Source of the DNA: Candidatus Binatia bacterium
GTDB lineage: Bacteria; Desulfobacterota; Binatia; UTPRO1
Reading direction: 5' to 3'
Assembly (NCBI GenBank): GCA_041488235.1
Contig: JBGPOW010000002.1
Span: forward strand, 1 to 62,896
Length of the DNA stretch: 62,896 nucleotides
The position numbers were made by a program, and so were the translations under genes. The notes beneath the pieces are model-generated. The model was not told the DNA's origin and did not search any database. It saw only the letters and a program-made list of their open reading frames with translations. This document shows, in pieces, positions 1 to 62,896 of this stretch. The first letter of the stretch is position 1, and each line of letters starts with the position of its first letter.

Positions 1-1
1 G

Positions 2-127
2 CAGATCGACCTTCCGCTGCGCACGGTTGTGGATACGCTCGCGCCGCTCCGCAGTGGCAGCCGGACGGCGGACGATCTCGCGCTGGAGGAGAACAGCGCC
101 GATGGTGTGATATCGGCCGAAGCGTAG
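2..127 (+). CDS. 3' end of an unidentified CDS entering from the left window edge (partial)
   Basis: Frame 2 is open from the window edge to TAG 125-127 (...LALEENSADGVISAEA*). Too short to assign a family. Confidence 0.25.
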   Translation, partial: QIDLPLRTVVDTLAPLRSGSRTADDLALEENSADGVISAEA

Positions 128-171
128 ACTCACCGTCACCACGGCGGCAGAGAGGTTCCGACCGCAACGCA

Positions 172-2355
172 ATGGAGGCTCCGATGGCGCACCCGGTCTT
201 TCATACCTGCTCGCTCTGCGAGGCGACGTGCGGGCTCCAGTTCGAGGTCGAGGACGACCGCATTCTCTCGGTCCGTCCCGACGAGGACGACGTCTTCTCG
301 AAGGGCTACGTCTGTCCGAAGGGGATCGCGATCGCGGGCATCCATCACGATCCGGACCGATTGCGTCGGCCGGTGCGCCGCACGGCGACGGGCGAGTTCG
401 AGGAGATCTCCTGGGACGCGGCATTCGAGCTCGTGGCGCGCCGCCTCGGCGAGGTCCGCGCGCAGCATGGCAAGGACGCGATCGGCTTCTATTGGGGGAA
501 CCCGACGGGCAACAACCACGGCGCGCTCATGATGCTGGGCTCGTTCACCAAGGCGCTCGGCACCCGCAACCGCTTCAGCGCCGGCTCGCAGGACGCGAAC
601 CCGCGCGTGGTGACGTCGTACGAGCTCTACGGCTCGGCGTTGTCGATTCCGATCCCAGACATCGATCGCAGCGATTACTTCCTGTGCCTCGGCGGCAATC
701 CGATGATCTCGAACGGCAGCGCGATGACCGCGCCCGACATGCGCCGGCGTCTGCGCGCCGTGCGCGCGCGCGGCGGCAAGGTCGTCGTCGTCGACCCGCG
801 TCGCACCGAAACGGCCAAGGAAGCGGACGAGCACGTCGCGATCCGTCCCGGCGGCGATGCCGCGTTTCTCCTGGCGATGGTGCAGGTCCTGATCGCGCAC
901 GATCGCATCGATCGGCAATTCTTGGATCACGCCACCAGTGGATGGCCGGAGATCGAGCGGCGCCTCGGCGTGTTCACGCCGGCGCGCGTCGCCGCGGTTG
1001 CCGGCATATCAGCCGAGACCATCGAGCGCCTGGCGCTCCAGTTCGCGGACGCGCGCGCACCCGTCTGCTACTCGCGTGTCGGCGTCTGCGTCGGCGCGCA
1101 CTCGACGCTCGCGACCTTCGCGACCGACCTCCTGAACATCGTGACGGGACGTCTCGGACGCGAGGGCGGGCCGATGTTCACGACGCCGGCGTTCGACGTC
1201 ACGCGCGTCGCGCGCATGGGCGGTCAGGACGGTCGTGCGCGCTGGCGCAGCCGCGTGCGCGGGCTACCGGAGACGCTCGGCGACCTGCCTTCGGCCACGC
1301 TCGCGGAAGAGATCGAGACGCCAGGCAAGGGCCAGATCCGCGCGATGGTGACGCTCGCCGGCAATCCGGTGCTCTCGGCGCCGAACGGCAAACGCATCGC
1401 CGCCGCCTTCGACACGCTCGACTTCATGGTGTCGATCGACATCTACATCAATGAGACCACGCGTCACGCCGACGTGATCCTGCCGCCGTGCTGGAACCTC
1501 GCCGAGGACCACATCGACGTGCTGTTCGGTGCCCTCGGCGTGCGCAACATCGCCCGCTGGTCGCCGCCGGTCGTCGAGAAGCCGGCGGAGGAGCGCGCCG
1601 ACTGGGAGATCTTGCTCGAGCTGAGTGAGCGGCTCGGCGGCGGCGCGACCGGCGAGGCCTGGCTCGACCGCGCGCTGTCCTGGCTGCGGCCACTCGGCGT
1701 GCGCTGGACGCCGACGGGCTTCCTCGACTTGCTGCTCCGGTTCGGGCCGTATGGCGATCGTTTCCTGCCGTGGTCGAACGGTCTCAACCTCGCGAAGCTG
1801 AAGGCCGCGCCGCACGGCATCGATCTAGGTCCGCTCCAGCCGGGCATCGAGCGGCGCCTCTACCACCGGGACAACCACGTCCACCTCGCGACGCCTTGCA
1901 TGCTCGAGGCGATGACCGCGCTCGAGGTCGATCTCGACGCGAAACAATCGGAGAACGGCTTGGTCCTGATCGGCCGTCGCGAGCTGCGCAGCAACAATTC
2001 CTGGATGCACAACGTTCCATCGCTGGTCTCGGGCCGCGACCGCTGCGTGCTCCTCGTGCATCCCGACGACGCCGCCCGCTACGGCGTCCGCGACGGCGAG
2101 ATGACGATCCTCGAGAGCCGCGTACATCGCGGCGAGGTGCGCGTCGCCGTGAACGACGAAATGCGTCCGGGGGTCGTGAGCCTACCGCACGGCTGGGGAC
2201 ACGCGGAAAGCGCTCGATGGCAGAAGGTCGCCGGTGAACATGCGGGCGTATCGTTCAACGACTGGGTCGACGACGCGGTCGTCGAACCGATCATCGGCCA
2301 GTCGATCTTGAACGGAGTGCCGGTGCGTCTCGGACCCTCGTCTCGACCGGCCTGA
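172..2355 (+). CDS. molybdopterin-dependent oxidoreductase, catalytic subunit (formate dehydrogenase/DMSO reductase superfamily)
   Basis: 727-aa ORF. N-terminal 4Fe-4S cysteine cluster (HTCSLCEATCG...YVCPKG) is typical of Mo/W-bis-PGD enzymes. Length and C-terminal region (RPGVVSLPHGWGH) fit the family. Confidence 0.9.
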   Translation: MEAPMAHPVFHTCSLCEATCGLQFEVEDDRILSVRPDEDDVFSKGYVCPKGIAIAGIHHDPDRLRRPVRRTATGEFEEISWDAAFELVARRLGEVRAQHGKDAIGFYWGNPTGNNHGALMMLGSFTKALGTRNRFSAGSQDANPRVVTSYELYGSALSIPIPDIDRSDYFLCLGGNPMISNGSAMTAPDMRRRLRAVRARGGKVVVVDPRRTETAKEADEHVAIRPGGDAAFLLAMVQVLIAHDRIDRQFLDHATSGWPEIERRLGVFTPARVAAVAGISAETIERLALQFADARAPVCYSRVGVCVGAHSTLATFATDLLNIVTGRLGREGGPMFTTPAFDVTRVARMGGQDGRARWRSRVRGLPETLGDLPSATLAEEIETPGKGQIRAMVTLAGNPVLSAPNGKRIAAAFDTLDFMVSIDIYINETTRHADVILPPCWNLAEDHIDVLFGALGVRNIARWSPPVVEKPAEERADWEILLELSERLGGGATGEAWLDRALSWLRPLGVRWTPTGFLDLLLRFGPYGDRFLPWSNGLNLAKLKAAPHGIDLGPLQPGIERRLYHRDNHVHLATPCMLEAMTALEVDLDAKQSENGLVLIGRRELRSNNSWMHNVPSLVSGRDRCVLLVHPDDAARYGVRDGEMTILESRVHRGEVRVAVNDEMRPGVVSLPHGWGHAESARWQKVAGEHAGVSFNDWVDDAVVEPIIGQSILNGVPVRLGPSSRPA

Positions 2356-2370
2356 GCTCCGGCGGGCTCC

Positions 2371-2583
2371 TCAGACGGGCTTCGTCGGATCGAGCGTGGT
2401 CAGCAGATCCGCCATGTCGTCGGCGTGCTCTTCCTCGACGGCGAGGATGCCTTCCACGAGGCGGCGCGTCGTCGGGGCGTCGTTGCCGAAGTAGCGCACC
2501 ATGTCGCCGTAGGAGTCGATGGCGATGCGCTCGGCGACGAGGTTCTCGCGGATCATGTCGACCAGCGACTCGCCGCCGCGCAC
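2371..2583 (-). pseudogene. ferritin-like (bacterioferritin/Dps-type) C-terminal half only; probable gene remnant
   Basis: The 70-aa ORF carries LVAERIAIDSYGDMVRY...LAVEEEHADDMADLL, which resembles the last two helices of a ~160-aa ferritin-like four-helix bundle. The space for the N-terminal half is taken by the complete SDR gene ending at 2607. Confidence 0.45.
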
Positions 2584-2606
2584 CGACCGCGCGCGGACGA
2601 CGCGGC

Positions 2607-3377
2607 TCAGCGCGGCGCCATGCGGAGGGCGCCGTCGAGGCGGATCGTCTCGCCGTTCAGCATCGGGTTCTCGACGATGTGACGGGCGAGCGCCGCGAAC
2701 TCCGACGGCCGGCCGAGGCGCGACGGGAATGGGATCGCGGCGCCGAGCGCGTCGCGGTGCTCCTTCGGGAGGAGCGCCAGCATCGGCGTGTCGAAGGTGC
2801 CGGGCGCGATCGTCATCACGCGGATGCCGACCGACGCGAAGTCGCGCGCGATCGGCAACGTCATGCCGACGACGCCACCCTTCGACGCCGAATAGGCCGC
2901 CTGGCCGATCTGCCCGTCGAACGCAGCGATCGACGCCGTATTGATGATGACGCCGCGCTCGCCCTCCTCGTTGGGCTGGTTCTTCGCCATCTCGGCGGCG
3001 GCGAGACGGATGACGTTGAAGGTGCCGACGAGATTGATCTGAATGACCTTGTTGAAGAGCTCGAGCGGCATCGGCCCCTGCTTGGTGACCGTCTTCATCG
3101 CGACGCCGACGCCGGCGCAGTTGACGGCGATGTGGATCGCGCCGAAGGCGTCCTTCGCGCGCGCGACCGCGGCAGCGACCTCGTCGCTGCTCGTGACGTC
3201 GGCGGGCGCGAAGACGGCGTGCGCGGCGCCGAGCTCCTGAGCGAGCTTTTCGCCGTTCGATTGCGGCCGGTCGAGGATCGCGGCACGCGCGCCGCCGTCG
3301 ACGAGCGTTCGCACCGTCGCCTCGCCGAGACCGGACGCTCCGCCGGTTACGATCGCCACTGCGCCTTCGAGCCTCAT
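2607..3377 (-). CDS. short-chain dehydrogenase/reductase, 3-hydroxyacyl-CoA dehydrogenase type-2-like
   Basis: 256 aa. Has the TGGASGLG cofactor motif, the YSASKGGV catalytic Y-x3-K, and a C-terminal [12 protein letters not shown] typical of HSD10-like SDRs. Confidence 0.9.
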
Positions 3378-3462
3378 GTCGTGCCTCCTTATGGACGCGA
3401 TGTGGCGCGACCTTACATCAAAGCGCCGGCGTTCTCACGCGCACGGATGCAGCGAACCGCCG

Positions 3463-4362
3463 TCACTCCAGCACGAGCGCGAACTGCCGCTGCAGCTCCG
3501 TGCGGTCGCGGAGGTGGAACCCGGCTGCTTCCGACTCGGCGAGGACGCGCGCCTCGGGAATCGCGTGTGCGCCCGCGACGTATTCCGTCGCGGCGCGGTC
3601 GACGATCACGAGCCGCCGGCCAGGGCGGAGCGCGCGGCGCACGGCCGCGAGCGTCGCCGCCGGGTTGGCGAGCTCGTGGAACGCGTCGACGAACAGCACG
3701 CCGTCGAGCGTGTCGGCCTCGAGGCGCGGATCGTTGGTGAGACCGCGCTGCACCTCGACGTTCCGCGCGTGCGCAAAGCGCGTGGTGAGCTGCGAGAGCG
3801 CATCGGAGTCGATGTCGACCGCGATCACGCGTCCGGCCGGACCGACGGCCGCGGCAAGGCGTTCGGTGAAGTAGCCGCCGCCGGCACCGACGTCGGCCAC
3901 GGTTCGGCCGGGCGCGACGTCGAGGAGCGCGAGCACGCGCGCCGGCTCCTGCCATGCGTCGCGGTCGGCTTCGAGGAGCCGGTAGAGATCCGGTGGCCGC
4001 GCGGCGACGCGGACCGCGACGTCGAGCGCGCCGCCTGCGCGCTCGACGTGCAGGGTCAGCATTGCGCCCGGTATCGTGCGGCGGACTGCGGCGCTCAGCT
4101 CGCGCGGTGCGCGGACCCTGCGGGCGCCGACGGCGCGCACGACGTCGCCGTTCGCGAGCCCGGCGGCGGCCGCGGGGCTCTCGGGGAGGACGCTTTCGAT
4201 GCGAACGGCGGTGCCATCGGCGACGTGATCCTCAGCGAGGGTCAGGCCGAGCCAGCCCTGCGCGGGGCTGCGTACAATCGCGCCGGTGACCGTAACGAGG
4301 ACGAGCAGGAGCGCCACGACCGGCGCGACGCTCGCCCGCACGCGCCGACGATCGCCGCTCAC
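3463..4362 (-). CDS. membrane-anchored PDZ domain + class I SAM-dependent methyltransferase fusion
   Basis: N-terminal TM helix (VAPVVALLLVLVTVTGAIV), a PDZ-like segment (SPAAAAGLANGDVVRAVG), and methyltransferase motif I (VADVGAGGGYF). GTG start overlaps the upstream gene stop (GTGA). Confidence 0.85.
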   Translation of the reverse strand: MSGDRRRVRASVAPVVALLLVLVTVTGAIVRSPAQGWLGLTLAEDHVADGTAVRIESVLPESPAAAAGLANGDVVRAVGARRVRAPRELSAAVRRTIPGAMLTLHVERAGGALDVAVRVAARPPDLYRLLEADRDAWQEPARVLALLDVAPGRTVADVGAGGGYFTERLAAAVGPAGRVIAVDIDSDALSQLTTRFAHARNVEVQRGLTNDPRLEADTLDGVLFVDAFHELANPAATLAAVRRALRPGRRLVIVDRAATEYVAGAHAIPEARVLAESEAAGFHLRDRTELQRQFALVLE

Positions 4363-5525
4363 GCGCGTGCGACGGCGCAGCAGTCCTCGAACCAGGCGAG
4401 GATCGCGGCGTTCTCGCTACGCGGATACGTGTGCGAGAGCTCGGGCAGCTCGCGGTAGTGGAGGTCGGCGCCGGCTTCGACGAGAACATCGCGCGTGAAG
4501 TGTGCGTACGCGACCGGGAAAAGAAAGTCGCGCGCGCCGTGGACGAGGTAGATCGGCGCGCCGCGCGCCCGCTCGAGGTTGCCGTTCGCGGCGTTCAGCG
4601 GATGAAAGACGCCGCAGAGCGGCGCCAGCGCGCGAAACCGTTCGCGGTGCGCGAGGCCGTAGAGGAGCGTGAAGGTACCGCCGTCCGACAGGCCGGTCAG
4701 AAGGACGCGATCGGTCGCGACGTGGAAGCGCGTCGCGAGCCAGTCGAGGATCTGCACCAGACCCTCGGCGTCTTCCTCGGCCCAGGTCGAATCGACGGCC
4801 GTCGGCGCGACGACGAGATGGCCGCGCGCCTTCGCCTCGCGCACCCATGTCCACAGGAAGTCGCGCCCGTTTCCCGAGCCGCCGTGCAGCGCGACGATCA
4901 GCGGCCACGCGCGCGCCGGGTCGTACTGCTCCGGGATGTACGCGGAGAACCCGCCGTGTCGGCCGCCCGCACCGACGCGCAGGAGCGGTGCGTGCGGCGG
5001 CGGGACGTCGCTCGCTGTTGGGGGCAGAACGCTCGCGGCGCGCCCCTCTGTGGTGGCGGTCATCGCGGCGGCGGACTCGGGCGGCGCATCTGCCGTTTCG
5101 GGACGAGGCTGGTCGGCGCCCCAGTACTCGCGCAACGGCGGCAGCAGCGCGCGAATGCCGTAGAAGTGCTCCTGCGCCTGCGCGTGGTGATGGAGCGCCG
5201 CGAGGATGCGAGGAATTCGCTCCGCGGCGGGCGCGCGCGGAAAGCTCGCGAAGAAGCCGACGCATTCGTCCGTATGCCGGAAGGCGGCGGCGAAGATCTC
5301 GTCGAAGCGGACGAGGTCGGCGGGGGCGGGCGCCGCGGCGAGCGCCGCGCGCGCGGCGGCCAGCGCGTCGCCGCAGCGTGCCTCGATTTCGGCGGCGAGC
5401 GCGGCGAAGCGCTCGGGGGCGAGCAGCTCGGCGACGCGCTCCATCGCGAGGAGCGCGTCGGCGGCGACGGCGCTCGCGGCGAGCACCGCGCGCAGATACG
5501 CGACTTCCTCCGGCGCGCGGCTCAC
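4359..5525 (-). CDS. alpha/beta-fold esterase (phospholipase/carboxylesterase or PHB-depolymerase-like) with N-terminal helical domain of unknown function
   Basis: The C-terminal half has LIVALHGGSGNG...LTGLSDGG (G-x-S-x-G nucleophile elbow)...YLVHGARD. The track ORF (to 6083) overlaps sixA on the other strand, so I prefer GTG 5525; ATG 5444 is an alternative. Confidence 0.7.
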   Translation of the reverse strand: MSRAPEEVAYLRAVLAASAVAADALLAMERVAELLAPERFAALAAEIEARCGDALAAARAALAAAPAPADLVRFDEIFAAAFRHTDECVGFFASFPRAPAAERIPRILAALHHHAQAQEHFYGIRALLPPLREYWGADQPRPETADAPPESAAAMTATTEGRAASVLPPTASDVPPPHAPLLRVGAGGRHGGFSAYIPEQYDPARAWPLIVALHGGSGNGRDFLWTWVREAKARGHLVVAPTAVDSTWAEEDAEGLVQILDWLATRFHVATDRVLLTGLSDGGTFTLLYGLAHRERFRALAPLCGVFHPLNAANGNLERARGAPIYLVHGARDFLFPVAYAHFTRDVLVEAGADLHYRELPELSHTYPRSENAAILAWFEDCCAVARA

Positions 5526-5738
5526 GGTCTCAGCCGACGAGTGGAGGCCGCCGGTACCCTCCGAGCGCGCGCTCGCGTCCGATGTGGGCGAGGTGCAGAT
5601 CCACCAGCTCCCTGGACGAAATCTCCCGGGCACGGAGGAAGCCGAGGAGGCGCGTCGCGGAGGCGAAGAGGAGGGCGTCGTCGAGCATGGGCGACTGTAC
5701 TTGCGCCGGCGAATCACGGTCAAATAGGAAGTGGGTCG

Positions 5739-6263
5739 ATGGCAACGGGCGGCCACTTGCTGATGCTGCTTCGCCACGGGATCGCCGAGGACACGGCGCC
5801 CGGCGGGTCCGACGCCGAGCGGCGGCTCACCGGCGAGGGCAAGCGCAAGCTGCGCGAAGTCGTCGCGGGGATGCGCGCCCTGAAGCTGCCGATCGACGTC
5901 ATCTTGACGAGCCCGCTCCGGCGCGCGCGGGAGACGGCGGAGATCGTCGCCGCCGAGCACGACATCGAGGAGACGACCGTCATCGCGACGCCGGCGCTCG
6001 CGCCCGCCGGCGCGCGCGACGCGCTCTTCGGCGCGCTCGGTTCGCACGCGCGCGCCGAGGGCATCGTGTTGGTCGGCCATCAACCGGACTTGGGCGAGCT
6101 CGCCTCGGTGCTGCTCGTCGGCACACCGGGGTTGGTGCCGCTGCCGTTCAAGAAAGCGGGGCTCGCCGCGATCAGCGTCGCGTCGCTACCGCCGCGCGCG
6201 GCCGGCACACTCGAGTTCTTTTTGACACCGGGGCAGCTGCGTCGCATCGGTCGCGGCGGCTGA
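5739..6263 (+). CDS. sixA: phosphohistidine phosphatase SixA (histidine phosphatase superfamily)
   Basis: LLRHGIAED (RHG catalytic motif) sits near the N-terminus and VLVGHQPDLGEL later, in about 174 aa. The ATG at 5739 is in frame with the long track ORF, whose upstream part is Arg-rich shadow sequence. Confidence 0.85.
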   Translation: MATGGHLLMLLRHGIAEDTAPGGSDAERRLTGEGKRKLREVVAGMRALKLPIDVILTSPLRRARETAEIVAAEHDIEETTVIATPALAPAGARDALFGALGSHARAEGIVLVGHQPDLGELASVLLVGTPGLVPLPFKKAGLAAISVASLPPRAAGTLEFFLTPGQLRRIGRGG

Positions 6264-6332
6264 TCCGTTCGCGATGCTCGAACCCGTCACTTTGCGCTTG
6301 TGGCGACGGCGCGCGCGGACTAGAGGAGCCGC

Positions 6333-7133
6333 ATGGCCGCCGCGCTCGGAACGATACAGGCAATCTGGCGGTACCCGGTGAAGTCGCTGCGCGGCGAACA
6401 GGTGCAAAGCGCCGAGGTGACGGCGAACGGCCTCGCCGGCGATCGCGCGTACGCGCTCCGCGATCGTGCGACCGGTCGCGTGATGAGCGGCAAACGCTGG
6501 GCACGTCTCTTCGAGTGCGGCGCGACCTATCCTGACGGGCCGAGCGCGCCGCCCGCGATCACATTGCCGGACGGCAGCCGCGTCGGGGTCGATGCGGCCG
6601 CCGGCGCGCTCTCCGCGTGGCTCGGCCACGACGTGGAACTCGTGCGCGCGATCCCCGAGCACACCGCGGAGTTCGAGATCGCGATTCAGACGGTGGAGGA
6701 CATCGAGGCGGGCGTCGATCAATCGGCCGTGGAGGCCGGCGATTATCCGTGTCCGCCCGGCACCTTCTTCGACGCTGCGCCGTTGCATGTCCTCACCGAC
6801 GCCACCTTGGCCGTGCTCGGCGCGGCATATCCCGAAGGACGATTCGACGTACGACGCTTCCGGCCGAACGTGTTCATCGCGACGGGTGGCGCCCCCGGTC
6901 TCGTCGAGGAGGGATGGAGCGGCCGCACGCTCGCACTCGGCGGCCAGGTGCGAGCGTCCGTCCTCATGGGGACGATCCGTTGCGTGATGACGACGCTGCC
7001 GCAGCAAGATTTGCCACGCGATCCCAAGATCCTGCGCACCGTCGCGCAGCGCGCCGGTGGGAACGTGGGTGTGTACGCAACGGTCGCCGCGGAAGGGATG
7101 CTGCGCGTCGGCGACGCGGTCGAATTGCGGTAG
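6333..7133 (+). CDS. MOSC domain-containing protein
   Basis: The N-terminal beta-barrel signature IWRYPVKSLRGE and ...GDRAY, together with a C-terminal MOSC-like region (RCVMTT conserved Cys), match the MOSC architecture. Confidence 0.85.
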   Translation: MAAALGTIQAIWRYPVKSLRGEQVQSAEVTANGLAGDRAYALRDRATGRVMSGKRWARLFECGATYPDGPSAPPAITLPDGSRVGVDAAAGALSAWLGHDVELVRAIPEHTAEFEIAIQTVEDIEAGVDQSAVEAGDYPCPPGTFFDAAPLHVLTDATLAVLGAAYPEGRFDVRRFRPNVFIATGGAPGLVEEGWSGRTLALGGQVRASVLMGTIRCVMTTLPQQDLPRDPKILRTVAQRAGGNVGVYATVAAEGMLRVGDAVELR

Positions 7134-7218
7134 TAGGAACGCCCGGAGTTCCGTAAAATGGCGCGGATCGGTTGCCGGCGGGGGTCGGCGACAGTTCCGG
7201 GCACATGAGGGTCACATC

Positions 7219-8346
7219 GTGACGAAACGCGCCGCGCTTCTCGTCGAGGACAACAGCTCGCACGTGGAGCTCATCAGCGACGAGCTGTCGCCGGTGCTCG
7301 ACGGCTGGAAGCTCGACGTCGTCTCCACCGTCGCCGAAGCGCGTCGGCGGATCGCCGCGCAGCCGTACGATCTCTTCGTGCTCGACTTCCGCCTGCCCGA
7401 CGGCGACGGCATTCAGCTCCTGCGGGAGATCCGCGGCGCGGGCATGACGACGCCGACCCTCTTCGTCACCACGGCGGCGTCGGCGAAGCTCGCCGTCGAG
7501 GCGATGAAGCTCGGCGCGGACGACTACGTCGTGAAGGAGGAAGGATACCTGTCCGTCCTTCCGTACCTCGTCCAGGAAGTTCTGGAGCGCCATCGCCTCG
7601 CGGCGGAGCGTCACGTGCTCGAGGAGCGCTTGCAGCGCGCCGAACGCGCCGCGACGCTCGGCTACCTGGCGTCCGGTCTCGCGCACCACATCAACAATCC
7701 GCTGGCGACGATCCGCACGTTCTTGCAGCTGCTGCCGTCGCGCCGCGACGACGAAGAGTTCTGCACGAAGTACCTGGAGCTGACCCTTGCCGAGAGCGAG
7801 CGCATCCGCGATCTCGTGAAGGACATCATGCGCGCCGCGACCGTCCCCGCCGAAGGCCGCGAGGTGCAGCACTTCAATGAGATCCTCGAACGTGCCGAGG
7901 ACGGCGTCGAAACCGAGCTACGCGCAAAACAAATCGTCTATCGGAAGGACGTGCCTGCCCCGACACCGGCCGTCCGCGTGCACGGCGAAGCCGCCACGTG
8001 TCTCTTTCTCAGCCTGCTGCAGAATGCCGTCAGATTTTCGCCCGAGGGCGGCACGATCGAGGTGCACGCGCACATCGACGACCAGGCGGGCCGCCTGATC
8101 GCCGTCGTCAAAGACGAAGGTCCAGGCATCCCGCCGGAAAATCGCGAGAAGATCTTCGAGCCGTTCTTCACCACCGCCGTCGACGGTCTCGGCATGGGTC
8201 TCTTCGTCGCATCGAGGATCGCGGATCTGCAGAACATCCATCTCTCCGTGGAAGCCGCCCAGCCGCACGGCGCGGTCTTTCGCGTCGAGTTGCCGCTCGC
8301 GGGCGTCTCCACCTCCACCTCGTCGACCCGGCCGCTCGGCGGCTGA
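7219..8346 (+). CDS. hybrid receiver-histidine kinase (REC + HisKA + HATPase_c), no sensor domain; paralog A
   Basis: REC: LLVEDN...[14 protein letters not shown]...KLGADDY. H-box: [15 protein letters not shown]1/F/G2 boxes: [33 protein letters not shown] 7219 is chosen because upstream ORF sequence overlaps the MOSC gene. Confidence 0.85.
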
Positions 8347-8440
8347 CGCGCACTCGCGCGCGTAAGGTTTCGATTACGCGCGGACAAATGCGCGCCGGCG
8401 CGTTGCCGCATTTGACGAGGCTGCTGCTGTGTCTTGCTCT

Positions 8441-8470
8441 GTGCTCCCAAAGTGGTCTATTTGGGAGCAC
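8441..8470 (+). promoter_or_regulatory. perfect 11-bp stem / 8-nt loop hairpin between hybrid kinase A and the KAS gene
   Basis: GTGCTCCCAAA-gtggtcta-TTTGGGAGCAC read directly from the sequence. There is no T-tract after it. Confidence 0.4.
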
Positions 8471-8495
8471 CCCTCGGAGAAAGCTCCCCCTCGGT

Positions 8496-9746
8496 TTGCG
8501 GAAGATTGTCGTTACCGGAGTCGGGTGCATCACCCCGCTGGGCATCGGCGCCGAGCCACTCTGGTCCGCGCTCCTCGCCGGAGAGTCCGGCATCGACCGG
8601 GTTTCCTCATTTGATCCGGTAGGCTGCGCCAGTCAGGTCGCGGGCGAGGTTCGGAACTTCGACCCGGAAGAGTTCCTCGCGCGCCGGACGGTTCAGGCCG
8701 TCGCGCGGTTCGTCCACTTCGGCGTCGCCGCGGCGCGCCTCGCGTGGGACGATGCGGGAACGCCCTCTCGGTCGATCGATCCCGACCGCATCGGCGTCTG
8801 TCTTGGCACCGCCGTCGGCGCGATCGATCGTACCGTCAGCGACGGGATCACGTTCGCAGAAAAAGGGTTGAGCCGCGTTCACCCGATGTTTCCGCTGCAG
8901 TACCCGGGCACGTTGTCGTCGGAGATCGCGATTGCGCTCGGACTCCACGGCCCGGCGTACGCGGTGTCCACCGCCTGCACTGCGAGCGCGGACGCGATCG
9001 GATTGGCGCTCGGTCAGGTCGCGAGCGGCGTCGTCGACGCCGTCGTGACCGGTGGGAGCGAGGCCGCGATCTTTCCGCTGCTGTACGCGTCGTTCGACCG
9101 CATCGGGGCGCTCTCGAGGCTGAACGATCCGCCGGCGCGTGCCTCGCGTCCGTTCTCACGGGAGCGGAGCGGATTCGTCATGTCCGAAGGTGCCGGCGTC
9201 ATAGTGTTGGAGGCGGAAGAGGTCGCGAAAGCGCGCGGTGCGCGCGTATACGCCGAGGTAGCGGGGTTCGGGGCGACGTGCGACGCGTATCACCACATGG
9301 CGCCGGAACCTGAAGGCGAGCACGGCGCGCGCGCAATCGTGGAGGCGCTTCGGCATGCGGGCCTCGCACCCGCCGATATCGACTACATCAACGCCCACGG
9401 CACCAGCACGCAGAAAAACGACGCGACGGAAACGCTCATCTTCAAGAAGGTCTTCGGGGAGCGCGCGTATCGCATCCCCATCAGCTCGTCGAAATCGATG
9501 CTGGGACATCTGATCGGCGCGTCCGCCGCGGTCGAGCTGATCATCTGTGCTCTCGCATTGCGCGACGGCGTCGTTCCTCCGACGATCAACCTCGACGAAC
9601 CCGATCCGGCATGTGACCTCGATTACGTCAGCGAAGGTGCGCGGCGTGTCGAGGCCCGCGCCGTCCTCTCGACGTCGTTCGGCTTCGGCTCACGCAACGC
9701 GGCGCTCGTGTTGAAAGCGGTGCCGTCGCAGGAGGGTTCTTCATGA
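8496..9746 (+). CDS. fabF: beta-ketoacyl-ACP synthase II (FabF-like KAS)
   Basis: Active-site context AVSTACTAS (Cys), HMAPEP (His) and NAHGTSTQ (His), with FGFGSRNAAL at the C-terminus. TTG 8496 gives (M)RKIVVTGVG and 416 aa, the canonical FabF length. ATG 8388 is an alternative. Confidence 0.85.
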   Translation: MRKIVVTGVGCITPLGIGAEPLWSALLAGESGIDRVSSFDPVGCASQVAGEVRNFDPEEFLARRTVQAVARFVHFGVAAARLAWDDAGTPSRSIDPDRIGVCLGTAVGAIDRTVSDGITFAEKGLSRVHPMFPLQYPGTLSSEIAIALGLHGPAYAVSTACTASADAIGLALGQVASGVVDAVVTGGSEAAIFPLLYASFDRIGALSRLNDPPARASRPFSRERSGFVMSEGAGVIVLEAEEVAKARGARVYAEVAGFGATCDAYHHMAPEPEGEHGARAIVEALRHAGLAPADIDYINAHGTSTQKNDATETLIFKKVFGERAYRIPISSSKSMLGHLIGASAAVELIICALALRDGVVPPTINLDEPDPACDLDYVSEGARRVEARAVLSTSFGFGSRNAALVLKAVPSQEGSS

Positions 9747-10042
9747 ACACGGACGTCGAGGCTCGGCTACTCGAGATCATCGCAACGGAGCTGCAGGTGC
9801 CCCTCGCCAACGTCGTCCGTGGCATCTCACTTCGCAAGAAACTCGGCATGGATTCCGTCGCGGCAGTGAACATCGTCTTTGCGGTGGAGGAGGAATTCGG
9901 AATCCGCGTTCCGGAAACGGAGCTCGAGCACGTCGATAGTGTCGAAGCGATTCTGGCGCTGCTCGACCGCCTCGCCTCCGACGCCGGCCAGAAATCCCAC
10001 CCGTTCGAAACGGAGATCAGTCGATCCGGCCGCCCCGGCTGA
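9743..10042 (+). CDS. acyl carrier protein (dedicated, non-housekeeping)
   Basis: 99 aa with an LGMDSV phosphopantetheine-attachment motif followed by the acidic helix VEEEFG. The ATG overlaps the fabF stop (ATGA). Confidence 0.85.
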   Translation: MNTDVEARLLEIIATELQVPLANVVRGISLRKKLGMDSVAAVNIVFAVEEEFGIRVPETELEHVDSVEAILALLDRLASDAGQKSHPFETEISRSGRPG

Positions 10043-10102
10043 CGCAGCAAATCGCCCATAGGCGGCATGCCGTGCCCTAATTAAGATGATTGGGGGGAGG
10101 TA

Positions 10103-10840
10103 GTGAGCCGCGTTGGAAGGCGGTACGGCGGTGTCCTAGGGCGGATCACAGGCGCTTTGCTGCAGCGCATTTCGCGTACGGGATCGTTGCGAGTCGCATC
10201 GGACGAGCCCGAACTGGACGGCCAGGGCTCCTGTGCCGTTCTCGCGGAACGGCTGTTGCGGGACGTCGACCGCGGCCACGTCATCGTACCGTTCTGGAGC
10301 ACGGATCAGTTGACGATTGCGTTGCTCGCGGCCGAGCGACACGGGCTCCGTCCGGCGCTTTCCCGATTCGAGATCGTAGCGGACGATTCGATTGGCGGTG
10401 AGATCATGTGGCGAATCGGCGAGAAGTTCGGGCTGCGGATGCGGCGGATCCACGTACGTGGAAATCCGTCGCGTTTGGAGGATCTCGCCGATTGGTTGCG
10501 CCGTCCGACGCCGTTCTTCATCGCGGTCGACGGCGGCAGCGTGTACGGCACCGTACCGACCGGCATCGTGCGCGTGGCGGCGCGGCTCGGCTCGACGATG
10601 TGGCCATTGGCGGTGCACGCGAGCCGAGGGGTGCGCATACCGGGCCTCATCGCCGATATCCCGCTTCCCCGTGCCACGATACGGGTCGGTGTGTCGCGTC
10701 CGCTCCACGTGACGCGCGCGGCGTCGATCGCCGAAGTGACGGCCGACGTGAAGCGACGCTTGGATTTCGCGTCGCGGCTTGCGCGCGATGAGTCGGCAGA
10801 TGCGAGCGCGGAATCGACCGACGGGGAGCCGAACGCGTGA
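10103..10840 (+). CDS. DUF374 / lysophospholipid-acyltransferase-superfamily protein
   Basis: The pattern PFWS...ADDSIGGEI...VRGN...IAVDGG...G parallels the DUF374 pattern FWH...S.DGE...RGS...DGPRGP. A strong SD (GGGGGGAGG) precedes GTG 10103. Confidence 0.6.
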   Translation: MSRVGRRYGGVLGRITGALLQRISRTGSLRVASDEPELDGQGSCAVLAERLLRDVDRGHVIVPFWSTDQLTIALLAAERHGLRPALSRFEIVADDSIGGEIMWRIGEKFGLRMRRIHVRGNPSRLEDLADWLRRPTPFFIAVDGGSVYGTVPTGIVRVAARLGSTMWPLAVHASRGVRIPGLIADIPLPRATIRVGVSRPLHVTRAASIAEVTADVKRRLDFASRLARDESADASAESTDGEPNA

Positions 10841-12192
10841 CCGAAATCGTCGACGTCAGCACGCGCCGGCAAGCGTTCATCGACGGCCTCTTTTTCCGCG
10901 TCGTCGCCTGCTCGTTCCTCGAGATCGTGATCTTCGCGACGGCCGTATCGTCGGGTCTGTCGCTGAGGTCGTTCACACCGCCGATGGTCGTCGTCGGGGC
11001 GGTCGGGTCGCTCGATCTACTGTATTGGTTTGCCGGCAAGCGACGCGGGTTTCCGCTCGGCGATTTCTACGTTCACTGGATCGTCGATCTCCTCGGCATC
11101 TCCTTCACGATCTACTCGCTGGGCGGCCTCGACGTGCCGTACGGCCCCTTCATCTATTCGATGATCGTGATCACGTCGGCGACCTTCATGTCGCGGACGG
11201 GATCGTACGTCATCGCCGGGGGTGCCGCCCTGTGCCTCATCGGCTTGGGTCTCGGTGTTCGGTCCGGAGTTCTCCCGCCGCCGACGGCGGTGTGGAGTCA
11301 TCACTACTCGTGGGCAGGCGAAATCGCCGTCCTGATCGGCGCCATCATCTTCTTCTTCATGAACGCGTATCTCGCCGGCACGTTGTCGGACCAACTCAAG
11401 ACCGCGAAAGGCGAGATCGAAGGGTACAACCGGCTCTTGGAGCAGCGTGTGCAGGAGCGTACCCGCGAGCTCGAAGCGCGCACACTCCAGCTACAAGAGC
11501 GCACGGACGAGCTGGAGGAGCTCGTGCACATCGTCACCCACGACCTGCAAAACGTCGCGGTCGCGAGCACGGAGACCGCTCGCAAGCTCGTCGAGATCGA
11601 CGGCGCGCAATTGTCGAAGCGCGGGCAACGCTACGCCGATCGGCTGATCCGAGATTGTCGCTTGATGACGACGATGCTGCGGAACCTTCTCGAGGTGGTC
11701 ACCCAAACCGAGGTCGCCGCGCCGAGCGAGCTCGTCGACGTCAATGCCGTGGTGCGCGACGCCGTCGGCAGGGCACACACGGCGATCGAGTCGAAGGGCA
11801 TCGACGTCGTCATCGGAGACCTGCCGCCGGTCCGTGCCGAGGAGCAGAAGATCAACCACGTGTTCGATAATCTCGTGACGAACGCCTGCAAATACGTCGG
11901 AGACAAAGAGCAGCCTCGGATCGAGATTTCGGGCGAAATGCAGAATGGGACGATCGACTACGTCGTCCGCGACAACGGCATAGGCATAACGGAGAACCAG
12001 ATTGGACGCATTTTTCAGCTGTACCACCGCGCTCCGGAACAGAACGTCGCCGGGGTCGTTCAGCAAGGGTACGGCATCGGACTCGCCGTCGTGAAGCGCA
12101 TCGTGCAGCGCTACGGCGGACGTATCTGGGTCGAGTCGGTGGCGGGCGAGGGGTCGAGCTTCCATCTCAGCTTCCCGCGCGGAGACAGGTGA
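10837..12192 (+). CDS. polytopic membrane sensor histidine kinase
   Basis: About 6 predicted TM helices in the first 190 aa, then a coiled coil, the H-box VTHDLQNV, the N-box FDNLVTNACKY, G1 DNGIGI and G2 GYGIGL. The start overlaps the upstream stop by 4 nt. Confidence 0.85.
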   Translation: MTEIVDVSTRRQAFIDGLFFRVVACSFLEIVIFATAVSSGLSLRSFTPPMVVVGAVGSLDLLYWFAGKRRGFPLGDFYVHWIVDLLGISFTIYSLGGLDVPYGPFIYSMIVITSATFMSRTGSYVIAGGAALCLIGLGLGVRSGVLPPPTAVWSHHYSWAGEIAVLIGAIIFFFMNAYLAGTLSDQLKTAKGEIEGYNRLLEQRVQERTRELEARTLQLQERTDELEELVHIVTHDLQNVAVASTETARKLVEIDGAQLSKRGQRYADRLIRDCRLMTTMLRNLLEVVTQTEVAAPSELVDVNAVVRDAVGRAHTAIESKGIDVVIGDLPPVRAEEQKINHVFDNLVTNACKYVGDKEQPRIEISGEMQNGTIDYVVRDNGIGITENQIGRIFQLYHRAPEQNVAGVVQQGYGIGLAVVKRIVQRYGGRIWVESVAGEGSSFHLSFPRGDR

Positions 12193-12195
12193 GCC

Positions 12196-13311
12196 GTGGG
12201 CAAAGTCGCATTGTTGGTCGAGGACAATCAGTCGCACGTCGAGCTCATGAGCGACGAGTTGGAGACGGCGCTCGAAGACTGGTCGCTCGAGGTAGCCGGC
12301 AATCTCGCCGAGGCGAGGCGGCGCATCGCGGCGCAGCAGTACGATCTCTTCGTATTCGATTTCAAGCTGCCTGACGGAGACGGCATCGAGTTGCTGCGCG
12401 AAGTCCGCGGATCCGGGATCGATACGCCCGCGATCTTCGTCACGACCGCGTCGTCGGCGAAGCTCGCGGTCGAGGCGATGAAGCTCGGCGCCGACGACTA
12501 CCTCGTGAAGGAAGAGGGCTATCTGACCGCGTTGCCCTACGTCGTCCGCGAGGTGCTGAATCGGCGGTGCCTGGCGGACGAGCGGCGCACGCTGGAAGAT
12601 CGGCTACAGCGCGCCGAGCGCGCAGCGACGTTGGGCTACTTGGCATCCGGGCTGGCGCATCACATCAACAATCCTCTGGCGACGATCAGAACGTTCTTGC
12701 AGTTGTTGCCGGATCACATCGAAGATCCCGAGTTCCGCAGCAAATATCTGGCGATGGCTCTCGCCGAGAGCGAGCGCATCCGCGACCTCGTCAAGGACAT
12801 CATGCGGACGACGAGCGTACCGGCCGAGGCGCGGGAGATCCGGGAGCTCGACGACATTCTCGCCGCCGCAGACAGTGCCATCGCCGGCGAGTTGAAGAAG
12901 AAGGGTATCGCGTTGCAGAAGAGGATACCTTCCTCGGTGCCGTTAGTGCGCGTCCACGGTGAAGCGGCGACGTGCCTGATCGTCGCGCTGCTGCAAAACG
13001 CCGTGCGTTTCTCGCCGGAGGGCAGCACGGTCGAATTGGACGTGCGTGTGGACGCGCCGGCGGAACGCGTCTCGGTCGTGGTGCGTGACCAGGGTCCCGG
13101 CATCTCCTCCGAGAATCGAGACAAGATTTTCGAGCCGTTTTTCACGACCGCCGTGGACGGGCTCGGGATGGGGCTGTTCGTCGCGTCGCGGATCGCCGAT
13201 CTGCAAAACATCGACCTCTCATTCGAGAATTGCGAGCCGCACGGCGCCGCGTTCACGATCAGCATACCAATCGCGAACGGCTCGGTAGGGAAGACGATCG
13301 CGGCCGACTAA
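12196..13311 (+). CDS. hybrid receiver-histidine kinase (REC + HisKA + HATPase_c), no sensor domain; paralog B
   Basis: Collinear with 7219-8346 and shares long identical runs ([65 protein letters not shown]). Starts 3 nt after the membrane kinase stop. Confidence 0.9.
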   Translation: MGKVALLVEDNQSHVELMSDELETALEDWSLEVAGNLAEARRRIAAQQYDLFVFDFKLPDGDGIELLREVRGSGIDTPAIFVTTASSAKLAVEAMKLGADDYLVKEEGYLTALPYVVREVLNRRCLADERRTLEDRLQRAERAATLGYLASGLAHHINNPLATIRTFLQLLPDHIEDPEFRSKYLAMALAESERIRDLVKDIMRTTSVPAEAREIRELDDILAAADSAIAGELKKKGIALQKRIPSSVPLVRVHGEAATCLIVALLQNAVRFSPEGSTVELDVRVDAPAERVSVVVRDQGPGISSENRDKIFEPFFTTAVDGLGMGLFVASRIADLQNIDLSFENCEPHGAAFTISIPIANGSVGKTIAAD

Positions 13312-15656
13312 GCGGTTCGGCGCATGCGCCGGTCGACGAGACGCGACGTCTCGCCGAACAGGAACCGTGGCTGCACCCAGACGAGCAGCGCAGGCAACAA
13401 CGTGATCGCGGCGACGCTCGAGACGGTCATCGCCAGGGCGATCATCATGCTGAGCTCCCGGTGGTAGACGAAGCCGGACGTGCACAACACGAGGTATCCG
13501 CCGGAAATGGCTGACGAGACGTACACGATTGCCTTGCCGGAAGTCCGCAGCGTGCTTGCCAGTGCGAGCTCTCGCGTCCCACTGACCGCGAGCTCCTCGC
13601 GGAACCGAAATACGAAGTAGATGGCGTAATCGGCGCCGATTCCGACCGCCATCGCCGCGAGCGGTGCCGTCATGATGTCGAGGGGCACGCCGACGAGCCC
13701 CATCGCGCCGAAATTCACCAGCACCGCCATCGCCAGCGGTGCCGCGATGAGCAGTCCCGCGACTGGCGATCGCAGAACGAGGCCCGAGACGAGCATGATG
13801 ATCCCTGCGACCTGCAGCATGTTGAAGATTTTCCCATGCACCATCGTTTCGGCGAGTGCGGCGTTCGAGGCGATGATCCCCGAATACTGCAGCCGATAGC
13901 CGGGCGGAAACGTCTTCGCGACGTGCTCGCGGACACGGCGAATGAGGTACTCGCCGTGTTCCGTCGAATCGCGGTGGAGGAACGCGCGCACCACCGCGCT
14001 GCGATGATCCGGGTCGATCTGGCTGTTCAGGTCTTCCGGTCCGCCCGACATCGAGTAGAGGAACAAGTACTGACTCACGAGCTCGGGAGTGTCGGGAATC
14101 GCCGGTGCCGTCCGGCCATCGTGCAGCGCCCGGTCCATTTGGCCGAGGAAGTCGACGATCGAGATCGTCTTGCCCACGGCGGGATCGGTCTCGACGAAGC
14201 GTTGCAGATCGGCGACGGCCGCCAGCGCCGCCGGATCATGCAAGGCGTTCGGCGCGGGGCCCTCGACGATGAAGATCAGAGTGTTGGTGCCGGCAAACGC
14301 AGCGTTCAGCGCGTCGTCGGCCACATGCACCGGGTGCTGCGGTCCGAACTGCCGCTTGAAGCTGGTATCGACGCGCAGACGCGTCGCTGCGGCCAAGGCG
14401 GCGACGGCGACGAGCGCCGTGATTGCGATGACGGTTCCCGGCCGGCTCGCCGTGACGGACGCGACGCGACCGAGGAGCTTTTCGAGGATGCGACCGCTCC
14501 GCGCCTCGCGATCGATCTCGGCCGCGCGCGGAGGGCGCAGCTGCACGCGTACTGCAGGGATCAACGTCAGCTCGATCAGCAGCGCCGCGACGATGCCCGC
14601 GCCCGTCAGCATTCCGAAGTTCCGAATCGTCGCCGTCGCGAAGACCGTCAGCGAAAAGAACGAGAGCGCCGCGATCGCGCCGGCAATCATCATCACCGGT
14701 CCGACACGCCGCAGCGCCACGCGAACGGCGACCGGCGTATCGTGGTAACGGTCGTACTCCTCGTAGTACCGCTTCAGGACCTGGACGGCGTGGCCGGCAG
14801 CGACGGCGAGGATGAGAATCGGCGTCGTCGTGTTGAAGGGATCGAGCCGAATCCCCAGAAGTCCCATCAGCCCCAAGCTCCACACGACCGCGAGCACGGC
14901 GGTGAGGAGCGGGAGTAGCATTCCCTGCACGGTCCGGAACGCCTCGTAGTGAATGAGGGCGACGACCAGCACCGCCAACGGGAAAAGCAGAACCGTACGC
15001 TCGGTCACGTGCGCCAACGAGGCAAGGACGGCAACCGGGCCGCCGAAGTGCGCCGTGAACGTGCCGTCACTCTCCTCGGCGATGATCGTCTCGAGCCGTT
15101 GCTCGATTTCCGGGTACCCGGTGAGCTCCGGCGTCAAGCGGAAATTGGCGATGATCGCGGTCGCGCTGGAATCGGCGGCGACGACGGTGCCGACGTACAA
15201 CGGCGTGGCGAAAGCTCTCCTCCGCACCTCAGCGATCTCCGCGCTCGTCGTCGGCGTCCCTTCCATGATCGGTCGCACGAGCAAGGTCCCATCGGCGCCT
15301 TCGATCGCCTTTGCGAGCGGGGACGCGAGGCTCAGATACGTGGACCGGATCAGTCCGGGCGTCGCGGCGACCCGTTTCGTGATCCGCTGCAGCTTGGCGA
15401 GGAACGGCGCGGTGAATACGTTGCCGTCGTTCGGGAACAAGCCGATGACGACGAGGTTCTTCTCGCCGAATTGATTCTCGAGAGTGTGGAGCGCGCGAAT
15501 GTACGAATGGTCCTGTGGAAGATTCGCGTCGGGATCGATCTCCACGCGCAGAGTCCGCAGTTGCGATGCCCAAAACGCCGTCACTACGGCGAGGGCGAGA
15601 ATGACGAGACGAGGATGGCGGCAGACGGCGTCGACGAAACGATCGAAAACCCGCAC
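13308..15656 (-). CDS. MMPL / RND-superfamily lipid-type exporter
   Basis: 782 aa. Two blocks of about 6 TM helices, each preceded by a large soluble loop, which is the typical MMPL/HpnN-like topology. Convergent 4-nt overlap with kinase paralog B. Confidence 0.85.
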   Translation of the reverse strand: MRVFDRFVDAVCRHPRLVILALAVVTAFWASQLRTLRVEIDPDANLPQDHSYIRALHTLENQFGEKNLVVIGLFPNDGNVFTAPFLAKLQRITKRVAATPGLIRSTYLSLASPLAKAIEGADGTLLVRPIMEGTPTTSAEIAEVRRRAFATPLYVGTVVAADSSATAIIANFRLTPELTGYPEIEQRLETIIAEESDGTFTAHFGGPVAVLASLAHVTERTVLLFPLAVLVVALIHYEAFRTVQGMLLPLLTAVLAVVWSLGLMGLLGIRLDPFNTTTPILILAVAAGHAVQVLKRYYEEYDRYHDTPVAVRVALRRVGPVMMIAGAIAALSFFSLTVFATATIRNFGMLTGAGIVAALLIELTLIPAVRVQLRPPRAAEIDREARSGRILEKLLGRVASVTASRPGTVIAITALVAVAALAAATRLRVDTSFKRQFGPQHPVHVADDALNAAFAGTNTLIFIVEGPAPNALHDPAALAAVADLQRFVETDPAVGKTISIVDFLGQMDRALHDGRTAPAIPDTPELVSQYLFLYSMSGGPEDLNSQIDPDHRSAVVRAFLHRDSTEHGEYLIRRVREHVAKTFPPGYRLQYSGIIASNAALAETMVHGKIFNMLQVAGIIMLVSGLVLRSPVAGLLIAAPLAMAVLVNFGAMGLVGVPLDIMTAPLAAMAVGIGADYAIYFVFRFREELAVSGTRELALASTLRTSGKAIVYVSSAISGGYLVLCTSGFVYHRELSMMIALAMTVSSVAAITLLPALLVWVQPRFLFGETSRLVDRRMRRTA

Positions 15657-15747
15657 GCGGGTCGTTATGCGGGCGTCCTGCCGCCGCGGTCAAGGTAATT
15701 CCGTGGTCGCAATGGTGCCCGGAGAGTGGTAGTCGCACCGCGGGAGA

Positions 15748-16197
15748 ATGCGGATGTCGCTGATCGCGTGCGTGCTGTTCTGCCTGCTCGGTGTGGCGGT
15801 GGTCACGGCGGCCGGCTTCCCCACCGACGTCGCCACCGCGCTGCGCTCGTCGAAGCAGATCTACGTCGCGACTCGGCGCGCCGACGGCTCGCAGAGCAAG
15901 GTCGTGCCGGTGTGGTTCATGTACGACGGCGACGCGATCTACTTCGCGACCGGACCGGAGAGCTACAAAGCGCGGCGGATCCGCCACGGCAGCCCGCTCT
16001 TCGTCTGGGTGGGGAGTGCCAGCGGACCGCATTTCGTCGGCAAAGCGACGCTGGAGAAGGACCCCGAGCTCGCGTCGCGGATGGCGCCCGTCTACTCGAA
16101 GAAGTACTGGATCGCGTGGCTCGGACTCTTTCGTCCGGACCCGGAGCGGGTGCGAGCCGGGAAGACCGTGATCGTGAAGATCGTGCCCGGCGAGTGA
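15748..16197 (+). CDS. pyridoxamine-5'-phosphate-oxidase-like split-barrel protein with N-terminal signal/anchor (putative)
   Basis: 149 aa. Hydrophobic N-terminus (LIACVLFCLLGVAVVTAAG) followed by a VATRRADGS...VPVWF...IYF pattern reminiscent of PPOX-class barrels. The assignment is tentative. Confidence 0.5.
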   Translation: MRMSLIACVLFCLLGVAVVTAAGFPTDVATALRSSKQIYVATRRADGSQSKVVPVWFMYDGDAIYFATGPESYKARRIRHGSPLFVWVGSASGPHFVGKATLEKDPELASRMAPVYSKKYWIAWLGLFRPDPERVRAGKTVIVKIVPGE

Positions 16198-16303
16198 ATC
16201 GTCCCGCGGGACGAGCGCGCATCGCAGCGTCCCTGTGAGTGCGATTCCGCTGCGGCGCCGACCGAAACTGGCGGGCGCGGGCGCGACCCGATAAAAACGG
16301 GTC

Positions 16304-18418
16304 GTGCTCACGATCGCCAACCTCAGCAAGGCGTACCGCGGCCAGCGCATCCTCGACGCGGTGAACTGGTTCGCGCCGGATCGGACGCGCATCGGCTTGA
16401 CCGGTATGAACGGCGCCGGCAAATCGACCTTGCTGAAGCTGATCGCCAGCGAGATCGAGCCCGACGGCGGCGAGATCAACCTCCCGAAAGGGACGACCGT
16501 CGGGTACCTGCCGCAGGAGGTCATCGGCGTCTCGGGCCGGACCGTTTTCGAGGAGGCGATCGGCGCGTTTGCGGATCTGCATGCGCTCGAAGCGGAGTGC
16601 CGGAGCCTGGAAGAGGCGCTCGCCGCCGCGCCGACCGAAGGCCCCGAGCACGATCGCCTCATGGCGGCGTACCACGACGTGCGCGCGCGCTTCGACGTCG
16701 AGGTGCGCTACGACCTCGAGGCGGAGACCGAGCGCGTGCTGGCCGGACTCGGCTTTCGCACCGACGACTTCACGCGCGACCTCGGGACGTTCAGCGGCGG
16801 CTGGCAGATGCGGGTCGCGCTCGCGAAGCTGCTGCTGCGCCGGCCGCGCGTGCTCCTCCTCGACGAGCCGACGAATCATCTCGACCTCGAAGCCCGCACC
16901 TGGCTCGAGGAGTTCCTCGGCGCGAGCGAGTCGCTGGTGATCCTCGTCGCGCACGATCGCTACTTTCTCGACGTCTGCGTCCAACGGATCACCGAGGTCT
17001 CGCGCGGCCGGCTCACCGATTACGACTGCAACTACACGGCGTACCTCGCGCAGCGCGAAGAGCGTCGCGCGCAAGAGGCGGATGCGTACGCCGCCCAGCA
17101 GGAGGAGATCGCGCGCATCGAAGCGTTCGTGCGGCGCTTCCGCTACCAGGCGTCGAAGGCGGCGCTGGTGCAGAGTCGCGTGAAGCAGCTGGAGAAGATC
17201 GAGCGCCTGGCGCCGCCCGATGGGCACGAGCGGCGGGTCAAGATCCGGCTTCCCGATCCGCCGCGCAGTGGACGCATCGTCGTCGGGCTCGAGCATGCGA
17301 CGAAACGCTACGGCGATCTGACCGTCTACGACGGCGTCGACCTCGCGATCGAGCGCGGCCGCAAGGTCGCGCTCGTCGGCCCGAACGGCGCCGGCAAATC
17401 GACGCTGCTCAAACTGCTCGTCGGCGTCGAGCCGCTCACCAGCGGGCGGCGCGTCTGCGGCCACAACGTACGGCTCGCGTACTTCGCGCAGGATCAATCG
17501 ACGGCGCTCGACGGCGAGAAGACGGTGCTGGAAGAGCTCACCACCGTCGCGCCGACGGAGCTCATGCCGCGCGTCCGCGATCTCCTCGGCGCGTTTCTCT
17601 TCAGCGGCGACGCGGTGGAGAAGCCGGTGCGGGTGCTCTCGGGCGGCGAGCGCAATCGATTGGCGCTGGCGAAGCTGCTCGTCGAGCCGGCGAACTGCCT
17701 CCTCCTCGACGAGCCGACGAACCACCTCGATCTGACGGCCAAGGAGGTGTTGCTGGAAGCGCTCCTCGAGTACGCGGGCACCGTCGTCCTCGTCGCCCAC
17801 GATCGCTACATCCTCGACCGGCTGCCGGCGGAGGTGATCGAGGTCGGTCACGGGGCGGCCGTGCGCTATCTCGGAAACTACGAGGACTACCTGGCGAAGA
17901 AGGCGGCCCTCGAGGGCGCTGCGACGAGCGCCGGCGCCGGCGCGAGAATCACGGCCGGTGCGAGCGCGCTGCGGGCGAACGCTATGAGCGCGAGCGCCAC
18001 CGGCGCGAGCGGCACCGCGTCGAGGGATGGCGGCGGCGCCCGACGCGCGAACATCGGCGGCGTGAGCGCTCGGCGCCTCGACGCCGGCGCGACGTCGAGC
18101 GCCGGGAACGGCGCGGCCGGCAATCGCGGCGACGGCGCGCCCGCGACCGACGGCCGCGCGCAGCGCGACGCGGCACGGCTCGAGCGCGATGCCGCGCGGC
18201 GGCAGGCGCGCGCCGAGGAGAAGCGGCGGCGGGAGGCCGAGGGCCTCGAGTCGACGATCGCGGCGAAGGAGGCGGAGCTCGCCGAGCTGACGCAGGTGAT
18301 GAACGACCCCGACTTCTACCAAACGCACCCCGAGCCGCAGCGCCTCTTCTCGTCGTACGCGCGGCTGAAGCGCGAGGTCGAAGTGCTCTACGAGAAGCTC
18401 GAGCGCGTCACCGGCTGA
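16304..18418 (+). CDS. ABC-F family ATPase (tandem ABC domains, no TM domain)
   Basis: Two Walker A motifs (GMNGAGKST, GPNGAGKST), two ABC signatures (FSGGWQMR, LSGGERNR), two Walker B motifs (LLLDEPTNHLD twice), and a C-terminal coiled coil. GTG start. Confidence 0.9.
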   Translation: MLTIANLSKAYRGQRILDAVNWFAPDRTRIGLTGMNGAGKSTLLKLIASEIEPDGGEINLPKGTTVGYLPQEVIGVSGRTVFEEAIGAFADLHALEAECRSLEEALAAAPTEGPEHDRLMAAYHDVRARFDVEVRYDLEAETERVLAGLGFRTDDFTRDLGTFSGGWQMRVALAKLLLRRPRVLLLDEPTNHLDLEARTWLEEFLGASESLVILVAHDRYFLDVCVQRITEVSRGRLTDYDCNYTAYLAQREERRAQEADAYAAQQEEIARIEAFVRRFRYQASKAALVQSRVKQLEKIERLAPPDGHERRVKIRLPDPPRSGRIVVGLEHATKRYGDLTVYDGVDLAIERGRKVALVGPNGAGKSTLLKLLVGVEPLTSGRRVCGHNVRLAYFAQDQSTALDGEKTVLEELTTVAPTELMPRVRDLLGAFLFSGDAVEKPVRVLSGGERNRLALAKLLVEPANCLLLDEPTNHLDLTAKEVLLEALLEYAGTVVLVAHDRYILDRLPAEVIEVGHGAAVRYLGNYEDYLAKKAALEGAATSAGAGARITAGASALRANAMSASATGASGTASRDGGGARRANIGGVSARRLDAGATSSAGNGAAGNRGDGAPATDGRAQRDAARLERDAARRQARAEEKRRREAEGLESTIAAKEAELAELTQVMNDPDFYQTHPEPQRLFSSYARLKREVEVLYEKLERVTG

Positions 18419-18461
18419 GCCCGCTGCCGGTATCGCTCGGCGATGCCGCGACGCGTGCGGC

Positions 18462-19349
18462 TCAGCGTGCGGTCGGCCGCGCGCCGCGCGTCGTCCGCGC
18501 CGGATAAAGCGGAAGCGGCTCGGCGGCGATCTCCAGCGCCTCGAGACGACCGGATCCCGAGCACGTGACGTAGAGGAGACCGTCGCCGAGACAGCAGTTC
18601 GTCGGCTCGCTGCCCTCGTCGAAAGGAATCTCGTCGCGCACCGAGCCGTCCGCATCGAAGACCCAGAGAACGTCGCCGAGGCTGCCGGCGACGTAGAGTC
18701 TGCCACTCGCGTCGAAGCAGAACCCGTCGGGGTAGCCGCGCGGCAGCGTGCAGTGCGTCGCCGGCGTCGCTTCGGGGCGCGGCTCCATGACGAGGATCTG
18801 CCGCGTCATGCTTTGCGCGACGTAGAGGCGATCGTCGGGCCCGAACGCGATACCGTTGGGGAAGCTCGGCACCTCGGCCACGAGCTCGACCGTGCCGGCG
18901 AGCGTCGTCCGTGCGACACGGCCGACGCCGATGTTCGGCAGATTCTCCCAGTCGTGCGGGTCCGTGTAATAGAGCAGGCGGTCGGGTCCGAAGCAGAGAT
19001 CGTTCGGGCGATTCGGCGGCGTGCCCGGCAAGCGCACGGCGACGTCGCGGACATCGCCGTCGAGGGTGACGCGCTGGATCCGCCCGCTGATCGTGACGTC
19101 CGCCATCCAGCGCCCGTGCGGGCCGAGCGAGAGGCCGCCGTTGTTGGCGACGTAGAGCGCCCCGTCGGGACCGAGCGTCGCGCCGTTTGGACCGCCGCCG
19201 GTGGCGGCGACCGTGCGCACGGCGCCGTGGTCGTACAGCGCGACGCGTCCGCCGCGGATCTCGACGAAGGCGACGCGCTCCGCGCCGAGGTGCACCGGGC
19301 CCTCGGGAAACTCGAGGCCGGTCGCGAGCACGCGTCGTGTCGTCGTCAT
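18462..19349 (-). CDS. SMP-30/gluconolactonase/LRE-family beta-propeller protein
   Basis: EFPEGP at the N-terminus, plus repeated PNG/PDG...LY blades (PNGATLGPDGALYVA, PNDLCFGPDRLLYYTD, PNGIAFGPDDRLYVA, PDGFCFDASGRLYVA). Confidence 0.85.
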   Translation of the reverse strand: MTTTRRVLATGLEFPEGPVHLGAERVAFVEIRGGRVALYDHGAVRTVAATGGGPNGATLGPDGALYVANNGGLSLGPHGRWMADVTISGRIQRVTLDGDVRDVAVRLPGTPPNRPNDLCFGPDRLLYYTDPHDWENLPNIGVGRVARTTLAGTVELVAEVPSFPNGIAFGPDDRLYVAQSMTRQILVMEPRPEATPATHCTLPRGYPDGFCFDASGRLYVAGSLGDVLWVFDADGSVRDEIPFDEGSEPTNCCLGDGLLYVTCSGSGRLEALEIAAEPLPLYPARTTRGARPTAR

Positions 19350-19353
19350 GGGG

Positions 19354-20202
19354 TCACCTCGTCCGGAGGAAGTCGCGGATCTTCGTCGCCACGAGCGCGC
19401 CGTCGTCCTCTTGGAGAAAATGCCCGAGCCCCGGCAGAATCTCGAGGACCGAGCCGGCGATCTCGCGCGAGAAGCGGACGCCGCCGCCGGGCGGCGCGAA
19501 GCGGTCGTCGGCGCCCCAGAGGATGAGCGTCGGCGGTGCCAGGGCGCCCAGTCGGCCGCGATACGGCTCGAGCTTCTCGAAGTCGCCGGATCGATAGAGC
19601 GCCAGCTTGGCGGCGCGGCGCTCTTGTGTGGCGAGGCCTTTCCAGTACTCGTGGAGGGCGTCGTCGGGCAGTTGCGGCGCGACGAGGCGCAAGCCCGCCG
19701 CGAATCCTTCGTAGGTCATCACGTCTATGAGCGTCTCGCCGTCGCCTGCGGTGCGCATCGTCTTCGCGAAGGCGTGCCAGCGGCCGTCGGGGAAGAAGCC
19801 GGTGTCGGTGATGACGAGACGGTGGAGACGCGTTGGGACGTCGCACGCCCAGCGGAGGCCGATGAGGCCGCCCCAGTCGTGCACCAGCAGATCGACGCGG
19901 CCGAGGTCGAGCGCGGTCGCGAAGCGTTCGAGGAACTCGATCTGTTCCTCCCAGGTGCCGCGCGAGGCGCCGAGCTCGGAGTCGCCGAAGCCCGGCAAGT
20001 CGGGCGCAATCACCGTCGCGACCTCGCCGACGACGGGCGCGATGCGACGCCAGAGATACGACGACGTCGGGTACCCGTGGACGCAGAGCAACGCCGGTCC
20101 CGACCCGGCGCGGCGATACGCGATACGCGCGCCGTCGACGGTGACGGTGTGCATGGGGAAGGGCGCGTCGTCGCCGCTCTGCTGCGGGGAGGGCGTGTCC
20201 AT
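19354..20202 (-). CDS. alpha/beta hydrolase (haloalkane-dehalogenase/epoxide-hydrolase-like)
   Basis: VHGYPTSSYLWR, nucleophile elbow VHDWGG, and a C-terminal GHFLQED. The ATG overlaps the eutC stop (ATGA). Confidence 0.85.
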   Translation of the reverse strand: MDTPSPQQSGDDAPFPMHTVTVDGARIAYRRAGSGPALLCVHGYPTSSYLWRRIAPVVGEVATVIAPDLPGFGDSELGASRGTWEEQIEFLERFATALDLGRVDLLVHDWGGLIGLRWACDVPTRLHRLVITDTGFFPDGRWHAFAKTMRTAGDGETLIDVMTYEGFAAGLRLVAPQLPDDALHEYWKGLATQERRAAKLALYRSGDFEKLEPYRGRLGALAPPTLILWGADDRFAPPGGGVRFSREIAGSVLEILPGLGHFLQEDDGALVATKIRDFLRTR

Positions 20203-20945
20203 CAGCGCGTCGTCTCGCCGGCGGCGCCCCGTGCCGCGGCGAGTGCTGCGCCGCTCGCACCGTGACGCAGGATCTCCTCGATCAGATCCGCGAGGCGCCG
20301 CGCCGCGACCGCGGGCGCGATGCCGCCGCGGTGGATGTTGGAGACGACCGTTCGATCCGGCTCGGCCGAGCGTTGCGACGGACGGTAGATCACGTACGCC
20401 GAGAGGCTCTCGGCGGTGACGAGCCCCGGGCGCTCGCCGACGATGAAGCAGAACACCTCCGGCTTCAGCACGGCGCCGATCTCGTCCTGCACGCGCACGC
20501 GTCCGTTGCGAACGAAGAGCGGCGTGCCGAGCCGCCGACCGCGGCGGCGCAGCTCGCGCGTGAGCGCCGTCAACACCGCGGCGCCGTTCGTCACGATCGC
20601 CGCCGACGAGAGGCCGTCGGTGAGCGCGAGCTGCACCTCGGGCGCTCGCCGGCAGCGGCGCAGGCGCGCGAGCGCGCTGCGGCCGAGCTCGCGTCCGAGC
20701 GCGGGCACGCGTACGTAGTCCGGCCGCGACTCGGCGCGTGTCGCGATCTCCACCAGGCCGAGCCGCCGGACGAGCGACACCGGCACCTCGCTGGTGACGG
20801 CGTCGCGAGCACGCGCGTGATCCGCGAGCAGAGCGAGCCACGTTTTGGTACGCAGCCGCGGGCCGGCGCGGCCGATCGCGAGCCGCGCCGGCGTTGCGGC
20901 GAGCAGGCGTGCGAGCGACGGCGGTGCGGCAGCGGACGTCGTCAT
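20202..20945 (-). CDS. eutC: ethanolamine ammonia-lyase small subunit
   Basis: 247 aa immediately after eutB with an ATGA overlap. Conserved EutC-like stretches: ARLAIGRAGPR, VQLALTDGLSS, IVGERPGL. Confidence 0.85.
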   Translation of the reverse strand: MTTSAAAPPSLARLLAATPARLAIGRAGPRLRTKTWLALLADHARARDAVTSEVPVSLVRRLGLVEIATRAESRPDYVRVPALGRELGRSALARLRRCRRAPEVQLALTDGLSSAAIVTNGAAVLTALTRELRRRGRRLGTPLFVRNGRVRVQDEIGAVLKPEVFCFIVGERPGLVTAESLSAYVIYRPSQRSAEPDRTVVSNIHRGGIAPAVAARRLADLIEEILRHGASGAALAAARGAAGETTR

Positions 20946-22369
20946 GCGGTGAAGACAGCGGGATCGCCGGCGCGCGCCGTGAGACGTCCGTCCTGCATGA
21001 GACCGAGTCCCGTCAGCCACTCCTCGAACTCCGGCGCCGGACGCAGCCCGAGAAGCTGCCGCAAGGTCGCGCCGTCGTGGTAGCTCGTACATTGGTAGCT
21101 CAGCATGACGTCGTCGCCCGCCGGGACGCCCATGAAGTAATTGCAGCCGGCGACCGCGAGCATCGTCGCGAGCGTGTCGCAGTCGTTTTGATCGGCGTCG
21201 GCATGGTTGGTGTAACAGGCATCGGCGCCGAGCGGCACCCCGAGGAGCTTCCCCATGAAGTGATCCTCGAGGCCGGCGCGGACGATCTGCCGCCCGTCGG
21301 CGAGGTACTCGGGACCGATGAACCCGACGACGGTATTCACGAGGAACGGGTCGTAGCGCCGCGCGAGACCGTAGCAGCGCGCCTCGAGCGTCATCTGGTC
21401 GGCGCCGCCGTGTGCGCCGGCCGAGAGCTCGGATCCCTGGCCGGTCTCGAAGTACATGCGGTGCGGTGCCCGCAACGTCCCGCGCTCGTGAATCATCGCC
21501 CGCGCCTCGTCGAGCATCGTGACCGTGATGCCGAAGCTCGTGTTGCCGGCCTCGGTGCCGGCGAGGCTCTGGAAGAGGATGTCCATCGGCGCGCCGGCTT
21601 CGAGCGCGCGCATCTGCGTCGTCACGTGCGCGAGGACGCAGTTCTGCGTCGGGATCCGCCAACGCTCGATGACGTCGGCCGTCAGGCGCAGCAGCGCGAC
21701 GACGTTCTCCACGGTATCGATGCAGGGATTGATGCCGATCAGCGCGTCCCCGGCGCCGTACGCGAGGCCTTCGTAGATCGCGGCGGTGATCCCCAGCGGG
21801 TCGTCGGCGGGGTGGTTCGGTTGCAAGCGCGAGCTGAGACGCCCGGGGAGGCCGACCGTCGTCCGCGCCTGCGTGCGCACCGGCATCTTGCGGGCGCCGT
21901 AGACGAGGTCGAGGTTCGAGCACAGCTTCGCGACCGCCGCCGCCATCTCGGCGGTGAGGCCGCGGCTCGTGGCGCGAATCGCCTCCGGCGCCGTCGCGTC
22001 GTCGAGCAGCCAGTCGCGCAGCTCGCCGACGCTCCAGCCGCGGATCTCGCGGTAGGTGCGCTCCTCGATGCCGGCGTCGATGACGCGGCTCACCTCGTCG
22101 TCGTCGAGCGGCACGACGGGATGCGCGCGCAGATCCTCGAGCGTCAGCTCCGCGAGGACGCGCTTTGCGGCGGCGCGCTCGAGATGCGAGCGAGCGCCGA
22201 TCCCGGCGAGCGCGTCGCCCGACTTCGGCTCGTTGGCGCGCGCGAGCACCTCACGCACCGAGGCGAAGCGATACGAGCGCCCGTGGACGCGCGCCGTGAG
22301 CCTCACGTGTGTCGCCGGCGTGACATTTCGAGGGTCCGGCGGCGCTGCCGCGCGGGTCGCGTCGTGCAC
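20942..22369 (-). CDS. eutB: ethanolamine ammonia-lyase large subunit
   Basis: 475 aa with hallmark EutB stretches: YRFASVREVLARANEPKSGD, RLQPNHPADD, GINPC, YFETGQGSELS, MLSYQ. Confidence 0.92.
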   Translation of the reverse strand: MHDATRAAAPPDPRNVTPATHVRLTARVHGRSYRFASVREVLARANEPKSGDALAGIGARSHLERAAAKRVLAELTLEDLRAHPVVPLDDDEVSRVIDAGIEERTYREIRGWSVGELRDWLLDDATAPEAIRATSRGLTAEMAAAVAKLCSNLDLVYGARKMPVRTQARTTVGLPGRLSSRLQPNHPADDPLGITAAIYEGLAYGAGDALIGINPCIDTVENVVALLRLTADVIERWRIPTQNCVLAHVTTQMRALEAGAPMDILFQSLAGTEAGNTSFGITVTMLDEARAMIHERGTLRAPHRMYFETGQGSELSAGAHGGADQMTLEARCYGLARRYDPFLVNTVVGFIGPEYLADGRQIVRAGLEDHFMGKLLGVPLGADACYTNHADADQNDCDTLATMLAVAGCNYFMGVPAGDDVMLSYQCTSYHDGATLRQLLGLRPAPEFEEWLTGLGLMQDGRLTARAGDPAVFTA

Positions 22370-22397
22370 GCGGACATGGTGAGCTGTGGTTAGCGGA

Positions 22398-23009
22398 TCA
22401 GGAGTGGGGCGACAATCCGGTCGCGGCGAGAATCACGCTGGGCTCGAGCCACACGCGCGGGTCGCGCCGCACGTCACGCAGCACGACGCGGCCGGCGGCG
22501 TCGAGGACGAAGGTCGCCGGCAGGGCGACGGGCGCGTTTTCCGGACCCGGCACCCCGATGCCGAGCTGCTCGGTCAGCCCTGCGGCGTCGACGAGAAAGT
22601 ACGCGGGTATCGCGTGCTCGCGAGCAAAGCGCCGGCTCCGCGGCGTCGCCGCGCCGGCGGTCAGGATGACCGCGAGTGTGACGTCGCGGCGGCCGCCGAA
22701 GGCATCGGCGAGATCGAGGACGCGAGCCTTCGTCGGCGCCGACCAGTCGAGGCTCGGTACGAACAGCAGCACGGCGGGATGCCCGGCGAGATCGCCGAGG
22801 GCGATCCGCGTACCGCTCAGGTCGGGCAGCGTGAAGGTCGGAAACGTCTCGCCGACGCGCGGTCCCGCGTCGGGACGCTCGTCGCGCACGCCCGCCTCGG
22901 CGCGGTAGCAGCCGCCGATGCGGACCGCGACGGCGAGCAGATAGCAGCAGAGGAGCGTGGCGCCGATCTTCCCGGCGACGAGCGGACGTGCGGCGGTGGT
23001 CTCGGTCAC
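22398..23009 (-). CDS. membrane-anchored redoxin/AhpC-TSA (TlpA-like) fold protein
   Basis: N-terminal TM helix, then FPTFTLPDLSG..IALGDLAGHPAVLLF. The active-site position reads VPSLDWSAP rather than a C-x-x-C. GTG 23009 overlaps the upstream gene stop; the long upstream part of the track ORF is shadow sequence. Confidence 0.7.
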   Translation of the reverse strand: MTETTAARPLVAGKIGATLLCCYLLAVAVRIGGCYRAEAGVRDERPDAGPRVGETFPTFTLPDLSGTRIALGDLAGHPAVLLFVPSLDWSAPTKARVLDLADAFGGRRDVTLAVILTAGAATPRSRRFAREHAIPAYFLVDAAGLTEQLGIGVPGPENAPVALPATFVLDAAGRVVLRDVRRDPRVWLEPSVILAATGLSPHS

Positions 23010-23461
23010 GCGGCATCCTCCCGCGAGCGCTCCACGACGCGAGGGTCGTCGAGGCGCGGCGGCTTCAGCCACACGAATCCGAGAGCCACGATCGCAAGCA
23101 CGCCCGCTTCGACGCGCAGCTGATCCGCGGCGAGCCGGTACTCGCCGGAGTACCAGGCGAGCAGACGCAGGATGCTCGCGAGCACGAGCGCCGCGGCGGT
23201 CGCGGTGCCGACCCCCGAGGCGCCGACCGGATCGCGCACGGCGGCGACGAGGCAGCCGCCCCAGGCGACGAGCGCCGAGCCCGCGAACGCGAGGACGTAG
23301 TACCCCCAATAGTCGGTGGCGAAGAGCGGTCGCGCGAAGAGCTGGAAGAGGGCGCGATCGAAAAACGCCACCACGCACACGAGACCGACGAGGAAGCAGA
23401 CGCCGGCAGCAGTCGCCGCGAGAAGCCGGTACGCGAGGTACGAGCGCGTGGGCGAAGGCAC
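23006..23461 (-). CDS. small polytopic membrane protein, unknown family
   Basis: 151 aa with about 4 hydrophobic helices and normal (not Arg/Pro-skewed) composition. Translationally coupled to the redoxin gene. Confidence 0.55.
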   Translation of the reverse strand: MPSPTRSYLAYRLLAATAAGVCFLVGLVCVVAFFDRALFQLFARPLFATDYWGYYVLAFAGSALVAWGGCLVAAVRDPVGASGVGTATAAALVLASILRLLAWYSGEYRLAADQLRVEAGVLAIVALGFVWLKPPRLDDPRVVERSREDAA

Positions 23462-23591
23462 GCCGCGTCCTCGCAGGCGACCGGCGGGTTGTCAATTCGT
23501 GACGGCCGCGACGCGCGAAGCTGGCGACAGCGGAGGCCGCGTTGTAAGAGGATCGCCCGCAGCTGGAGATCGCGCCGCCCTCCGCCCCGGG

Positions 23592-23668
23592 GGAGCAGCG
23601 CGAATTCACTTCGCGCTGCGACGCCCATCGGAGCACGGCGCGCGGAGCGCGCCGCGCGCACGGGGGCG
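23592..23668 (+). repeat. double-hairpin element, copy A (partner at 38121-38196)
   Basis: GGAGCA + 10-bp stem/TTCAC loop (23595-23619) + invariant GACGCCCATCGGAGCA + 8-bp stem/3-nt loop (23636-23654) + GCGCACGGGGGCG. Lies 20 nt upstream of the oxidoreductase ATG. Confidence 0.75.
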
Positions 23669-23687
23669 TAATGGAGGTGCAGCACGC

Positions 23688-24704
23688 ATGCGATCGGTGT
23701 GGATACCGCGAATCGGCCCGCCGGAGGTCCTCGAGGTCCGTGAGATTCCCGATCCGCACCCGCGTTCGGGCGAGGTGCGGGTGCGCGTACGCGCGTCGGG
23801 CGTCAACTTCGCCGACTGCATGGCGCGCATGGGCCTCTATCCCGACGCGCCGAAGCTGCCGTGTGTCGTCGGCTACGAGGTCGCGGGGACGATCGACGAG
23901 ATCGGCGACGGTGTCGACGGTCTGACGGCGGGAATGTCGGTCATCGCGCTCACGCGCTTCAACGGCTACGCCGAGCTCGTCGTCGTGCCGGCCGGCCAGG
24001 TGGTGCCGCTTCCCGACGGAATGACCTTCGAGCAAGGCGCGGCGTTGCCGGTGAACTACCTGACCGCGATTCTGATGCTGGAGGACATGGGGCACGTGAA
24101 CCGGGGCGAGCGCGTGCTGGTGCACGGCGCCGCTGGCGGCGTCGGCCTCGCGGCCGTGCAACTGGCGCGCATCCACGACGCCGAGGTCATCGGCACCGCG
24201 TCGGCGAGCAAGCATGCGGCGCTGCGTGACGCGGGGGTGGCGCACACGATCGACTATCGCACGGCCGACTTCGAGGTCGAGGTGCGGCGGTTGACCGGCG
24301 GGCGCGGCGTCGACGTGGTGCTCGACCCGATCGGCGGCGAGAACCTGCGGCGCAGCTACCGGTCGCTGGCGCCGCTCGGCCGCTTGGTGGCGTTCGGCTT
24401 CTCGGCGAGCGCCCCGGGTACGTCGCGCAGCATCCCCACGGCTCTCTGGCAGCTCCTGCGCATGCCGCGCTTCAGCCCGATCACGCTGATGAACGACAAC
24501 CGCGTCGTCATGGGCGTCAATCTCGGCCACCTCTGGGGCGAGCCGGCGCTCCTACGCCGCGGCCTCACGCGCCTCCTCGACTACTTCCGTGCCGGCAAGA
24601 TCAATCCAACCGTCGGGAAGACGTTCCCGCTCACCGACGCCGCGGCGGCCCACGCGTACATCCAGGGACGGCAGAACGTCGGCAAGGTGGTGCTCACGGT
24701 ATGA
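23688..24704 (+). CDS. zinc-type alcohol dehydrogenase/quinone oxidoreductase (MDR superfamily, VAT-1-like)
   Basis: GPPEVLEV...SGVNFAD...GYEVAGTI...VHGAAGGVGLAAVQLA (Rossmann)...GKVVLT at the C-terminus. SD GGAGGTG lies 8 nt before ATG 23688. Confidence 0.9.
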   Translation: MRSVWIPRIGPPEVLEVREIPDPHPRSGEVRVRVRASGVNFADCMARMGLYPDAPKLPCVVGYEVAGTIDEIGDGVDGLTAGMSVIALTRFNGYAELVVVPAGQVVPLPDGMTFEQGAALPVNYLTAILMLEDMGHVNRGERVLVHGAAGGVGLAAVQLARIHDAEVIGTASASKHAALRDAGVAHTIDYRTADFEVEVRRLTGGRGVDVVLDPIGGENLRRSYRSLAPLGRLVAFGFSASAPGTSRSIPTALWQLLRMPRFSPITLMNDNRVVMGVNLGHLWGEPALLRRGLTRLLDYFRAGKINPTVGKTFPLTDAAAAHAYIQGRQNVGKVVLTV

Positions 24705-25186
24705 CGGCGGCGCGACGGTGCACCGCCGGCTGTCTGAGCGGCGACAGTCTCATCGAGACCGTCGACGGCCCGCTCACGCTCCCATCGCTCGTCGGCAAGC
24801 CGATGCCCGTCTTGACGCGCCTTCCGGATCACCGCATCGGGTTCCGCCTCATGACGAAGATCGCCTGCACAGCGACCGGCGTCGCGGTGATGCGCGTCAC
24901 GTTCGACAACGGCCAAGCCGTCACCGTCGACCGCGGCCACGTGTTCTACGCGCAGGGCATGGTCGAGCGGCCGGTCGAGTCGCTCACGATCGGCGAGATG
25001 CTCGACACGAGCTTCCATTTTCCCGCCGGCTACGAGTTCCGCCGCGTCGACGGCGGCGCGGAGATCTCGGCGGGTGCGCTTCGCGTCCAGGCAATCGCCG
25101 ATGCCGGCACGGCCGACGTCTTCACCGGCATCGTCAACGAGACCGGCTGTTACTTCGCGACCGCCGGCGTGCTGTGCAGGGCGTGA
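24701..25186 (+). CDS. free-standing Hint (intein / bacterial intein-like) domain protein
   Basis: Block-A-like CLSGDSLIETVDG at residues 11-23, block-B-like AVTVDRGHVFY, and block F/G-like DVFTGIVNETGCYFATAGVLCRA at the extreme C-terminus. No recognisable extein. The ATG overlaps the oxidoreductase stop (ATGA). Confidence 0.65.
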   Translation: MTAARRCTAGCLSGDSLIETVDGPLTLPSLVGKPMPVLTRLPDHRIGFRLMTKIACTATGVAVMRVTFDNGQAVTVDRGHVFYAQGMVERPVESLTIGEMLDTSFHFPAGYEFRRVDGGAEISAGALRVQAIADAGTADVFTGIVNETGCYFATAGVLCRA

Positions 25187-25187
25187 C

Positions 25188-25871
25188 ATGGAAACGACAC
25201 TCTTGATCGGTGGCTTTTGGGCCGCGTTCGCCGGTACCCACGTCTGGTTGTCGTCGGCGCGCACGCGCATGGCGCTGATCGAGCGCGTCGGGCCGCAGCC
25301 GTTTCAAGGGATCTACTCGCTCGTCGCGCTCGCGACGTTCGTGCCGCTGGTGTGGATCTTCGCCCGCCACAAGCACGCGGGACCGCTCCTCTGGATGACG
25401 CTCGGGCCGCCGACGATCGCCCGCGCCGTCAACTACGTGCTGATGGCGGTGGCGCTGATCCTCTTCGTCGCCTCGCTGCTGCCGTCGTCGACGCCGCCGA
25501 GCTCGATGCTGGCCCACGGCGCCGCGGCGCCGCACGGCATGCTGCGTATCACCCGCCATCCGATGCTCGCGGGGTTCGGCGTCTTCGGCATCGCGCACCT
25601 GCTGATGAACGGGACGCTCGGCGACGTGCTCTTCTTCGGCGGCTTCCCGCTGTTCGCGTGGATCGGCGGGCGCCACCAAGATTCGCGTAAGCTACAGACG
25701 GTCCCCGGCTACGAGACGTTTCTCGCGACGACCTCGATCGTCCCGTTCGCCGCGATTCTCGCCGGCCGCCAGCGCTTCGTCGCGCGCGAGCTACCGATCG
25801 CGGCGCTCGCGGTCGGACTCGTCGCGACCGTCCTACTGCGGACGTATCACCGCCAAATCTTCGGTCCCTGA
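25188..25871 (+). CDS. NnrU family membrane protein
   Basis: 227 aa, multi-TM. Contains ITRHPML...GIAHLL.NG and WIGGRHQD, characteristic of NnrU/DUF2214-type proteins. Confidence 0.75.
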   Translation: METTLLIGGFWAAFAGTHVWLSSARTRMALIERVGPQPFQGIYSLVALATFVPLVWIFARHKHAGPLLWMTLGPPTIARAVNYVLMAVALILFVASLLPSSTPPSSMLAHGAAAPHGMLRITRHPMLAGFGVFGIAHLLMNGTLGDVLFFGGFPLFAWIGGRHQDSRKLQTVPGYETFLATTSIVPFAAILAGRQRFVARELPIAALAVGLVATVLLRTYHRQIFGP

Positions 25872-25912
25872 GCCGTGCTCGCGGCGGCGATGGGTCGCCG
25901 CCGCGACACGCT

Positions 25913-26566
25913 TCAGGGCGCGTGGTGGCCGGGCTTCGTCGGCGGCCAGAGTTCGGGCGCGAGCGACTCGTCGACGTCCGGTGCGGGTGGCGGTGCCGGC
26001 GGCGGCGCGGCGACTTCCGGTCCATGCTCGCAGGGCGCGTCGCCGTGGCACGGCGCGCCACCCTTGCACGGCCCGCCATGCTCGCGGCAGTGCTTGCAGC
26101 CGTGGCGACACTCGTCGCAGGGTCGACTGTCGCCGTGCCGGCAGCCGTGGTCGTGCCACATCGCGTGTACAGGGACGCGGACGAGCGTGACGACGCGCGT
26201 CCCGCGCGGCGACTCGAGACGCAACTCGACGGGAGCGTCGGCCGGACCGCGAATGAGACGCGCCGCCTCGGGAATCGTCATGCCGCGCGTGGACTCGCCG
26301 TCGATCGCCCGAATGCGGTCGCCCGGTTGGACATCGGCTTGGTCGGCGGGGCCTCCGGGAAGCACGTGCGCGACGACGAGCGGGCCGTGCCCCGATTCGC
26401 CGCGGCGCGCGATCGCGATGCCGATGACGCCGAACCGGCTTTCATGGTCACGGTGGTGGTAGCCATGATGCGGGTGATGCCCGTGACCCTCGTACATGTA
26501 CGCGGTGCACGACGGCAGGGTCAGTATGGCGATGGCGACCGTGAGGCTCTTCAGCAACGTTCGCAT
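25913..26566 (-). CDS. lipoprotein with central PDZ domain, His-rich N-terminal and Cys/His-rich C-terminal tails
   Basis: Signal peptide plus lipobox (AILTLPSC), then YEGHGHHPHHGYHHRDHE, a PDZ core (GGPADQADVQPGDRIRAIDG), and 8 Cys with about 10 His in HDHGCRHGDSRPCDECRHGCKHCREHGGPCKGGAPCHGDAPCEHG. Confidence 0.75.
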   Translation of the reverse strand: MRTLLKSLTVAIAILTLPSCTAYMYEGHGHHPHHGYHHRDHESRFGVIGIAIARRGESGHGPLVVAHVLPGGPADQADVQPGDRIRAIDGESTRGMTIPEAARLIRGPADAPVELRLESPRGTRVVTLVRVPVHAMWHDHGCRHGDSRPCDECRHGCKHCREHGGPCKGGAPCHGDAPCEHGPEVAAPPPAPPPAPDVDESLAPELWPPTKPGHHAP

Positions 26567-26604
26567 GGCTGTCCTCCTCGTCCAAGCGGGGTGTTACGGG
26601 GACG

Positions 26605-27936
26605 TTATACGAAGATCCCGCGGCGCTTGGCGAGTAGGTCGGCGATGCCGGTCGCGAGCGCCGCCCGCAAGCGCGCCGTGGTCTCGGCGACGATTTCTTC
26701 CTCGGGGCGGCCGTCGGCCTCAGGCGCGGCGATCGGCGGGCAGAAGTGCATGCGCCACTTGCTCGGCAGCGGCACCGCTCCGGCGACGCCGCAGAGCGGG
26801 AACGTCGGCGTGATCGGGATCCAGGGCAGCCCGACGAGACCGCCGACGCGGTAGAGCCGCGCCACCACCGGATACGCCTCCTCGGCGCCGACGATCGCGA
26901 CCGGTACGATGGGCGCGCCAGTACGAAGCGCGAGCCGCGCGGTGCCGGTCTTGAACGGACGCAACCGATAGCGCTCGGTGAAGCGCTTCTCGACGCCGGC
27001 GATGCCCTCGGGAAAGAGCCCGACGATCTCGCCACGCCGCAACATCATCTCGCCGTTCGGAAACGACGCCGGAAATGCGCCCAGCCGTCGGTACAGCGGT
27101 CCGATCAGCGGCAGCGCGTCGACGAAGCGATCGTAGAGGACGCGCAGGCAGCGCGCCGGCTTTCGCAGCTCGAGCGCGACCGCGAGCATGAACGCGTCGG
27201 CGGGGATCGCGCCCGAGTGGTTGGCGGCGATGAGCGCCGGCCCGGCGTCGGGCACGTGCTCCAGGCCGGACACCTCGACGCGCCAGTAATGATCGAAGAG
27301 GACGCGCAGCGGGCGCAGCCACGCGCGACGAAGCGGCAGATCGAGGTCGAAAGGGTCGGGCGTGGTGTCGGGTACGGTTTCCGTCGGTGCCGGCGCCTCG
27401 CTCGGCTGCGTCTCCGGCTGCACGAAGACCGTGGACCCCGGATCGTGCGCTTCCCGCACCACATCGTGCGCCGGCGACGCGTGGTGCGGCGGCGCTACGG
27501 TATCCTGTGGCGGCGGTGCGGGGGGCGAGCTGGGGAACAGTCGCGGGCGCGCCGCGATCGGCGTCGGCACGACGTGGATGTCGTGCGCGGCGAGATCGTC
27601 GAGCGTCGCGAGCAGCGCGCGCGCGTCGGGTGTGTCGATGAACCGCGCCTCGATCGTCACCTGCCTGGCATGGCGCGCGCGCATCGCCAGCGCTTCCTGG
27701 CGCACGCGGCGGAGCGTTGCGCCGTCGAACGTGCCGACGACGACCGCGCTCGCCGCGCCGGCACTCTCGCACCGTACGGTCGCGGCGAGAAGGCCCGTCG
27801 GCGTTGCGATCCGCTCGGTCGTCACGTCGGAGAGCGATGGCGCGACTTCTGGCTCGGAGCGCGTAGGCATGACTGAGGGCTGCTGATGACGAACCCTGGT
27901 ACTGTCCCCCCTCGTCGTCGGTATTGTCAACGCCAC
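26605..27936 (-). CDS. PlsC/LPLAT-superfamily acyltransferase with ~200-aa N-terminal extension
   Basis: Acyltransferase blocks IAANHSGAIPAD, LFPEGIAG and IVPVAIVG in the C-terminal 240 aa. The N-terminus has a possible STAS-like module and a Pro-rich linker. GTG start at 27936; ATG 27870 is an alternative. Confidence 0.75.
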   Translation of the reverse strand: MALTIPTTRGDSTRVRHQQPSVMPTRSEPEVAPSLSDVTTERIATPTGLLAATVRCESAGAASAVVVGTFDGATLRRVRQEALAMRARHARQVTIEARFIDTPDARALLATLDDLAAHDIHVVPTPIAARPRLFPSSPPAPPPQDTVAPPHHASPAHDVVREAHDPGSTVFVQPETQPSEAPAPTETVPDTTPDPFDLDLPLRRAWLRPLRVLFDHYWRVEVSGLEHVPDAGPALIAANHSGAIPADAFMLAVALELRKPARCLRVLYDRFVDALPLIGPLYRRLGAFPASFPNGEMMLRRGEIVGLFPEGIAGVEKRFTERYRLRPFKTGTARLALRTGAPIVPVAIVGAEEAYPVVARLYRVGGLVGLPWIPITPTFPLCGVAGAVPLPSKWRMHFCPPIAAPEADGRPEEEIVAETTARLRAALATGIADLLAKRRGIFV

Positions 27937-28050
27937 TTCGTGCGTTCCGCCGCGATGTGCCGTTGCGCGTGCGCTTGCGTCGCCGGTCGAGCGTCGGTAT
28001 GGCGAGCAACACCGTCGCGTTCGTGACGGGGGTGAACCGTCGACGCGATC

Positions 28051-29160
28051 GTGAGCCCGACCACCCGTTGCCGTGTGCTCTTCGCGCTCCCGAGCTTACG
28101 GGGTGGCGGCGCCGAGCGTGTGGTCGTGACGCTGCTGCGCCATCTCGACCGCACGCGCTTCGAGCCGCACCTCGTGCTCGTCGAGTCGGTAGGCCCATAT
28201 CTCGGCGATGTGCCGGACGACGTGGCGGTGCACGCGCTCGGCGCGCCGCGCCTGCGCCGCGCGATCCCCGGAATGTTGCGAGTCATCCGCGACGTGGGCC
28301 CGGCGGTCATTGTGTCGACGCAAGGCTACATGAACATGGCGCTGCTCCTGCTCCAGCCGTTTTTTCGCGGCTCGCGCTTGATCGTGCGCGAGGTCATCGG
28401 CGAGCGCTATCTCGAGAACAGCCGCTTTCAGCCGCTGCTCTACCGCGTGTATCTGCGCCTCGTCCGCCGCGCCGCGCGCATCGTCGTGCAGTCGGATGCG
28501 GTCCAGCGCGAGATGGCGGCGCGTCTCGCGTCGCCGCCGGGCCACGTCGTCCGTGTGTACAACCCCGTCGACGCGGAGGAGATTGCGATGCGTGCGCGTG
28601 CGGCGGCGCCGCTCGCCGCGGCCGAGCGGCCGCACGTGCTGGCGGCCGGCCGTCTCGGTCATCAAAAGGGGTTCGATCTCTTGCTCGAAGCGTTCGCCGG
28701 CGTGGTCCACACGCTCGGCCGCGGCACGCTCACGATTCTCGGCGACGGGCCGGAGCGCGCGACGCTCGCAGCGCAAGCCGCGGCCCTCGGGATCGCGCCG
28801 GCGGTACGCATCGTCGGCTTCCAGGAGAATCCCTTCGCGTATTTCGCCGCCGCCGACCTCTTCGTGCTCTCGTCGCGCTACGAGGGACTGCCGAACGTCG
28901 TCCTGGAGGCGCTCGCCTGCGGCTGTCCCGTCGTCGCCTTCGATTGCCCGCACGGCGCGCGCGAGATCGTTCGCGCGGAGCTGAACGGTCTCCTCGTCCC
29001 GCCCGAGGACGTCGCGTCGCTGCGCGCGGCGATGCTGCGCGTCTTGGAAAACGACGACGAGCGGCGCCGGCTCGCCGCCAACGCGCGCAGCAGCCTCGAG
29101 CCGTTTCTCGCGGCGACGATCGTGCGCGAGTGGGAAGCGCTCCTCGAAGCGGTGCGCTGA
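28051..29160 (+). CDS. GT4-family (GT-B fold) glycosyltransferase
   Basis: N-terminal LPSLRGGGAER and C-terminal GRLGHQKGFD...SSRYEGLPNVVLEALACGCPVV (E-x7-E region). Confidence 0.9.
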   Translation: MSPTTRCRVLFALPSLRGGGAERVVVTLLRHLDRTRFEPHLVLVESVGPYLGDVPDDVAVHALGAPRLRRAIPGMLRVIRDVGPAVIVSTQGYMNMALLLLQPFFRGSRLIVREVIGERYLENSRFQPLLYRVYLRLVRRAARIVVQSDAVQREMAARLASPPGHVVRVYNPVDAEEIAMRARAAAPLAAAERPHVLAAGRLGHQKGFDLLLEAFAGVVHTLGRGTLTILGDGPERATLAAQAAALGIAPAVRIVGFQENPFAYFAAADLFVLSSRYEGLPNVVLEALACGCPVVAFDCPHGAREIVRAELNGLLVPPEDVASLRAAMLRVLENDDERRRLAANARSSLEPFLAATIVREWEALLEAVR

Positions 29161-29190
29161 GCGACGCGCGGCGGCCGCCCAGTCCGGCGG

Positions 29191-30414
29191 TCACTCGTCG
29201 TCGAAGCGGAGCGGCGTCTCGACGCCGACGTTCCATCCGGCGCGCAGCGAGACGTAGCGCGTGTCCGTCGCGTCGCGCGGCAGGCAGCCGGCGGCGGCGC
29301 GTACGCGCTCCTCCATGCGCTCGACGGGAGCGGTCGTCACCGGCGGCGCGGGAAACGGTTTGGGGGCGCCGCGAAACTCGGGCGGGCGGGCGCCGCGAAA
29401 CGCGTTACCGGCGAGATACACGGATGCACCGCCGATCGCGCGCAGCGCCGAGTCCGCCTTGCCGCCGCGGTGGTGCGCGTACTCGGAGAGCACGAAGAGC
29501 GAGTCGACGACGTTACCGGTGGCGCCGTCCTCGAAGCGGGCGCCCCATTCGCCCCAGTCCTCGACGATGACGTTGCGGACGTCGGCGCGCGCGCGACCGG
29601 AGACGATGGGATTGCGGATCCAGCCTTTCTGGATCCAGCTGTGGTGCAGGGACAGGTTCGTGCCGCCTTCCTTGCAGAAGACGGAGCGAGTGTTGCCCGC
29701 GAGGAAGAGGTACTGCGCCGTCACGTCGTGGGCCTCGTACCCGACCGACAGGCCGTCGTCGCGCGCCCCGGTCGACGACACGTGGGTGAAGACGATGTCG
29801 TGCGCCTCGGGGCCTTGCGCGCGGAGATTGTCGTAACCGTTTCGCAGGCGCAGGTTGCGCACGATCACGTCGTGGGTGCGAATGTCGAGCAACGCGACGT
29901 CGTGTCCGAGCTCGCTGCCGTCGATCGTGGCGCCGCGACCGTCGATCGTGACGTTCGGTGCCGTGAGGTAGGGCAGCGGACGCGTGACCATGATCGGCTC
30001 GTCGACATCGAAGCGCAGCACGGCGTCGCCGGTCTCGTTGACGTCGCGGATCGCGTCGCGCAAGCGCTCGACGCTCGGCTCGGTCACCCACACCTCGCGG
30101 CCGCCGGCGCCGCCTTTGGTCGCGCTGCCGAAGCCTTCGAGCGGCTCCTCGGCGCGCGACGCGGCGGCGCGCGGCGGACGCCGGACGGCCGCCGGCGGGG
30201 GCGCCGGAGTCGCGCGCGGCGCAGGCGAGCTCGTCGCGCTCGTCCGCGGTCGCGCGTGCGGCGAGGTGGCGCGTTTCGGCACGGCGCTCGTGCCGTGCGC
30301 AATCCCGCTGCACGCCGCTGCGCCGAGCGTCGCGAGCGCGAGCGCGAGCAGTGCATGATGCGCCATCCACAGCACGCCGCGGCCGTCGCGTCGGTGTCGA
30401 GTGCGTGTGGACAT
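29191..30414 (-). CDS. lipoprotein with right-handed parallel beta-helix, pectate-lyase-like polysaccharide lyase (putative)
   Basis: Signal peptide plus lipobox (LALATLGAAAC) and a Pro/Ala/Ser linker. Repetitive beta-helix rungs follow: NVTIDGRGATIDG, DVIVRNLRLRNG, DIVFTHVS, DDGLSV. The start is chosen at the ATG giving MSTRTRHRRDG...; ATG 30366 is an alternative. Confidence 0.65.
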   Translation of the reverse strand: MSTRTRHRRDGRGVLWMAHHALLALALATLGAAACSGIAHGTSAVPKRATSPHARPRTSATSSPAPRATPAPPPAAVRRPPRAAASRAEEPLEGFGSATKGGAGGREVWVTEPSVERLRDAIRDVNETGDAVLRFDVDEPIMVTRPLPYLTAPNVTIDGRGATIDGSELGHDVALLDIRTHDVIVRNLRLRNGYDNLRAQGPEAHDIVFTHVSSTGARDDGLSVGYEAHDVTAQYLFLAGNTRSVFCKEGGTNLSLHHSWIQKGWIRNPIVSGRARADVRNVIVEDWGEWGARFEDGATGNVVDSLFVLSEYAHHRGGKADSALRAIGGASVYLAGNAFRGARPPEFRGAPKPFPAPPVTTAPVERMEERVRAAAGCLPRDATDTRYVSLRAGWNVGVETPLRFDDE

Positions 30415-30682
30415 CGCGGACGACACGTACCATGCGCCCGCGGCGCTGTCGCGACGGTCGTGAGGCGGGCGAGCGAGGCGTGCGCGTTTCCGGGAAGAGA
30501 AGTCTACGTCTGCGCGCGCGCCGCGCTCGCCCATCTCACGACCTCGCGACCGCGCGGAAATACGCTACTTGGCGTGCTGCGTTCCATCGTATATCAGAGC
30601 GATACGTATCCACGGGCTCGCCGCATCTTTTCCGCCTCGACGAGCCACACACGTTTCGCAGAAGAGGCGAGCCACGAACGCC

Positions 30683-31648
30683 ATGGTGACCCAGGTCGAT
30701 CGCCGTCGTAGCGCCAGCATCTTGGCGTGTCCGAGTTGCGGCGGCGACGTCGAGCCCGTCTCCGGCGGTCTCGAGTGCGTCGCCTGTCGCTCGGTCTACG
30801 CCGACGACGGAGTGTTGCGCTTCGTGAACCGCGAGGCGTACGCCGAGTCCTTCGGCGTGCAGTGGAAGACGTTCTCGCGCGTGCAGCTCGACTCCGGGCG
30901 CCTCGCCGATTCCGAGCGACGGTTTCGTGCCGAGACCGCGCTGCAGCCGAGCGACGTCCGCGGCAAGGTCGTGCTCGAGGCGGGCTGCGGGATGGGCCGC
31001 TTCCTCGACGTCGTTTCGCGCGACGGCGCCGCGCTCGCGGTCGGCGTCGACCTCTCGAGCGCCGTCGACGCCGCGGCGGAGAACCTCGGCCGGCGGGACA
31101 ACGTCCTGATCGTCCAAGGCGACATCTTCAAGCTGCCGTTCAAGCCCGGCGCTTTCGACGTCATCTACTCGATCGGCGTCCTGCACCACACGCCGTCGTG
31201 CGAGCGCGCGTTCAAGGCGCTGGTGCCGCTCGTCACACCCGGCGGGACGATCGCCATCAGCGTCTACGCCGCAACGGTGAAGCCCGGTGTGCCGTGGGCG
31301 CTCAACATCTTTCGCCGACGCGCGTGGCGCGTGATCACGCGCCGCTTGCCGCGCCGAGTCGTCATGTGGTGGTCGAAGTACGCGGTGCCGATTTTCTGGG
31401 CGATCGACAAGATCCCGGTCGTTCGTTACGTGCGGTATCTCTTCCCGGTGCTGATCTACAAGGACTACCCGCTCGAGTGGTCCGTCCTCGACACCTTCGA
31501 CACCTATGCGACGGAGCTCGAGTCGCGGCACCGGCCGAAAGAGGTCTTCCGCTGGTTTCGCGAGATGCGGCTCACCGACATCGACCTCCTCGACAGTGAC
31601 GACGGGTGGGTGAGCGTGCGCGGTCGCGTGCCGACGCGGCTCGCCTGA
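30683..31648 (+). CDS. class I SAM-dependent methyltransferase with N-terminal Cys4 zinc-ribbon
   Basis: CPSCGG...CVAC ribbon, then motif I VLEAGCGMGRF and motif II-like VIYSIGVLHH. Confidence 0.8.
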   Translation: MVTQVDRRRSASILACPSCGGDVEPVSGGLECVACRSVYADDGVLRFVNREAYAESFGVQWKTFSRVQLDSGRLADSERRFRAETALQPSDVRGKVVLEAGCGMGRFLDVVSRDGAALAVGVDLSSAVDAAAENLGRRDNVLIVQGDIFKLPFKPGAFDVIYSIGVLHHTPSCERAFKALVPLVTPGGTIAISVYAATVKPGVPWALNIFRRRAWRVITRRLPRRVVMWWSKYAVPIFWAIDKIPVVRYVRYLFPVLIYKDYPLEWSVLDTFDTYATELESRHRPKEVFRWFREMRLTDIDLLDSDDGWVSVRGRVPTRLA

Positions 31649-31661
31649 CCGCGCGCGCGTC

Positions 31662-33548
31662 ATGTGCGGCATCGTCGGGATCTTCAACTTCGATCGGGAG
31701 CGACCGGTCGACGAGGCGCTCCTGCGGACGATGAACGCCGCGATCACGCATCGCGGCCCGGATGAGGACGGCTTCTACGTCAACGGTCCGCTCGGCATGG
31801 CGAACCGGCGTCTCAGCATCATCGGGCTCGCCGACGGCCGCCAACCGATCGCCAACGAGGACCGCACGGTCTGGACCGTGTTCAACGGCGAGATCTACAA
31901 CTACCCCGATCTCCGGCGCGAGCTCACGGCTCGTGGGCACACCTTCCGCACCAGCACCGACACGGAGGTGCTCGTCCACCTCTACGAGGAGCACGGCGAA
32001 GATTTCGTCCGCTACCTGAACGGGATGTTCGCGATCGCCCTCTGGGACGATCGTCGCCGCCGTCTGTTGATCTATCGCGACCGCCTCGGCGAGAAGCCCC
32101 TCTACTACGTGCGCACGGCCGCGCGCCTGCTCTTCGCGTCCGAGATCAAAGCGATTCTGCGCGATCCGTCCGTCGACCGCAGCGTCGATCCCGCGGCGCT
32201 CTACGACTACCTGAGCTTCCAGTACAACCCGCGTCGCGAGACGATCTTCCGCGGCATCGTGCGGTTGAAACCGGGGACGATGCTCGTCGTCACCGCCGAC
32301 GGCGTCACCGAACGCACGTATTGGGAGCTTCCCGCCGCCGCCGGCGCCCTGCGTTCGGAGGACGAGTACCTCGAGGAGCTGCGCGCGCTGCTGCGCGACT
32401 CCGTGCGCCGCCGGCTGCTCGCGGACGTGCCGCTCGGCGCGTTCTTGAGCGGTGGTCTCGACTCCAGCGTCGTCGTCGGCCTCATGACCGAGGCGCTCGC
32501 CGGGCCGGTGCAGACGTTCTCGGTCGGCTTCAAGGTCGCCGGCGGGTACGACGAGAGCGGGCACGCGGAGCGCGTCGCGCGGCACTTCGGCGCCGATCAC
32601 CACACGCTCGTCGTCGAGTCGATGGACGTCGAGCGCCTCCTGCCGCGCACCGTGTACTCCCTCGACGAGCCGATCGCCGACTTCGCCGCGATTCCGACGT
32701 TTCTCGTCTCCGAGTTCGCGCGTCGCCACGTCAAAGTGGTGCTGACCGGGGAGGGCGCCGACGAGCTCTTCGCCGGCTACGAGCACTATCGGCTCGCGGC
32801 GATGCTAGGCCGCTATCAGCGCTTGCCGGGCGGCGTCCGGCGGCTGCTCTCGGCCCTCGGCGCCGCGGCGCCGCCACGCGTCGCCAAGGCGCTCGCGGCG
32901 GGCGCCCTCGACCCACTCGCCGGATTCCGTCTGGTGAAGTCGGTCTTCCGTCCGACCGAGCTCGACGGCCTGCTCTCCGGCGACGTCCGCGCGCAGCTGA
33001 ACGGTGCGGCGGCGGCGGTGCAACCGGACTTCGCGCGCATCTTCGCACGCGCCCGCGATCTCGACCCGCTGAACCGCTACCTCCTCGCCGACCTCGCCAC
33101 CTGGCTGCCTGAGGACCTGCTGATGAAGGTCGACAAGATGAGCATGAGCGTGAGCCTCGAGGCGCGCGTGCCGTTCCTCGACCACCGCGTCGTCGAGCTC
33201 GCCGCGGGTATGCCGTCGGCGCTCAAATGGCGGCGCGGCGGCAAGTACATCTTGAAGCGGCTCGCTACCGGGCTCGTGCCGCAGGAGATCATCGACCGGC
33301 CGAAGCACGGCTTTCGCTTGCCGCTCGACCGCTGGTTCCGCGCCGAGCTCCGCCCGATGGCGGAGGATCTCCTGCTCGGACCGACCGCGCGCGGGCGCGG
33401 ATTTTTCGATGGCGCCGCTGTCGCCGCGCTGTGGCGCCGCTACGTCGCGGGCGACGACGAGTGCTTCATGCAGATCTGGACGCTCATCAACTTCGAGATC
33501 TGGTGCCGCGGCTTCCTCGACGACCGCGCCGCCGCCGAGGCGGCGTGA
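31662..33548 (+). CDS. asnB: asparagine synthase (glutamine-hydrolysing)-type amidotransferase, copy 1
   Basis: Ntn nucleophile MCGI at the N-terminus, PP-loop LSGGLDSS, 628 aa. Confidence 0.92.
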   Translation: MCGIVGIFNFDRERPVDEALLRTMNAAITHRGPDEDGFYVNGPLGMANRRLSIIGLADGRQPIANEDRTVWTVFNGEIYNYPDLRRELTARGHTFRTSTDTEVLVHLYEEHGEDFVRYLNGMFAIALWDDRRRRLLIYRDRLGEKPLYYVRTAARLLFASEIKAILRDPSVDRSVDPAALYDYLSFQYNPRRETIFRGIVRLKPGTMLVVTADGVTERTYWELPAAAGALRSEDEYLEELRALLRDSVRRRLLADVPLGAFLSGGLDSSVVVGLMTEALAGPVQTFSVGFKVAGGYDESGHAERVARHFGADHHTLVVESMDVERLLPRTVYSLDEPIADFAAIPTFLVSEFARRHVKVVLTGEGADELFAGYEHYRLAAMLGRYQRLPGGVRRLLSALGAAAPPRVAKALAAGALDPLAGFRLVKSVFRPTELDGLLSGDVRAQLNGAAAAVQPDFARIFARARDLDPLNRYLLADLATWLPEDLLMKVDKMSMSVSLEARVPFLDHRVVELAAGMPSALKWRRGGKYILKRLATGLVPQEIIDRPKHGFRLPLDRWFRAELRPMAEDLLLGPTARGRGFFDGAAVAALWRRYVAGDDECFMQIWTLINFEIWCRGFLDDRAAAEAA

Positions 33549-34831
33549 GCGCGACCGCCGGGACGCCTCCCGGTACCCACCTGGCGTACGTCACCGCCGG
33601 CTTCCCGAACCTCACGCAATCCTTCGTACGTCGCGAGGTCGAGACGGTGCGGGCGCTCGGCGTGCCGCTCACGATCTTCTCCGTCCGTCCGCCGCCGCGG
33701 GAGTTCCCCGATCCCAGCCTGGCGCGCTACGTCGACGAGACGATCTACGGCACGCGGCTGTCGCTGGCGCTGTTCGCGGCGCACGCCCATTTCCTTCGGC
33801 GCCGGCCGCGACGGTACCTCGCGGCGCTCGGACGCGTGCTCGCGCTCGCGTTCCGCCAGTGGCGCTGCGGCAGCCTGCCGCTCCGCACGTGCGTCGTCTT
33901 TCCGATGAGCGTCTACTTTGCGCGCGTCATGGAGGAGCGCGCGGTGACGCACGTCCACGCCCACTTCGCCAATCACCCGACGACCGCCGCGCGCGTCGCC
34001 GCGAGCCTTCTCGACCTGCCGTTCACGTTCACCGGACACGCGTGGGACATCTTCGTGCCCGCGAATCAGATCGGCCTCGCCGACAAGATCGCCGAGGCGA
34101 CGGCCGTCGTCACGTGCACCGAGTTCAATCGTCGACTGCTGTGCGAGCTCGTCTCGCCGGCACAGCGCGCGAAGATCGCGGTCTGCTATCACGGGATGAC
34201 GTTGCCGTCGGGTCCGCGGCCGGAGCGCGAGGCCGATCTGATCGTCGCCGTCGGGCGGCTGAGGCAGAAGAAGGGGTTTCATCACTTGGTTGCGGCGTGC
34301 GCCGAGCTCGCGCGCGACGGCGTCCCACTTCGCTGCGTCATCATCGGCGAGGGCGAGGAGGAGTCGTCGCTCAACGAGGCGATCGCGTGCGCCGGCTTGC
34401 GCGATCGCGTGACGCTCGCCGGCGCACGCCCGCATCGCGAGGTGATGGATTGGATCGCGCGCGCGGCGGTTTTCGCGCTGCCGAGCATGATCGCGAAGGA
34501 CGCTTCCATGGATGGTATCCCGAACGTGATCCTCGAGGCGTTCGCGGTCGAGACGCCGGTGGTCTCGACGCGGCTCTCGGGCATCCCGGAGGTGGTGCGC
34601 GACGGCGAGACGGGGGTGCTCATCGCGCCGGACGATCCACACGCGCTCGCGACGGCGTTGCGCGATGTCCTTGCGCATCCGGAGACGCACCGCGCGCGCG
34701 CGCGGCGCGGACGTGACCTCGTCGCGGCGGCGTTCGATCTGGACCGCAACGTGCGCCAGTTCCTCGCCTGGATCACGGAGCCTCATGGCGACGACGCCGC
34801 GGCCAGCGCTACGCAACGCGCCGTTTCTTGA
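33545..34831 (+). CDS. GT4-family glycosyltransferase (WcaL-like)
   Basis: GTG overlaps the asnB stop (GTGA). C-terminal GRLRQKKGF...DGIPNVILEAFAVETPVVSTRLSGIPEVV matches the GT-B donor-binding region. Confidence 0.85.
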   Translation: MSATAGTPPGTHLAYVTAGFPNLTQSFVRREVETVRALGVPLTIFSVRPPPREFPDPSLARYVDETIYGTRLSLALFAAHAHFLRRRPRRYLAALGRVLALAFRQWRCGSLPLRTCVVFPMSVYFARVMEERAVTHVHAHFANHPTTAARVAASLLDLPFTFTGHAWDIFVPANQIGLADKIAEATAVVTCTEFNRRLLCELVSPAQRAKIAVCYHGMTLPSGPRPEREADLIVAVGRLRQKKGFHHLVAACAELARDGVPLRCVIIGEGEEESSLNEAIACAGLRDRVTLAGARPHREVMDWIARAAVFALPSMIAKDASMDGIPNVILEAFAVETPVVSTRLSGIPEVVRDGETGVLIAPDDPHALATALRDVLAHPETHRARARRGRDLVAAAFDLDRNVRQFLAWITEPHGDDAAASATQRAVS

Positions 34832-35163
34832 CACTCGGCCGCGCGATGCTACTGAGTCACCCCATGCTCGACCAGATGCGACGCCATACCGAAGACATCA
34901 TCCGCTACTACGGCGAGTTGAGCCGGCGCGTCTCCGACAACGGCGTCGATGGCATTCCGCAATTGCTCGAGCTCGCGAAGCAGCTCGAGGCCGCGGTCGC
35001 CGACGTCGGCGCGGAGGAGCTCACGTGGATCGGAACGGAGATCAAGCAGCTCCTCGATCAGCTCGTGCGCATGGACGCGCAGCTCGAGCACCTGCGTGAG
35101 TTGAAGACGCTCCTCACGCAGCCGCAGGAGATCGAGCAAGGTCGTCGCCGCTCCTCGTTGTAA
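34828..35163 (+). CDS. small helical/coiled-coil protein, unknown family (paralog 1)
   Basis: 111-aa ORF with balanced composition. Aligns with the 35401-35676 product (...EL..IGTEIKQLLDQL..MD.QL..L..LK vs ...EL..MTGEIKNVIEALL.ID.EL..VQNLK). The start is uncertain: TTG 34828, ATG 34846 or ATG 34864. Confidence 0.5.
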   Translation: MTLGRAMLLSHPMLDQMRRHTEDIIRYYGELSRRVSDNGVDGIPQLLELAKQLEAAVADVGAEELTWIGTEIKQLLDQLVRMDAQLEHLRELKTLLTQPQEIEQGRRRSSL

Positions 35164-35332
35164 GCCGGCGGGCGACGATACGCCTGCTCGTCATCGCGAG
35201 CCACACCGTTGGATCCACCGCAGCCGCACGATGGCGAGCGACCGTCGTGCAGCTTTGCATGAGGGTGGTCTCGACGTTCAGCGGCTTAGCTCTTGAAAAT
35301 TCGCAGGTTTTCCGATTTTCGCAACGGCCGCG

Positions 35333-35347
35333 TGGCACTGGAATTGC
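35333..35347 (+). promoter_or_regulatory. sigma54 (-24/-12) promoter
   Basis: TGGCAC-tggaa-TTGCT, an exact match to the TGGCAC-N5-TTGCW consensus. It lies 54 nt upstream of GTG 35401, which has a GAAGGAG SD. Confidence 0.8.
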
Positions 35348-35400
35348 TTTCGTCGTGTCGCCCCTATCCGCTCGGTAGGCGCACCCGAAGGAGTTCTGCC

Positions 35401-35676
35401 GTGACCCAGGAGATCCGCGAACTGATCGACCGCATCCTCGCCTCCTACGACGAGATGGACCGCCGCTTCACGGCTGCGGGTGGACTTGGCAACCTGCTCA
35501 GCCTGTACGAACAGGTACGACGCGAGCTCGAACGCGTCTCGTTCCAGGAGCTCGACCGGATGACGGGTGAGATCAAGAACGTCATCGAAGCCCTCTTGAC
35601 GATCGATTACGAGCTGCGGAAGGTCCAAAATCTGAAGCTGGTCTTCGACTCGCGGGGGGGGATCGGGGGGCAGTAG
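35401..35676 (+). CDS. small helical/coiled-coil protein, unknown family (paralog 2)
   Basis: 91 aa from GTG 35401, preceded by GAAGGAG (35387-35393). The longer track ORF would include the sigma54 promoter itself. Paralogous to the 34828-35163 product. Confidence 0.6.
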   Translation: MTQEIRELIDRILASYDEMDRRFTAAGGLGNLLSLYEQVRRELERVSFQELDRMTGEIKNVIEALLTIDYELRKVQNLKLVFDSRGGIGGQ

Positions 35677-35754
35677 CGCCTCGGCTGGGCGCCGCCCGGT
35701 CGGGCGCCGTCGCCGTACGGCACGCGCGCGGGGCGCGCGCCGGAGCCCGAAAAC

Positions 35755-35771
35755 TCTGCAAGACGCGGGGT
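35755..35771 (+). repeat. 17-nt direct repeat, copy 1 (TCTGCAAGACGCGGGGT)
   Basis: Identical 17-mer recurs at 35845-35861, exactly 90 bp downstream. Confidence 0.8.
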
Positions 35772-35793
35772 TTTAATCACGCGAAATTGTGGG

Positions 35794-35822
35794 TTGAAGG
35801 GCCGATAGGGGGCGGATAGAAT
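35794..35822 (+). promoter_or_regulatory. candidate sigma70-type promoter for the kinase-activator operon
   Basis: TTGAAG-N17-TAGAAT in the 231-bp gap upstream of ATG 35908. Confidence 0.35.
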
Positions 35823-35844
35823 TTGCGTCGTTTCGCCACACAGT

Positions 35845-35861
35845 TCTGCAAGACGCGGGGT
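35845..35861 (+). repeat. 17-nt direct repeat, copy 2 (TCTGCAAGACGCGGGGT)
   Basis: Identical to 35755-35771. Lies about 23 nt downstream of the candidate -10 element. Confidence 0.8.
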
Positions 35862-35907
35862 CGTCCGCAGAGCTGCAAAGTCGATCCAGACTGGCGCAAC
35901 GGCACGA

Positions 35908-36639
35908 ATGACCGCCCACCGCGAACGACCGCCGAAGCTCGCCGACCCGGCCATCGCGGTGGCCGCTCCAGCGGAGGAATCGGCCGAGCACGGCAGCCTC
36001 GTCGTCGTGCAGGAGCGCGTGCTCGCCGAGATCTCGCACGAGCTCGGCAACTTCTTTCACAAGCTCTACTACTGGTCGGACTACATCAAGAGCGACAGCG
36101 ATGCGGCACGCAAGGCGGATTCCACTGCCGGTCACATGCTGGAGCGGACGATCAGCAACCTCGAGGATTTCCTCAAGGTCGCCCTCGAGTACTTCTACCC
36201 GATCCGGTTGAATTTCACGAAGATCGCCGTCGGCGAGCTGCTCGACGGCTTCATGACGCACCTGAGCGCGCACTTGAACGGCAACGAGGTGCGCGTCTTC
36301 CGCGACGAGATCGGCGAGCCGGCGACCATCCTCATCGATCCGGCGCGGATCTCGCAGGCCTTTCGGATTGCGCTGCACCAAGTGCACGAGGATCTGAAAT
36401 CCGGCGGCGCGCTGACGGTCAGCCTCAGGAAAGGCACGCGACGCGATTTTCCGGGACTCGAGATGCGGCTCGACGTCGAGCCGAAGGTCCCGCCCTCGCC
36501 GCTCTTCCGCACGGCGGAGGCGGGTGTGGAATGGGCGGTCGCCCGCAAGCTCATCGAGATGCACGGTGGCGAGATCGTGGAACGCTGTGATGCGAGCGGC
36601 AAGAAGACGGTGCTGATCTTCCTGCCGCTGTACGTCTAG
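35908..36639 (+). CDS. soluble histidine kinase without recognisable sensor or TM domain
   Basis: 243 aa. H-box LAEISHELGNFFHKL, then a degenerate HATPase region ending KLIEMHGGEIV. Sits directly upstream of the sigma54 activator. Confidence 0.75.
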   Translation: MTAHRERPPKLADPAIAVAAPAEESAEHGSLVVVQERVLAEISHELGNFFHKLYYWSDYIKSDSDAARKADSTAGHMLERTISNLEDFLKVALEYFYPIRLNFTKIAVGELLDGFMTHLSAHLNGNEVRVFRDEIGEPATILIDPARISQAFRIALHQVHEDLKSGGALTVSLRKGTRRDFPGLEMRLDVEPKVPPSPLFRTAEAGVEWAVARKLIEMHGGEIVERCDASGKKTVLIFLPLYV

Positions 36640-36641
36640 GA

Positions 36642-38063
36642 GTGGACATGGACACGAGAATCTTGATCGTCGACGATGATCCCCTGATCTGCCGCCAGCT
36701 CGAGGATCTCTACACTTCGCAGCAGTACCTGGTGAGCAGCGCCGGCAACGCCTCGGAGGCGCTGCGCCTGCTCGGCGAACACGACTTCTCGCTCGCCGTC
36801 GTCGACCTGCGCATTCCCGGCACCGACGGCATCGGCCTCACGCGCGAGATCCGCGAGCACTGGCCCGATCTCGACGTGATCATGATCACCGGCTACGCCA
36901 GCATCAAAGGCGCGGTCGAGGCGATCAAACAGGGCGCGAGCGACTACATCACGAAGCCCTTCCAGAAGGAGGAGATCCTCCTCGCCACGGAGAAGGTCCT
37001 CGAGAAGCGCCGCCTCCTCGACGAAATCAACTACCTCCGCAACCAGCTCTCGAACCGCTACTCGTTCGCGAACATCGTCAGCCGCAACCGCGTCATGCAC
37101 GAGATCTTCGAGACGATCGAGGTCCTCGCGCAGAACGACGCGACGGTCCTCATCACCGGTGAGTCCGGGACCGGCAAGGAGCTCGTCGCCCGCGCCATCC
37201 ACTACCAGGGCAAGCGGAAGTCCGGCCGATTCGTCGCGATCAACTGCGCCGCCTTCCCCGACACGCTCCTCGAAAGCGAGCTCTTCGGGTACGAACGCGG
37301 TGCGTTCACCGGCGCGGTGCACGACCGCGTCGGCAAGATCGAGCTCTCGAGCGGCGGTACGTTGTTCCTCGATGAAATCGAGAGCATCACGCTCAACATG
37401 CAGCTGAAGCTCTTGCGCGTGCTCGAAGAGCGCGAGGTCGAGCGCCTCGGCGGCAATCGCAAGGTGAAGGTCAACATGCGCGTGATCGCGGCGACGAACG
37501 TCGAGCTGGGCGAGCTCGTCGCCGACGGCCGGATGCGCGAGGACTTCTTCTACCGGGTCAACGTCGTGCCGGTGAAGATTCCGCCGCTTCGCGATCGCAT
37601 CGAGGACATCCCGCTCCTCGTGTGTGAGTTCCTGCGGAACAGCGAGATGGCCCGCGAGCGCGGCATCACCCGTGTGTCCAACAAGGCGCTCTCGGAGCTC
37701 ATGGGCTTCACCTGGCCCGGCAACGTGCGCGAGCTCGGCAACGTCCTCGAGCGCGCCATTCTGCGCACGACCGGCCCGGTCATCCGCGAGGTCGATCTCC
37801 CCGGCGCCGGCAAACGCAAGGACCTCGAGTCCATCCGCCGAACGTACGACTACGAGGTGCCCCTGAAGGAGTACTTGCGCCGAGCCGAGAAAGATTATTT
37901 GAGTCACGTTCTCAAGAAGAACCGTGGGAGCATCAATCTCAGCGCCAAGCACGCGCTCGTCGATGCGGCGACGCTGCATCGAAAGATGAAGCTCCATGGT
38001 CTCGCGCGCGAAGACTTCCGGGGCCGCGGCCGAAGCGAACCCGATCAAGCGCTCGTCGGCTGA
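36642..38063 (+). CDS. sigma54-dependent response regulator (NtrC family: REC + AAA+ + HTH)
   Basis: REC (ILIVDDD...VVDLRIPGTDG), Walker A GESGTGKE, the sigma54-contact loop GAFTGA, Walker B LFLDEI, and a C-terminal HTH. The start is GTG 36642 or ATG 36648, with SD TAGGAG just upstream. Confidence 0.93.
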   Translation: MDMDTRILIVDDDPLICRQLEDLYTSQQYLVSSAGNASEALRLLGEHDFSLAVVDLRIPGTDGIGLTREIREHWPDLDVIMITGYASIKGAVEAIKQGASDYITKPFQKEEILLATEKVLEKRRLLDEINYLRNQLSNRYSFANIVSRNRVMHEIFETIEVLAQNDATVLITGESGTGKELVARAIHYQGKRKSGRFVAINCAAFPDTLLESELFGYERGAFTGAVHDRVGKIELSSGGTLFLDEIESITLNMQLKLLRVLEEREVERLGGNRKVKVNMRVIAATNVELGELVADGRMREDFFYRVNVVPVKIPPLRDRIEDIPLLVCEFLRNSEMARERGITRVSNKALSELMGFTWPGNVRELGNVLERAILRTTGPVIREVDLPGAGKRKDLESIRRTYDYEVPLKEYLRRAEKDYLSHVLKKNRGSINLSAKHALVDAATLHRKMKLHGLAREDFRGRGRSEPDQALVG

Positions 38064-38120
38064 CGCCGCGCTGCTTTCAGTCGACGGTCGTGCGAGTAAC
38101 GCGCGGCGTAGCCGCGCGGA

Positions 38121-38196
38121 GGAGCACCCGGGATTCACTCCCGGGTGCGACGCCCATCGGAGCATCGGCCGCGTAGCGGCCGAGCGCACGGGGGCG
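38121..38196 (+). repeat. double-hairpin element, copy B (partner at 23592-23668)
   Basis: Same architecture as copy A: stems 38124-38133/38139-38148 and 38165-38172/38176-38183. Loop TTCAC, the 16-nt linker and the 13-nt tail are identical, and the stems differ by compensatory changes. Ends 2 nt before ATG 38199. Confidence 0.75.
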
Positions 38197-38198
38197 AA

Positions 38199-39881
38199 AT
38201 GTATTTAACCTTCTTCGGGTTTCGTGAGAAGCCGTTCAATCTCACCCCCGATCCGAAATTTCTGTACCTGAACGCGAGCTACCGCGAGGCGCTCGCGTCG
38301 CTGCGCTACGGTATCAACGAGCGCAAAGGATTCGTCTCGCTGATCGGCGAGGCGGGTACTGGGAAGACGACGCTGCTGCGGCGATTGCTCGCCGAGCTCG
38401 GAGCGGAGATCCGCAGCGTTCTGATCCTCAATCCCGCCGTCGGGTTCGACGAGCTCCTGGCGTTCATTCTGACCGATCTCGGCCACGTTTCGGAGCCGGG
38501 CACGCCGAAGCTGCAATTGCTGCAAGCCCTCAACGCCGAGCTGCTCGATACCCTCGCGCGTGGCGGCAACGTCGTGGTGCTGATCGACGAGGCGCAGGAC
38601 CTCTCGATTCAGGTGCTCGAGGAGCTGCGACTGCTGTCGAACTTGGAAACGGCGAAGGAAAAAATTCTGCAGTTCGTCATCGCGGGGCAGCCGGAGCTGG
38701 ACGAGATGCTGGCGCGGCCAGAGCTGCGTCAGCTGCGGCAGCGCATCGCCGTGCCGGCACGTTTGCGGCCGCTCGGGCGGGGTGAGGTGGCGGCGTACGT
38801 CGCGGCCCGCATCGCGGCGGCCGGAGGCGACGCCCGCGGGCTCTTGACGGCGTCCGCGCTCCGTCAGCTGTACGGTTTCTCCCGCGGCGTCCCGCGCCTG
38901 GTGAACGTCGCGTGTGACAGCGCCCTCGTCACCGCGTACGCCGCCGGCACGCGCCTCGTCGATCGCAAGATCATGCGCGAGGCGATCAAGGATCTGCGCC
39001 GCGGTCCCTATCGGCGATCGATGGCGGCAGCCTGGCGCGTGCGGTTCGCGACGGTGGTGGTTGCCGCGGTGGTGGGCGCCGTCGGCGGCATCGCGGCTTC
39101 GCGGCTCGCCGGTGGGTCGTTGGAACGCTGGCGGACCGCGGCGGCGCCGAGCCCGGCGGTCGAACGACGACTGACGGCCGCAGTGCCGAGCGCGTCTCAG
39201 CAGGAGGTGCGAATGGCGGCGCCGGTGGCGTCAGCGGTGCCGATGCGTTCGGCGGAGCCCGAGCTCGTCGCGGCGGTGCCGGCGCCACCCGCGGCGACGC
39301 CGGCTGTGACGCAAAACGCCGCAGACGCGCGCAGCGCCGGCGATGTCGTGCAGCCGCCGCCGGAAAGCCGGACGTCGCCGGCGCCCGCGCAGGTCGCGGA
39401 AGCAACGGCCGGCGTCGCGCCAGTCGCTGCGACGGTGTCGCTCACGCCGATTCCCGCGCCGGCGGCGGCGTCAGTGAACGAAGCCAGCGGCACGCCTGCC
39501 ACGTCCGCGGCCCCGCGGCGCATGTCACAACCTGTGCGCGTACCGCGGCCGAAGCCGTCCCCGCACGCCGCCCGTCCATCGCGCACCCGTGAGCCCCAGG
39601 TCGCCGACGACGAGGCGACGACGGCCGCAGAACCCGCTGTCGTGGACGAGAAGCACCATGTCCTCATTCGCGAGGGAGACGACCTGTCACACATTCTTCG
39701 CCGCGTGTACGGGTATGTGGACGACGAGCTGCTCGACGCGATCCAACGCGCGAATGCGGACACGCTCGTCGATCGCAACCGGTTGACGCCCGGTGACACG
39801 CTCTTCGTTCCACCGGATCCGTTTCTCGCGAACGAGCCGATGCCGGGGCCGACGTCGGACGGGAGTGGCGCAGCGCCGTGA
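38199..39881 (+). CDS. ExeA-like AAA+ ATPase - TM segment - Pro/Ala-rich linker - LysM domain protein
   Basis: N-terminal FGFREKPFNLTPDPKFLY, Walker A GEAGTGKTT, Walker B VVVLIDEAQ, a TM helix (FATVVVAAVVGAVGGIAA), a ~170-aa Ala/Pro-rich tract, and a C-terminal LysM-like HVLIREGDDLSHILRRVYG...LTPGDTLFVP. Confidence 0.85.
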   Translation: MYLTFFGFREKPFNLTPDPKFLYLNASYREALASLRYGINERKGFVSLIGEAGTGKTTLLRRLLAELGAEIRSVLILNPAVGFDELLAFILTDLGHVSEPGTPKLQLLQALNAELLDTLARGGNVVVLIDEAQDLSIQVLEELRLLSNLETAKEKILQFVIAGQPELDEMLARPELRQLRQRIAVPARLRPLGRGEVAAYVAARIAAAGGDARGLLTASALRQLYGFSRGVPRLVNVACDSALVTAYAAGTRLVDRKIMREAIKDLRRGPYRRSMAAAWRVRFATVVVAAVVGAVGGIAASRLAGGSLERWRTAAAPSPAVERRLTAAVPSASQQEVRMAAPVASAVPMRSAEPELVAAVPAPPAATPAVTQNAADARSAGDVVQPPPESRTSPAPAQVAEATAGVAPVAATVSLTPIPAPAAASVNEASGTPATSAAPRRMSQPVRVPRPKPSPHAARPSRTREPQVADDEATTAAEPAVVDEKHHVLIREGDDLSHILRRVYGYVDDELLDAIQRANADTLVDRNRLTPGDTLFVPPDPFLANEPMPGPTSDGSGAAP

Positions 39882-40150
39882 GTGCGCGGCGGGTCGAGCG
39901 CCCGGGGTCACGTCGAGTGGCATGGCGGTCGACGTGTGGGGCGCGCCGTTAAGCGCTTGGCGGGACTCAGCTTCCGGAGCGCCGATCGGCGCGATCGGGT
40001 GACCAGCCTGCACGATGCCGCACAAACGCAATTGTCGGGGGCTTTCGGCTGCCCGAAAAGCTACCCGGTATGGCGCTATGCGGCCTTGCACGTCCTGGCT
40101 AGGTCCTTGAGAGCGGAGGGGAAAGTGGGGTCGGAACGGCGCTGAAAAAG

Positions 40151-40164
40151 CTGAAAGGTTTCAG
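40151..40164 (+). promoter_or_regulatory. 14-bp perfect palindrome CTGAAAGGTTTCAG just upstream of the second sigma54 promoter
   Basis: Read directly from the sequence. Its centre lies about 26 nt upstream of the -24 GG. Confidence 0.4.
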
Positions 40165-40181
40165 GCTTCTCGGGCGCTCCA

Positions 40182-40196
40182 TGGCATTGAACTTGC
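40182..40196 (+). promoter_or_regulatory. sigma54 (-24/-12) promoter
   Basis: TGGCAT-tgaac-TTGCT has correct GG-N10-GC spacing. It lies 19 nt upstream of ATG 40215, at the end of a 333-bp intergenic region. Confidence 0.7.
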
Positions 40197-40214
40197 TGCC
40201 ATCGACCCCTGCCG

Positions 40215-40724
40215 ATGCCCGCCGAAAGCACCCATCAGCGTGAGTGGTTCGTCGTTCGGAGCAAGCCTCGAAAAGAGGATTGCGCCGTTCGTCATCTCAC
40301 CCGCCGCGGCATCGAGGTCTTTTTCCCGCGCATCCTCGAGCCCGTAGGGTTCGGGAACGCCTGGGCCACCGTTCCGCTCTTTCCAGGGTACCTGTTCGTC
40401 GAGATCGCGTTGCACCGCGACTTCCACCAGGTCGTCTGGACGCCCGGCGTGAAGGCGTTCGTGGCGTTCGGAGAAATTCCGACGGCGATTCAGCCCGCGG
40501 TCGTCCATTTTCTCCGGGAACAGGGCGGGGCCGAGGGCGTGATTCGACCGACACAGCGTTTTCACGCAGGCGATCGCGTACGAATCAAGCGCGGTCCGTT
40601 CGCGGGATTGATTGGAATCATCGAGAAGCCGTGTCCGGAACGAGGGCGGATCCGCGTTCTCATGGATTTTCTCCGCCAGGGTACGACGGTCGACGTTCCG
40701 GTGGCGGCGATTGGTTTGATGTGA
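40215..40724 (+). CDS. NusG-family paralog (RfaH/UpxY-like operon-specific antiterminator)
   Basis: NGN-like N-terminus (WFVVRSKPRKE...LFPGYLFV) and KOW motif (GDRVRIKRGPFAGLIGII). It is the first gene of the polysaccharide operon. Confidence 0.85.
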   Translation: MPAESTHQREWFVVRSKPRKEDCAVRHLTRRGIEVFFPRILEPVGFGNAWATVPLFPGYLFVEIALHRDFHQVVWTPGVKAFVAFGEIPTAIQPAVVHFLREQGGAEGVIRPTQRFHAGDRVRIKRGPFAGLIGIIEKPCPERGRIRVLMDFLRQGTTVDVPVAAIGLM

Positions 40725-40862
40725 CGACGCCGATCGTCTTCGCCGCCGCTCGGGCTTCAGCCGGTGGCGACGAGAAGGTCGGTTGAGCAGATAAATCAGA
40801 AGCTTGGACAAAAACGAATGGCGGAGCTGCATCGGCGACTCCGTCCTGGTGGAGAGCACGCA

Positions 40863-41597
40863 ATGAGAACGCATCGAGCGCATACGGAACGCTGGTCGGT
40901 CGGTTGCCTGGTGGTGACCCTCGTCCTCGGCGTCGCGGCATGCACCGAGGTCGGTCGCAATCTTCCGCCTCCCGAGGCGACGTACGCTCTTACCCGCGGT
41001 CCAGTCGCGCGCGACGCGTACCGGCTGCAGCCGGGCGATAGGCTCAACATCAAGTTTCCGTACCACGGCAGGCACAATCAGGAGCTTCCGGTTCGCCCCG
41101 ACGGCAAGATCAGCCTCGAGCCGACGGGCGAGATCCTCGCCGAAGGGCTGACGCCGCTCGAGCTCGAGGATCTGATCAAGGAGAAATCCTCGCGCGTGCT
41201 GCGGAACCCGGAGGTCGTCGTCATCGTGACGCAGATCGGCGATCGCCGCGCGTTCGTCGGTGGCGAGGTCGGGCGACCCGGGTTCGTGGCGCTCCAGGAG
41301 GGGATGACCCCGCTCCAGGCCGTGATGGCCGCGGGCGGCTTCAAGGACACCGCGCGCAAAGACAGCGTGCTCTACATCGCGCGTGGCGCGAACGGCGCCT
41401 ACCAGGCGAGCCGGGTCGACCTCGACGCGGTGGTCCGTGATGGCGCGCCGGAGAGCGTTCGTCTGAACGGCAACGACGTCGTGTACGTTCCGGCGACGCG
41501 CATCGCGAACGCCGACACCTTCGTGGAGCAGTACATCCGCAAATTGTTGCCCGTCGACTCGCGCGCTGGTGCGACTGCCGCCATGCCGATTCCGTGA
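40863..41597 (+). CDS. polysaccharide export lipoprotein (Wza-like: Poly_export + SLBB)
   Basis: Lipobox LVLGVAAC, YRLQPGDRLNIKF, then GEVGRPGFVAL and TPLQAVMAAGG (SLBB). Confidence 0.85.
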   Translation: MRTHRAHTERWSVGCLVVTLVLGVAACTEVGRNLPPPEATYALTRGPVARDAYRLQPGDRLNIKFPYHGRHNQELPVRPDGKISLEPTGEILAEGLTPLELEDLIKEKSSRVLRNPEVVVIVTQIGDRRAFVGGEVGRPGFVALQEGMTPLQAVMAAGGFKDTARKDSVLYIARGANGAYQASRVDLDAVVRDGAPESVRLNGNDVVYVPATRIANADTFVEQYIRKLLPVDSRAGATAAMPIP

Positions 41598-41619
41598 CGC
41601 CCGAAGCCGAGGAGGATTC

Positions 41620-43170
41620 GTGAACCCAGAGATCGTCAGGCCGGGCAACGGTGGAGGAAGCGGGGCGCCGGTCCCGTTCTACATGGACCCTCCCGCGCAC
41701 TCGGAGAGCGCCATCAGCGCCAAGCTGGTGACGTACGCGGTCTTCAAGCGGAAGTGGCAAGTGCTCGCCATCCTCGCCGTCGTGGTGTTGTCGATCATAA
41801 TCTCGGGAGTGCTCCGACCCAAGCTCTTCAAGACCGTGGCCAAGGTGATGCTGCGGCCGAGCCGCGCCGAGGTGCAGGTGAGCGCCGGCGACCAGCGCGA
41901 GATCACGCTCCCCGTCGCGGCCAGCACGGAAATGATCAACTCCGAGATGGAGATCCTCCGCAGCCAGGAGCTCATGCGGCGGGCCATCGCGCGGATGAAG
42001 GACAAGGGCACGCCGATCTTCGGCGCCGACGCGACCATGAGCGAGGAGGAGCAGATCACGGCGTTGCAGGGCATGTTGGTCGTCACTCCGGCACCGCAGT
42101 CGAACGTCATCGAGATCGACCTCCTCTCGCGCAACCCGGTGAAGGGCCGCGAGATCGTGAACGCGATCACCGACGCGTACCTGGCGCGCCACGCCGAGCT
42201 TCACGGGAATGGCGGCGCGGTCGACTTCTTCGAGGCGCAGAAGCAGACGCTGCGCGACCGGGTTGCGGACGCCGAGGCGCGGCTCGCGGCGTTCGTCGAC
42301 CGTGAAGGGCTCGTCCTACCGGAGGATCAGATCCGCTCCGTGCTGAAGGACGCGACCCGTGGCGCCGACACGGTCAGCCTGCAAATGGCGAAGATTCGCG
42401 GACTCGAGCAGCGCATCCAGACGTTGCACCAGCAGCTCGCGAGTACGCCCGACATCGTGAAGAGTCAGGTCGAGCTGATCAATCCCACGACGCAGAGCCT
42501 CGCGCTCGAGCTCTCGAAGAAGGAGACGGAGCGGGCGGGGTTGCTGCAGAACTACACCGAGGAGGATCGCACGGTCGCCAACCTCACGGCCGAGATCGGC
42601 ATGATCAAATCGCAGTTGTCGAGCGAGCAGGGGAACGCGATCCAGGGCAGCAGCCGCACCGTCCTGAACCCGATTCATCAGGACCTCCAGCGCCGTCTCC
42701 TCAATTCGCAGATGAATCTCGAGGACCTGCGCGCGCGCGTCGCCGGCATGTCCGAGAAGCTCGACAACGCCGCCGCCGAGTCGACGAAGAAGGCGATCGG
42801 CATGCGCCAGAAGACGATCCAGCTCAGCCGATTGCAGCAAGAAGTCTCGGCGGCGCGCGACGCCTTTCAGCTCTACGAGAAGAAGCAGGAGGAGGCACGG
42901 ATCTCCGAGGCGCTCGACACCGAGCGCTTCCTGAACGTGAGCGTCCTCGAGGGCGCGACCTTGCCGAGCGAGCCGTACAACAAGATGAACCCCTTGGTCG
43001 TTCTCGCGGCGCTCATCGTCGGGACGGGACTCGGCGTCGGCGCGGCGATCGGACTCGAGTTCCTCGGCCGCAACTTCAAGTTCGAGGAGCAGGTCGAACA
43101 GTATCTCGAGCTGCCCGTGTTCGCCGTGATTCCGGACATGACCGACGTCGCCGAGGTGCAACGCACGTGA
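41620..43170 (+). CDS. polysaccharide chain-length determinant (Wzz/GumC/PCP family)
   Basis: SD GAGGAGGA precedes GTG 41620. N-terminal TM after FKRKWQVL, a long periplasmic coiled coil, and a C-terminal TM (LVVLAALIVGTGLGVGAAIGLEFL). Confidence 0.85.
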   Translation: MNPEIVRPGNGGGSGAPVPFYMDPPAHSESAISAKLVTYAVFKRKWQVLAILAVVVLSIIISGVLRPKLFKTVAKVMLRPSRAEVQVSAGDQREITLPVAASTEMINSEMEILRSQELMRRAIARMKDKGTPIFGADATMSEEEQITALQGMLVVTPAPQSNVIEIDLLSRNPVKGREIVNAITDAYLARHAELHGNGGAVDFFEAQKQTLRDRVADAEARLAAFVDREGLVLPEDQIRSVLKDATRGADTVSLQMAKIRGLEQRIQTLHQQLASTPDIVKSQVELINPTTQSLALELSKKETERAGLLQNYTEEDRTVANLTAEIGMIKSQLSSEQGNAIQGSSRTVLNPIHQDLQRRLLNSQMNLEDLRARVAGMSEKLDNAAAESTKKAIGMRQKTIQLSRLQQEVSAARDAFQLYEKKQEEARISEALDTERFLNVSVLEGATLPSEPYNKMNPLVVLAALIVGTGLGVGAAIGLEFLGRNFKFEEQVEQYLELPVFAVIPDMTDVAEVQRT

Positions 43171-43177
43171 GGGACGC

Positions 43178-43978
43178 ATGAGCAAGATCTACGAGGCGCT
43201 GCAGAAAGCGCAGGAGGAGCGCGAGGGCGTTCCGCCGCTCGAGACCGAGCGGCGGCGTCGGCGTGCGTGGTTCCGTTCGCGCCGCGCCGCCAACGGGACG
43301 AACGGCCACCGCGAGTCCAGGTCGTTGCGCATCGACTTCGACCTGGCGCCGGATGTCGAGGAGGCGTACCAGCGCCTCGGAACCAATCTCCTCTCGCCGT
43401 CCAAGGACCCGACCGTGCTGCGTGATTTGATGGTCGTCGCGTCGGTTCACGGCGAGGGCACGACGACGACGGCCGCGCTCTACGCGTCGACGCTCGCGAA
43501 GCGCAAGAAGCTCGACGTGTTGCTGATCGAGGCGAACTTCCGCACCCCCGCCCTCGAGCAGGTCTTCCCGATCCGCCGCAACGGCGGCTTCGCCGAGCTC
43601 ATCGCCGGGACGCAGGATCTCGACACGGTCGTGCAGGCGACACCGCAGCAGAACTTGTTCGTGATCACCAGCGGCCATTACGAGACGTCGCCCTCGAACG
43701 TCCTCGAAGCGCCGCGGATGTCGGAAGTTCTCGCCCAGTTGCACGAGCGGTTCCAGTTCGTCGTCTTCGACTCGGCGCCCGTCAACGTCTACACCGACGC
43801 GCAGATCCTCGGCCCGCGCCTCGACGCGACGGTCGTCGTCGTCGAGGCCGATCGCACCCGCATCGAGGAGGTGCAGCGCGCGAAGCGGCAGCTCGAGCGC
43901 TCGGGCGCGAAGATGCTCGGCGTGCTCCTCAATCGGCAAAAGAGCTACGTGCCCTCGTTCCTCGAAGGCCTGATCTGA
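43178..43978 (+). CDS. BY-kinase-like (CpsD/CapB/EpsG-type) P-loop protein with degenerate Walker A and A'
   Basis: N-terminal MSKIYEALQKAQ. The Walker A position reads HGEGTTTT (no Lys) and Walker A' reads LLIEANFRTP (Asp to Glu/Asn). Walker B FVVFDSAP is retained. No C-terminal Tyr cluster. Confidence 0.8.
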   Translation: MSKIYEALQKAQEEREGVPPLETERRRRRAWFRSRRAANGTNGHRESRSLRIDFDLAPDVEEAYQRLGTNLLSPSKDPTVLRDLMVVASVHGEGTTTTAALYASTLAKRKKLDVLLIEANFRTPALEQVFPIRRNGGFAELIAGTQDLDTVVQATPQQNLFVITSGHYETSPSNVLEAPRMSEVLAQLHERFQFVVFDSAPVNVYTDAQILGPRLDATVVVVEADRTRIEEVQRAKRQLERSGAKMLGVLLNRQKSYVPSFLEGLI

Positions 43979-43985
43979 TCCTGCG

Positions 43986-45434
43986 ATGACCGTCGCGGCT
44001 TTTCCGGGTGTCGCGGCCGGGCGCGGGGCACGCGTTGCGGCGCCGAACATCCTCTGGTCGGTCGCGGCGCTCTGCGTCCTCGGCGCGCTGCTCGTCGTCG
44101 CGACCGTTCTCGGTTTCGAGATCCCGGCGATCGGCATGATGGTCGTGATCGCCGTCCTGGCGACCGTCGTCGTGCAGCCTTCGATCGGCGTCCTGATGCT
44201 GACCGCGAATTTCCTGATCGCCAGCTACCCGAGCCCGATTCGCGGCGAGGGGCTGCTCACGATCAACAATATCCTCGGCATCATCCTCGCCGTCCTGATG
44301 GTGGCGCAGCTGGCGCAGCATCCGGACTTCTGGTTCCTGCGCGTCCGCCAGTTTTACGTGCTCCTCGCGATCGGCACGATCTTCGTCGTCGGGACCTTCA
44401 TCTCGTACCACAACTTTCCCAGCCTGCGGGTGAGCATCGGGCGACGGCGGTTGCTCGATCAGACCGGTCCGATGGCGCTGGACTTCATCACACATCTCTC
44501 CTTCTTGATCCTGACGCTGCAATTCATCGTGCAAAAGCGCGATATGAAGCGGTTGATCACCGTCGCGGGCATGTGCCTCATCATGGTGGTCCCGTCCGCG
44601 CTCCTCGGCTACGCGTCGGGTCATGCGTACGCGGGGTATCGCGCCGCCGCGGACTTCTCCGCCGCGACGAACTCGAACCGCCTCGCCTTCTTCTGCCTCA
44701 TTCAGATCGCGTTTTGGTGGTACTTCATGCGCACCGATCCCTCGCCGGCGCGTACCGTGCTCGCCGGCGGAATCATCGCGACATTGATCTTCACCGTGTT
44801 TCTCACCGCCTCACGCAGCGGTGTGATCGGCCTCGGCGTTCTCTTCTACATGCTGACGAAGACCCGCGGCGCCATGAGTGGCGGGCGCTGGCAGGTGGTG
44901 GCGGTCGCGATCATCGCTGTCGGCCTCTTGATGACGGTGATTCCGCAGGAGAACCTCGAACGCATCCAGAATCTCAACCCGTTCGCGACTGGGACGCGCG
45001 AGGTGGGCAGTCATTCGACCGAGCGCCGCGTCGAGACGATCGAGCTCGGCTGGCGCATCTTCCACGACTATCCGTGGTTCGGTGTCGGCCTCGGCAACTT
45101 CCGCGAGGTCGCGCGGCAGATCTACGTCGATCCCTATTGGCGTCCGCCGCACAACTCCTACGTCTGGTCGCTCTCCGAGGGTGGCATCTTCTGCTTCCTG
45201 CTGTACCTTCTGCTCTTCTGGTACACGTGGCGCGACGTGAAATGGCTGCAACGCTCCCCGGCCGTGCCGCACGATCTCGCGTGGATCGTCGCCGCGCTTC
45301 CGCCGTGCATGGTGATGCTGCTCTTCTTCAGCGCGTTCGCCGACATTTGGCTGAGTCCGATCACGTACATCGTGATGGGCTTCGCGATCGCGCTGCGGCA
45401 TTACGTGAGTGCGCGCCGTGTCGTCCTCGTCTGA
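43986..45434 (+). CDS. O-antigen ligase/polymerase-family (Wzy_C) polytopic membrane protein
   Basis: At least 10 TM helices, with TASRSGVIGLG followed by a large periplasmic loop (HDYPWFGVGLGNF) typical of Wzy_C. Confidence 0.8.
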   Translation: MTVAAFPGVAAGRGARVAAPNILWSVAALCVLGALLVVATVLGFEIPAIGMMVVIAVLATVVVQPSIGVLMLTANFLIASYPSPIRGEGLLTINNILGIILAVLMVAQLAQHPDFWFLRVRQFYVLLAIGTIFVVGTFISYHNFPSLRVSIGRRRLLDQTGPMALDFITHLSFLILTLQFIVQKRDMKRLITVAGMCLIMVVPSALLGYASGHAYAGYRAAADFSAATNSNRLAFFCLIQIAFWWYFMRTDPSPARTVLAGGIIATLIFTVFLTASRSGVIGLGVLFYMLTKTRGAMSGGRWQVVAVAIIAVGLLMTVIPQENLERIQNLNPFATGTREVGSHSTERRVETIELGWRIFHDYPWFGVGLGNFREVARQIYVDPYWRPPHNSYVWSLSEGGIFCFLLYLLLFWYTWRDVKWLQRSPAVPHDLAWIVAALPPCMVMLLFFSAFADIWLSPITYIVMGFAIALRHYVSARRVVLV

Positions 45435-46593
45435 GCGCGCGCCGCGGACGATTGCGTTCTTCCCGCCGCGGTTGGTGACCGGAGGCACGCAGCGCCACTT
45501 GCTCGAGGTGCTGAAGTTCCTCGACCGCGGCCGTTTTCGTCCGATCGTGATCAGCGCCAAGAGCGGCGGCGAGCTCGGGACCGCGATCGAGGCGTCGGGT
45601 GTCGAGCTCGTGCGCCTCGACCTCGGCGAGCGCGTGATCAGCGCCGACATGGTGCGCTGCGTGCGCGCGACCGCAGCGCTCTTCCGCGCCCGCGACGTCG
45701 ACGTCGTGCAGTGCTTCCAATGGCGGCCGGCACTCATCGGGATGGCGGCGGCGCGGCTCGCGGGGCGCGGGCGCGTCGTCGCCGGCCGGCGCAGCGCACC
45801 AGTCGAACGCGGCGTGCGCGGGCTCTTGGAAGACCTCGTCGTCCGGCTCGCCGATCGCGTCGTCGTGAATGCGGAAGCGCTGCGGCCGCGCGGCGCGGCG
45901 GCGGCGCGCACCGACGTGATCCCGAGCGGCGTCGACACCGACGTCTTTCGGCCGCGCCCGGAAGCGCGCGCGGCGGCGCGTGGGCGTCTCGGCGTCGGAA
46001 GCGGCGAGCCGGTGATCGGCACCGTCGGCCGTCTCGAGGCGCGCAAAGGGACGGCGACGCTCCTCGAGGCGGCGGCGCGCCTCGCAAAAAAAGGTCTTTC
46101 CGATCTTCGGGTCGTAGTGGTAGGTGATGGACCGCTCCGCGACGAGCTTCCCGCGCTCGCCGCACGGCTCGGCATCGCCGATCGGGTCGTCATGCTCGGC
46201 GACCGCTCGGACGTTCCGGAAATATTGGCAGCGCTCGACGTCTTCGTCTTGCCTTCGCGCACCGAGGGCATGTCGAACGCGCTGCTGGAGGCGATGGCGA
46301 CGGCGCTGCCGGTCGTCGCGACGGCGGTGGGCGGGAATCCCGAGGTAGTGGCGGCGGAGACAACTGGCGTGCTCGTTCCCCCTGACGACGTGATCGCGAT
46401 GGCTGATGCCGTGCTGCGGCTCCTGACGACGCCGACCCTTGCGAGCCAGCTCGGGAGCGCCGCGCGGCGCCACGTGGAGGAACGCTACGGCGCGCGCGCG
46501 ATGGTCCGTCGCCTCGAGGCGGTCTATGCGGCGGTCGCCGACGCGGCGCCGCTCTCGGTCGGCCGTGCGGCGGCGGTCAACGGGCGGGCATGA
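45409..46593 (+). CDS. GT4-family glycosyltransferase
   Basis: GGTQRHLLE at the N-terminus and GRLEARKGT...PSRTEGMSNALLEAMATALPVVATAVGGNPEVV at the C-terminus. The start is GTG 45409 or GTG 45418. Confidence 0.88.
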   Translation: MRAVSSSSERAPRTIAFFPPRLVTGGTQRHLLEVLKFLDRGRFRPIVISAKSGGELGTAIEASGVELVRLDLGERVISADMVRCVRATAALFRARDVDVVQCFQWRPALIGMAAARLAGRGRVVAGRRSAPVERGVRGLLEDLVVRLADRVVVNAEALRPRGAAAARTDVIPSGVDTDVFRPRPEARAAARGRLGVGSGEPVIGTVGRLEARKGTATLLEAAARLAKKGLSDLRVVVVGDGPLRDELPALAARLGIADRVVMLGDRSDVPEILAALDVFVLPSRTEGMSNALLEAMATALPVVATAVGGNPEVVAAETTGVLVPPDDVIAMADAVLRLLTTPTLASQLGSAARRHVEERYGARAMVRRLEAVYAAVADAAPLSVGRAAAVNGRA

Positions 46594-46618
46594 GCTTGGA
46601 CTCGGAGGTGTGTCGCTG

Positions 46619-48289
46619 ATGGCGTCGATTTCTCGGATGGTGGTGGTCGGCCTCGACGGCGCGACCTTCCACCTCATCAAGCCCTGGGTGGAAGCCGGGA
46701 AGCTGCCGACGTTCGCGCGGCTCCTCGCCGAGGGTGCGCACGCCGATCTCCGCAGCACGCTTCCCGCGCTGACGCCTCCGGCGTGGACCTCGGCGGCGAC
46801 GGGAAAGAACCCGGGCAAACACAACATCTACAACTTCTACAAGGTGAGCGACGGCGGCACCGGCAAGCTGCCGCTCACGCCCGCCGATCTCCGCAGCCGG
46901 CGCGTGTGGGACATCGCCAATGCGTACGGGAAGCGGGCGGGCGTCGTGCACCTGCCGCTCACCTATCCCTGCGAGCAGCTCGACGGCTTCGTCGTCTCCG
47001 GGATCATGACGCCGAAGGGCGTCGACGACTACACCCATCCGCCCGAGCTGCGCGACGAGCTCCGCGCCAACGTCGACGGCTATCGCTTCGACGTCGACGC
47101 CGACGCGCTGAAAGTCGGCGACCTACGTGCGTTCGCCGCCGACGCCTTCGAGCTGCAACGGATCCAGAGCGCCGAGACGCTGTACCTGCTCGAGCACAAG
47201 CAGTGGGATCTCCTGTGGGTGATGTTCCATACGCTCGACAAGGTGCAGCACTTCTTCTGGCATCTGATGGACCCGGCGCATCCTGCGCATCCCGGTCCGA
47301 GCGACCTCGGCGACACGATCCTGCGCTTCCATCAGCTCCTCGACCAGACGCTCGCCGACATCCTCGCCCGGCTCGACGACGACACCGGCCTGATGGTGAT
47401 GTCGGATCACGGCTCGTGTCCGCTGGAGTCGTATTTCCTCGTGATGAATTGGCTCGAGGACACCGGCTTCCTCCGCATGAAGGGTGCCGGGTCATCGCCG
47501 TTGAAACGCGCGCTCGGTGGCATGGGCGTCGAGGCGCGCGGCGTCGTGCAGCGGCTGCGCCGCGCGGGGCTCGGCTGGGTGCCGCGGCTCGTGCCGTCGC
47601 GCTTGAAGGCGCAGGTGCCGCTCGCACGGGCGTCGTTCGCGCGCATCGCGCCGCACATCGATTGGGCGGGGACGCGCGTCTACTGCCCGTCGGCCCCGGG
47701 GAGCGGCCTGCGCGTCAATCTCCGCGGTCGCGAGGCGCAAGGAACCGTCGCGTCCGAGGACTACGACCGCGTGTGCGAGGACGTGCGCGCGCGTCTGCTG
47801 ACGATCGTCGATCCGACGACGGGGCGGCGCGTGATTCGTGCGGTGCACCGTCGCGAGGAGATCTACGCCGGGCCGCATCTCGAGAACGCGCCGGATCTCT
47901 TGGTGGAGACGGCGGATCCGTATTGTCTCATCGAGGGTATGGGTCCGGCGGCGATCGTGCCGTCGGGGCAGAACGACGGCGAGCGCACCGGTAATCACCT
48001 GCGCGACGGGATCTTCCTCCTCGCCGGCGCCGCCGCGCGCCACGGCGCCGCGCTGCCGACGCTGGACATTTGCGACGTCGCGCCGACCCTGCTGCACCTC
48101 CTCGACCTGCCGGTGCAGGAGGACATGGACGGCGCCGTGGCGCAGGCGGCGCTGACACGAGAGTTCCTCGCCGCGCGTCCGGTGCGCACCGACCAGCTGC
48201 CGCCGCCCGCCGAAGCGCCCGCCGTCGAGATGAGCGACAGCGACCGGCAAGCGATCGAAGGCATGCTCGAGGGCCTGGGATACCTGTGA
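46619..48289 (+). CDS. alkaline-phosphatase-superfamily protein (type I phosphodiesterase/nucleotide pyrophosphatase-like), copy 1
   Basis: VVVGLDGAT (metal Asp), nucleophile region LPALTPPAWTSAATG, and VMSDHG. SD GGAGGTG lies before ATG 46619. Confidence 0.85.
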   Translation: MASISRMVVVGLDGATFHLIKPWVEAGKLPTFARLLAEGAHADLRSTLPALTPPAWTSAATGKNPGKHNIYNFYKVSDGGTGKLPLTPADLRSRRVWDIANAYGKRAGVVHLPLTYPCEQLDGFVVSGIMTPKGVDDYTHPPELRDELRANVDGYRFDVDADALKVGDLRAFAADAFELQRIQSAETLYLLEHKQWDLLWVMFHTLDKVQHFFWHLMDPAHPAHPGPSDLGDTILRFHQLLDQTLADILARLDDDTGLMVMSDHGSCPLESYFLVMNWLEDTGFLRMKGAGSSPLKRALGGMGVEARGVVQRLRRAGLGWVPRLVPSRLKAQVPLARASFARIAPHIDWAGTRVYCPSAPGSGLRVNLRGREAQGTVASEDYDRVCEDVRARLLTIVDPTTGRRVIRAVHRREEIYAGPHLENAPDLLVETADPYCLIEGMGPAAIVPSGQNDGERTGNHLRDGIFLLAGAAARHGAALPTLDICDVAPTLLHLLDLPVQEDMDGAVAQAALTREFLAARPVRTDQLPPPAEAPAVEMSDSDRQAIEGMLEGLGYL

Positions 48290-49092
48290 GCGGCGCGCCG
48301 ATCTTCATCTATCACGATCTCGTCGACGGCGCCGACGCGCTGGCCGCGATCGCGCCCGCGCATCGACCATACGTCCTCACGCGGCCGCAGTTCGTCGCGC
48401 ACCTCGACGCACTTGCCGCGGCCGACGTCGGAGCGGTTCCGCGGGCGAGCACCGTGAGCGAGGTCCTCGATGCCCCGACGCGCGGCCGCTTCGTGCTGTC
48501 GTTCGACGACGGCCATGAGAGCAGCTACGCGAAGATCTTTCCGTTGCTCGCCGCGCGTCGCTGGCCGGCGACGTTCTTCATCGTCGCGGGTTGGGTCGGG
48601 ACGCGTGACGCAGTCACGTGGTCGCAGCTCCGCGCGATGGCCGACGCGGGCATGGAGATCGGCAGCCACTCGCTGACGCACGCCTCGATCCAAGGCGCGT
48701 CGGCGGCGGAGATCCGTCGCGAGTTCGGCGATTCGAAGCGCATGCTCGAGGACGGCCTCGGGCGGGCGGTCACGGTCGCGTCACTGCCGCGCGGCAGCGC
48801 CGAGCGGCGCGCGGCGGCGATTCTCGCCGAGCTCGGGTATCGCGCGTTCTGTACGAGCGCGCCGGGACTGATCTCGCCGGCGACCGATCCGCTCGACGCA
48901 CCGCGTATTGCCATGAAATGGAAGACGTCGGCAGCTTTCGTCACTCGCGTCCTCGCCGGTCACCGTCTGACACTCACCCGCTTGCGCTCCTCCTACGCCC
49001 TGAAAGCGCTCGGCAAGCGTGTCGTCGGACTCGACCGCTGGCGACGGGTGCGCGGCGCGATGGTCGCGGGGACGGCGCGGGCCGGGCTGTGA
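48286..49092 (+). CDS. polysaccharide deacetylase (NodB/CE4), copy 1
   Basis: LSFDDGHES, FFIV, and GSHSLTH motifs. GTG overlaps the upstream stop (GTGA). Confidence 0.85.
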   Translation: MSGAPIFIYHDLVDGADALAAIAPAHRPYVLTRPQFVAHLDALAAADVGAVPRASTVSEVLDAPTRGRFVLSFDDGHESSYAKIFPLLAARRWPATFFIVAGWVGTRDAVTWSQLRAMADAGMEIGSHSLTHASIQGASAAEIRREFGDSKRMLEDGLGRAVTVASLPRGSAERRAAAILAELGYRAFCTSAPGLISPATDPLDAPRIAMKWKTSAAFVTRVLAGHRLTLTRLRSSYALKALGKRVVGLDRWRRVRGAMVAGTARAGL

Positions 49093-49120
49093 GCACGAAC
49101 GGATGAAGGAGAACGTGTCG

Positions 49121-50776
49121 ATGAAGGTGTTGGTGATCGGTCTCGACGGCATGACGTTCGACGTCGCGCGTCCGCTGATGGACGCCGGCGAGATGCCGAC
49201 GCTCGCGGCGCTCGAGCAGCGCGGCGTCAGCGGCACGTTGCTGTCGACGTATCCGCCGATCTCAGCGCCTGCGTGGGTGACGTTTCTCACCGGCAACAAT
49301 CCGGGACGCCACGGAGTCTACAATTTTCAGAACCTCGATCTCTCGCGCTACTCGAGCTTCAGCGAGACGCTCGTCAACTCCAGCTACTTCCGCGGCAAGA
49401 CGCTCCTCGATCATGCCGGCGCCGAAGGGAAGCGCATTCTCGCGTACCGCATCCCGCTCACGTATCCGGCGTGGCCGGTGAACGGCCTGCTGATCTCGGG
49501 CCCGCCGACGCCCGATCGCAAGCGTGCGTATGCCGCACCCGCGGACGCCGCGAGCGAGCTGCCGCCGATGACGCTCCTCTCGCACGACGAGCTGGCGCGC
49601 GCGAAGCGGGCAGGGGACGTCGCGGCGATCGACGCCTGCAACGCCTACGAGCTGAAGGTGATGGATCAGATCACCCGCCGCGCGATCGACGACGGTACCG
49701 ACGTGATCGTCACGTTCACGGGCATTCCTGACGGCCTGCATCATTCGTTTTGGCACCTGCACGACCCGCGCTCGCCGCTGCACGACCCGGCGGCGTCCCA
49801 GCACGACCAGAGCGTCATTCGCCGCTGGTACGCCGAGATCGATCGCATGATCGCCGGCTGGCTCGCCGGGCTCGGCGAGGAGTGGGCGGTGATCGTGCTC
49901 TCGGATCATGGCGGCGGTCCGGCGCCGACGCGCTACTTCAACGTCAATCATGTTCTCGCTCAGCGTGGCTACCTGAAGCCGACGAGCGCGTCGCGCGCGC
50001 GCGTCGCGCGTCTCGTCAGCCGCCAGGTGAACGCGCTCCGCCGCCGCGTGCCGGGCAAGGTCTGGCTGAAGAACCATCTCCCGGCGCGGTTGAAGTCACA
50101 GGTGCGCCAGTTGCGAAACGGCACCGGCCGCATCGAGTGGCCGGCAACGCGTGCGTACGCGGTGCCGATCTTCTTCCCGGTGACCGGCATCAATCTGAAC
50201 GTCCGCGGACGCCAACCGCAAGGAATCGTCGAGCCGGGCGCGGAGTACGAGCGCGTGCGGGCGGAGATCATGGCCGCCGTCGCCGAGGCTCGGGACCCCA
50301 CGACGGGCACGCCGCTCTGCCGGCGCGTGCTGCGCAAGGAGGACGTCCTCGCCGGCCCGCATCTGGACAACGTGCCGGACATTCTGCTCGTCACCGCCGA
50401 AGGCATCGACGGTGGCCACGACGTCGACGAGCTCCTCGCGCCGGTCCCCGAGGCGGCGCTGCGAAACGTCAGCGGCTCGCACACGATGGAGGGCATCTTC
50501 TTCGCCGCGGGCGCGCCGTTTCGAACGGGGAAGCAGCTCGCGAGCGTCGATCTCGGCGACATCTTGCCGACCGCGCTGCACCTCGCCGGCGTGGCGATTC
50601 CGGAGGGCATCGACGGCACCGTACTGTCGGAGGCGCTCGCGCCCGAGTACCTCGCGGCACACCCGATCGCGACGACGAGCGCGCGCGTGGGCGGCGGTGA
50701 CGACGGCGACGCGCTCTCGGCCGGCGAGGAGCACGAGATGCGGAAGTTCCTCCAAGACCTGGGATACATCGAGTAG
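49121..50776 (+). CDS. alkaline-phosphatase-superfamily protein, copy 2
   Basis: KVLVIGLDGMT, YPPISAPAWVTFLTG and VLSDHGG are collinear with copy 1, including the C-terminal L..LGY tail. AAGGAG lies 9 nt before ATG 49121; ATG 49103 is an alternative. Confidence 0.85.
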   Translation: MKVLVIGLDGMTFDVARPLMDAGEMPTLAALEQRGVSGTLLSTYPPISAPAWVTFLTGNNPGRHGVYNFQNLDLSRYSSFSETLVNSSYFRGKTLLDHAGAEGKRILAYRIPLTYPAWPVNGLLISGPPTPDRKRAYAAPADAASELPPMTLLSHDELARAKRAGDVAAIDACNAYELKVMDQITRRAIDDGTDVIVTFTGIPDGLHHSFWHLHDPRSPLHDPAASQHDQSVIRRWYAEIDRMIAGWLAGLGEEWAVIVLSDHGGGPAPTRYFNVNHVLAQRGYLKPTSASRARVARLVSRQVNALRRRVPGKVWLKNHLPARLKSQVRQLRNGTGRIEWPATRAYAVPIFFPVTGINLNVRGRQPQGIVEPGAEYERVRAEIMAAVAEARDPTTGTPLCRRVLRKEDVLAGPHLDNVPDILLVTAEGIDGGHDVDELLAPVPEAALRNVSGSHTMEGIFFAAGAPFRTGKQLASVDLGDILPTALHLAGVAIPEGIDGTVLSEALAPEYLAAHPIATTSARVGGGDDGDALSAGEEHEMRKFLQDLGYIE

Positions 50777-50779
50777 CGC

Positions 50780-51826
50780 ATGTCCTCGCGTGCCATCAGT
50801 CGCCTGCGCGACGCCAGCAAGGTCGCCGCCCACCACCTCGGCGTGCTGGCCGTGCTGCGCCGCCTCGTCCGTCGCGATCGCGCGATCGTGCTGCGCTACC
50901 ACGCGGTCGCGCCCGACGAGACGCCGTTTCCCGCGTACGCCGGTCCGGAGATCACCATCCCGCGGGCGCTCTTCGCCGCGCAGATGCGCTTCGTGCGCCG
51001 CTCGTACACGGCGGTGCCGCTGGCGACGATCGCCGACGCCGTGGCACGAGGCGAGGCGCCGCCCGCGGGGACGGTCGCGATCACGCTCGACGACGGCTAC
51101 GCCGACAACTACGAGCAGGCGTTCCCGGTGCTGCGCGCCCTCGGCCTGCCGGCGACCGTGTACGTCGTTACCGAGACGCTCGACGACGGCCCGGCGCTCT
51201 GGATGTCGGAGCTGCGTGCGGCGGTCGTCGCGAGCCGCGCCCGCTCCTTGCGGGTCGAGATCGGCGGCGGCTACGAGTTCGCGCTCGGCGGCGAGCTCGA
51301 GCGCCGGCACGCCATCAAGGAGCTGACGAACCTGCTCGTGCCCGTCGACGCGGCGCTGCGACGCCGCATCCTGGCGACGATTCGCCACGAGCTCGCGGTG
51401 AACGGCAACGCCGACCTCGCGCACACGGTGCTCTCCGCGGCGCAGATCCGCGAATTGCACGCCGCCGGCATCACCATCGGCGCCCACTCGCAAACGCACA
51501 GCAACATGACGCTCGTCTCCCCGGATCAGGCGCGCGCCGAAATCGGCGGCTCGCGCGACCGGCTCGAGGCGCTCCTCGGCGCGCCGGTCCGCGACTTCGC
51601 GTATCCCAACGCCGGCGGACGGTACCCGCACTGCAACGACACCGTGGCGAACATCGTGCGGCAGCTCGGCTTCCGCTCGGCGGTGACGTCGCATCCGGGC
51701 GTGATCGGCGCCGGCGCGAATCCCTTTCTCCTGCCGCGCCTCGGCGTCGCGCCGCGCCTCTACCGCGAGGCGGCGCTGGCGGTCACGATCGAGCGCTATC
51801 GGCTGTTTGCCGAGGCGTCCGCATGA
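50780..51826 (+). CDS. polysaccharide deacetylase (NodB/CE4), copy 2, with ~70-aa insertion
   Basis: ITLDDGYADN, TVYVV and GAHSQTH motifs, in 348 aa. Confidence 0.85.
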   Translation: MSSRAISRLRDASKVAAHHLGVLAVLRRLVRRDRAIVLRYHAVAPDETPFPAYAGPEITIPRALFAAQMRFVRRSYTAVPLATIADAVARGEAPPAGTVAITLDDGYADNYEQAFPVLRALGLPATVYVVTETLDDGPALWMSELRAAVVASRARSLRVEIGGGYEFALGGELERRHAIKELTNLLVPVDAALRRRILATIRHELAVNGNADLAHTVLSAAQIRELHAAGITIGAHSQTHSNMTLVSPDQARAEIGGSRDRLEALLGAPVRDFAYPNAGGRYPHCNDTVANIVRQLGFRSAVTSHPGVIGAGANPFLLPRLGVAPRLYREAALAVTIERYRLFAEASA

Positions 51827-51851
51827 AGCGCGGACTCGGGAGCGTGCGCTG

Positions 51852-53810
51852 ATGTGCGGCATCGTCGGCGTGTGGCGTGGCGCGGGCGGCGTGCCCGTCG
51901 CAGAGGAGACCCTACGGCGGATGAACGCCGCGATCGTGCATCGCGGGCCCGACGACGAGGGGATCTTCGTCGACGGCAGCGTCGGCATGGGGATGCGCCG
52001 CCTCAGCATCAACGACCTCGCAGGCGGTCATCAGCCGCTGGCGAACGAGGACGGCTCGGTCGTCGTCGTGTGCAACGGTGAGATCTACAACTCCCCCGAC
52101 CTGCGCCGCGAGCTCGAGGCGAAGGGGCATCACATGCCGTCGCACTCCGACGTCGCGGTGATCCCGCACCTCTACGAGGAGCGGGGCGACGACTTCGTCG
52201 CGGCGCTCGACGGCATGTTCGCGCTCGCGCTCTGGGACCGTCGCCGGCGGCGGCTGGTGATCGCCCGCGATCGGCTCGGCATCAAGCCGCTCTACGTCGC
52301 GGAGCGCGGCGGCGCGCTTGCGTTCGCGTCGGAAGTGACGGCGCTCGTCGCCGACGGTTGGTGCGAAACGATCGACTTCGCGAGTCTCCACCACTATCTC
52401 GCGCTCGGCTACGTTCCGTCGCCGGGCAGCATCTTCGCCGACGTCCGCAAGCTCGAGCCGGGTACGCAGCTCACCATCGACGAGGGCCGACCGCCGGTCT
52501 CGCGCCGCTACTGGGAGCTGCGCTTCGCGCCGGCGGCGCGCACGCGCAGCGATGACGACTACGCCGACGAGGTGCTGACGACGCTGCGCGCGGCGGTGAA
52601 GAGCCATCTTCTCTCCGACGTGCCGGTCGGCGTCTTTCTGTCGGGCGGCGTCGACTCGAGCGGCCTCGTCGCGCTCATGAGCGAGGTCGCCGGGCAGCGC
52701 ATCCAGACCTTCTCCGTCGGCTTCGAGGAGAAGACGTTCGACGAGCTCGACCTCGCGCGCGAGGTGGCGCGCCGCTACGGCACCGACCATCACGAGCTCG
52801 TCGTCCGTCCGGACGCGATTCGCATCCTGCCGGCACTCGTGCGGCACTTCGGCGAGCCGTTCGCCGACTCGTCGGCGGTCCCGGTGTACTACGTCTCCGA
52901 GCTCGCCCATCGCAACGTGAAGGTGGTGCTCTCGGGGGAGGGCGGCGACGAGGTGTTCGCCGGCTACGAGACGTATCTCGCCGGCAAGTACTCCGCGCTC
53001 TATCGCCGTCTGCCCGCGGTGATCGGCCGCACGCTGATTCCGGCGCTCGTCGACCGGCTGCCGGTGTCGCATGCCCGCGTCAGTCTCGACTACAAGGCGA
53101 AGCGCTTCGTCCGTGGCGCGCACTTGCCGCTCGCCGACGGGCACTTCTGGTGGAAGGTCGTCCTTTCCGAGGCGGTCCAGTCCGAGCTCTGCGTCGGCGC
53201 AGCGCGGAACGGCGCGCTCGAGACCGCGGCGCTCTTCCGCGCCGCGGCGGCGCGCGCCGGCAGCGACGATTGGCTGGCGCAGCTGCAGGCGATCGACGCC
53301 CACGTGTACCTTCCGGACAACATTCTCACCAAAGCCGACCGCATGAGCATGGCGCACTCGCTCGAGGCGCGTGTGCCGTATCTCGACCGCGCGCTCGTGG
53401 AGCTCGCGGCGCGGCTGCCGAGCGATCTCAAGTTGCGACGCTTTACGAAGAAGTACGTGCTGAAGCACGCGCTCAGAAACCACGTGCCGGCGGCGATCCT
53501 GCGCGCCAAGAAGCGCGGCTTCAACGTCCCGGTGCCGTCGTGGTTGCGCGGCGAGCTGCGCGGCATGCTCGAGGACGTGCTGGCGCCGGCCGCTCTACGT
53601 CGCGTCGGACTCTTCGACCCAGCGTACGTGCAGCGCTTGATCGCCGAACACGTCGGAATGCAGTTCGACCACAGCCGTCCGCTGTGGACCTTGCTCATCT
53701 TCATGACCTGGCACGAGGAGTGGCAACGGATGCGCGCTGCGGTGGAGCGCGATCCGGCTCCCTCGTTCGCCCCGGCCCGTCTGCCCTCGGCAGCGGGCGT
53801 TCGCAGTTGA
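51852..53810 (+). CDS. asnB: asparagine synthase (glutamine-hydrolysing)-type amidotransferase, copy 2
   Basis: MCGIVG N-terminus and PP-loop LSGGVDSS. Collinear with copy 1. Confidence 0.92.
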   Translation: MCGIVGVWRGAGGVPVAEETLRRMNAAIVHRGPDDEGIFVDGSVGMGMRRLSINDLAGGHQPLANEDGSVVVVCNGEIYNSPDLRRELEAKGHHMPSHSDVAVIPHLYEERGDDFVAALDGMFALALWDRRRRRLVIARDRLGIKPLYVAERGGALAFASEVTALVADGWCETIDFASLHHYLALGYVPSPGSIFADVRKLEPGTQLTIDEGRPPVSRRYWELRFAPAARTRSDDDYADEVLTTLRAAVKSHLLSDVPVGVFLSGGVDSSGLVALMSEVAGQRIQTFSVGFEEKTFDELDLAREVARRYGTDHHELVVRPDAIRILPALVRHFGEPFADSSAVPVYYVSELAHRNVKVVLSGEGGDEVFAGYETYLAGKYSALYRRLPAVIGRTLIPALVDRLPVSHARVSLDYKAKRFVRGAHLPLADGHFWWKVVLSEAVQSELCVGAARNGALETAALFRAAAARAGSDDWLAQLQAIDAHVYLPDNILTKADRMSMAHSLEARVPYLDRALVELAARLPSDLKLRRFTKKYVLKHALRNHVPAAILRAKKRGFNVPVPSWLRGELRGMLEDVLAPAALRRVGLFDPAYVQRLIAEHVGMQFDHSRPLWTLLIFMTWHEEWQRMRAAVERDPAPSFAPARLPSAAGVRS

Positions 53811-53822
53811 CCTGAGGCCACC

Positions 53823-55715
53823 ATGAGCTTGCAAAGCCACGTGAGCATCTCGTTGGAACGATCGTCGGCCCCGCCGGCGAGCGCCGTGCACGCGTCGGCG
53901 ATCGACTGGCAGCTCCTCGACATCGCGCGACCGACGCCGATCTGGCAGCGGATCGCCGGCGTGATCGGTCTCGTCTTGCTGTCGCCGATCATCATCCTCA
54001 TCGGCCTCGCCACGAAATCGACCAGCCCCGGACCGATCCTCTATCGCGGCCAGCGCGTCGGGCGCGGCGGCAAGAACTTCACGATCTACAAGTTCCGCAC
54101 GCTCGAGGTCGGCGCCGAGCAGAAGATCGGCGCCAGGCTGCTCGAGCACGGCGACGGCCTCTACACTCGGATCGGGCGGTGGTTGAAGCGCGCGAAGCTC
54201 GACGAGATTCCGCAGCTCTTCAACGTCGTGCGCGGCGAGATGAATCTCGTCGGCCCGCGCCCGGTGCGGCCGGTGTTCCTCGAGACGTTCTGCCGCGAGA
54301 TCGGCGGCTACATGCGTCGCTTCGGGGTGAATCCCGGCATGACCGGTCTGGCGCAGGTGCGCGGCGGTTACTTCACGCACCCGCGCGACAAGCTCCGCTA
54401 CGACCTCATCTACATCCGCAACCGCAGCTGGTGGCTGGACGTCAGGCTCGTCACCCTGACGTTCATCAAAGTCTTGAACCGCTGGGCGACGCTCGGTGTC
54501 GTCCTCACGTTGCTCTTCCTCTCGGCCGCGTTGCTCCCGGGCCTCTTCCACTATCCGTTCCAGCTCGACTTCGGCAGCTTCAAGCTGAGCCCGTTCGAGA
54601 TGCTGGTGGCGGTCACGGCGGCGTGGCTGATCGTGCAGCGCTCGCCGCGCCACGAGCTCTGCATGTACGACACCGCGGCGAACAAGCCGATGGCGGTGTT
54701 CGTGTCGTTCGCCGTCTTGGCGGCGTTCTTCTCGCCCGAGCCCGTCTTGGCCCTGCAAGGGATCGCGTACTACGTCGCGACCGGCTTCTGCCTGACGTTT
54801 TTGATCGTCAACACGCGGCTCACGCAGCGCGAGGCCAACTTGGTCGCGAACGTCGTCGGGCTCTCGGCGGTGTCGGTGTCGATGATCGGACTGCTGCAGG
54901 TCGGCCTCGAGAACCAGCTCGGGACGCAAATCGCGCCGCGCATGTCGTCGACGCTCGGCAACCCGGTGCTGCTCGCGACGTACCTCGTGCTCGGACTGCC
55001 GTTTCTCTTGACGCAGATGCTGCACAGCCGGACGCGCGAGCAGCGCGATTTCTGGGTCGGCTGTGCGACCGTGGCGCTGATCGGCGTGTTCCTCACCCAC
55101 ACGCGCATGGGGATCGTCGCCATGGTCGTGACGGTGAGCGTGTTTCTGTGGAAGACCTCGCATCGCTACCTCGGCATCGTGGCGATGGCGGTCGTGATCA
55201 CTCTTACGGTGATGATCGCCGGCCGCGACATGCGCATGTCCGTCCCCGAGGTGACCGCCGAGGCGGTGCGACGCGAGGCGACGGCGGAGCATATCTTCTC
55301 GGCGCCGCCGCTCGAGCTGCTGCTCGGCGTCGGCAGCACGCGGCGGGCGACGACGCCGACGATCTCCGAGCACGATGCGCGCTGGATCTCCACTAGCATG
55401 CACCTGACGCTGATCCGCCAGAATGGCATCGTCGGCTGGGCGCTGATGCTGTGGGTGTTCGGCGCGGTGCTCGCCGCGCTCTACCGCGGGTACGCCGGCA
55501 TTCACGACCCGCACATGCGGCGCATCGTCTGGGCGATCTTCAGCTCGCTCGTCGGCTTCATGATCTCGATGATCGACGCCAACGTGTTCTTCAACGTCAC
55601 GATCCAGATCTACGTCTGGGGTATGATCGGCGTCGGGATGGGGATCATCACCCACTTGAACGGCAGGCGACCGACGTTCCACGTCCTGTGGCGGTTCGGC
55701 GAGCACGGAGATTGA
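53823..55715 (+). CDS. fusion: monotopic phosphoglycosyl transferase (bacterial sugar transferase) + Wzy_C/O-antigen-ligase-like polytopic domain
   Basis: Residues ~40-225 carry ILYRGQRVGRGGKNFTIYKFRTL, DEIPQLFNVVRGEMNLVGPRP and PGMTGLAQV. Residues ~230-630 hold about 10 TM helices, including FLTHTRMGIVAMVV. Confidence 0.85.
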   Translation: MSLQSHVSISLERSSAPPASAVHASAIDWQLLDIARPTPIWQRIAGVIGLVLLSPIIILIGLATKSTSPGPILYRGQRVGRGGKNFTIYKFRTLEVGAEQKIGARLLEHGDGLYTRIGRWLKRAKLDEIPQLFNVVRGEMNLVGPRPVRPVFLETFCREIGGYMRRFGVNPGMTGLAQVRGGYFTHPRDKLRYDLIYIRNRSWWLDVRLVTLTFIKVLNRWATLGVVLTLLFLSAALLPGLFHYPFQLDFGSFKLSPFEMLVAVTAAWLIVQRSPRHELCMYDTAANKPMAVFVSFAVLAAFFSPEPVLALQGIAYYVATGFCLTFLIVNTRLTQREANLVANVVGLSAVSVSMIGLLQVGLENQLGTQIAPRMSSTLGNPVLLATYLVLGLPFLLTQMLHSRTREQRDFWVGCATVALIGVFLTHTRMGIVAMVVTVSVFLWKTSHRYLGIVAMAVVITLTVMIAGRDMRMSVPEVTAEAVRREATAEHIFSAPPLELLLGVGSTRRATTPTISEHDARWISTSMHLTLIRQNGIVGWALMLWVFGAVLAALYRGYAGIHDPHMRRIVWAIFSSLVGFMISMIDANVFFNVTIQIYVWGMIGVGMGIITHLNGRRPTFHVLWRFGEHGD

Positions 55716-55716
55716 G

Positions 55717-56754
55717 ATGAGCATGCCCGGACGTCGCGACGACGCCGTGCCGCAGACGCTGCCGCGGATCTCCGTCGTCATCCCCGTCTACAATGCCGAG
55801 AAGCTCCTCGACGAGTGCTTGACGGCGCTGCGTGCGAGCGACGGCGCGGAGTACGAGATCGTCGTCGTCGACGACAGCTCGACGGATCGGTCGCGGGACG
55901 TTGCCGCTGCCGCCGGCTGTCGCATCGTGCCGAGCGGCGGCCGCCTCGGCCCGGCGGGCGCGCGCAATTGCGGCGCGCGCGAAGCAAACGGCGACGTCGT
56001 GTTCTTCGTCGACTCGGACGTGATCGTGCGGCCCCACACGCTCCGCCGCCTGGCGGAGACGTTCGCCGCCGACCCGACGCTCGACGGCGTGATCGCGGTG
56101 CAAGCGCCCGCGATGCGCTTCCGGAACGCGTGCAGCCACTACAAGAACATGTGGATGTACTACACGCACGTCCGCAAGGCGGGCGAGGACGTGTCGGTCT
56201 TCTACACGACGGCGGCGGCGATCCGTCGCCAGTCGTTCCTCGACTCGGGCGGGTTCGATCCGAACTACACGAACCCGAATATCGAGGACACGGACTTCGG
56301 ACAGAAGCTCGCCCGCCTCGGGTATCGCGTACGCGTCGCGCCGGACCTCGAGGTCGAGCACGTGAAGGGCTACGACCTACGCGGGCTCCTGCGAACCGAC
56401 TTTCTCCGCGCGATGTCGCTCGCGCGTCTCAAGCTCCGCAAGCGCGCGGACACGATGGGGAAGAACGATACCTCGGTGCCGACCGGCTACATCGTCAGCA
56501 TGCCACTCGCCATGCTCGCCGCTGTGCTGCTCGTCGTCGCGCTCGCGACTGGCAGCCCACTTGCGTGCGTCGCAACGTTTCTCGCACTCGCGACCATTTT
56601 CGTGCTAAACCTGCCGTTCCTGCGCCTCGTACGAACGCATGGCGGCCCCGCCAGCTTCGCGTTCGGGACGGCTATTCTGTTCGTCGAGTTGCTCACCGCC
56701 GGGGCCGGCGGGATCTACGGCATCGCGACCTTCATCGCCGGCAAGAAGTACTAG
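55717..56754 (+). CDS. GT2-family glycosyltransferase with C-terminal TM helices
   Basis: ISVVIPVYNAE, VVVDDSSTD, GPAGARNCG, and the D-x-D motif FFVDSDV. About 3 C-terminal TM helices. Confidence 0.88.
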   Translation: MSMPGRRDDAVPQTLPRISVVIPVYNAEKLLDECLTALRASDGAEYEIVVVDDSSTDRSRDVAAAAGCRIVPSGGRLGPAGARNCGAREANGDVVFFVDSDVIVRPHTLRRLAETFAADPTLDGVIAVQAPAMRFRNACSHYKNMWMYYTHVRKAGEDVSVFYTTAAAIRRQSFLDSGGFDPNYTNPNIEDTDFGQKLARLGYRVRVAPDLEVEHVKGYDLRGLLRTDFLRAMSLARLKLRKRADTMGKNDTSVPTGYIVSMPLAMLAAVLLVVALATGSPLACVATFLALATIFVLNLPFLRLVRTHGGPASFAFGTAILFVELLTAGAGGIYGIATFIAGKKY

Positions 56755-56767
56755 GAGGATCTCCCAG

Positions 56768-58060
56768 ATGGGCTACCTGGATTACCTGCGTCACGGGAAG
56801 AACATGTTCGCGAAGAAGGGCGCCATGCCGATCTACATGGTGTACTTCATCACCGACGCCTGTAACGCGAAGTGCAAGCACTGTCTCCTCGCCGACGGCG
56901 CGCATCCCGGATGGGAAACGCCGACGATGGAGTTCAAGCGCAAGGAGCTCTCGCTCGAGGAGGTCGACAAGATCACCGCGAGCATGGGGAAGAGCCTCAT
57001 GTTCCTCCTGCCGACGGGCGGCGAGCCGTTTCTCCGCAAGGATATCGGCGAGATCGTCAAGATCTTCTACAAGAACACCGGCGTGCGAAACGTCGGCATC
57101 CCGACGAACGGCAGCACGGTGTCGCGTACGTTGAAGATCGTCGAGGACGTCCTGCAGTCGTGTCCCGATCTCGACTTCAGCATCGACGTGTCGCTCGACG
57201 GCGTCGGCGCGCTGCACGACGAGATCCGCGTCTTTCCCGGTCTGTTCGAGCGCTCGATCCAGACCTACCGCGAGCTGAAGAAGCTCTCGAAGCACTACAA
57301 GAAGCTCACGGTGAACATCGAGACGACGGTCTCGTCGCACAACGACAAGCACCTGATGGAGAACTACGCCTACTTCCGTCGCGAGCTCGAGGTCGACAAC
57401 GTCTTCACCTTGCTCACCCGCGGCAGCCCGAAGGAGTCGATCGCGAAGTTCTTCGACGTGAAGCGCTACGAGGAGTACGCCGACGTCATCGAGAAGGACA
57501 TGAAGAGCGGCTCGCTCTCGGGCTATGACAACTTCCCGTTCGCCGACTTCATCAACGCGAAGCGCATCGTCCGCCATCGCCTGATCGCGGAGATCGCGAA
57601 GACGAACACCTATCAGATCCCGTGCTTCGCCGGCAGCCTCGGCGCCTGCATGTTCGCGAACGGCGACGTCTACCCGTGCGAGCTGCTCATCGACCGCAAG
57701 CTCGGCAACGTCCGCGAGAACGATTACGACTTCAAGAAGATCTGGTACGGCAAGAAAGCCGACGAGGCCCGCAAGTTCATCCGCGACACGAAGTGCTTCT
57801 GTACTTACGAGTGCTTCCTCACCGTGAACATTCTCTTCAACCCGCGCATGATGCCGAAGATCCTCCGCGAGTGGGGCAGCCTCAAGCTCGGCAAGCTGCG
57901 GCGTAAGCTGACCGGCGCGAAACCGGCCGCGTCGGCGATCACGAGCCACGCGACGAACGGGCACGCGTGCATCAACGGGGCGATTCAGTCTCACAATGCG
58001 CGCGTCCTCAACGGCGCGGCGCATCCGAGCGAGCCGCCTTCGGACGAGGCGCGAGTCTAG
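56768..58060 (+). CDS. radical SAM enzyme with SPASM/twitch-like C-terminal Cys cluster
   Basis: CNAKCKHC (C-x3-C-x2-C) near the N-terminus, a GGEPF motif, and C-terminal cysteines (CFAGSLGAC...YPCE...CFCTYEC). SD AGGAGGA lies 8 nt before ATG 56768. Lys-rich and of lower GC than its neighbours. Confidence 0.88.
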   Translation: MGYLDYLRHGKNMFAKKGAMPIYMVYFITDACNAKCKHCLLADGAHPGWETPTMEFKRKELSLEEVDKITASMGKSLMFLLPTGGEPFLRKDIGEIVKIFYKNTGVRNVGIPTNGSTVSRTLKIVEDVLQSCPDLDFSIDVSLDGVGALHDEIRVFPGLFERSIQTYRELKKLSKHYKKLTVNIETTVSSHNDKHLMENYAYFRRELEVDNVFTLLTRGSPKESIAKFFDVKRYEEYADVIEKDMKSGSLSGYDNFPFADFINAKRIVRHRLIAEIAKTNTYQIPCFAGSLGACMFANGDVYPCELLIDRKLGNVRENDYDFKKIWYGKKADEARKFIRDTKCFCTYECFLTVNILFNPRMMPKILREWGSLKLGKLRRKLTGAKPAASAITSHATNGHACINGAIQSHNARVLNGAAHPSEPPSDEARV

Positions 58061-58080
58061 GCCTCGGCCACGTTCTTCGC

Positions 58081-58172
58081 GTCGGGCATCACGACGAGGG
58101 GTCCTGCACGCCGCGTGCGCAAAAGGTTCAGTGCGCACAACGCGCGCAGGACCCCTCGTCGTGATGCCCGAC
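58081..58172. repeat. 27-bp perfect inverted repeat enclosing a nested 7-bp hairpin; probable operon-end structure
   Basis: GTCGGGCATCACGACGAGGGGTCCTGC (58081-58107) is the exact reverse complement of 58146-58172. The 38-nt spacer contains GTGCGCA-N10-TGCGCAC. It begins 20 nt after the radical SAM stop, and no T-tract follows. Confidence 0.8.
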
Positions 58173-58381
58173 GGGTAGGACGTGGACGGGACGGCGGAGT
58201 CGCACGGCTTCGTGGCGGCTGCGTTCAGCGCCGCTCGCTGCGCTCGCGGGGATCGAAGCGGCGAAAACAATCGCAAGCAAGTTTCCGGGGAGCGCGCGGC
58301 GTTCGGCCGTGGCAGAGTAGGGAGTCATGGGTCTTGATCGGGTCTTTGTGATCGTCGACGGCGGCGCGGTGGGGGGCTGAC

Positions 58382-58984
58382 TTGGCGTTGCCGATTGCGC
58401 ATGGGGCGGCTGGGTATTTGGTGCACCGGCTGGATTCGCGGAACCGTGCTGCTGGATGGTGGCGGGCGGTGGCGTTTGTCGTGATCGGGAATCTGCCGGA
58501 CGTCGATTTCCTGTTCGGGTTTTTCGGTGGGGAGCCCGGGGCATACCATCGCGGCTTTACGCACACGCTGCTCGCGGCGCTTGTCTTCGGTGCGGCGGCC
58601 GGCACGTTCGTGTGGTGGCGGCGACACGACCGCTGGCGGCCGGCGGCGCTGCTCTGCGCCGCGGCGTACGCGTCGCACCTCCTGCTGGACGCGTTCACGG
58701 AGGACCGACGCGGTGCCGCGGGTGCGCGCTTCTTCTGGCCGCTCTCCGACTCGTACTACATCTCACCGGTCACGATCTTCCACGAGATCTTCATCGACGG
58801 CGGCTCGCGTCTCGGCTTCGTCCGTAGCATCCTCGCCTGGCCGACCCTCTGGGTGCTGGCGCGCGAGGCGGCGATCGTGGTGATCGCGCTCGCGTCGGTG
58901 CGGATCTTCGAGCTCGTGCGCGCTGCGCGCCGAGAGTCGGCGCTCGGCGATCTCGCGGCGAGCGGCGAGGAGGATCTCGCCTGA
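58382..58984 (+). CDS. membrane-bound metal-dependent hydrolase (YdjM/DUF457 family)
   Basis: PIAHGAAGY...NLPDVDFL...HRGFTHTLL...SHLLLDAF is a His/Asp pattern typical of YdjM-like proteins. TTG start. Confidence 0.65.
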   Translation: MALPIAHGAAGYLVHRLDSRNRAAGWWRAVAFVVIGNLPDVDFLFGFFGGEPGAYHRGFTHTLLAALVFGAAAGTFVWWRRHDRWRPAALLCAAAYASHLLLDAFTEDRRGAAGARFFWPLSDSYYISPVTIFHEIFIDGGSRLGFVRSILAWPTLWVLAREAAIVVIALASVRIFELVRAARRESALGDLAASGEEDLA

Positions 58985-59034
58985 TCGGCTGGTGGCCGCT
59001 CGGCGCCTACGTCGGCCTGGCGGCCGCGCTGTTC

Positions 59035-59544
59035 GTGCGCTTCGAGGATCCGGCGCGGCGTCGCCACCACGCAACCGATCTCGTCGCGAGCGTCACCGAT
59101 GTGCGACTGGTGCGCGCCCAACACCGGATCTTCTACGCGTTGCTCCTCGCCGCGCCCGTCGAGTGGTGGTGGCGAGGGCGGCCGGCCGCATGGGGACAAC
59201 TGGTCGGCGCGACGGTCTTTCTCGCCGGCGTCGCCGGATACCGCGTCGCCGGCGCGGTACTGGGCGACCAGCTCTCGCCGCTCGTCGCGCCGCGCGAGCC
59301 CGCACGCTTGATCGACGACGGACCGTATCGCCGCGTTCGCCATCCGATGTACGTCGCCGAGCTGGCGATGACGGTGGGCGCGCCGTGGACGCTCGGCGCG
59401 TGGGTGAGCGTGCTCCTTGCCGTGGCGTTCGCGGCCCTGGTGCCGTACCGGATCGCCGTCGAGGAGCGTGCGCTTCGTGCGCGCATTCCGGAGTACGCTG
59501 CGTATGCGGCACGAACGTATCGTTTGATTCCGTATGTCTATTGA
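59035..59544 (+). CDS. isoprenylcysteine carboxyl methyltransferase (ICMT)/phospholipid methyltransferase-family membrane protein
   Basis: GPYRRVRHPMYVAEL followed by a C-terminal ...EERAL motif. The in-frame upstream sequence (LIGWWPLGAYVGLAAALF) looks like a TM helix, so the true start may lie further 5' at a non-canonical codon. Confidence 0.7.
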   Translation: MRFEDPARRRHHATDLVASVTDVRLVRAQHRIFYALLLAAPVEWWWRGRPAAWGQLVGATVFLAGVAGYRVAGAVLGDQLSPLVAPREPARLIDDGPYRRVRHPMYVAELAMTVGAPWTLGAWVSVLLAVAFAALVPYRIAVEERALRARIPEYAAYAARTYRLIPYVY

Positions 59545-59659
59545 GCACGACGACATCGAAGAGAGCGCGGGAAGTCGCCCGTCGCTCGGGGTGACGCTCT
59601 TCGTCCTCGGCTGGGCGGCGGTCGTCTACGCGTCGTATCTCGCCGGGTATCTGCACTGA
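59534..59659 (+). CDS. 41-aa single-TM small protein (not in the ORF track), coupled to the GT-C gene
   Basis: Hand translation gives MSIEHDDIEESAGSRPSLGVTLFVLGWAAVVYASYLAGYLH*. Its TGA (59657-59659) shares one base with the ATG (59659-59661) of the next gene. Confidence 0.35.
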   Translation: MSIEHDDIEESAGSRPSLGVTLFVLGWAAVVYASYLAGYLH

Positions 59660-61587
59660 TGGTGGATCTCGGTATCCTCGCCGTGCTGCTGCTCGTCGCC
59701 TACGGCGTCGGCGCCCGCCTATTGCGTGCCGTGCCGTTCGAGTGGGCACTCGAGGAGACGCTCTTCGCGATCGCGCTCGCGCTCGGGCTTCTGGCGTATG
59801 CCACCCTCGCGCTCGCCGAGGCGTCGCTTCTCGGCCGGCCGGCGCTGCTCGCGCTCGTCGGCGCCGGCGGCATCTTCGGGTGGCGGCAGATCGTCGGCGG
59901 TCTCGCGCGCGGCGCGCGCGGAGCGCGCCGTTGGTGGCAGGCGGGGCCGAGCCGCAGTGAGAGCGCGGCGATCGCCCTCGGCGCGGTCGTCGTGGCGGCC
60001 GAGGCGATCATGGCGTTCGCGCCGCCGGTCGGCGGCGACCAGACGAAGTACCAGCTCGTCTATCCGCGCCTCTGGGCCGAAGCGCATCGCGTGGTGGCGA
60101 CGCCGTGGAGCTTCTGGGGGTACGTCCAGTACCTGATGAATCTCCTCTACGCTGCCGCGTTCGCGCTCCGCGGCGACGTCCTGGCGCGGCTCCTGAACGA
60201 CACCTACGGCGTGCTGTTGGCGCTCGCGATCTTCGCGGTCGGACGGCGCGCGTTCTCGCGGCAAACCGGCATCTGGGCGGCGCTTCTCTTCCTCACGATG
60301 CCGCTCACAGCGAGCTTGATGATGCGCGCGTGGGTCGAGTTCGCGCTCACGCTGTACGTCGTCCTCGCCGTCATCGCGATCATGGCGTGGCGGCGAACGG
60401 AAGCGACCCCGTGGCTCGCCCTCGGCGCGGTCATGGCGGGATTTGCCGGCGGCACGAAGCTCATCGCGCTGCTCGCCCCGGCGCTGCTCGGCATCGTCAT
60501 TCTGACGCACCTCCTGCGCCGCTACGGACGCGTCGCGGTGCCGGCGGCGCTCGCGACCGTGGTCGCATTCGGCCTCGTCGCCGCGCTCGTCGCATCGCCG
60601 TGCTACGTCCGCAACGCGGTCGAGACCGGCAACCCCATTTACCCGTTCGGTTACGGCGTGTTCGGCGGTCGCAACTGGAGCGCCGATGCCGCGCGCGGCC
60701 TCGACGCCTATTACGCGGCGTACCGCGAGACGCAGGCGGCGCGTCACGGCGTGCGCGCGCACGGCTACGATGCCTGGTGGCACGCGCTACGCTTTCCGTG
60801 GGACGTGACGATGGCGCCGTACTCGTTCGAGGAAGTCGGACGCTCGGCGTACGACGTCGGGCCGTTCGTACTCGCGTTCGCGCCCGGACTGTTGCTGTTG
60901 CGGCGCGGCGGCAGCGCGTGGCTGCTCGCCGGCTTCGCGGTGGCGTACGGGGCAGTCGTCGTGTTCGGGATGTGGGCGCACCCGCGCTACGTCCATCCGG
61001 CGCTCGTGCTCCTGCTCGTCGTCGGTGTCGCCGCGACGGCACGCCTACGCGCCTACGGCCCGCTGGCGGCGCGCGCCGTGACCGCGCTCCTCGCGGCGAC
61101 GGTGCTCGTCCAGGCGGCGCTCAGCGCGCGCGTCTTGGCGCCGCTCTGGCCGGACAGTGCGCGCGTGGCGTTCGGACGCATGAGCCGCGACGCTTTCTTG
61201 CGCCGAAACGAGCGCCACTACGCGCTGGCGACGCTGGTCCACGAGCAGGTGCCTCCCGACGGCAATGTCCTCGTGCTCGGGATGATCCCGCATCCGTACT
61301 ATTACGTCGGCCGTCGGTTCACGCTCGCCAGCCCGCTCGAACAGGGCGCCATCGACTACTGGAGAATGCAGACGTTGGACGATTTCCTCGCCGCGATTCG
61401 TGCCTTCGGCGTGACCCACGTCGTGCGCGAGACCGATCCCGACAAGCGGGCGACGAATCCCGTCGGCGCGCACGTGCTGCAGCTCTGGGACGAGCTGCTC
61501 GCGCGCTCGGAGCGGCTCGGCGGCGACGACAGCGGGGCGCTGTACCGTCTCGCGCCTGCGGTCGCGCATGCGGGGGGGCCGTCGTGA
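59659..61587 (+). CDS. GT-C-fold glycosyltransferase-like polytopic membrane protein (ArnT/PMT-like)
   Basis: 642 aa. About 11-12 TM helices with an early periplasmic loop (PPVGGDQTKY) and a ~130-aa soluble C-terminal domain. Assigned from architecture only. Confidence 0.6.
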   Translation: MVDLGILAVLLLVAYGVGARLLRAVPFEWALEETLFAIALALGLLAYATLALAEASLLGRPALLALVGAGGIFGWRQIVGGLARGARGARRWWQAGPSRSESAAIALGAVVVAAEAIMAFAPPVGGDQTKYQLVYPRLWAEAHRVVATPWSFWGYVQYLMNLLYAAAFALRGDVLARLLNDTYGVLLALAIFAVGRRAFSRQTGIWAALLFLTMPLTASLMMRAWVEFALTLYVVLAVIAIMAWRRTEATPWLALGAVMAGFAGGTKLIALLAPALLGIVILTHLLRRYGRVAVPAALATVVAFGLVAALVASPCYVRNAVETGNPIYPFGYGVFGGRNWSADAARGLDAYYAAYRETQAARHGVRAHGYDAWWHALRFPWDVTMAPYSFEEVGRSAYDVGPFVLAFAPGLLLLRRGGSAWLLAGFAVAYGAVVVFGMWAHPRYVHPALVLLLVVGVAATARLRAYGPLAARAVTALLAATVLVQAALSARVLAPLWPDSARVAFGRMSRDAFLRRNERHYALATLVHEQVPPDGNVLVLGMIPHPYYYVGRRFTLASPLEQGAIDYWRMQTLDDFLAAIRAFGVTHVVRETDPDKRATNPVGAHVLQLWDELLARSERLGGDDSGALYRLAPAVAHAGGPS

Positions 61588-62896
61588 AGCGCACGATGAG
61601 CGGGCACATGCTGCTCGACATCCTCGGTCTGATCGGCTCGCGCGCGATGCTGGTGGTCTTCGGTCTCGCGACCGGCATCATCACCGCGCGACTGCTCGGG
61701 CCGCATGACCGCGGTCTCTTCACGGTGCTGCTGCTCCTGCCGCAGACGCTGGTGAACTTCGCGAAAATGGGGGTGGCGCAAGCGAACGTCTACTACATCC
61801 GCCGCCGCGGCGCTTCGGTCTCGACGGTGGCGTCGAACTCGCTCGTGTTGTCATTGATCGTGAGCGCGGTCCTGATCGTGGTGTGCTACGTCGCGCGGCC
61901 GTGGGTCCTCGACCCCTTCACGAAAGGGGCGCGCGGCACCCTCGTCCTGCTCGCGCTCACCGCGATCCCGTTCGTGATGATCGAGAGCTATTTCCTTTCG
62001 ATCTTGCAGGCGGTCGAGAACTTTCGCGCGTACAACCTGCAGTCGATCTACAAGGCGGTGTTCAGCTTCCTCACGATCGCCGTCGCGCTTTTGGCGCTGC
62101 ACGGGCGGCTGTGGGCGGCGCTCTTCTCGCAGATCCTGGTCACCATCGGCGCGAACGTCTGGCTGCTCTACCAGGTGCGGCAGCTCGCGCCGTTCAGCCT
62201 CAAGTGGGACGGCGGTCTCGGGCGCGACACGTTGGAGTTCGGCATCAAGTCGTACTTTCAGACGCTCGCCGCGCACCTGCATTACCGAATCGACGTCTAC
62301 CTGATCGCCTACTTCCTCGATCCGGCGCAGGTGGCGTTCTACTCGATCGCGGTCAACATCACGAATCCCATTCTGCAAATCCCGGACGCGATCGGGACGG
62401 TGATCTTCCCCAAGCTCGCGGGATCCTCGGACGCCGACGCCCACGCGCGCACCGCCGTTACGTGTCGGCACACGCTCTTCGCGACGATCCTCGCCGCGCT
62501 CTTCTACGCCGGGATCGGCAGCCAGGCGCTGACGATCTTCTATGGCGATCGCTACGCGCCGGCGATCCGCCCGATGATCCTCATGCTGCCCGGCATCATC
62601 ATGATCTCGCTGTACCAGATCCTCACTCGCAACTTCACGAGCCGGAACCGGCAGCAGGTGAACATCGTCGCCGCCGGGATCGCGCTCGGCGTCAACTTCA
62701 CGTTGAACGTGATTCTCATCCCGCGCTACGGCATCTCCGGCGCGGCGGTCTCGACGGCGATCTCGTATACGCTCGCGGCGCTGCTCCTGCTGTTCGTGTT
62801 CGTCCGCGAGTCCGGCGGCAGCCTGCTCGGAACGGTGATGATCCGCTCGACCGATCTCGCCAGCTATCCGCGCATGATCGCGGCGGCCGGCGACCA
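61584..62896 (+). CDS. Wzx-type polysaccharide flippase (MOP superfamily), 3'-truncated by the window edge
   Basis: Not in the ORF track because it is open-ended. GTG 61584 overlaps the upstream stop (ATG 61596 is an alternative). At least 12 TM helices with typical FGIKSY and FPKLA motifs. Confidence 0.8.
   Translation, partial: MKRTMSGHMLLDILGLIGSRAMLVVFGLATGIITARLLGPHDRGLFTVLLLLPQTLVNFAKMGVAQANVYYIRRRGASVSTVASNSLVLSLIVSAVLIVVCYVARPWVLDPFTKGARGTLVLLALTAIPFVMIESYFLSILQAVENFRAYNLQSIYKAVFSFLTIAVALLALHGRLWAALFSQILVTIGANVWLLYQVRQLAPFSLKWDGGLGRDTLEFGIKSYFQTLAAHLHYRIDVYLIAYFLDPAQVAFYSIAVNITNPILQIPDAIGTVIFPKLAGSSDADAHARTAVTCRHTLFATILAALFYAGIGSQALTIFYGDRYAPAIRPMILMLPGIIMISLYQILTRNFTSRNRQQVNIVAAGIALGVNFTLNVILIPRYGISGAAVSTAISYTLAALLLLFVFVRESGGSLLGTVMIRSTDLASYPRMIAAAGD

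Follow-up and report, generated by a model that had tools for sequence, protein, structure and literature searches.

The locus described here lies in a stretch of 62,896 nt from Candidatus Binatia bacterium (the window). Its genes, all on the forward strand except the last, begin with a REC-HisKA-HATPase hybrid (7219–8346; hybrid B, the upstream copy), followed, after an intergenic spacer (8347–8495), by a FabF-type beta-ketoacyl-ACP synthase II (KAS II; ~8496–9746), an acyl carrier protein (ACP; 9743–10042), a 245-residue DUF374/LpxJ-like protein of acyltransferase fold, here called LPLATx (10103–10840), a polytopic, PilS-like membrane histidine kinase (10837–12192), a second hybrid (12196–13311; paralogue A) and a convergent MMPL/HAE3-like RND transporter on the reverse strand (13308–15656). 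The hybrids were assigned with Pfam, the KAS with Pfam and NCBIfam, the ACP by its Pfam PP-binding domain, LPLATx by fold and profile comparison, the kinase by HATPase_c and hydropathy, and the transporter by Pfam MMPL (161.6 bits; its 241 bits against TIGR00921 are below the cut-off of 351.9). An ATGA overlap joins the KAS and ACP genes and a GTGA overlap joins LPLATx to the kinase, which are predicted from this to be translationally coupled; 3 nt separate the kinase from the second hybrid, and the latter shares 4 nt with the transporter gene. The genes, overlaps, gap and hybrid pair are all as placed in the preliminary description, and its statement that a DNA-binding response regulator is lacking holds for 7219–15656. 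No ketoreductase, dehydratase or enoyl reductase is encoded in the module, and neither fabD, fabG, fabH nor fabZ adjoins it. Che and Rcs genes are likewise absent from the locus, which argues against a known chemosensory or Rcs-like relay. Further upstream lie a SixA-type phosphohistidine phosphatase gene (5745–6263, forward strand; TIGR00249, 84.4 bits, cut-off 74.5) and, as context, a MOSC-domain gene (6333–7133, forward strand; Pfam MOSC and MOSC_N) that occurs in only some related loci.

We compared this arrangement across 37 non-redundant loci, all from metagenome contigs and MAGs, belonging to two lineages or more, whose flanking genes are unrelated. Wherever the contig reaches, the order KAS II, ACP, acyltransferase-like gene and PilS-like 6TM kinase is kept: the acyltransferase-like gene is preceded by an ACP in 35 of 35 loci and by a KAS in 29 of 30, and is followed by a 6TM kinase in 26 of 27, the two missing cases being contig or ORF-calling artefacts. 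A REC-kinase hybrid is nearby in all 21 loci where this could be scored, and a second KAS is present in some loci. The order is the same where the module is flanked by PriA, Def, Fmt and Mrp; this answers the question of gene-order conservation raised earlier. It appears from the genes that this uncultured soil bacterium of the Binatia has a private fatty-acyl synthesis set joined to a membrane sensor kinase in a conserved module. The MMPL gene is a frequent yet dispensable neighbour, found in 12 of the 16 loci that extend far enough, all of Binatia type; L008 and the second lineage lack it. SixA lies upstream in most Binatia-type loci and was not found at L010 or at lineage-2 loci; it is a syntenic neighbour outside the conserved core. 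Neither gene can therefore be counted as part of the core, as had been proposed, and of the suggested phosphorelay coupled to lipid synthesis and export, the conserved unit of kinase and acyl enzymes stands while the export gene falls outside the core.

The two hybrids of the window align without gaps over 365 residues at 68% identity, and at 71% identity at the nucleotide level (dS 0.92, dN 0.245, dN/dS 0.27). These substitution rates indicate that the duplication is old and that both copies are under purifying selection, in agreement with the earlier estimate of about two-thirds identity in an old, maintained pair. In a neighbour-joining tree, hybrid B and the upstream copies of L003, L030, L022 and L025 form one group, with the ‘second downstream’ copies as its sister, and paralogue A belongs to the clade ‘dn1’. 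Paralogue A lies directly 3′ of the membrane kinase in every case; paralogue B, an old paralogue, is upstream, downstream or missing, depending on the locus, so that the bracketing of the module by duplicate hybrids is not a conserved arrangement.

The KAS retains an intact Cys-His-Lys-His set, and its active-site motifs are kept in all copies. Its start at ~8496 is more likely than the ATG at 8388, because the spacer 8347–8495 is poorly conserved relative to L030, the locus with the flanks closest to those of the window. Identity to L030 first falls in this spacer (58% at the nucleotide level, with 83–93% to its left, including hybrid B, and 67–74% to its right). The operon promoter probably sits there; the spacer contains no sigma-70 consensus and has no Rfam match. 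In the ACP, D37, S38, A41, N43 and F46 of the motif DSVAAxNIxF are invariant in 30 of 30 sequences, the serine being the phosphopantetheine site. Helix II, the presumed docking face for the KAS, is conserved, and the C-terminal half varies along with the acyltransferase.

LPLATx has no Pfam or NCBIfam match, even at E ≤ 10. Its AlphaFold2 model (pLDDT 88.8) has GPAT, PatA, PlsC or LpxM proteins as all of its best 12 Foldseek matches, and profile–profile alignment with DUF374 proteins (hhalign) gives a probability of 99.6%. D94, G99, R124, D143, P168 and P187 are invariant in 32 of 32 sequences. No histidine is conserved across the LPLATx types, or in any of the five subclades, and the catalytic H61 of LpxJ aligns to Ser66, so that catalysis by LPLATx is only putative. 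We conclude that LPLATx represents a sister family of DUF374/LpxJ that has an acyltransferase fold but no conserved histidine; the label DUF374 is appropriate at the superfamily level, but strict membership of DUF374/LpxJ is contradicted by the replaced histidine.

The membrane kinase consists of a six-helix PilS-like sensor (residues 1 to ~195; transmembrane segments assigned by hydropathy), followed by a DHp/HATPase core whose H-box reads THDLQN. A set of polar residues, H80, D84, D99, H155 and H156, is conserved in the sensor, and its six helices with minimal loops suggest that sensing takes place inside the membrane.

The most informative feature of the locus, absent from the preliminary description, is a hypervariable cassette of ~1.5 kb (9893–11422) with sharp edges, delimited by sliding-window DNA identity, cross/within-type ratios, identity matrices and Mantel tests. 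It comprises ACP residues from 51 onwards, the acyltransferase and the kinase transmembrane sensor, its right edge coinciding with the end of TM6. In closely related genomes, the KAS, kinase core, REC-kinases and flanks are 61–93% identical, whereas the ACP C-terminal half, acyltransferase and sensor fall jointly to 19–40%. Between types, identity is 19–29% for the acyltransferase and 31–40% for the sensor, against 61–79% for the KAS, kinase core and hybrids. The per-residue cross/within-type ratio is 0.26–0.7 in the cassette (~0.5 for the ACP portion) and ~1.0 outside it, the KAS included (~1). The cassette parts diversify together (Mantel r = 0.88–0.89, P = 1e-4), and do so when the kinase core is controlled for (r = 0.84–0.85). 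Thus the ACP C-terminal half, acyltransferase and sensor co-diversify as one cassette, and the KAS, kinase core and hybrids do not; together with the conserved order, the co-variation of acyltransferase and sensor bears out the view that the kinases and the acyl enzymes form one unit.

Cassette types do not track genome relatedness. L009 (type 1) and L017 (type a) have hybrids that are 93% identical and flanks with 75–90% nucleotide identity, against 32–61% between the 3′ end of the ACP gene and codon ~187 of the kinase; L030, so close to the window in its flanks, is of type a; and both paralogue B arrangements occur with both cassette types. The pattern is replicated in the second lineage, where L012 and L038 are 70% identical in Mrp, 65% in the REC-kinase and 63% in the KAS, and 33, 27 and 34% in the ACP, acyltransferase and sensor respectively. 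The within-type dN/dS of LPLATx (0.15–0.51), the invariant residues of LPLATx and ACP, and the conserved polar set of the sensor suggest that the cassette proteins are functional. Transmembrane domains in general evolve faster than kinase cores, and selection on a neighbouring gene could also carry the 5′ portion of the kinase gene along, an alternative source of the co-variation.

Our preferred reading, to which we give a probability of roughly 0.45, is that the module is a self-contained maker and sensor of an acylated lipid or signal, the cassette types being its ‘dialects’. The KAS and ACP would build a private acyl thioester, possibly 3-oxoacyl, and the acyltransferase would move the acyl group onto an acceptor. 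The matching six-helix sensor would then read the hydrophobic product within the membrane, and the kinase would phosphorylate hybrid A, and hybrid B in loci that have it, on the receiver domain. From the kinase halves of the hybrids the signal may pass to a regulator whose gene lies elsewhere. The types might be separate dialects of a signal used between cells or for kin recognition, which the MMPL pump, at loci that have one, may export. The lack of a conserved histidine in LPLATx, and of reducing and dehydrating enzymes in the module, counts against this reading.

It is conceivable, though rather unlikely, that the module instead remodels the envelope with feedback. The LpxJ-like protein would place a special chain made by the KAS and ACP on lipid A or another outer-membrane lipid, the MMPL protein would move the lipid outward, and the kinase would monitor the membrane of its own cell; cassette diversity would arise because phage, predators or antimicrobials select on a surface lipid, and the sensor would keep in step with the lipid of its cell. 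We know of no lipid A acyltransferase with such tight, domain-limited sensor co-variation, which we count against this reading. The dedicated ACP and KAS II, and the second KAS of some loci, do resemble AcpXL with FabF1XL/F2XL, and the frequent MMPL neighbour fits. So does the homology of LPLATx to DUF374/LpxJ, since LpxJ carries out a late acylation of lipid A that depends on acyl-ACP (PMC6148475). LPLATx, however, retains none of the LpxJ-critical residues H61, W172 and D173, LPS genes, lpx and waa among them, are absent from the module at every locus, and the MMPL gene is dispensable.

We consider it more doubtful still that a non-enzymatic LPLATx binds acyl-ACP supplied by the KAS and ACP and docks on the six-helix domain, so that the kinase reads acyl-ACP or lipid-synthesis status and the co-variation reflects two interfaces, ACP/LPLATx and LPLATx/sensor. 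The serine in place of the catalytic histidine, the GTGA coupling to the kinase and the co-variation of the ACP C-terminal half with LPLATx would all suit such a complex, as would the PilS-like transmembrane domain; the PilS family senses a membrane protein partner, PilA docking on PilS. But D94, R124, D143 and Y148 are kept across all five LPLATx types at ~25% identity, as is typical of an active site, deeply divergent types shuffled among close relatives are not expected of an internal status sensor, and a private KAS is an expensive route to an internal ligand. That a housekeeping fabF and acpP lie by chance beside unrelated two-component genes seems very improbable. The KAS does exceed the NCBIfam fabF equivalog cut-off, if narrowly (499.2 versus 493.75 bits), and among solved proteins its nearest relatives are FabF enzymes of the housekeeping kind (2e-113). 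Against this stand the constant gene order in lineages with different flanks, the lack of an adjoining fabD, fabG, fabH or fabZ and an ACP that scores under every AcpP cut-off in NCBIfam (40 bits versus 70 for AcpP), evolves fast (33–76% identity, dN/dS 0.09–0.32) and belongs in part to the cassette.

Several known systems share elements with the module. PilS is a 6TM sensor kinase that controls the expression of type IV pilin, and the sensor matches Pfam 6TM_PilS above the cut-off of 27 in the orthologues from L012 (32.4 bits) and L017 (30.5); the window kinase is below it (16.1), and neither pil genes nor a PilR-type regulator adjoin. The best solved relative of paralogue A is LvrB of the Leptospira LvrA/LvrB system, over its full length (8vc9, 4e-24). 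LvrB is likewise a REC-HisKA-HATPase protein without a DNA-binding domain; the hybrids are nevertheless not LvrB orthologues, as they score 116–117 bits on the NCBIfam LvrB model (cut-off 500), and Lvr has no known link to lipid-synthesis genes. Ralstonia phcBSRQ and the Vibrio/Legionella CqsA-CqsS/LqsA-LqsS systems use fatty-acid-derived hydrophobic signals and multi-pass kinases encoded beside the synthase, and PhcR, in which a receiver is joined to a kinase-like domain, resembles the hybrids in its described architecture; their synthases, a methyltransferase (phc) and a PLP-dependent acyl-CoA transferase (Cqs/Lqs), are unrelated. The rhizobial acpXL-fabZXL-fabF2XL-fabF1XL-adhA2XL-lpxXL cluster, which provides lipid A with its very-long-chain fatty acid, similarly combines genes for a dedicated ACP and for dedicated KAS II enzymes (one or two) with that of the acyltransferase acting on their product. 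The module differs in lacking a dedicated dehydratase/dehydrogenase, in having a DUF374-like rather than LpxL-family acyltransferase, and in its fusion to a two-component unit with a hypervariable cassette.

LpxJ/DUF374 (PF04028) proteins are lipid A late acyltransferases; the critical residues of LpxJ include H61, W172 and D173 (PMC6148475). LPLATx is homologous to them in fold and core blocks (W65 and D143 correspond to W60 and D132), has a similar size (~230–250 residues) and presumably uses an acyl-ACP donor. It differs in the Ser66 replacement, the loss of the W172-D173 pair and the lack of a Pfam match, and its gene has no lipid A genes beside it at any locus, being flanked in every case by those of a private ACP and the sensor kinase.

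Staphylococcus agrBDCA and Bacillus comQXPA are specificity-polymorphic quorum-sensing loci, in which the maker gene and the N-terminal membrane sensor of the kinase form one hypervariable block while the kinase core and downstream partners are conserved. The module resembles them in having a candidate signal-making gene directly 5′ of a polytopic membrane histidine kinase, with a hypervariable maker and sensor, a conserved remainder and types shuffled among close relatives. It differs in its predicted relay through REC-kinase hybrids rather than a DNA-binding regulator, and it has no peptide precursor gene, for which the spacers (~60 nt in the window, ~90 nt in L017) leave no room. Because the maker genes encode a KAS II, an ACP and a protein of acyltransferase fold, a signal, if there is one, would be lipid in nature; the acyltransferase and sensor are apparently, by analogy with these loci, an exchangeable, dialect-like cassette built on lipid.

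The locus runs from SixA (5745-6263) and a MOSC protein (6333-7133) through a REC-HisKA-HATPase hybrid (hybrid B; 7219-8346), a FabF-type KAS II (~8496-9746), an ACP (9743-10042), a 245-aa acyltransferase-like ORF (10103-10840), a polytopic histidine kinase (10837-12192) and a second REC-HisKA-HATPase hybrid (hybrid A; 12196-13311) to a convergent MMPL transporter (13308-15656). All were assigned by Pfam/NCBIfam apart from the 245-aa ORF, which has no match there, and third-codon-position GC backs the reading frames used. Every junction given in the preliminary description is present (ATGA and GTGA overlaps, a gap of 3 nt and a convergent overlap of 4 nt), and its proposal that the two hybrids are an old, maintained duplication holds: they align end to end and ungapped over 365 residues at 68% identity, and a dS of 0.92 with a dN/dS of 0.27 indicates that the duplication is old and that both copies are constrained. 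An in-frame ATG at 8388 would give the KAS a hydrophobic, signal-peptide-like N-terminus. The interval 8388-8495 is poorly conserved in the related locus L030 (58% nucleotide identity), and is therefore probably non-coding, with the true KAS start probably being the TTG at ~8496. An Rfam scan of 5000-17000 returned no RNA element or riboswitch at E ≤ 0.1, and a promoter and terminator consensus scan gave counts no higher than those in shuffled controls. PADLOC matches were generic, at the level of REC and HATPase domains, and a known anti-phage defence system was rejected. The whole window carries a single such module.

We then asked how far the gene order extends. Forty loci were gathered and annotated with the window's proteins; removal of two duplicates and one false positive left 37 non-redundant loci. 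The ACP gene lies immediately upstream of the acyltransferase-like gene in all 35 loci where this can be observed, and the KAS lies upstream in 29 of 30, the lone miss being an ORF-overlap artefact. The six-helix membrane kinase follows downstream in 26 of 27 loci; in the remaining one the acyltransferase-like gene is followed by a second KAS, after which the contig stops. All 21 loci that extend 3 kb or more downstream contain a REC-kinase hybrid. This arrangement is not confined to loci syntenic with the window (Binatia-type), since it recurs in a second lineage whose flanks are unrelated (PriA, Def, Fmt and a Mrp/ParA ATPase) and in which the hybrid is divergently transcribed and a second six-helix kinase follows the first. 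We conclude that a five-gene core, consisting of REC-kinase, KAS II, ACP, acyltransferase-like protein and six-helix kinase, is conserved outside this genome and across lineages. The preliminary description had also listed the MMPL exporter and SixA beside these genes. Neither is conserved beyond Binatia-type synteny: MMPL occurs in 12 of the 16 loci that extend far enough, being missing from locus L008 and from lineage 2, and SixA is confined to the Binatia-type loci. Because of this patchy distribution we place both outside the core.

The second hybrid, paralogue B, is an old paralogue. It lies upstream of the KAS in the window and in loci L003, L030, L022 and L025, and downstream of paralogue A in L009, L017, L020, L024 and others; a second hybrid is absent from L002 and L004. 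In L010 the upstream and downstream REC-kinases (6792-8153 and 12069-13190) are near-identical sisters in the tree, an independent recent duplication apart from the old A/B paralogy. In L001 and L005 the REC-kinase directly following the membrane kinase (11880-13098) consists of two ORFs that overlap in different frames, one encoding REC and the other HisKA-HATPase; the cause is either a frameshift in a pseudogene or an indel in the assembly. The tandem second kinase of lineage 2 (L012, 8699-10099; L038, 6689-8020) is a HATPase protein of ~443-466 aa; the L012 copy matches the window's six-helix sensor domain in its N-terminal part. The lineage-2 hybrid adjoins the Mrp/ParA-type ATPase in divergent orientation.

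The 245-aa protein had been labelled DUF374. As a family assignment the label fails, because neither Pfam nor NCBIfam matches the protein at any threshold; PF04028 gives no match even at E ≤ 10, and is matched by six of 39 scanned relatives, those with the canonical WHG..DGPRGP..WDR motifs. Homology at the profile level stands, with hhalign returning 99.6% probability (E 9.5e-25) against DUF374 proteins. An exhaustive HMMER search over 1.84 billion representatives returned three tiers: the family itself; ~70 clusters (counted at 50% identity, E ≤ 1e-10) at E 1e-27 to 1e-10, which form four further subclades, a-d, and have no Pfam match; and true DUF374 proteins at E 1e-5 to 1e-3. The clade is covered by neither Pfam nor NCBIfam. 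Clustering at 90% identity divides the homologues, a tight family, into ~66 clusters; all derive from metagenomes or MAGs, and the carrier genomes are labelled Candidatus Binatia or 'Deltaproteobacteria bacterium'. A match in L007 (Acidimicrobiales) covers 56 residues at 34%, which is chance level, and was left out. Subclade d also occurs in the order KAS, ACP, acyltransferase, kinase.

The AlphaFold2 model of the protein (pLDDT 88.8, built from 29 sequences) has as its top 12 Foldseek matches in the PDB exclusively acyltransferases of the GPAT/PatA/PlsC/LpxM fold (probability 0.98-1.00, TM 0.41-0.52). The lipid A late acyltransferases of the LpxJ family make up DUF374; in the Rickettsia member, W60, H61 (the proposed base), D86, D132, W172 and D173 are essential (PMC6148475). 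In the alignment the window's protein keeps W60 (as W65) and D132 (as D143). H61 is replaced by S66, D86 by G98 (with D94 and D95 nearby) and W172 by I183, and D173 falls in a gap. Across all five subclades there is no invariant His; D94, G99, R124, D143, P168 and P187 are invariant in 32 of 32 sequences and Y148 in 31. Strict LpxJ membership was therefore rejected, given the lack of a Pfam match and the replaced catalytic His. As no His is invariant, H61 is replaced and W172-D173 is lost, we regard the putative acyltransferase as a His-less sister family of DUF374/LpxJ, lying outside it.

Comparison of the loci by acyltransferase subclade, with the window's own cassette designated type 1, revealed that the core does not evolve as a unit. 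Identity to the window is steady across types for the KAS (63-72%), kinase core (71-79%), hybrids (65-77%) and MMPL (65-67%). In subclade-a loci, which share the window's Binatia-type synteny, identity falls from 49-57% to 24-34% in the acyltransferase and from 60-67% to 35-42% in kinase residues 1-200. Pairwise matrices for 19 loci show block structure just in the acyltransferase, the sensor and, more weakly, the ACP; between types, acyltransferases share 19-29% identity and sensors 31-40%. The matrices of these two are strongly correlated (Mantel r = 0.88-0.89, p = 1e-4), also when the kinase core is controlled for (r = 0.84-0.85). The effect is plain between L009 (type 1) and L017 (type a), which are 93% identical in the REC-kinase hybrid, 74% in the kinase core and 72% in the KAS, and 40% in the ACP, 32% in the sensor domain and 25% in the acyltransferase; their DNA is 75-90% identical on both sides and 32-61% identical from the 3' end of the ACP gene to kinase codon ~187. 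Per-residue profiles put the edges at ACP residue ~51 and kinase residue ~195, the end of TM6, corresponding to ~9893-11422 in the window, and outside these edges the cross-type/within-type ratio is ~1.0. We conclude that the C-terminal half of the ACP, the acyltransferase-like protein and the intramembrane sensor form a contiguous, sharply bounded and co-diversifying cassette.

Cassette types are shuffled among close relatives. Nucleotide identity between the window and L030 is 83-93% over SixA, MOSC and hybrid B, ~67% from the KAS onward and below 40% in 9950-10916. The G+C content of the module region (64-66% over 8-16 kb, against 69-73% in the flanks) fits the mosaic, recombinant history that this comparison shows. 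Both arrangements of paralogue B contain both cassette types, so type does not follow genome relatedness. The alternative that the types are simply two deep clades was rejected, since the window and L030, like L009 and L017, are close yet differ in type, and both hybrid arrangements are mixed. The pattern recurs in lineage 2, where L012 (subclade b) and L038 (subclade c) are 70% identical in Mrp, 65% in the REC-kinase and 63% in the KAS, and 33%, 27% and 34% identical in the ACP, acyltransferase and sensor respectively. Within types, the acyltransferase and ACP have a non-synonymous rate two to four times that of the KAS and kinase core, with dN/dS of 0.15-0.51 for the acyltransferase and 0.09-0.32 for the ACP. 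Pseudogenisation of these fast-evolving genes was rejected, as dN/dS is below 1 and the invariant residues are kept.

The KAS exceeds the TIGR03150 (FabF/KAS II) cut-off (499.2 against 493.75), and the active-site motifs ACTAS, AHGTS, SKSM and GHL, which hold the Cys-His-His triad and Lys, occur in all copies. Some type-a loci (L021, L022, L023, L025, L026, L030 and L032) carry a second catalytically intact KAS II between acyltransferase and kinase, ~50-54% identical to the first and 56-76% identical among copies of different loci, a hint that the acyl product may be longer or of another kind. The ACP falls below AcpP level, at 40.2 bits against a TIGR00517 cut-off of 70.45, and D37, S38, A41, N43 and F46 (DSVAAxNIxF) are invariant in 30 of 30 sequences. 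Kinase residues 1-195 contain six predicted hydrophobic helices with very short loops; in the window's kinase five segments exceed the hydropathy threshold and the sixth (~101-118) was read by eye. The window's sensor matches 6TM_PilS (PF25323) weakly, at 16.1 bits against a cut-off of 27 over model positions 18-186 of 189, and the orthologous sensors of L012 and L017 exceed that cut-off (32.4 and 30.5 bits). The sensor (10837-11422) is type-specific apart from polar residues H80, W81, D84, D99, H155 and H156, which are invariant in all types and may form a head-group site that stays the same across types, next to a variable surface that recognises the chain. The hybrids retain the Asp and Lys of the receiver together with every kinase box, as read from sequence. 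Their best PDB match, over the full length, is LvrB, which has the same REC-HisKA-HATPase architecture; they score 116-117 bits against a cut-off of 500 for the LvrB model NF047466, and are therefore best regarded as an analogue, not an orthologue. The MMPL transporter exceeds the Pfam MMPL threshold (161.6 against 20.5 bits) and falls below that of TIGR00921 (HAE3; 241 against 351.9). SixA scores 84.4 bits against a TIGR00249 cut-off of 74.5.

Elsewhere in the window, a PDZ-methyltransferase fusion (3463-4362, minus strand) lies within the block syntenic with the module, and a 496-aa protein with a PlsC-type Acyltransferase domain (PF01553; 26605-28095, minus strand) adjoins a PDZ-domain protein (25913-26593, minus strand). 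A molybdopterin oxidoreductase cut by the window edge (1-2355, plus strand) and the ethanolamine ammonia-lyase large subunit EutB (20942-22432, minus strand) are ordinary metabolic genes. A large exopolysaccharide-type locus (35800-61600) encodes an AAA_22 ATPase, Poly_export/SLBB and Wzy_C proteins, GT4 and GT2 glycosyltransferases, Bac_transf, two type I phosphodiesterases, a polysaccharide deacetylase and two asparagine synthases. Apart from the hybrids, its sigma-54 receiver/AAA+ regulator (36591-38063) is the one protein of the window with a receiver domain; a neighbouring kinase domain was not detected.

All sequences underlying the module analysis are metagenomic. We propose that the KAS and ACP would build a private acyl thioester, that the acyltransferase-fold protein would pass the acyl group to some acceptor, and that the cognate six-helix sensor would recognise the acylated product within the membrane. 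The kinase would then pass the signal to hybrid A and, in loci that have it, hybrid B, and from the hybrids it would reach a regulator elsewhere. The cassette types would be signal 'dialects'. We assign this acylated-signal reading a probability of about 0.45. Chance proximity of housekeeping genes is very improbable: the locus context, the ACP scores and the ACP's evolutionary rate argue against housekeeping fatty acid synthesis, the KAS and ACP having kinases as neighbours in the locus and no adjacent fabD or fabG.

The product might instead be an envelope lipid, remodelled by these enzymes and sensed by the cell's own kinase. We consider this rather unlikely. In its favour, the putative acyltransferase has profile-level relatives among lipid A enzymes; against it, no lpx or waa genes were found in any annotated locus. 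It is also conceivable, and to us improbable, that the proteins form a non-catalytic complex that acts as the sensor. Given the missing His, the acyltransferase is a putative enzyme. Under the acylated-signal reading, a broader interpretation is possible, and we offer it tentatively: uncultured Binatia and at least one further lineage may harbour an undescribed class of lipid-based pherotype or kin-recognition systems, in which a private KAS II/ACP pair and the His-less acyltransferase would make a family of acylated signals, each read by its matched PilS-like kinase and relayed by the hybrids, and the synthase and sensor cassette would pass between genomes as agr and comQXP alleles do.

Kinases, ACP, MMPL and quorum sensing go unmentioned in the Binatota genome paper (PMC8262859), and we found no description of the module. 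In our view the module is a two-component signalling locus whose synthase and sensor cassette is polymorphic; should the lipid reading prove right, it would be a new class of signal. If so, it would provide the first biological context for the His-less sister clade of DUF374/LpxJ, and the cassette pairing would offer natural ligand-receptor sets for hydrophobic-ligand recognition by six-helix intramembrane sensors. With only five genes, the module lends itself to heterologous reconstitution, and the question is therefore directly testable although the hosts are uncultured.

The pattern of the cassette is that known from agrBDC and comQXP: a hypervariable block spans a maker gene and the membrane sensor of a kinase, the kinase core is conserved, and types are shuffled among relatives. 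To our knowledge, co-diversifying maker and receptor-sensor loci have been described only for peptide pheromones in Firmicutes; the same signature around fatty-acyl enzymes, in a Gram-negative-type, uncultured and globally distributed phylum, would suggest dialects built on lipids and a novel signal chemistry. Unlike agr and comQXP, the block encodes an ACP, an acyltransferase and a sensor, and no peptide precursor gene was found in the cassette, whose spacers are only ~60 nt in the window and ~90 nt in L017. In Ralstonia phcBSR, a fatty-acid-derived signal goes with a membrane kinase and a protein that joins a receiver to a kinase-like domain, and the module, with its inferred signal, recalls this arrangement. 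Similarly, its private ACP and KAS II beside an acyltransferase recall the rhizobial acpXL-lpxXL cluster, in which a private ACP and a KAS II are encoded with an acyltransferase.

What the first reader, a model, noticed from the sequence alone, without database searches (positions are those of the whole stretch)
23592..23668. Two-copy ~77-nt double-hairpin element with compensatory stem substitutions (copy A)
Copies at 23592-23668 and 38121-38196 share the layout GGAGCA / 10-bp stem with loop TTCAC / invariant GACGCCCATCGGAGCA / 8-bp stem with 3-nt loop / GCGCACGGGGGCG. The single-stranded parts are identical, whereas both stems differ and remain perfectly paired: stem 1 is GCAGCGCGAA vs GCACCCGGGA (4 paired changes) and stem 2 is CGGCGCGC vs TCGGCCGC. 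That is the signature of selection on structure rather than sequence. Both copies have the same orientation and sit just 5' of plus-strand start codons, the oxidoreductase here and the ExeA-like ATPase there. CGCCC in the linker could pair with GGGCG in the tail, enclosing hairpin 2. I do not recognise it as a named RNA family. It could be a structured leader or an interspersed REP-like element.
Basis: seen in the sequence. Interest (0 to 1): 0.6.

Follow-up and report, generated by a model that had tools for sequence, protein, structure and literature searches.

The report
Hairpin repeat family in Binatia genomes
The two look-alike double hairpins are real, but they are two of about 44 copies of a small folded repeat scattered between genes of this uncultured bacterium and its relatives, so they are a new family of a familiar kind of bacterial repeat and not a dedicated control element for the two neighbouring genes.

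Summary
Both copies exist as described (cores at 23591-23672 and 38120-38200, + strand), and the paired stem changes are real. "Two-copy" is wrong. A covariance model finds 44 copies in this 4.85-Mb assembly, and copies in 16 of 18 other genomes of the same taxonomic family (at least 46 in some), but only 1-5 in a few other families of the class. Relatives that carry it are labelled Candidatus Binatia or "Deltaproteobacteria bacterium".

The element is modular. It consists of a GGGAG head, hairpin H1 (10 bp, loop TTCAC) and a second helix P3. P3 closes either a variable perfect hairpin H2 (long form, as here) or a short loop. The tail is GGGGGCGAAAT. Extra modules and tandem arrays also occur. 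The fold has strong covariation support.

Both window copies are missing at the orthologous sites of same-genus genomes, so the element comes and goes. Orientation relative to neighbouring genes is not fixed.

One property is unexplained: the 3' tail sits within 6 nt of a start or stop codon in 33 of 81 cases, against 6 of 77 for the 5' head.

No Rfam match, no Y1 transposase partner and no RNA data were found.

Verdict: a new REP/BIME-like mosaic repeat family, with its means of spreading unknown.

The parts
23591..23672 (+). Copy A, conserved core (long form). Head GGGAG 23591-23595; hairpin H1 23595-23619 (10 bp, loop TTCAC 23605-23609); P3 5' strand 23623-23630; internal loop GAGCA 23631-23635; hairpin H2 23636-23654 (8 bp, loop GGA); P3 3' strand 23661-23667; tail GTAAT 23668-23672.
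   Evidence: Sequence. R1 match 81.3 bits, E 7e-14. Fold. Consensus structure.
23559..23682 (+). Whole 124-nt segment at copy A that is missing in same-genus genome G004. It holds the core plus a 32-nt 5' extension and a 10-nt 3' extension (GGAGGTGCAG, a canonical Shine-Dalgarno-like GGAGG 11 nt before the ATG).
   Evidence: In G004 the flanks are directly adjacent (query 659 joins 784). Alignment.
23688..24704 (+). Gene downstream of copy A: zinc-type alcohol dehydrogenase / quinone oxidoreductase family. Its ATG at 23688 is conserved in G001, G002 and G004.
   Evidence: Pfam ADH_N, ADH_zinc_N and ADH_zinc_N_2. Alignment.
38100..38118 (+). Optional 5' module H0 of copy B: hairpin CGCGCGGC-GTA-GCCGCGCG. 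It is seen in about 12 of 20 long-form copies of this genome.
   Evidence: Sequence. Alignment A1.
38120..38200 (+). Copy B, conserved core (long form). H1 38124-38148 (loop TTCAC); P3 5' strand 38152-38159; H2 38165-38183 (8 bp, loop GTA); P3 3' strand 38189-38195; tail GAAAT 38196-38200. The last two tail bases are the AT of the start codon.
   Evidence: Sequence. R1 match 79.8 bits, E 1.5e-13. Fold. Absent at the orthologous site of G001 and G005.
38199..39881 (+). Gene downstream of copy B: AAA_22 (ExeA-like) ATPase. Its N-terminus MYLTFFG is shared with relatives that lack the element.
   Evidence: Pfam AAA_22, E 8e-26. Orthologous starts. Translation.
36642..38063 (+). Gene upstream of copy B: sigma-54-dependent response regulator. 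Its stop codon lies 56 nt before the core.
   Evidence: Pfam Response_reg + Sigma54_activat. Context.

Best explanation
The two stretches are members of a lineage-specific family of small, modular, hairpin-forming interspersed repeats. It is a REP/BIME-like mosaic element found in one family of uncultured Binatia-type bacteria. Shown: the family is multi-copy, mostly intergenic, occurs singly and in head-to-tail arrays, and is built from interchangeable modules. Copies are gained or lost between same-genus genomes. The fold (H1 plus the P3/H2 composite hairpin) is kept through many double substitutions, while the unpaired head, loop and linkers stay constant. Inferred: new copies arise by a DNA-level process that needs or preserves the hairpins, most likely recognition of a folded single strand. 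Only insertions next to gene punctuation (start codons, stop codons, tRNA 3' ends, -35-like boxes) survive or are targeted. That would explain why the AT-containing 3' tail abuts these signals. Where the tail lands on a start codon, as at copy B, the element's G-run replaces the native Shine-Dalgarno sequence. The element then becomes part of the 5' untranslated region as a side effect, not as its reason for existing. The enzyme or process that spreads it was not identified.
For: Copy number: 44 R1 matches in the window's own genome. An uncapped search gave 55, 40 and 14 matches in G018, G014 and G005. Taxon: 56 of 64 loci from the public pattern scan matched R1, and all 56 came from MAGs titled Candidatus Binatia, Deltaproteobacteria bacterium or delta proteobacterium. 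The 8 loci from other taxa did not match. Modularity: there are long and short forms, two optional inserts, an optional H0 hairpin, and tandem arrays with a unit of about 66 nt. The H1 and H2 types occur in all four combinations among six copies of this genome. Structure: on 105 distinct copies, 98.4% of cells are paired, against 82.5% when shuffled and 35-58% when the partner is slid. Ten of 17 pairs have changes on both sides, with 253 such cells against 85.7 +/- 7.9 in shuffles (0 of 500 shuffles reach the observed value). There are about 40 distinct H1 stems. There are 23 distinct H2 hairpins among 32 long-form copies, with 195 of 197 pairs Watson-Crick. Gain and loss: copy A is absent in G004, G001 and G002. 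Copy B is absent in G001 and G005, and a diverged variant is present in G004. Five elements of G001 have empty sites in the window's genome. Near-identical copies sit at unrelated loci: copy A against C13:36969 differs at 4 of 82 positions, and copy B against C47 at 2 of 81. By contrast, flanking genes of same-genus genomes are 82-89% identical. Docking: the 3' tail lies within 6 nt of a start or stop codon in 33 of 81 hits, against 6 of 77 for the 5' head (p=1e-6).
Against: No mobilising gene was found. There is no Y1/HUH transposase match in the window's genome. Seven family genomes with 4 to at least 46 copies also have none, and two genomes with strong Y1 hits have 0 or 1 copies. No element copies flank the Y1-like genes. 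I saw no terminal inverted repeats and no target duplication at the one precisely resolved junction, so transposition is inferred and not shown. Gain and loss could partly be deletion. The alignment used for pair counts was fitted to the model, which favours pairing. The copies are related, so the shuffle test overstates the support. Gene calls come from my own codon-usage caller, so distances to starts are approximate. The starts were confirmed by recognisable N-termini only for the loci. There are no expression data.
Confidence: 0.8

Rival explanations
1. A cis-acting structured 5' leader, meaning a translational or transcriptional control RNA. The element is selected as RNA in front of genes. 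P3 sequesters the G-run that serves as the ribosome binding site, and the constant loops bind a common factor.
For: In 9 loci of this genome the start codon lies 0-5 nt after the tail, so GGGGG is the only Shine-Dalgarno-like sequence there. The genes include dnaX, prfA, cmk, purQ and the ExeA-like gene. At copy B the native GGAGGA seen in G001 is replaced. The G-run is paired in P3. A T.G wobble is fixed on this strand in 99 of 105 copies, and G.T outnumbers A.C 19 to 7 in H1. The sense strand folds slightly better in 28 of 44 copies with RNA parameters.
Against: Only a minority of copies precede a start codon. Thirteen of 34 non-edge intergenic hits in this genome, and 28 of 47 in G018, face the stop codon of a gene on the other strand. 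Eleven of 33 co-directional loci are antisense to both neighbours. The downstream genes are functionally unrelated. Copies are absent from orthologous leaders in same-genus genomes. There are tandem arrays. There is no Rfam match.
Confidence: 0.1
2. A non-autonomous derivative of an IS200/IS605-type element (PATE) or a REP element. It would be mobilised in trans as folded single-stranded DNA by a Y1 (HUH) transposase or RAYT, and inserted next to a short target without duplication.
For: Two hairpins lie on the same strand with constant bases at their feet. No TIR and no TSD were seen. The tail joins directly to short A/T-containing triplets (TCA, TAA, ATG) in four resolved filled/empty pairs. 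The H0, H2 and short-form centres carry C-GNA-G triloops. From memory, and not from any call, these form unusually stable DNA mini-hairpins.
Against: PF01797 has no match in the window's genome and does not track copy number across 19 family genomes. No copies flank the Y1-like genes. No single target motif emerged. On the 7.0-Mb contig of G018 the strand does not switch along the contig (38 minus, 17 plus), unlike the replication-linked orientation recalled for this family. The origin and terminus were not located, and GC skew was too weak to use.
Confidence: 0.15
3. Primarily a host-useful 3'-end element: a hairpin block behind genes that ends or stabilises transcripts, as proposed for REP in enterobacteria, and that works in both directions.
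For: The upstream neighbour ends, on the same strand, 8-320 nt before the head in 21 of 30 non-edge intergenic hits. The tail abuts stop codons of convergent genes in 8 hits in G000 and 14 in G018, and abuts tRNA 3' ends. The folds are very stable, at -54 kcal/mol.
Against: No U-tract follows the hairpins on either strand (sequences), so it is not a canonical intrinsic terminator. Many copies sit between a promoter-like TTGAC box or a start codon and the gene in front. Same-genus genomes do without the element at the same sites. There are no transcript data.
Confidence: 0.15

Closest known systems
REP / BIME elements of enterobacteria and pseudomonads, and REPINs mobilised by RAYT. For Bertels & Rainey 2011 (PMC3116915) I saw only the search listing and the start of the abstract. 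The rest is recalled.
   Same: Short, GC-rich, extragenic, hairpin-forming repeats present in tens of copies. They are mosaics of palindromic units and constant linkers, found singly or in clusters. They are lineage-specific and differ in presence or absence between related genomes.
   Different: The unit is 65-104 nt with two different hairpins in direct order, not an inverted pair of one REP. The stems are hypervariable (about 40 H1 variants) while the loops and linkers are constant, which is the reverse of REP conservation. No RAYT was found. The 3' end shows polar docking on start and stop codons.
BOX elements of Streptococcus pneumoniae (boxA-boxB-boxC).
   Same: Modular build from a few boxes with a variable number of internal modules. 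Intergenic location, predicted stable folds, and no transposase of their own.
   Different: Unrelated sequence and host. BOX modules are conserved in sequence and are not kept by stem covariation. BOX has no known docking on start or stop codons.
IS200/IS605-derived palindrome-associated elements (PATEs). Recalled.
   Same: Hairpins on one strand, no terminal inverted repeats, no target duplication seen, and a junction next to a short A/T-containing target.
   Different: No Y1 transposase partner, no single target word, and no strand switch along a 7-Mb contig.
Structured interspersed repeat families noted earlier by this scan in other uncultured lineages (e1-5212538 Melainabacteria, e1-1034432 Omnitrophota, e1-801533 Portnoybacteria and others).
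   Same: The same general kind: undescribed, lineage-specific folded repeats with stem covariation that come and go at gene ends.
   Different: Different sequence family and phylum. A look-up by sequence found no look-alike in the scan.

Membership tests
REP / REPIN-RAYT system | A Y1 (HUH) RAYT gene in the genome, typically single-copy and flanked by the repeats | tested here: not met
   PF01797 gave 0 matches in G000, which is 100% complete by markers but in 425 contigs. Across 19 family genomes the Y1 hits do not track copy number. R1 found no convincing copies in the 10 loci around Y1-like genes; the best was 23.5 bits, inside coding sequence.
REP / REPIN-RAYT system | Unit is a 20-40-nt imperfect palindrome, usually as two inverted REPs (REPIN) | tested here: not met
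   The unit is 65-104 nt. H1 and the P3/H2 hairpin are different and stand in direct order.
REP / REPIN-RAYT system | Tens to hundreds of extragenic copies | tested here: met
   There are 44 copies, and 36 of them lie outside my gene calls. The other 8 are mostly start-codon miscalls or gene ends.
BIME-type mosaic repeat | Combinations of palindromic units with a small set of linker motifs, in variable order and number, also as clusters | tested here: met
   Long and short forms, an optional H0, two optional inserts, tandem arrays, and reassorted H1/H2 types.
BIME-type mosaic repeat | Binding of IHF, gyrase or Pol I | not testable with these tools
   This needs biochemistry.
IS200/IS605-derived PATE | Insertion 3' of one fixed tetra- or pentanucleotide, without duplication | tested here: inconclusive
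   No duplication was seen. Junctions lie next to TCA, TAA or ATG, but there is no single word.
IS200/IS605-derived PATE | Orientation follows the replication direction | tested here: inconclusive
   GC skew is too weak in G000: mean absolute value 0.013, with 16 of 39 hits positive in element orientation. On G018:C6 there is no strand switch (38 minus, 17 plus), but the origin and terminus were not located.
MITE (transposase-dependent, TIR-bearing) | Terminal inverted repeats and target-site duplication | tested here: not met
   The ends GGGAGC... and ...GGGGGCGAAAT are not inverted copies of each other. There is no duplication at the copy A junction against G004.
Known RNA family (Rfam), riboswitch or leader | Match to a curated model, or a constant association with one gene family | tested here: not met
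   There were 0 matches at gathering score in the window. Only chance-level hits were found around both copies, with E 0.19-4.2. The downstream genes are unrelated.
Intrinsic terminator | GC-rich hairpin followed by a U-tract | tested here: not met
   GAAAT(C/G)A follows the last helix. The other strand ends in GCTCCC.

The most novel reading that the evidence does not exclude
The element is a mobile, structure-selected RNA cassette that docks on start codons. It swaps the gene's own ribosome binding site for a G-run locked in helix P3. Unrelated genes (dnaX, prfA, cmk, purQ, the ExeA-like ATPase and a Tat-exported protein) would thereby come under one shared post-transcriptional control, exerted through the constant GGGAG head, the UUCAC loop or the GAGCA/GCGCA internal loop. 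That would make it a dispersed regulon created by a repeat.
Probability: 0.08. Interest if true: 0.8.

Novelty: new member of a known kind. Interest (0 to 1): 0.35.

Why it matters
Binatia (Binatota) are uncultured, and my searches found no paper that describes repeats in them. This family adds a well-supported folded repeat to the short list known outside model bacteria, and it has two uncommon traits. First, the stems vary freely while the loops and linkers are fixed. Second, the 3' end sits exactly against start codons, stop codons and tRNA ends. If the docking reflects a target rule, it points to an unknown way of inserting DNA at gene punctuation in GC-rich genomes. If it reflects selection, it shows how a repeat can take over the ribosome binding site of essential genes. 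There are practical uses too. The repeats break assemblies, since many copies lie at contig ends. They also offer a marker for this clade and a source of presence/absence characters.

Tried and rejected
- Rfam: no match at gathering score over the whole window. Permissive searches around both copies gave only chance-level hits.
- Expression: no RNA holder was listed for the copy B region.
- Public DNA contigs: I laid four runs on 22900-39900. The only results were that contigs of the best holder break inside copy A (pieces end at 23620 and restart at 23638) and that depth is raised there, as expected for a repeat. There was no usable joint across either copy.
- Y1 transposase or RAYT partner: none in the window's genome, no correlation across the family, and no flanking copies.
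- TnpB: the one weak PF07282 match (25.3 bits, next to the C47 copy) is a 106-aa zinc-ribbon membrane protein, not TnpB.
- Orientation by GC skew: the skew is too weak and is uncorrelated with gene strand.
- Fixed orientation relative to transcription: not significant when a second genome is added.
- Target-site duplication, terminal inverted repeats and a single target word: not found. My loose pattern also picked up many false tails, so only the clearly element-like tails were read.
- Earlier findings of this scan: nothing by place or by sequence for this family.
- Literature: no paper holds Binatia or Binatota together with the REP terms. Motif strings hit only unrelated primer lists.
- Pattern-scan singletons: hits in MAGs labelled Acidobacteriaceae, Actinomycetota, Lamprobacter, Anaerolineaceae, Opitutaceae, Lentisphaeria, Gammaproteobacteria and an unclassified 'bacterium' MAG did not match the model. 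I treat them as chance.

Full report
**1. The observation**

Both stretches are in the window as described. Each reads as follows:
- GGAGCA
- a perfect 10-bp stem with loop TTCAC
- GACGCCCATCGGAGCA
- a perfect 8-bp stem with a 3-nt loop
- GCGCACGGGGGCG

Stem 1 differs at four positions, and each change is matched on the other arm. Stem 2 differs in sequence and register and is also perfect in both copies. The exact 16-nt linker occurs exactly twice in the window. The minimum-free-energy folds are -54.7 and -54.0 kcal/mol with RNA parameters. Pfam confirms the downstream genes: a zinc-type alcohol dehydrogenase/quinone oxidoreductase (start 23688) and an AAA_22, ExeA-like ATPase (start 38199).

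**2. It is not a two-copy element**

- The linker occurs 15 times exactly in the window's own 4.85-Mb, 425-contig assembly.
- nhmmer with a profile of these copies finds 45 hits.
- I built covariance model R1 from 32 own-genome copies (alignment A2). It finds 44 matches at E<=0.01, with only the two known ones in the window.
- Among 100 relatives, 16 of 18 genomes of the same taxonomic family have matches. Only 8 genomes of other families of the class have 1-5 matches. In all, 25 of 101 genomes searched have matches.
- An uncapped search gave 55, 40 and 14 matches in G018, G014 and G005.
- A pattern scan of one genome per species returned 88 stretches, of which 80 were given as loci. I passed 64 of these 80 to R1. 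Fifty-six matched, all from MAGs titled Candidatus Binatia, Deltaproteobacteria bacterium or delta proteobacterium. The 8 that did not match were the singletons from other taxa.

**3. Anatomy**

The conserved unit starts with GGGAG and ends with GGGGGCGAAAT.
- H1 is a 10-bp stem with loop TTCAC (86 of 105 distinct copies).
- After a GAC linker comes helix P3: GCCC-A-TCG pairs with CGG-GGGC.
- In the long form (79-83 nt, both window copies) P3 encloses an internal loop (GAGCA / GCGCA) and hairpin H2.
- In the short form (65-67 nt) P3 encloses only CGAGCGCAGCGAG.
- Optional modules are a 5' hairpin H0 (GCGCGGC-GWA-GCCGCGC, present at copy B, 38100-38118), an 18-nt insert before H2, and a 21-nt hairpin insert after GACGCCCA.
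- Units also stand head to tail, for example three at the start of contig C4 with a period of about 66 nt.
- Modules reassort. Of six long-form copies, copy A and C13:36969 share one H1 type and one H2 type. Copy B and C47 share the other H1 type and the other H2 type. C28 has the first H1 with the second H2, and C96:15860 has the second H1 with the first H2.

**4. The fold is supported**

- RNAalifold on the 32 own copies predicts H1 and P3. Nine of 18 pairs show changes on both sides.
- On 107 matches from several genomes (105 distinct), 98.4% of cells form standard pairs. The figure is 82.5% after shuffling partners and 35-58% when the partner is slid by 1-3 columns.
- Ten of 17 pairs have double changes, with 253 such cells against 85.7 +/- 7.9 in shuffles. 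None of 500 shuffles reaches the observed value.
- P3 itself has compensatory changes (C-G to U-A and to G-C at one pair, to G-C at another) and a T.G wobble fixed in 99 of 105 copies.
- About 40 different H1 stems occur.
- H2 has 23 distinct versions among 32 long-form copies. They are 5-10 bp long, and 195 of 197 pairs are Watson-Crick.

Caveats:
- The alignment was fitted to the model, and the copies are related.
- Most swaps are C-G to G-C, which have no wobble intermediate.
- Perfect DNA palindromes can be kept paired by template switching (recalled, not tested).

So the covariation shows that pairing matters. It does not show whether RNA or single-stranded DNA is the selected molecule. 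G.T outnumbers A.C 19 to 7 in H1, and the sense strand folds more stably in 28 of 44 copies with RNA parameters and 33 of 44 with DNA parameters. The H0, H2 and short-form centres are C-GNA-G triloops. From memory, these are unusually stable in DNA. That is a lead, not a test.

**5. Copies come and go**

- Copy A: same-genus genome G004 joins the flanks directly and lacks 124 nt (23559-23682). G001 and G002 carry a different 50-nt GC-rich sequence at that site.
- Copy B: G001 and G005 have 45-48-nt gaps with a canonical GGAGGA (G001) before the same start codon. G004 has a diverged short variant. Genomes of other genera have unrelated spacers.
- In the other direction, I fetched 20 element loci of G001. 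Five have clear empty sites in the window's genome (C37, C164, C178, C206, C93).
- Copies at unrelated loci of one genome are 95-98% alike, while flanking genes of same-genus genomes are 82-89% identical.

**6. Context**

I called genes with a codon-usage model of my own (4438 genes, 88.8% coverage).
- Of the 44 hits, 36 lie outside called genes. The other 8 are mostly start-codon miscalls or gene ends. One convergent gene (C177) reads about 50 nt into the element.
- All four kinds of intergenic context occur.
- In co-directional gaps the element is sense in 9 loci and antisense in 3.
- In a second genome of another genus (G018, 52 of its 55 hits fetched, 47 outside called genes) it is sense in 13 loci and antisense in 8.
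- Pooled, that is 22 against 11, p=0.08. Orientation is therefore not tied to transcription.

One regularity stands out. The 3' tail lies within 6 nt of a same-strand start codon or an opposite-strand stop codon in 15 of 34 non-edge hits in G000 and in 18 of 47 in G018. The 5' head does so in 1 of 30 and 5 of 47. Pooled, this is 33 of 81 against 6 of 77, Fisher p=1e-6.

- Start codons next to the tail were checked by their N-termini: ExeA-like MYLTFFG, DnaX, PrfA, Cmk, PurQ, a Tat-signal protein and others. In four of them the ATG uses the tail's own AT.
- In G018 the tail also lies 3-11 nt from the 3' ends of tRNA genes on the other strand.
- In both genomes a subset of tails is followed after 4-8 nt by TTGAC, with a plausible -10 box 17 nt further on.
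- In four filled/empty pairs the tail joins directly to TCA, TAA(TG) or ATG of the native sequence.
- I found no single target word, no duplication and no inverted ends.

About 40% of ATG genes here have a Shine-Dalgarno-like word upstream, against 10% at control positions. So when the tail lands on a start codon, its G-run, which is paired in P3, takes the place of the native site.

**7. What spreads it**

This is not known.
- PF01797 (Y1 transposase) has no match in the window's genome.
- Across 19 family genomes, strong Y1 hits occur in genomes with 0, 1 and 36 copies. Seven genomes with 4 to at least 46 copies have none.
- No copies flank the Y1-like genes.
- A weak TnpB zinc-ribbon hit is a small membrane protein.
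- On the 7.0-Mb contig of G018, 38 hits are on the minus strand and 17 on the plus strand, with no switch along the contig. This does not look replication-linked, but the origin was not located, and GC skew in the window's genome was too weak to use.

**8. Comparison and verdict**

The element behaves like the REP/BIME class and like pneumococcal BOX elements. It is small, GC-rich, extragenic, mosaic, lineage-specific and without a gene of its own. It is not a member of the REP-RAYT system as defined, because it has no RAYT, no inverted REP pair and a different unit. It is not a TIR-bearing MITE, not a known RNA family and not an intrinsic terminator.

The scan has noted comparable undescribed folded repeats in other uncultured lineages, but none with this sequence. 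My two literature searches found no description of repeats in Binatia. For the REPIN papers I saw only the listing and the starts of the abstracts.

I rate it a new member of a known kind. The two window copies are independent insertions of this repeat. Their position in front of start codons is typical of a sizeable minority of copies, and it reflects the tail-docking property, not a role tied to these two genes.

Noticed in passing
G001:C14 about 10073-10124 and G002:C94 about 2294-2394 (loci L147, L146), orthologous to window 23559-23682: At the site where this genome carries copy A, two same-genus genomes carry a different 50-nt GC-rich, hairpin-prone sequence. G004 has nothing there. The spot in front of the oxidoreductase gene seems to collect insertions, and a second repeat family may exist.
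   Followed up: no
G000 contig ends: C4:6-197, C96:15860-16015, C114:99-179, C302:68-161, C22:34091-34169, C262:5648-5748: Many copies lie at or near contig ends, and public contigs break inside copy A (pieces end at 23620 and restart at 23638). The repeat fragments assemblies, so copy counts in draft genomes are lower bounds. C114 and C302 carry nearly the same tail and flank, which suggests a duplicated region or strain variant.
   Followed up: partly
G000:C177:5981-6045 with gene 5996-7696 (-): A convergent gene appears to read about 50 nt into the element and to stop at the TGA formed by the reverse complement of the H1 loop. Its last ~17 residues would then be encoded by the repeat.
   Followed up: partly
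G018:C6 around 2324179-2324505 (L197): One tRNA-Ser gene has an element on each side. Upstream, a sense copy's tail is followed after 4 nt by TTGACA. Downstream, an antisense copy's tail lies 8 nt from the tRNA 3' end. In L207 a copy sits inside a tRNA operon between tRNA-Lys and tRNA-His.
   Followed up: partly
G000:C206 about 3669-3686 against G001:C70 (L178): In this genome two genes overlap by TAATG (stop/start coupling). In G001 an element of about 190 nt with extra modules separates them, and the upstream protein's C-terminus differs (…IH* instead of …IEEGLL*). The native GGAGGGGC before the start resembles the element's GCGGGGGC tail.
   Followed up: no
G000:C47:12995-13315 (+): A small 106-aa protein with two CxxC pairs and a C-terminal membrane helix gives a weak match to the TnpB zinc-ribbon family (25.3 bits). 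It is not a TnpB. Its stop codon directly abuts an element tail.
   Followed up: yes
G009, G018, G006: Several family genomes hold 4-8 weak PF01797 matches (22-32 bits) in open frames of 190-350 aa. This is a multi-copy, divergent Y1-like gene family of unknown role. The one locus read (L158) has no element copies beside it.
   Followed up: partly
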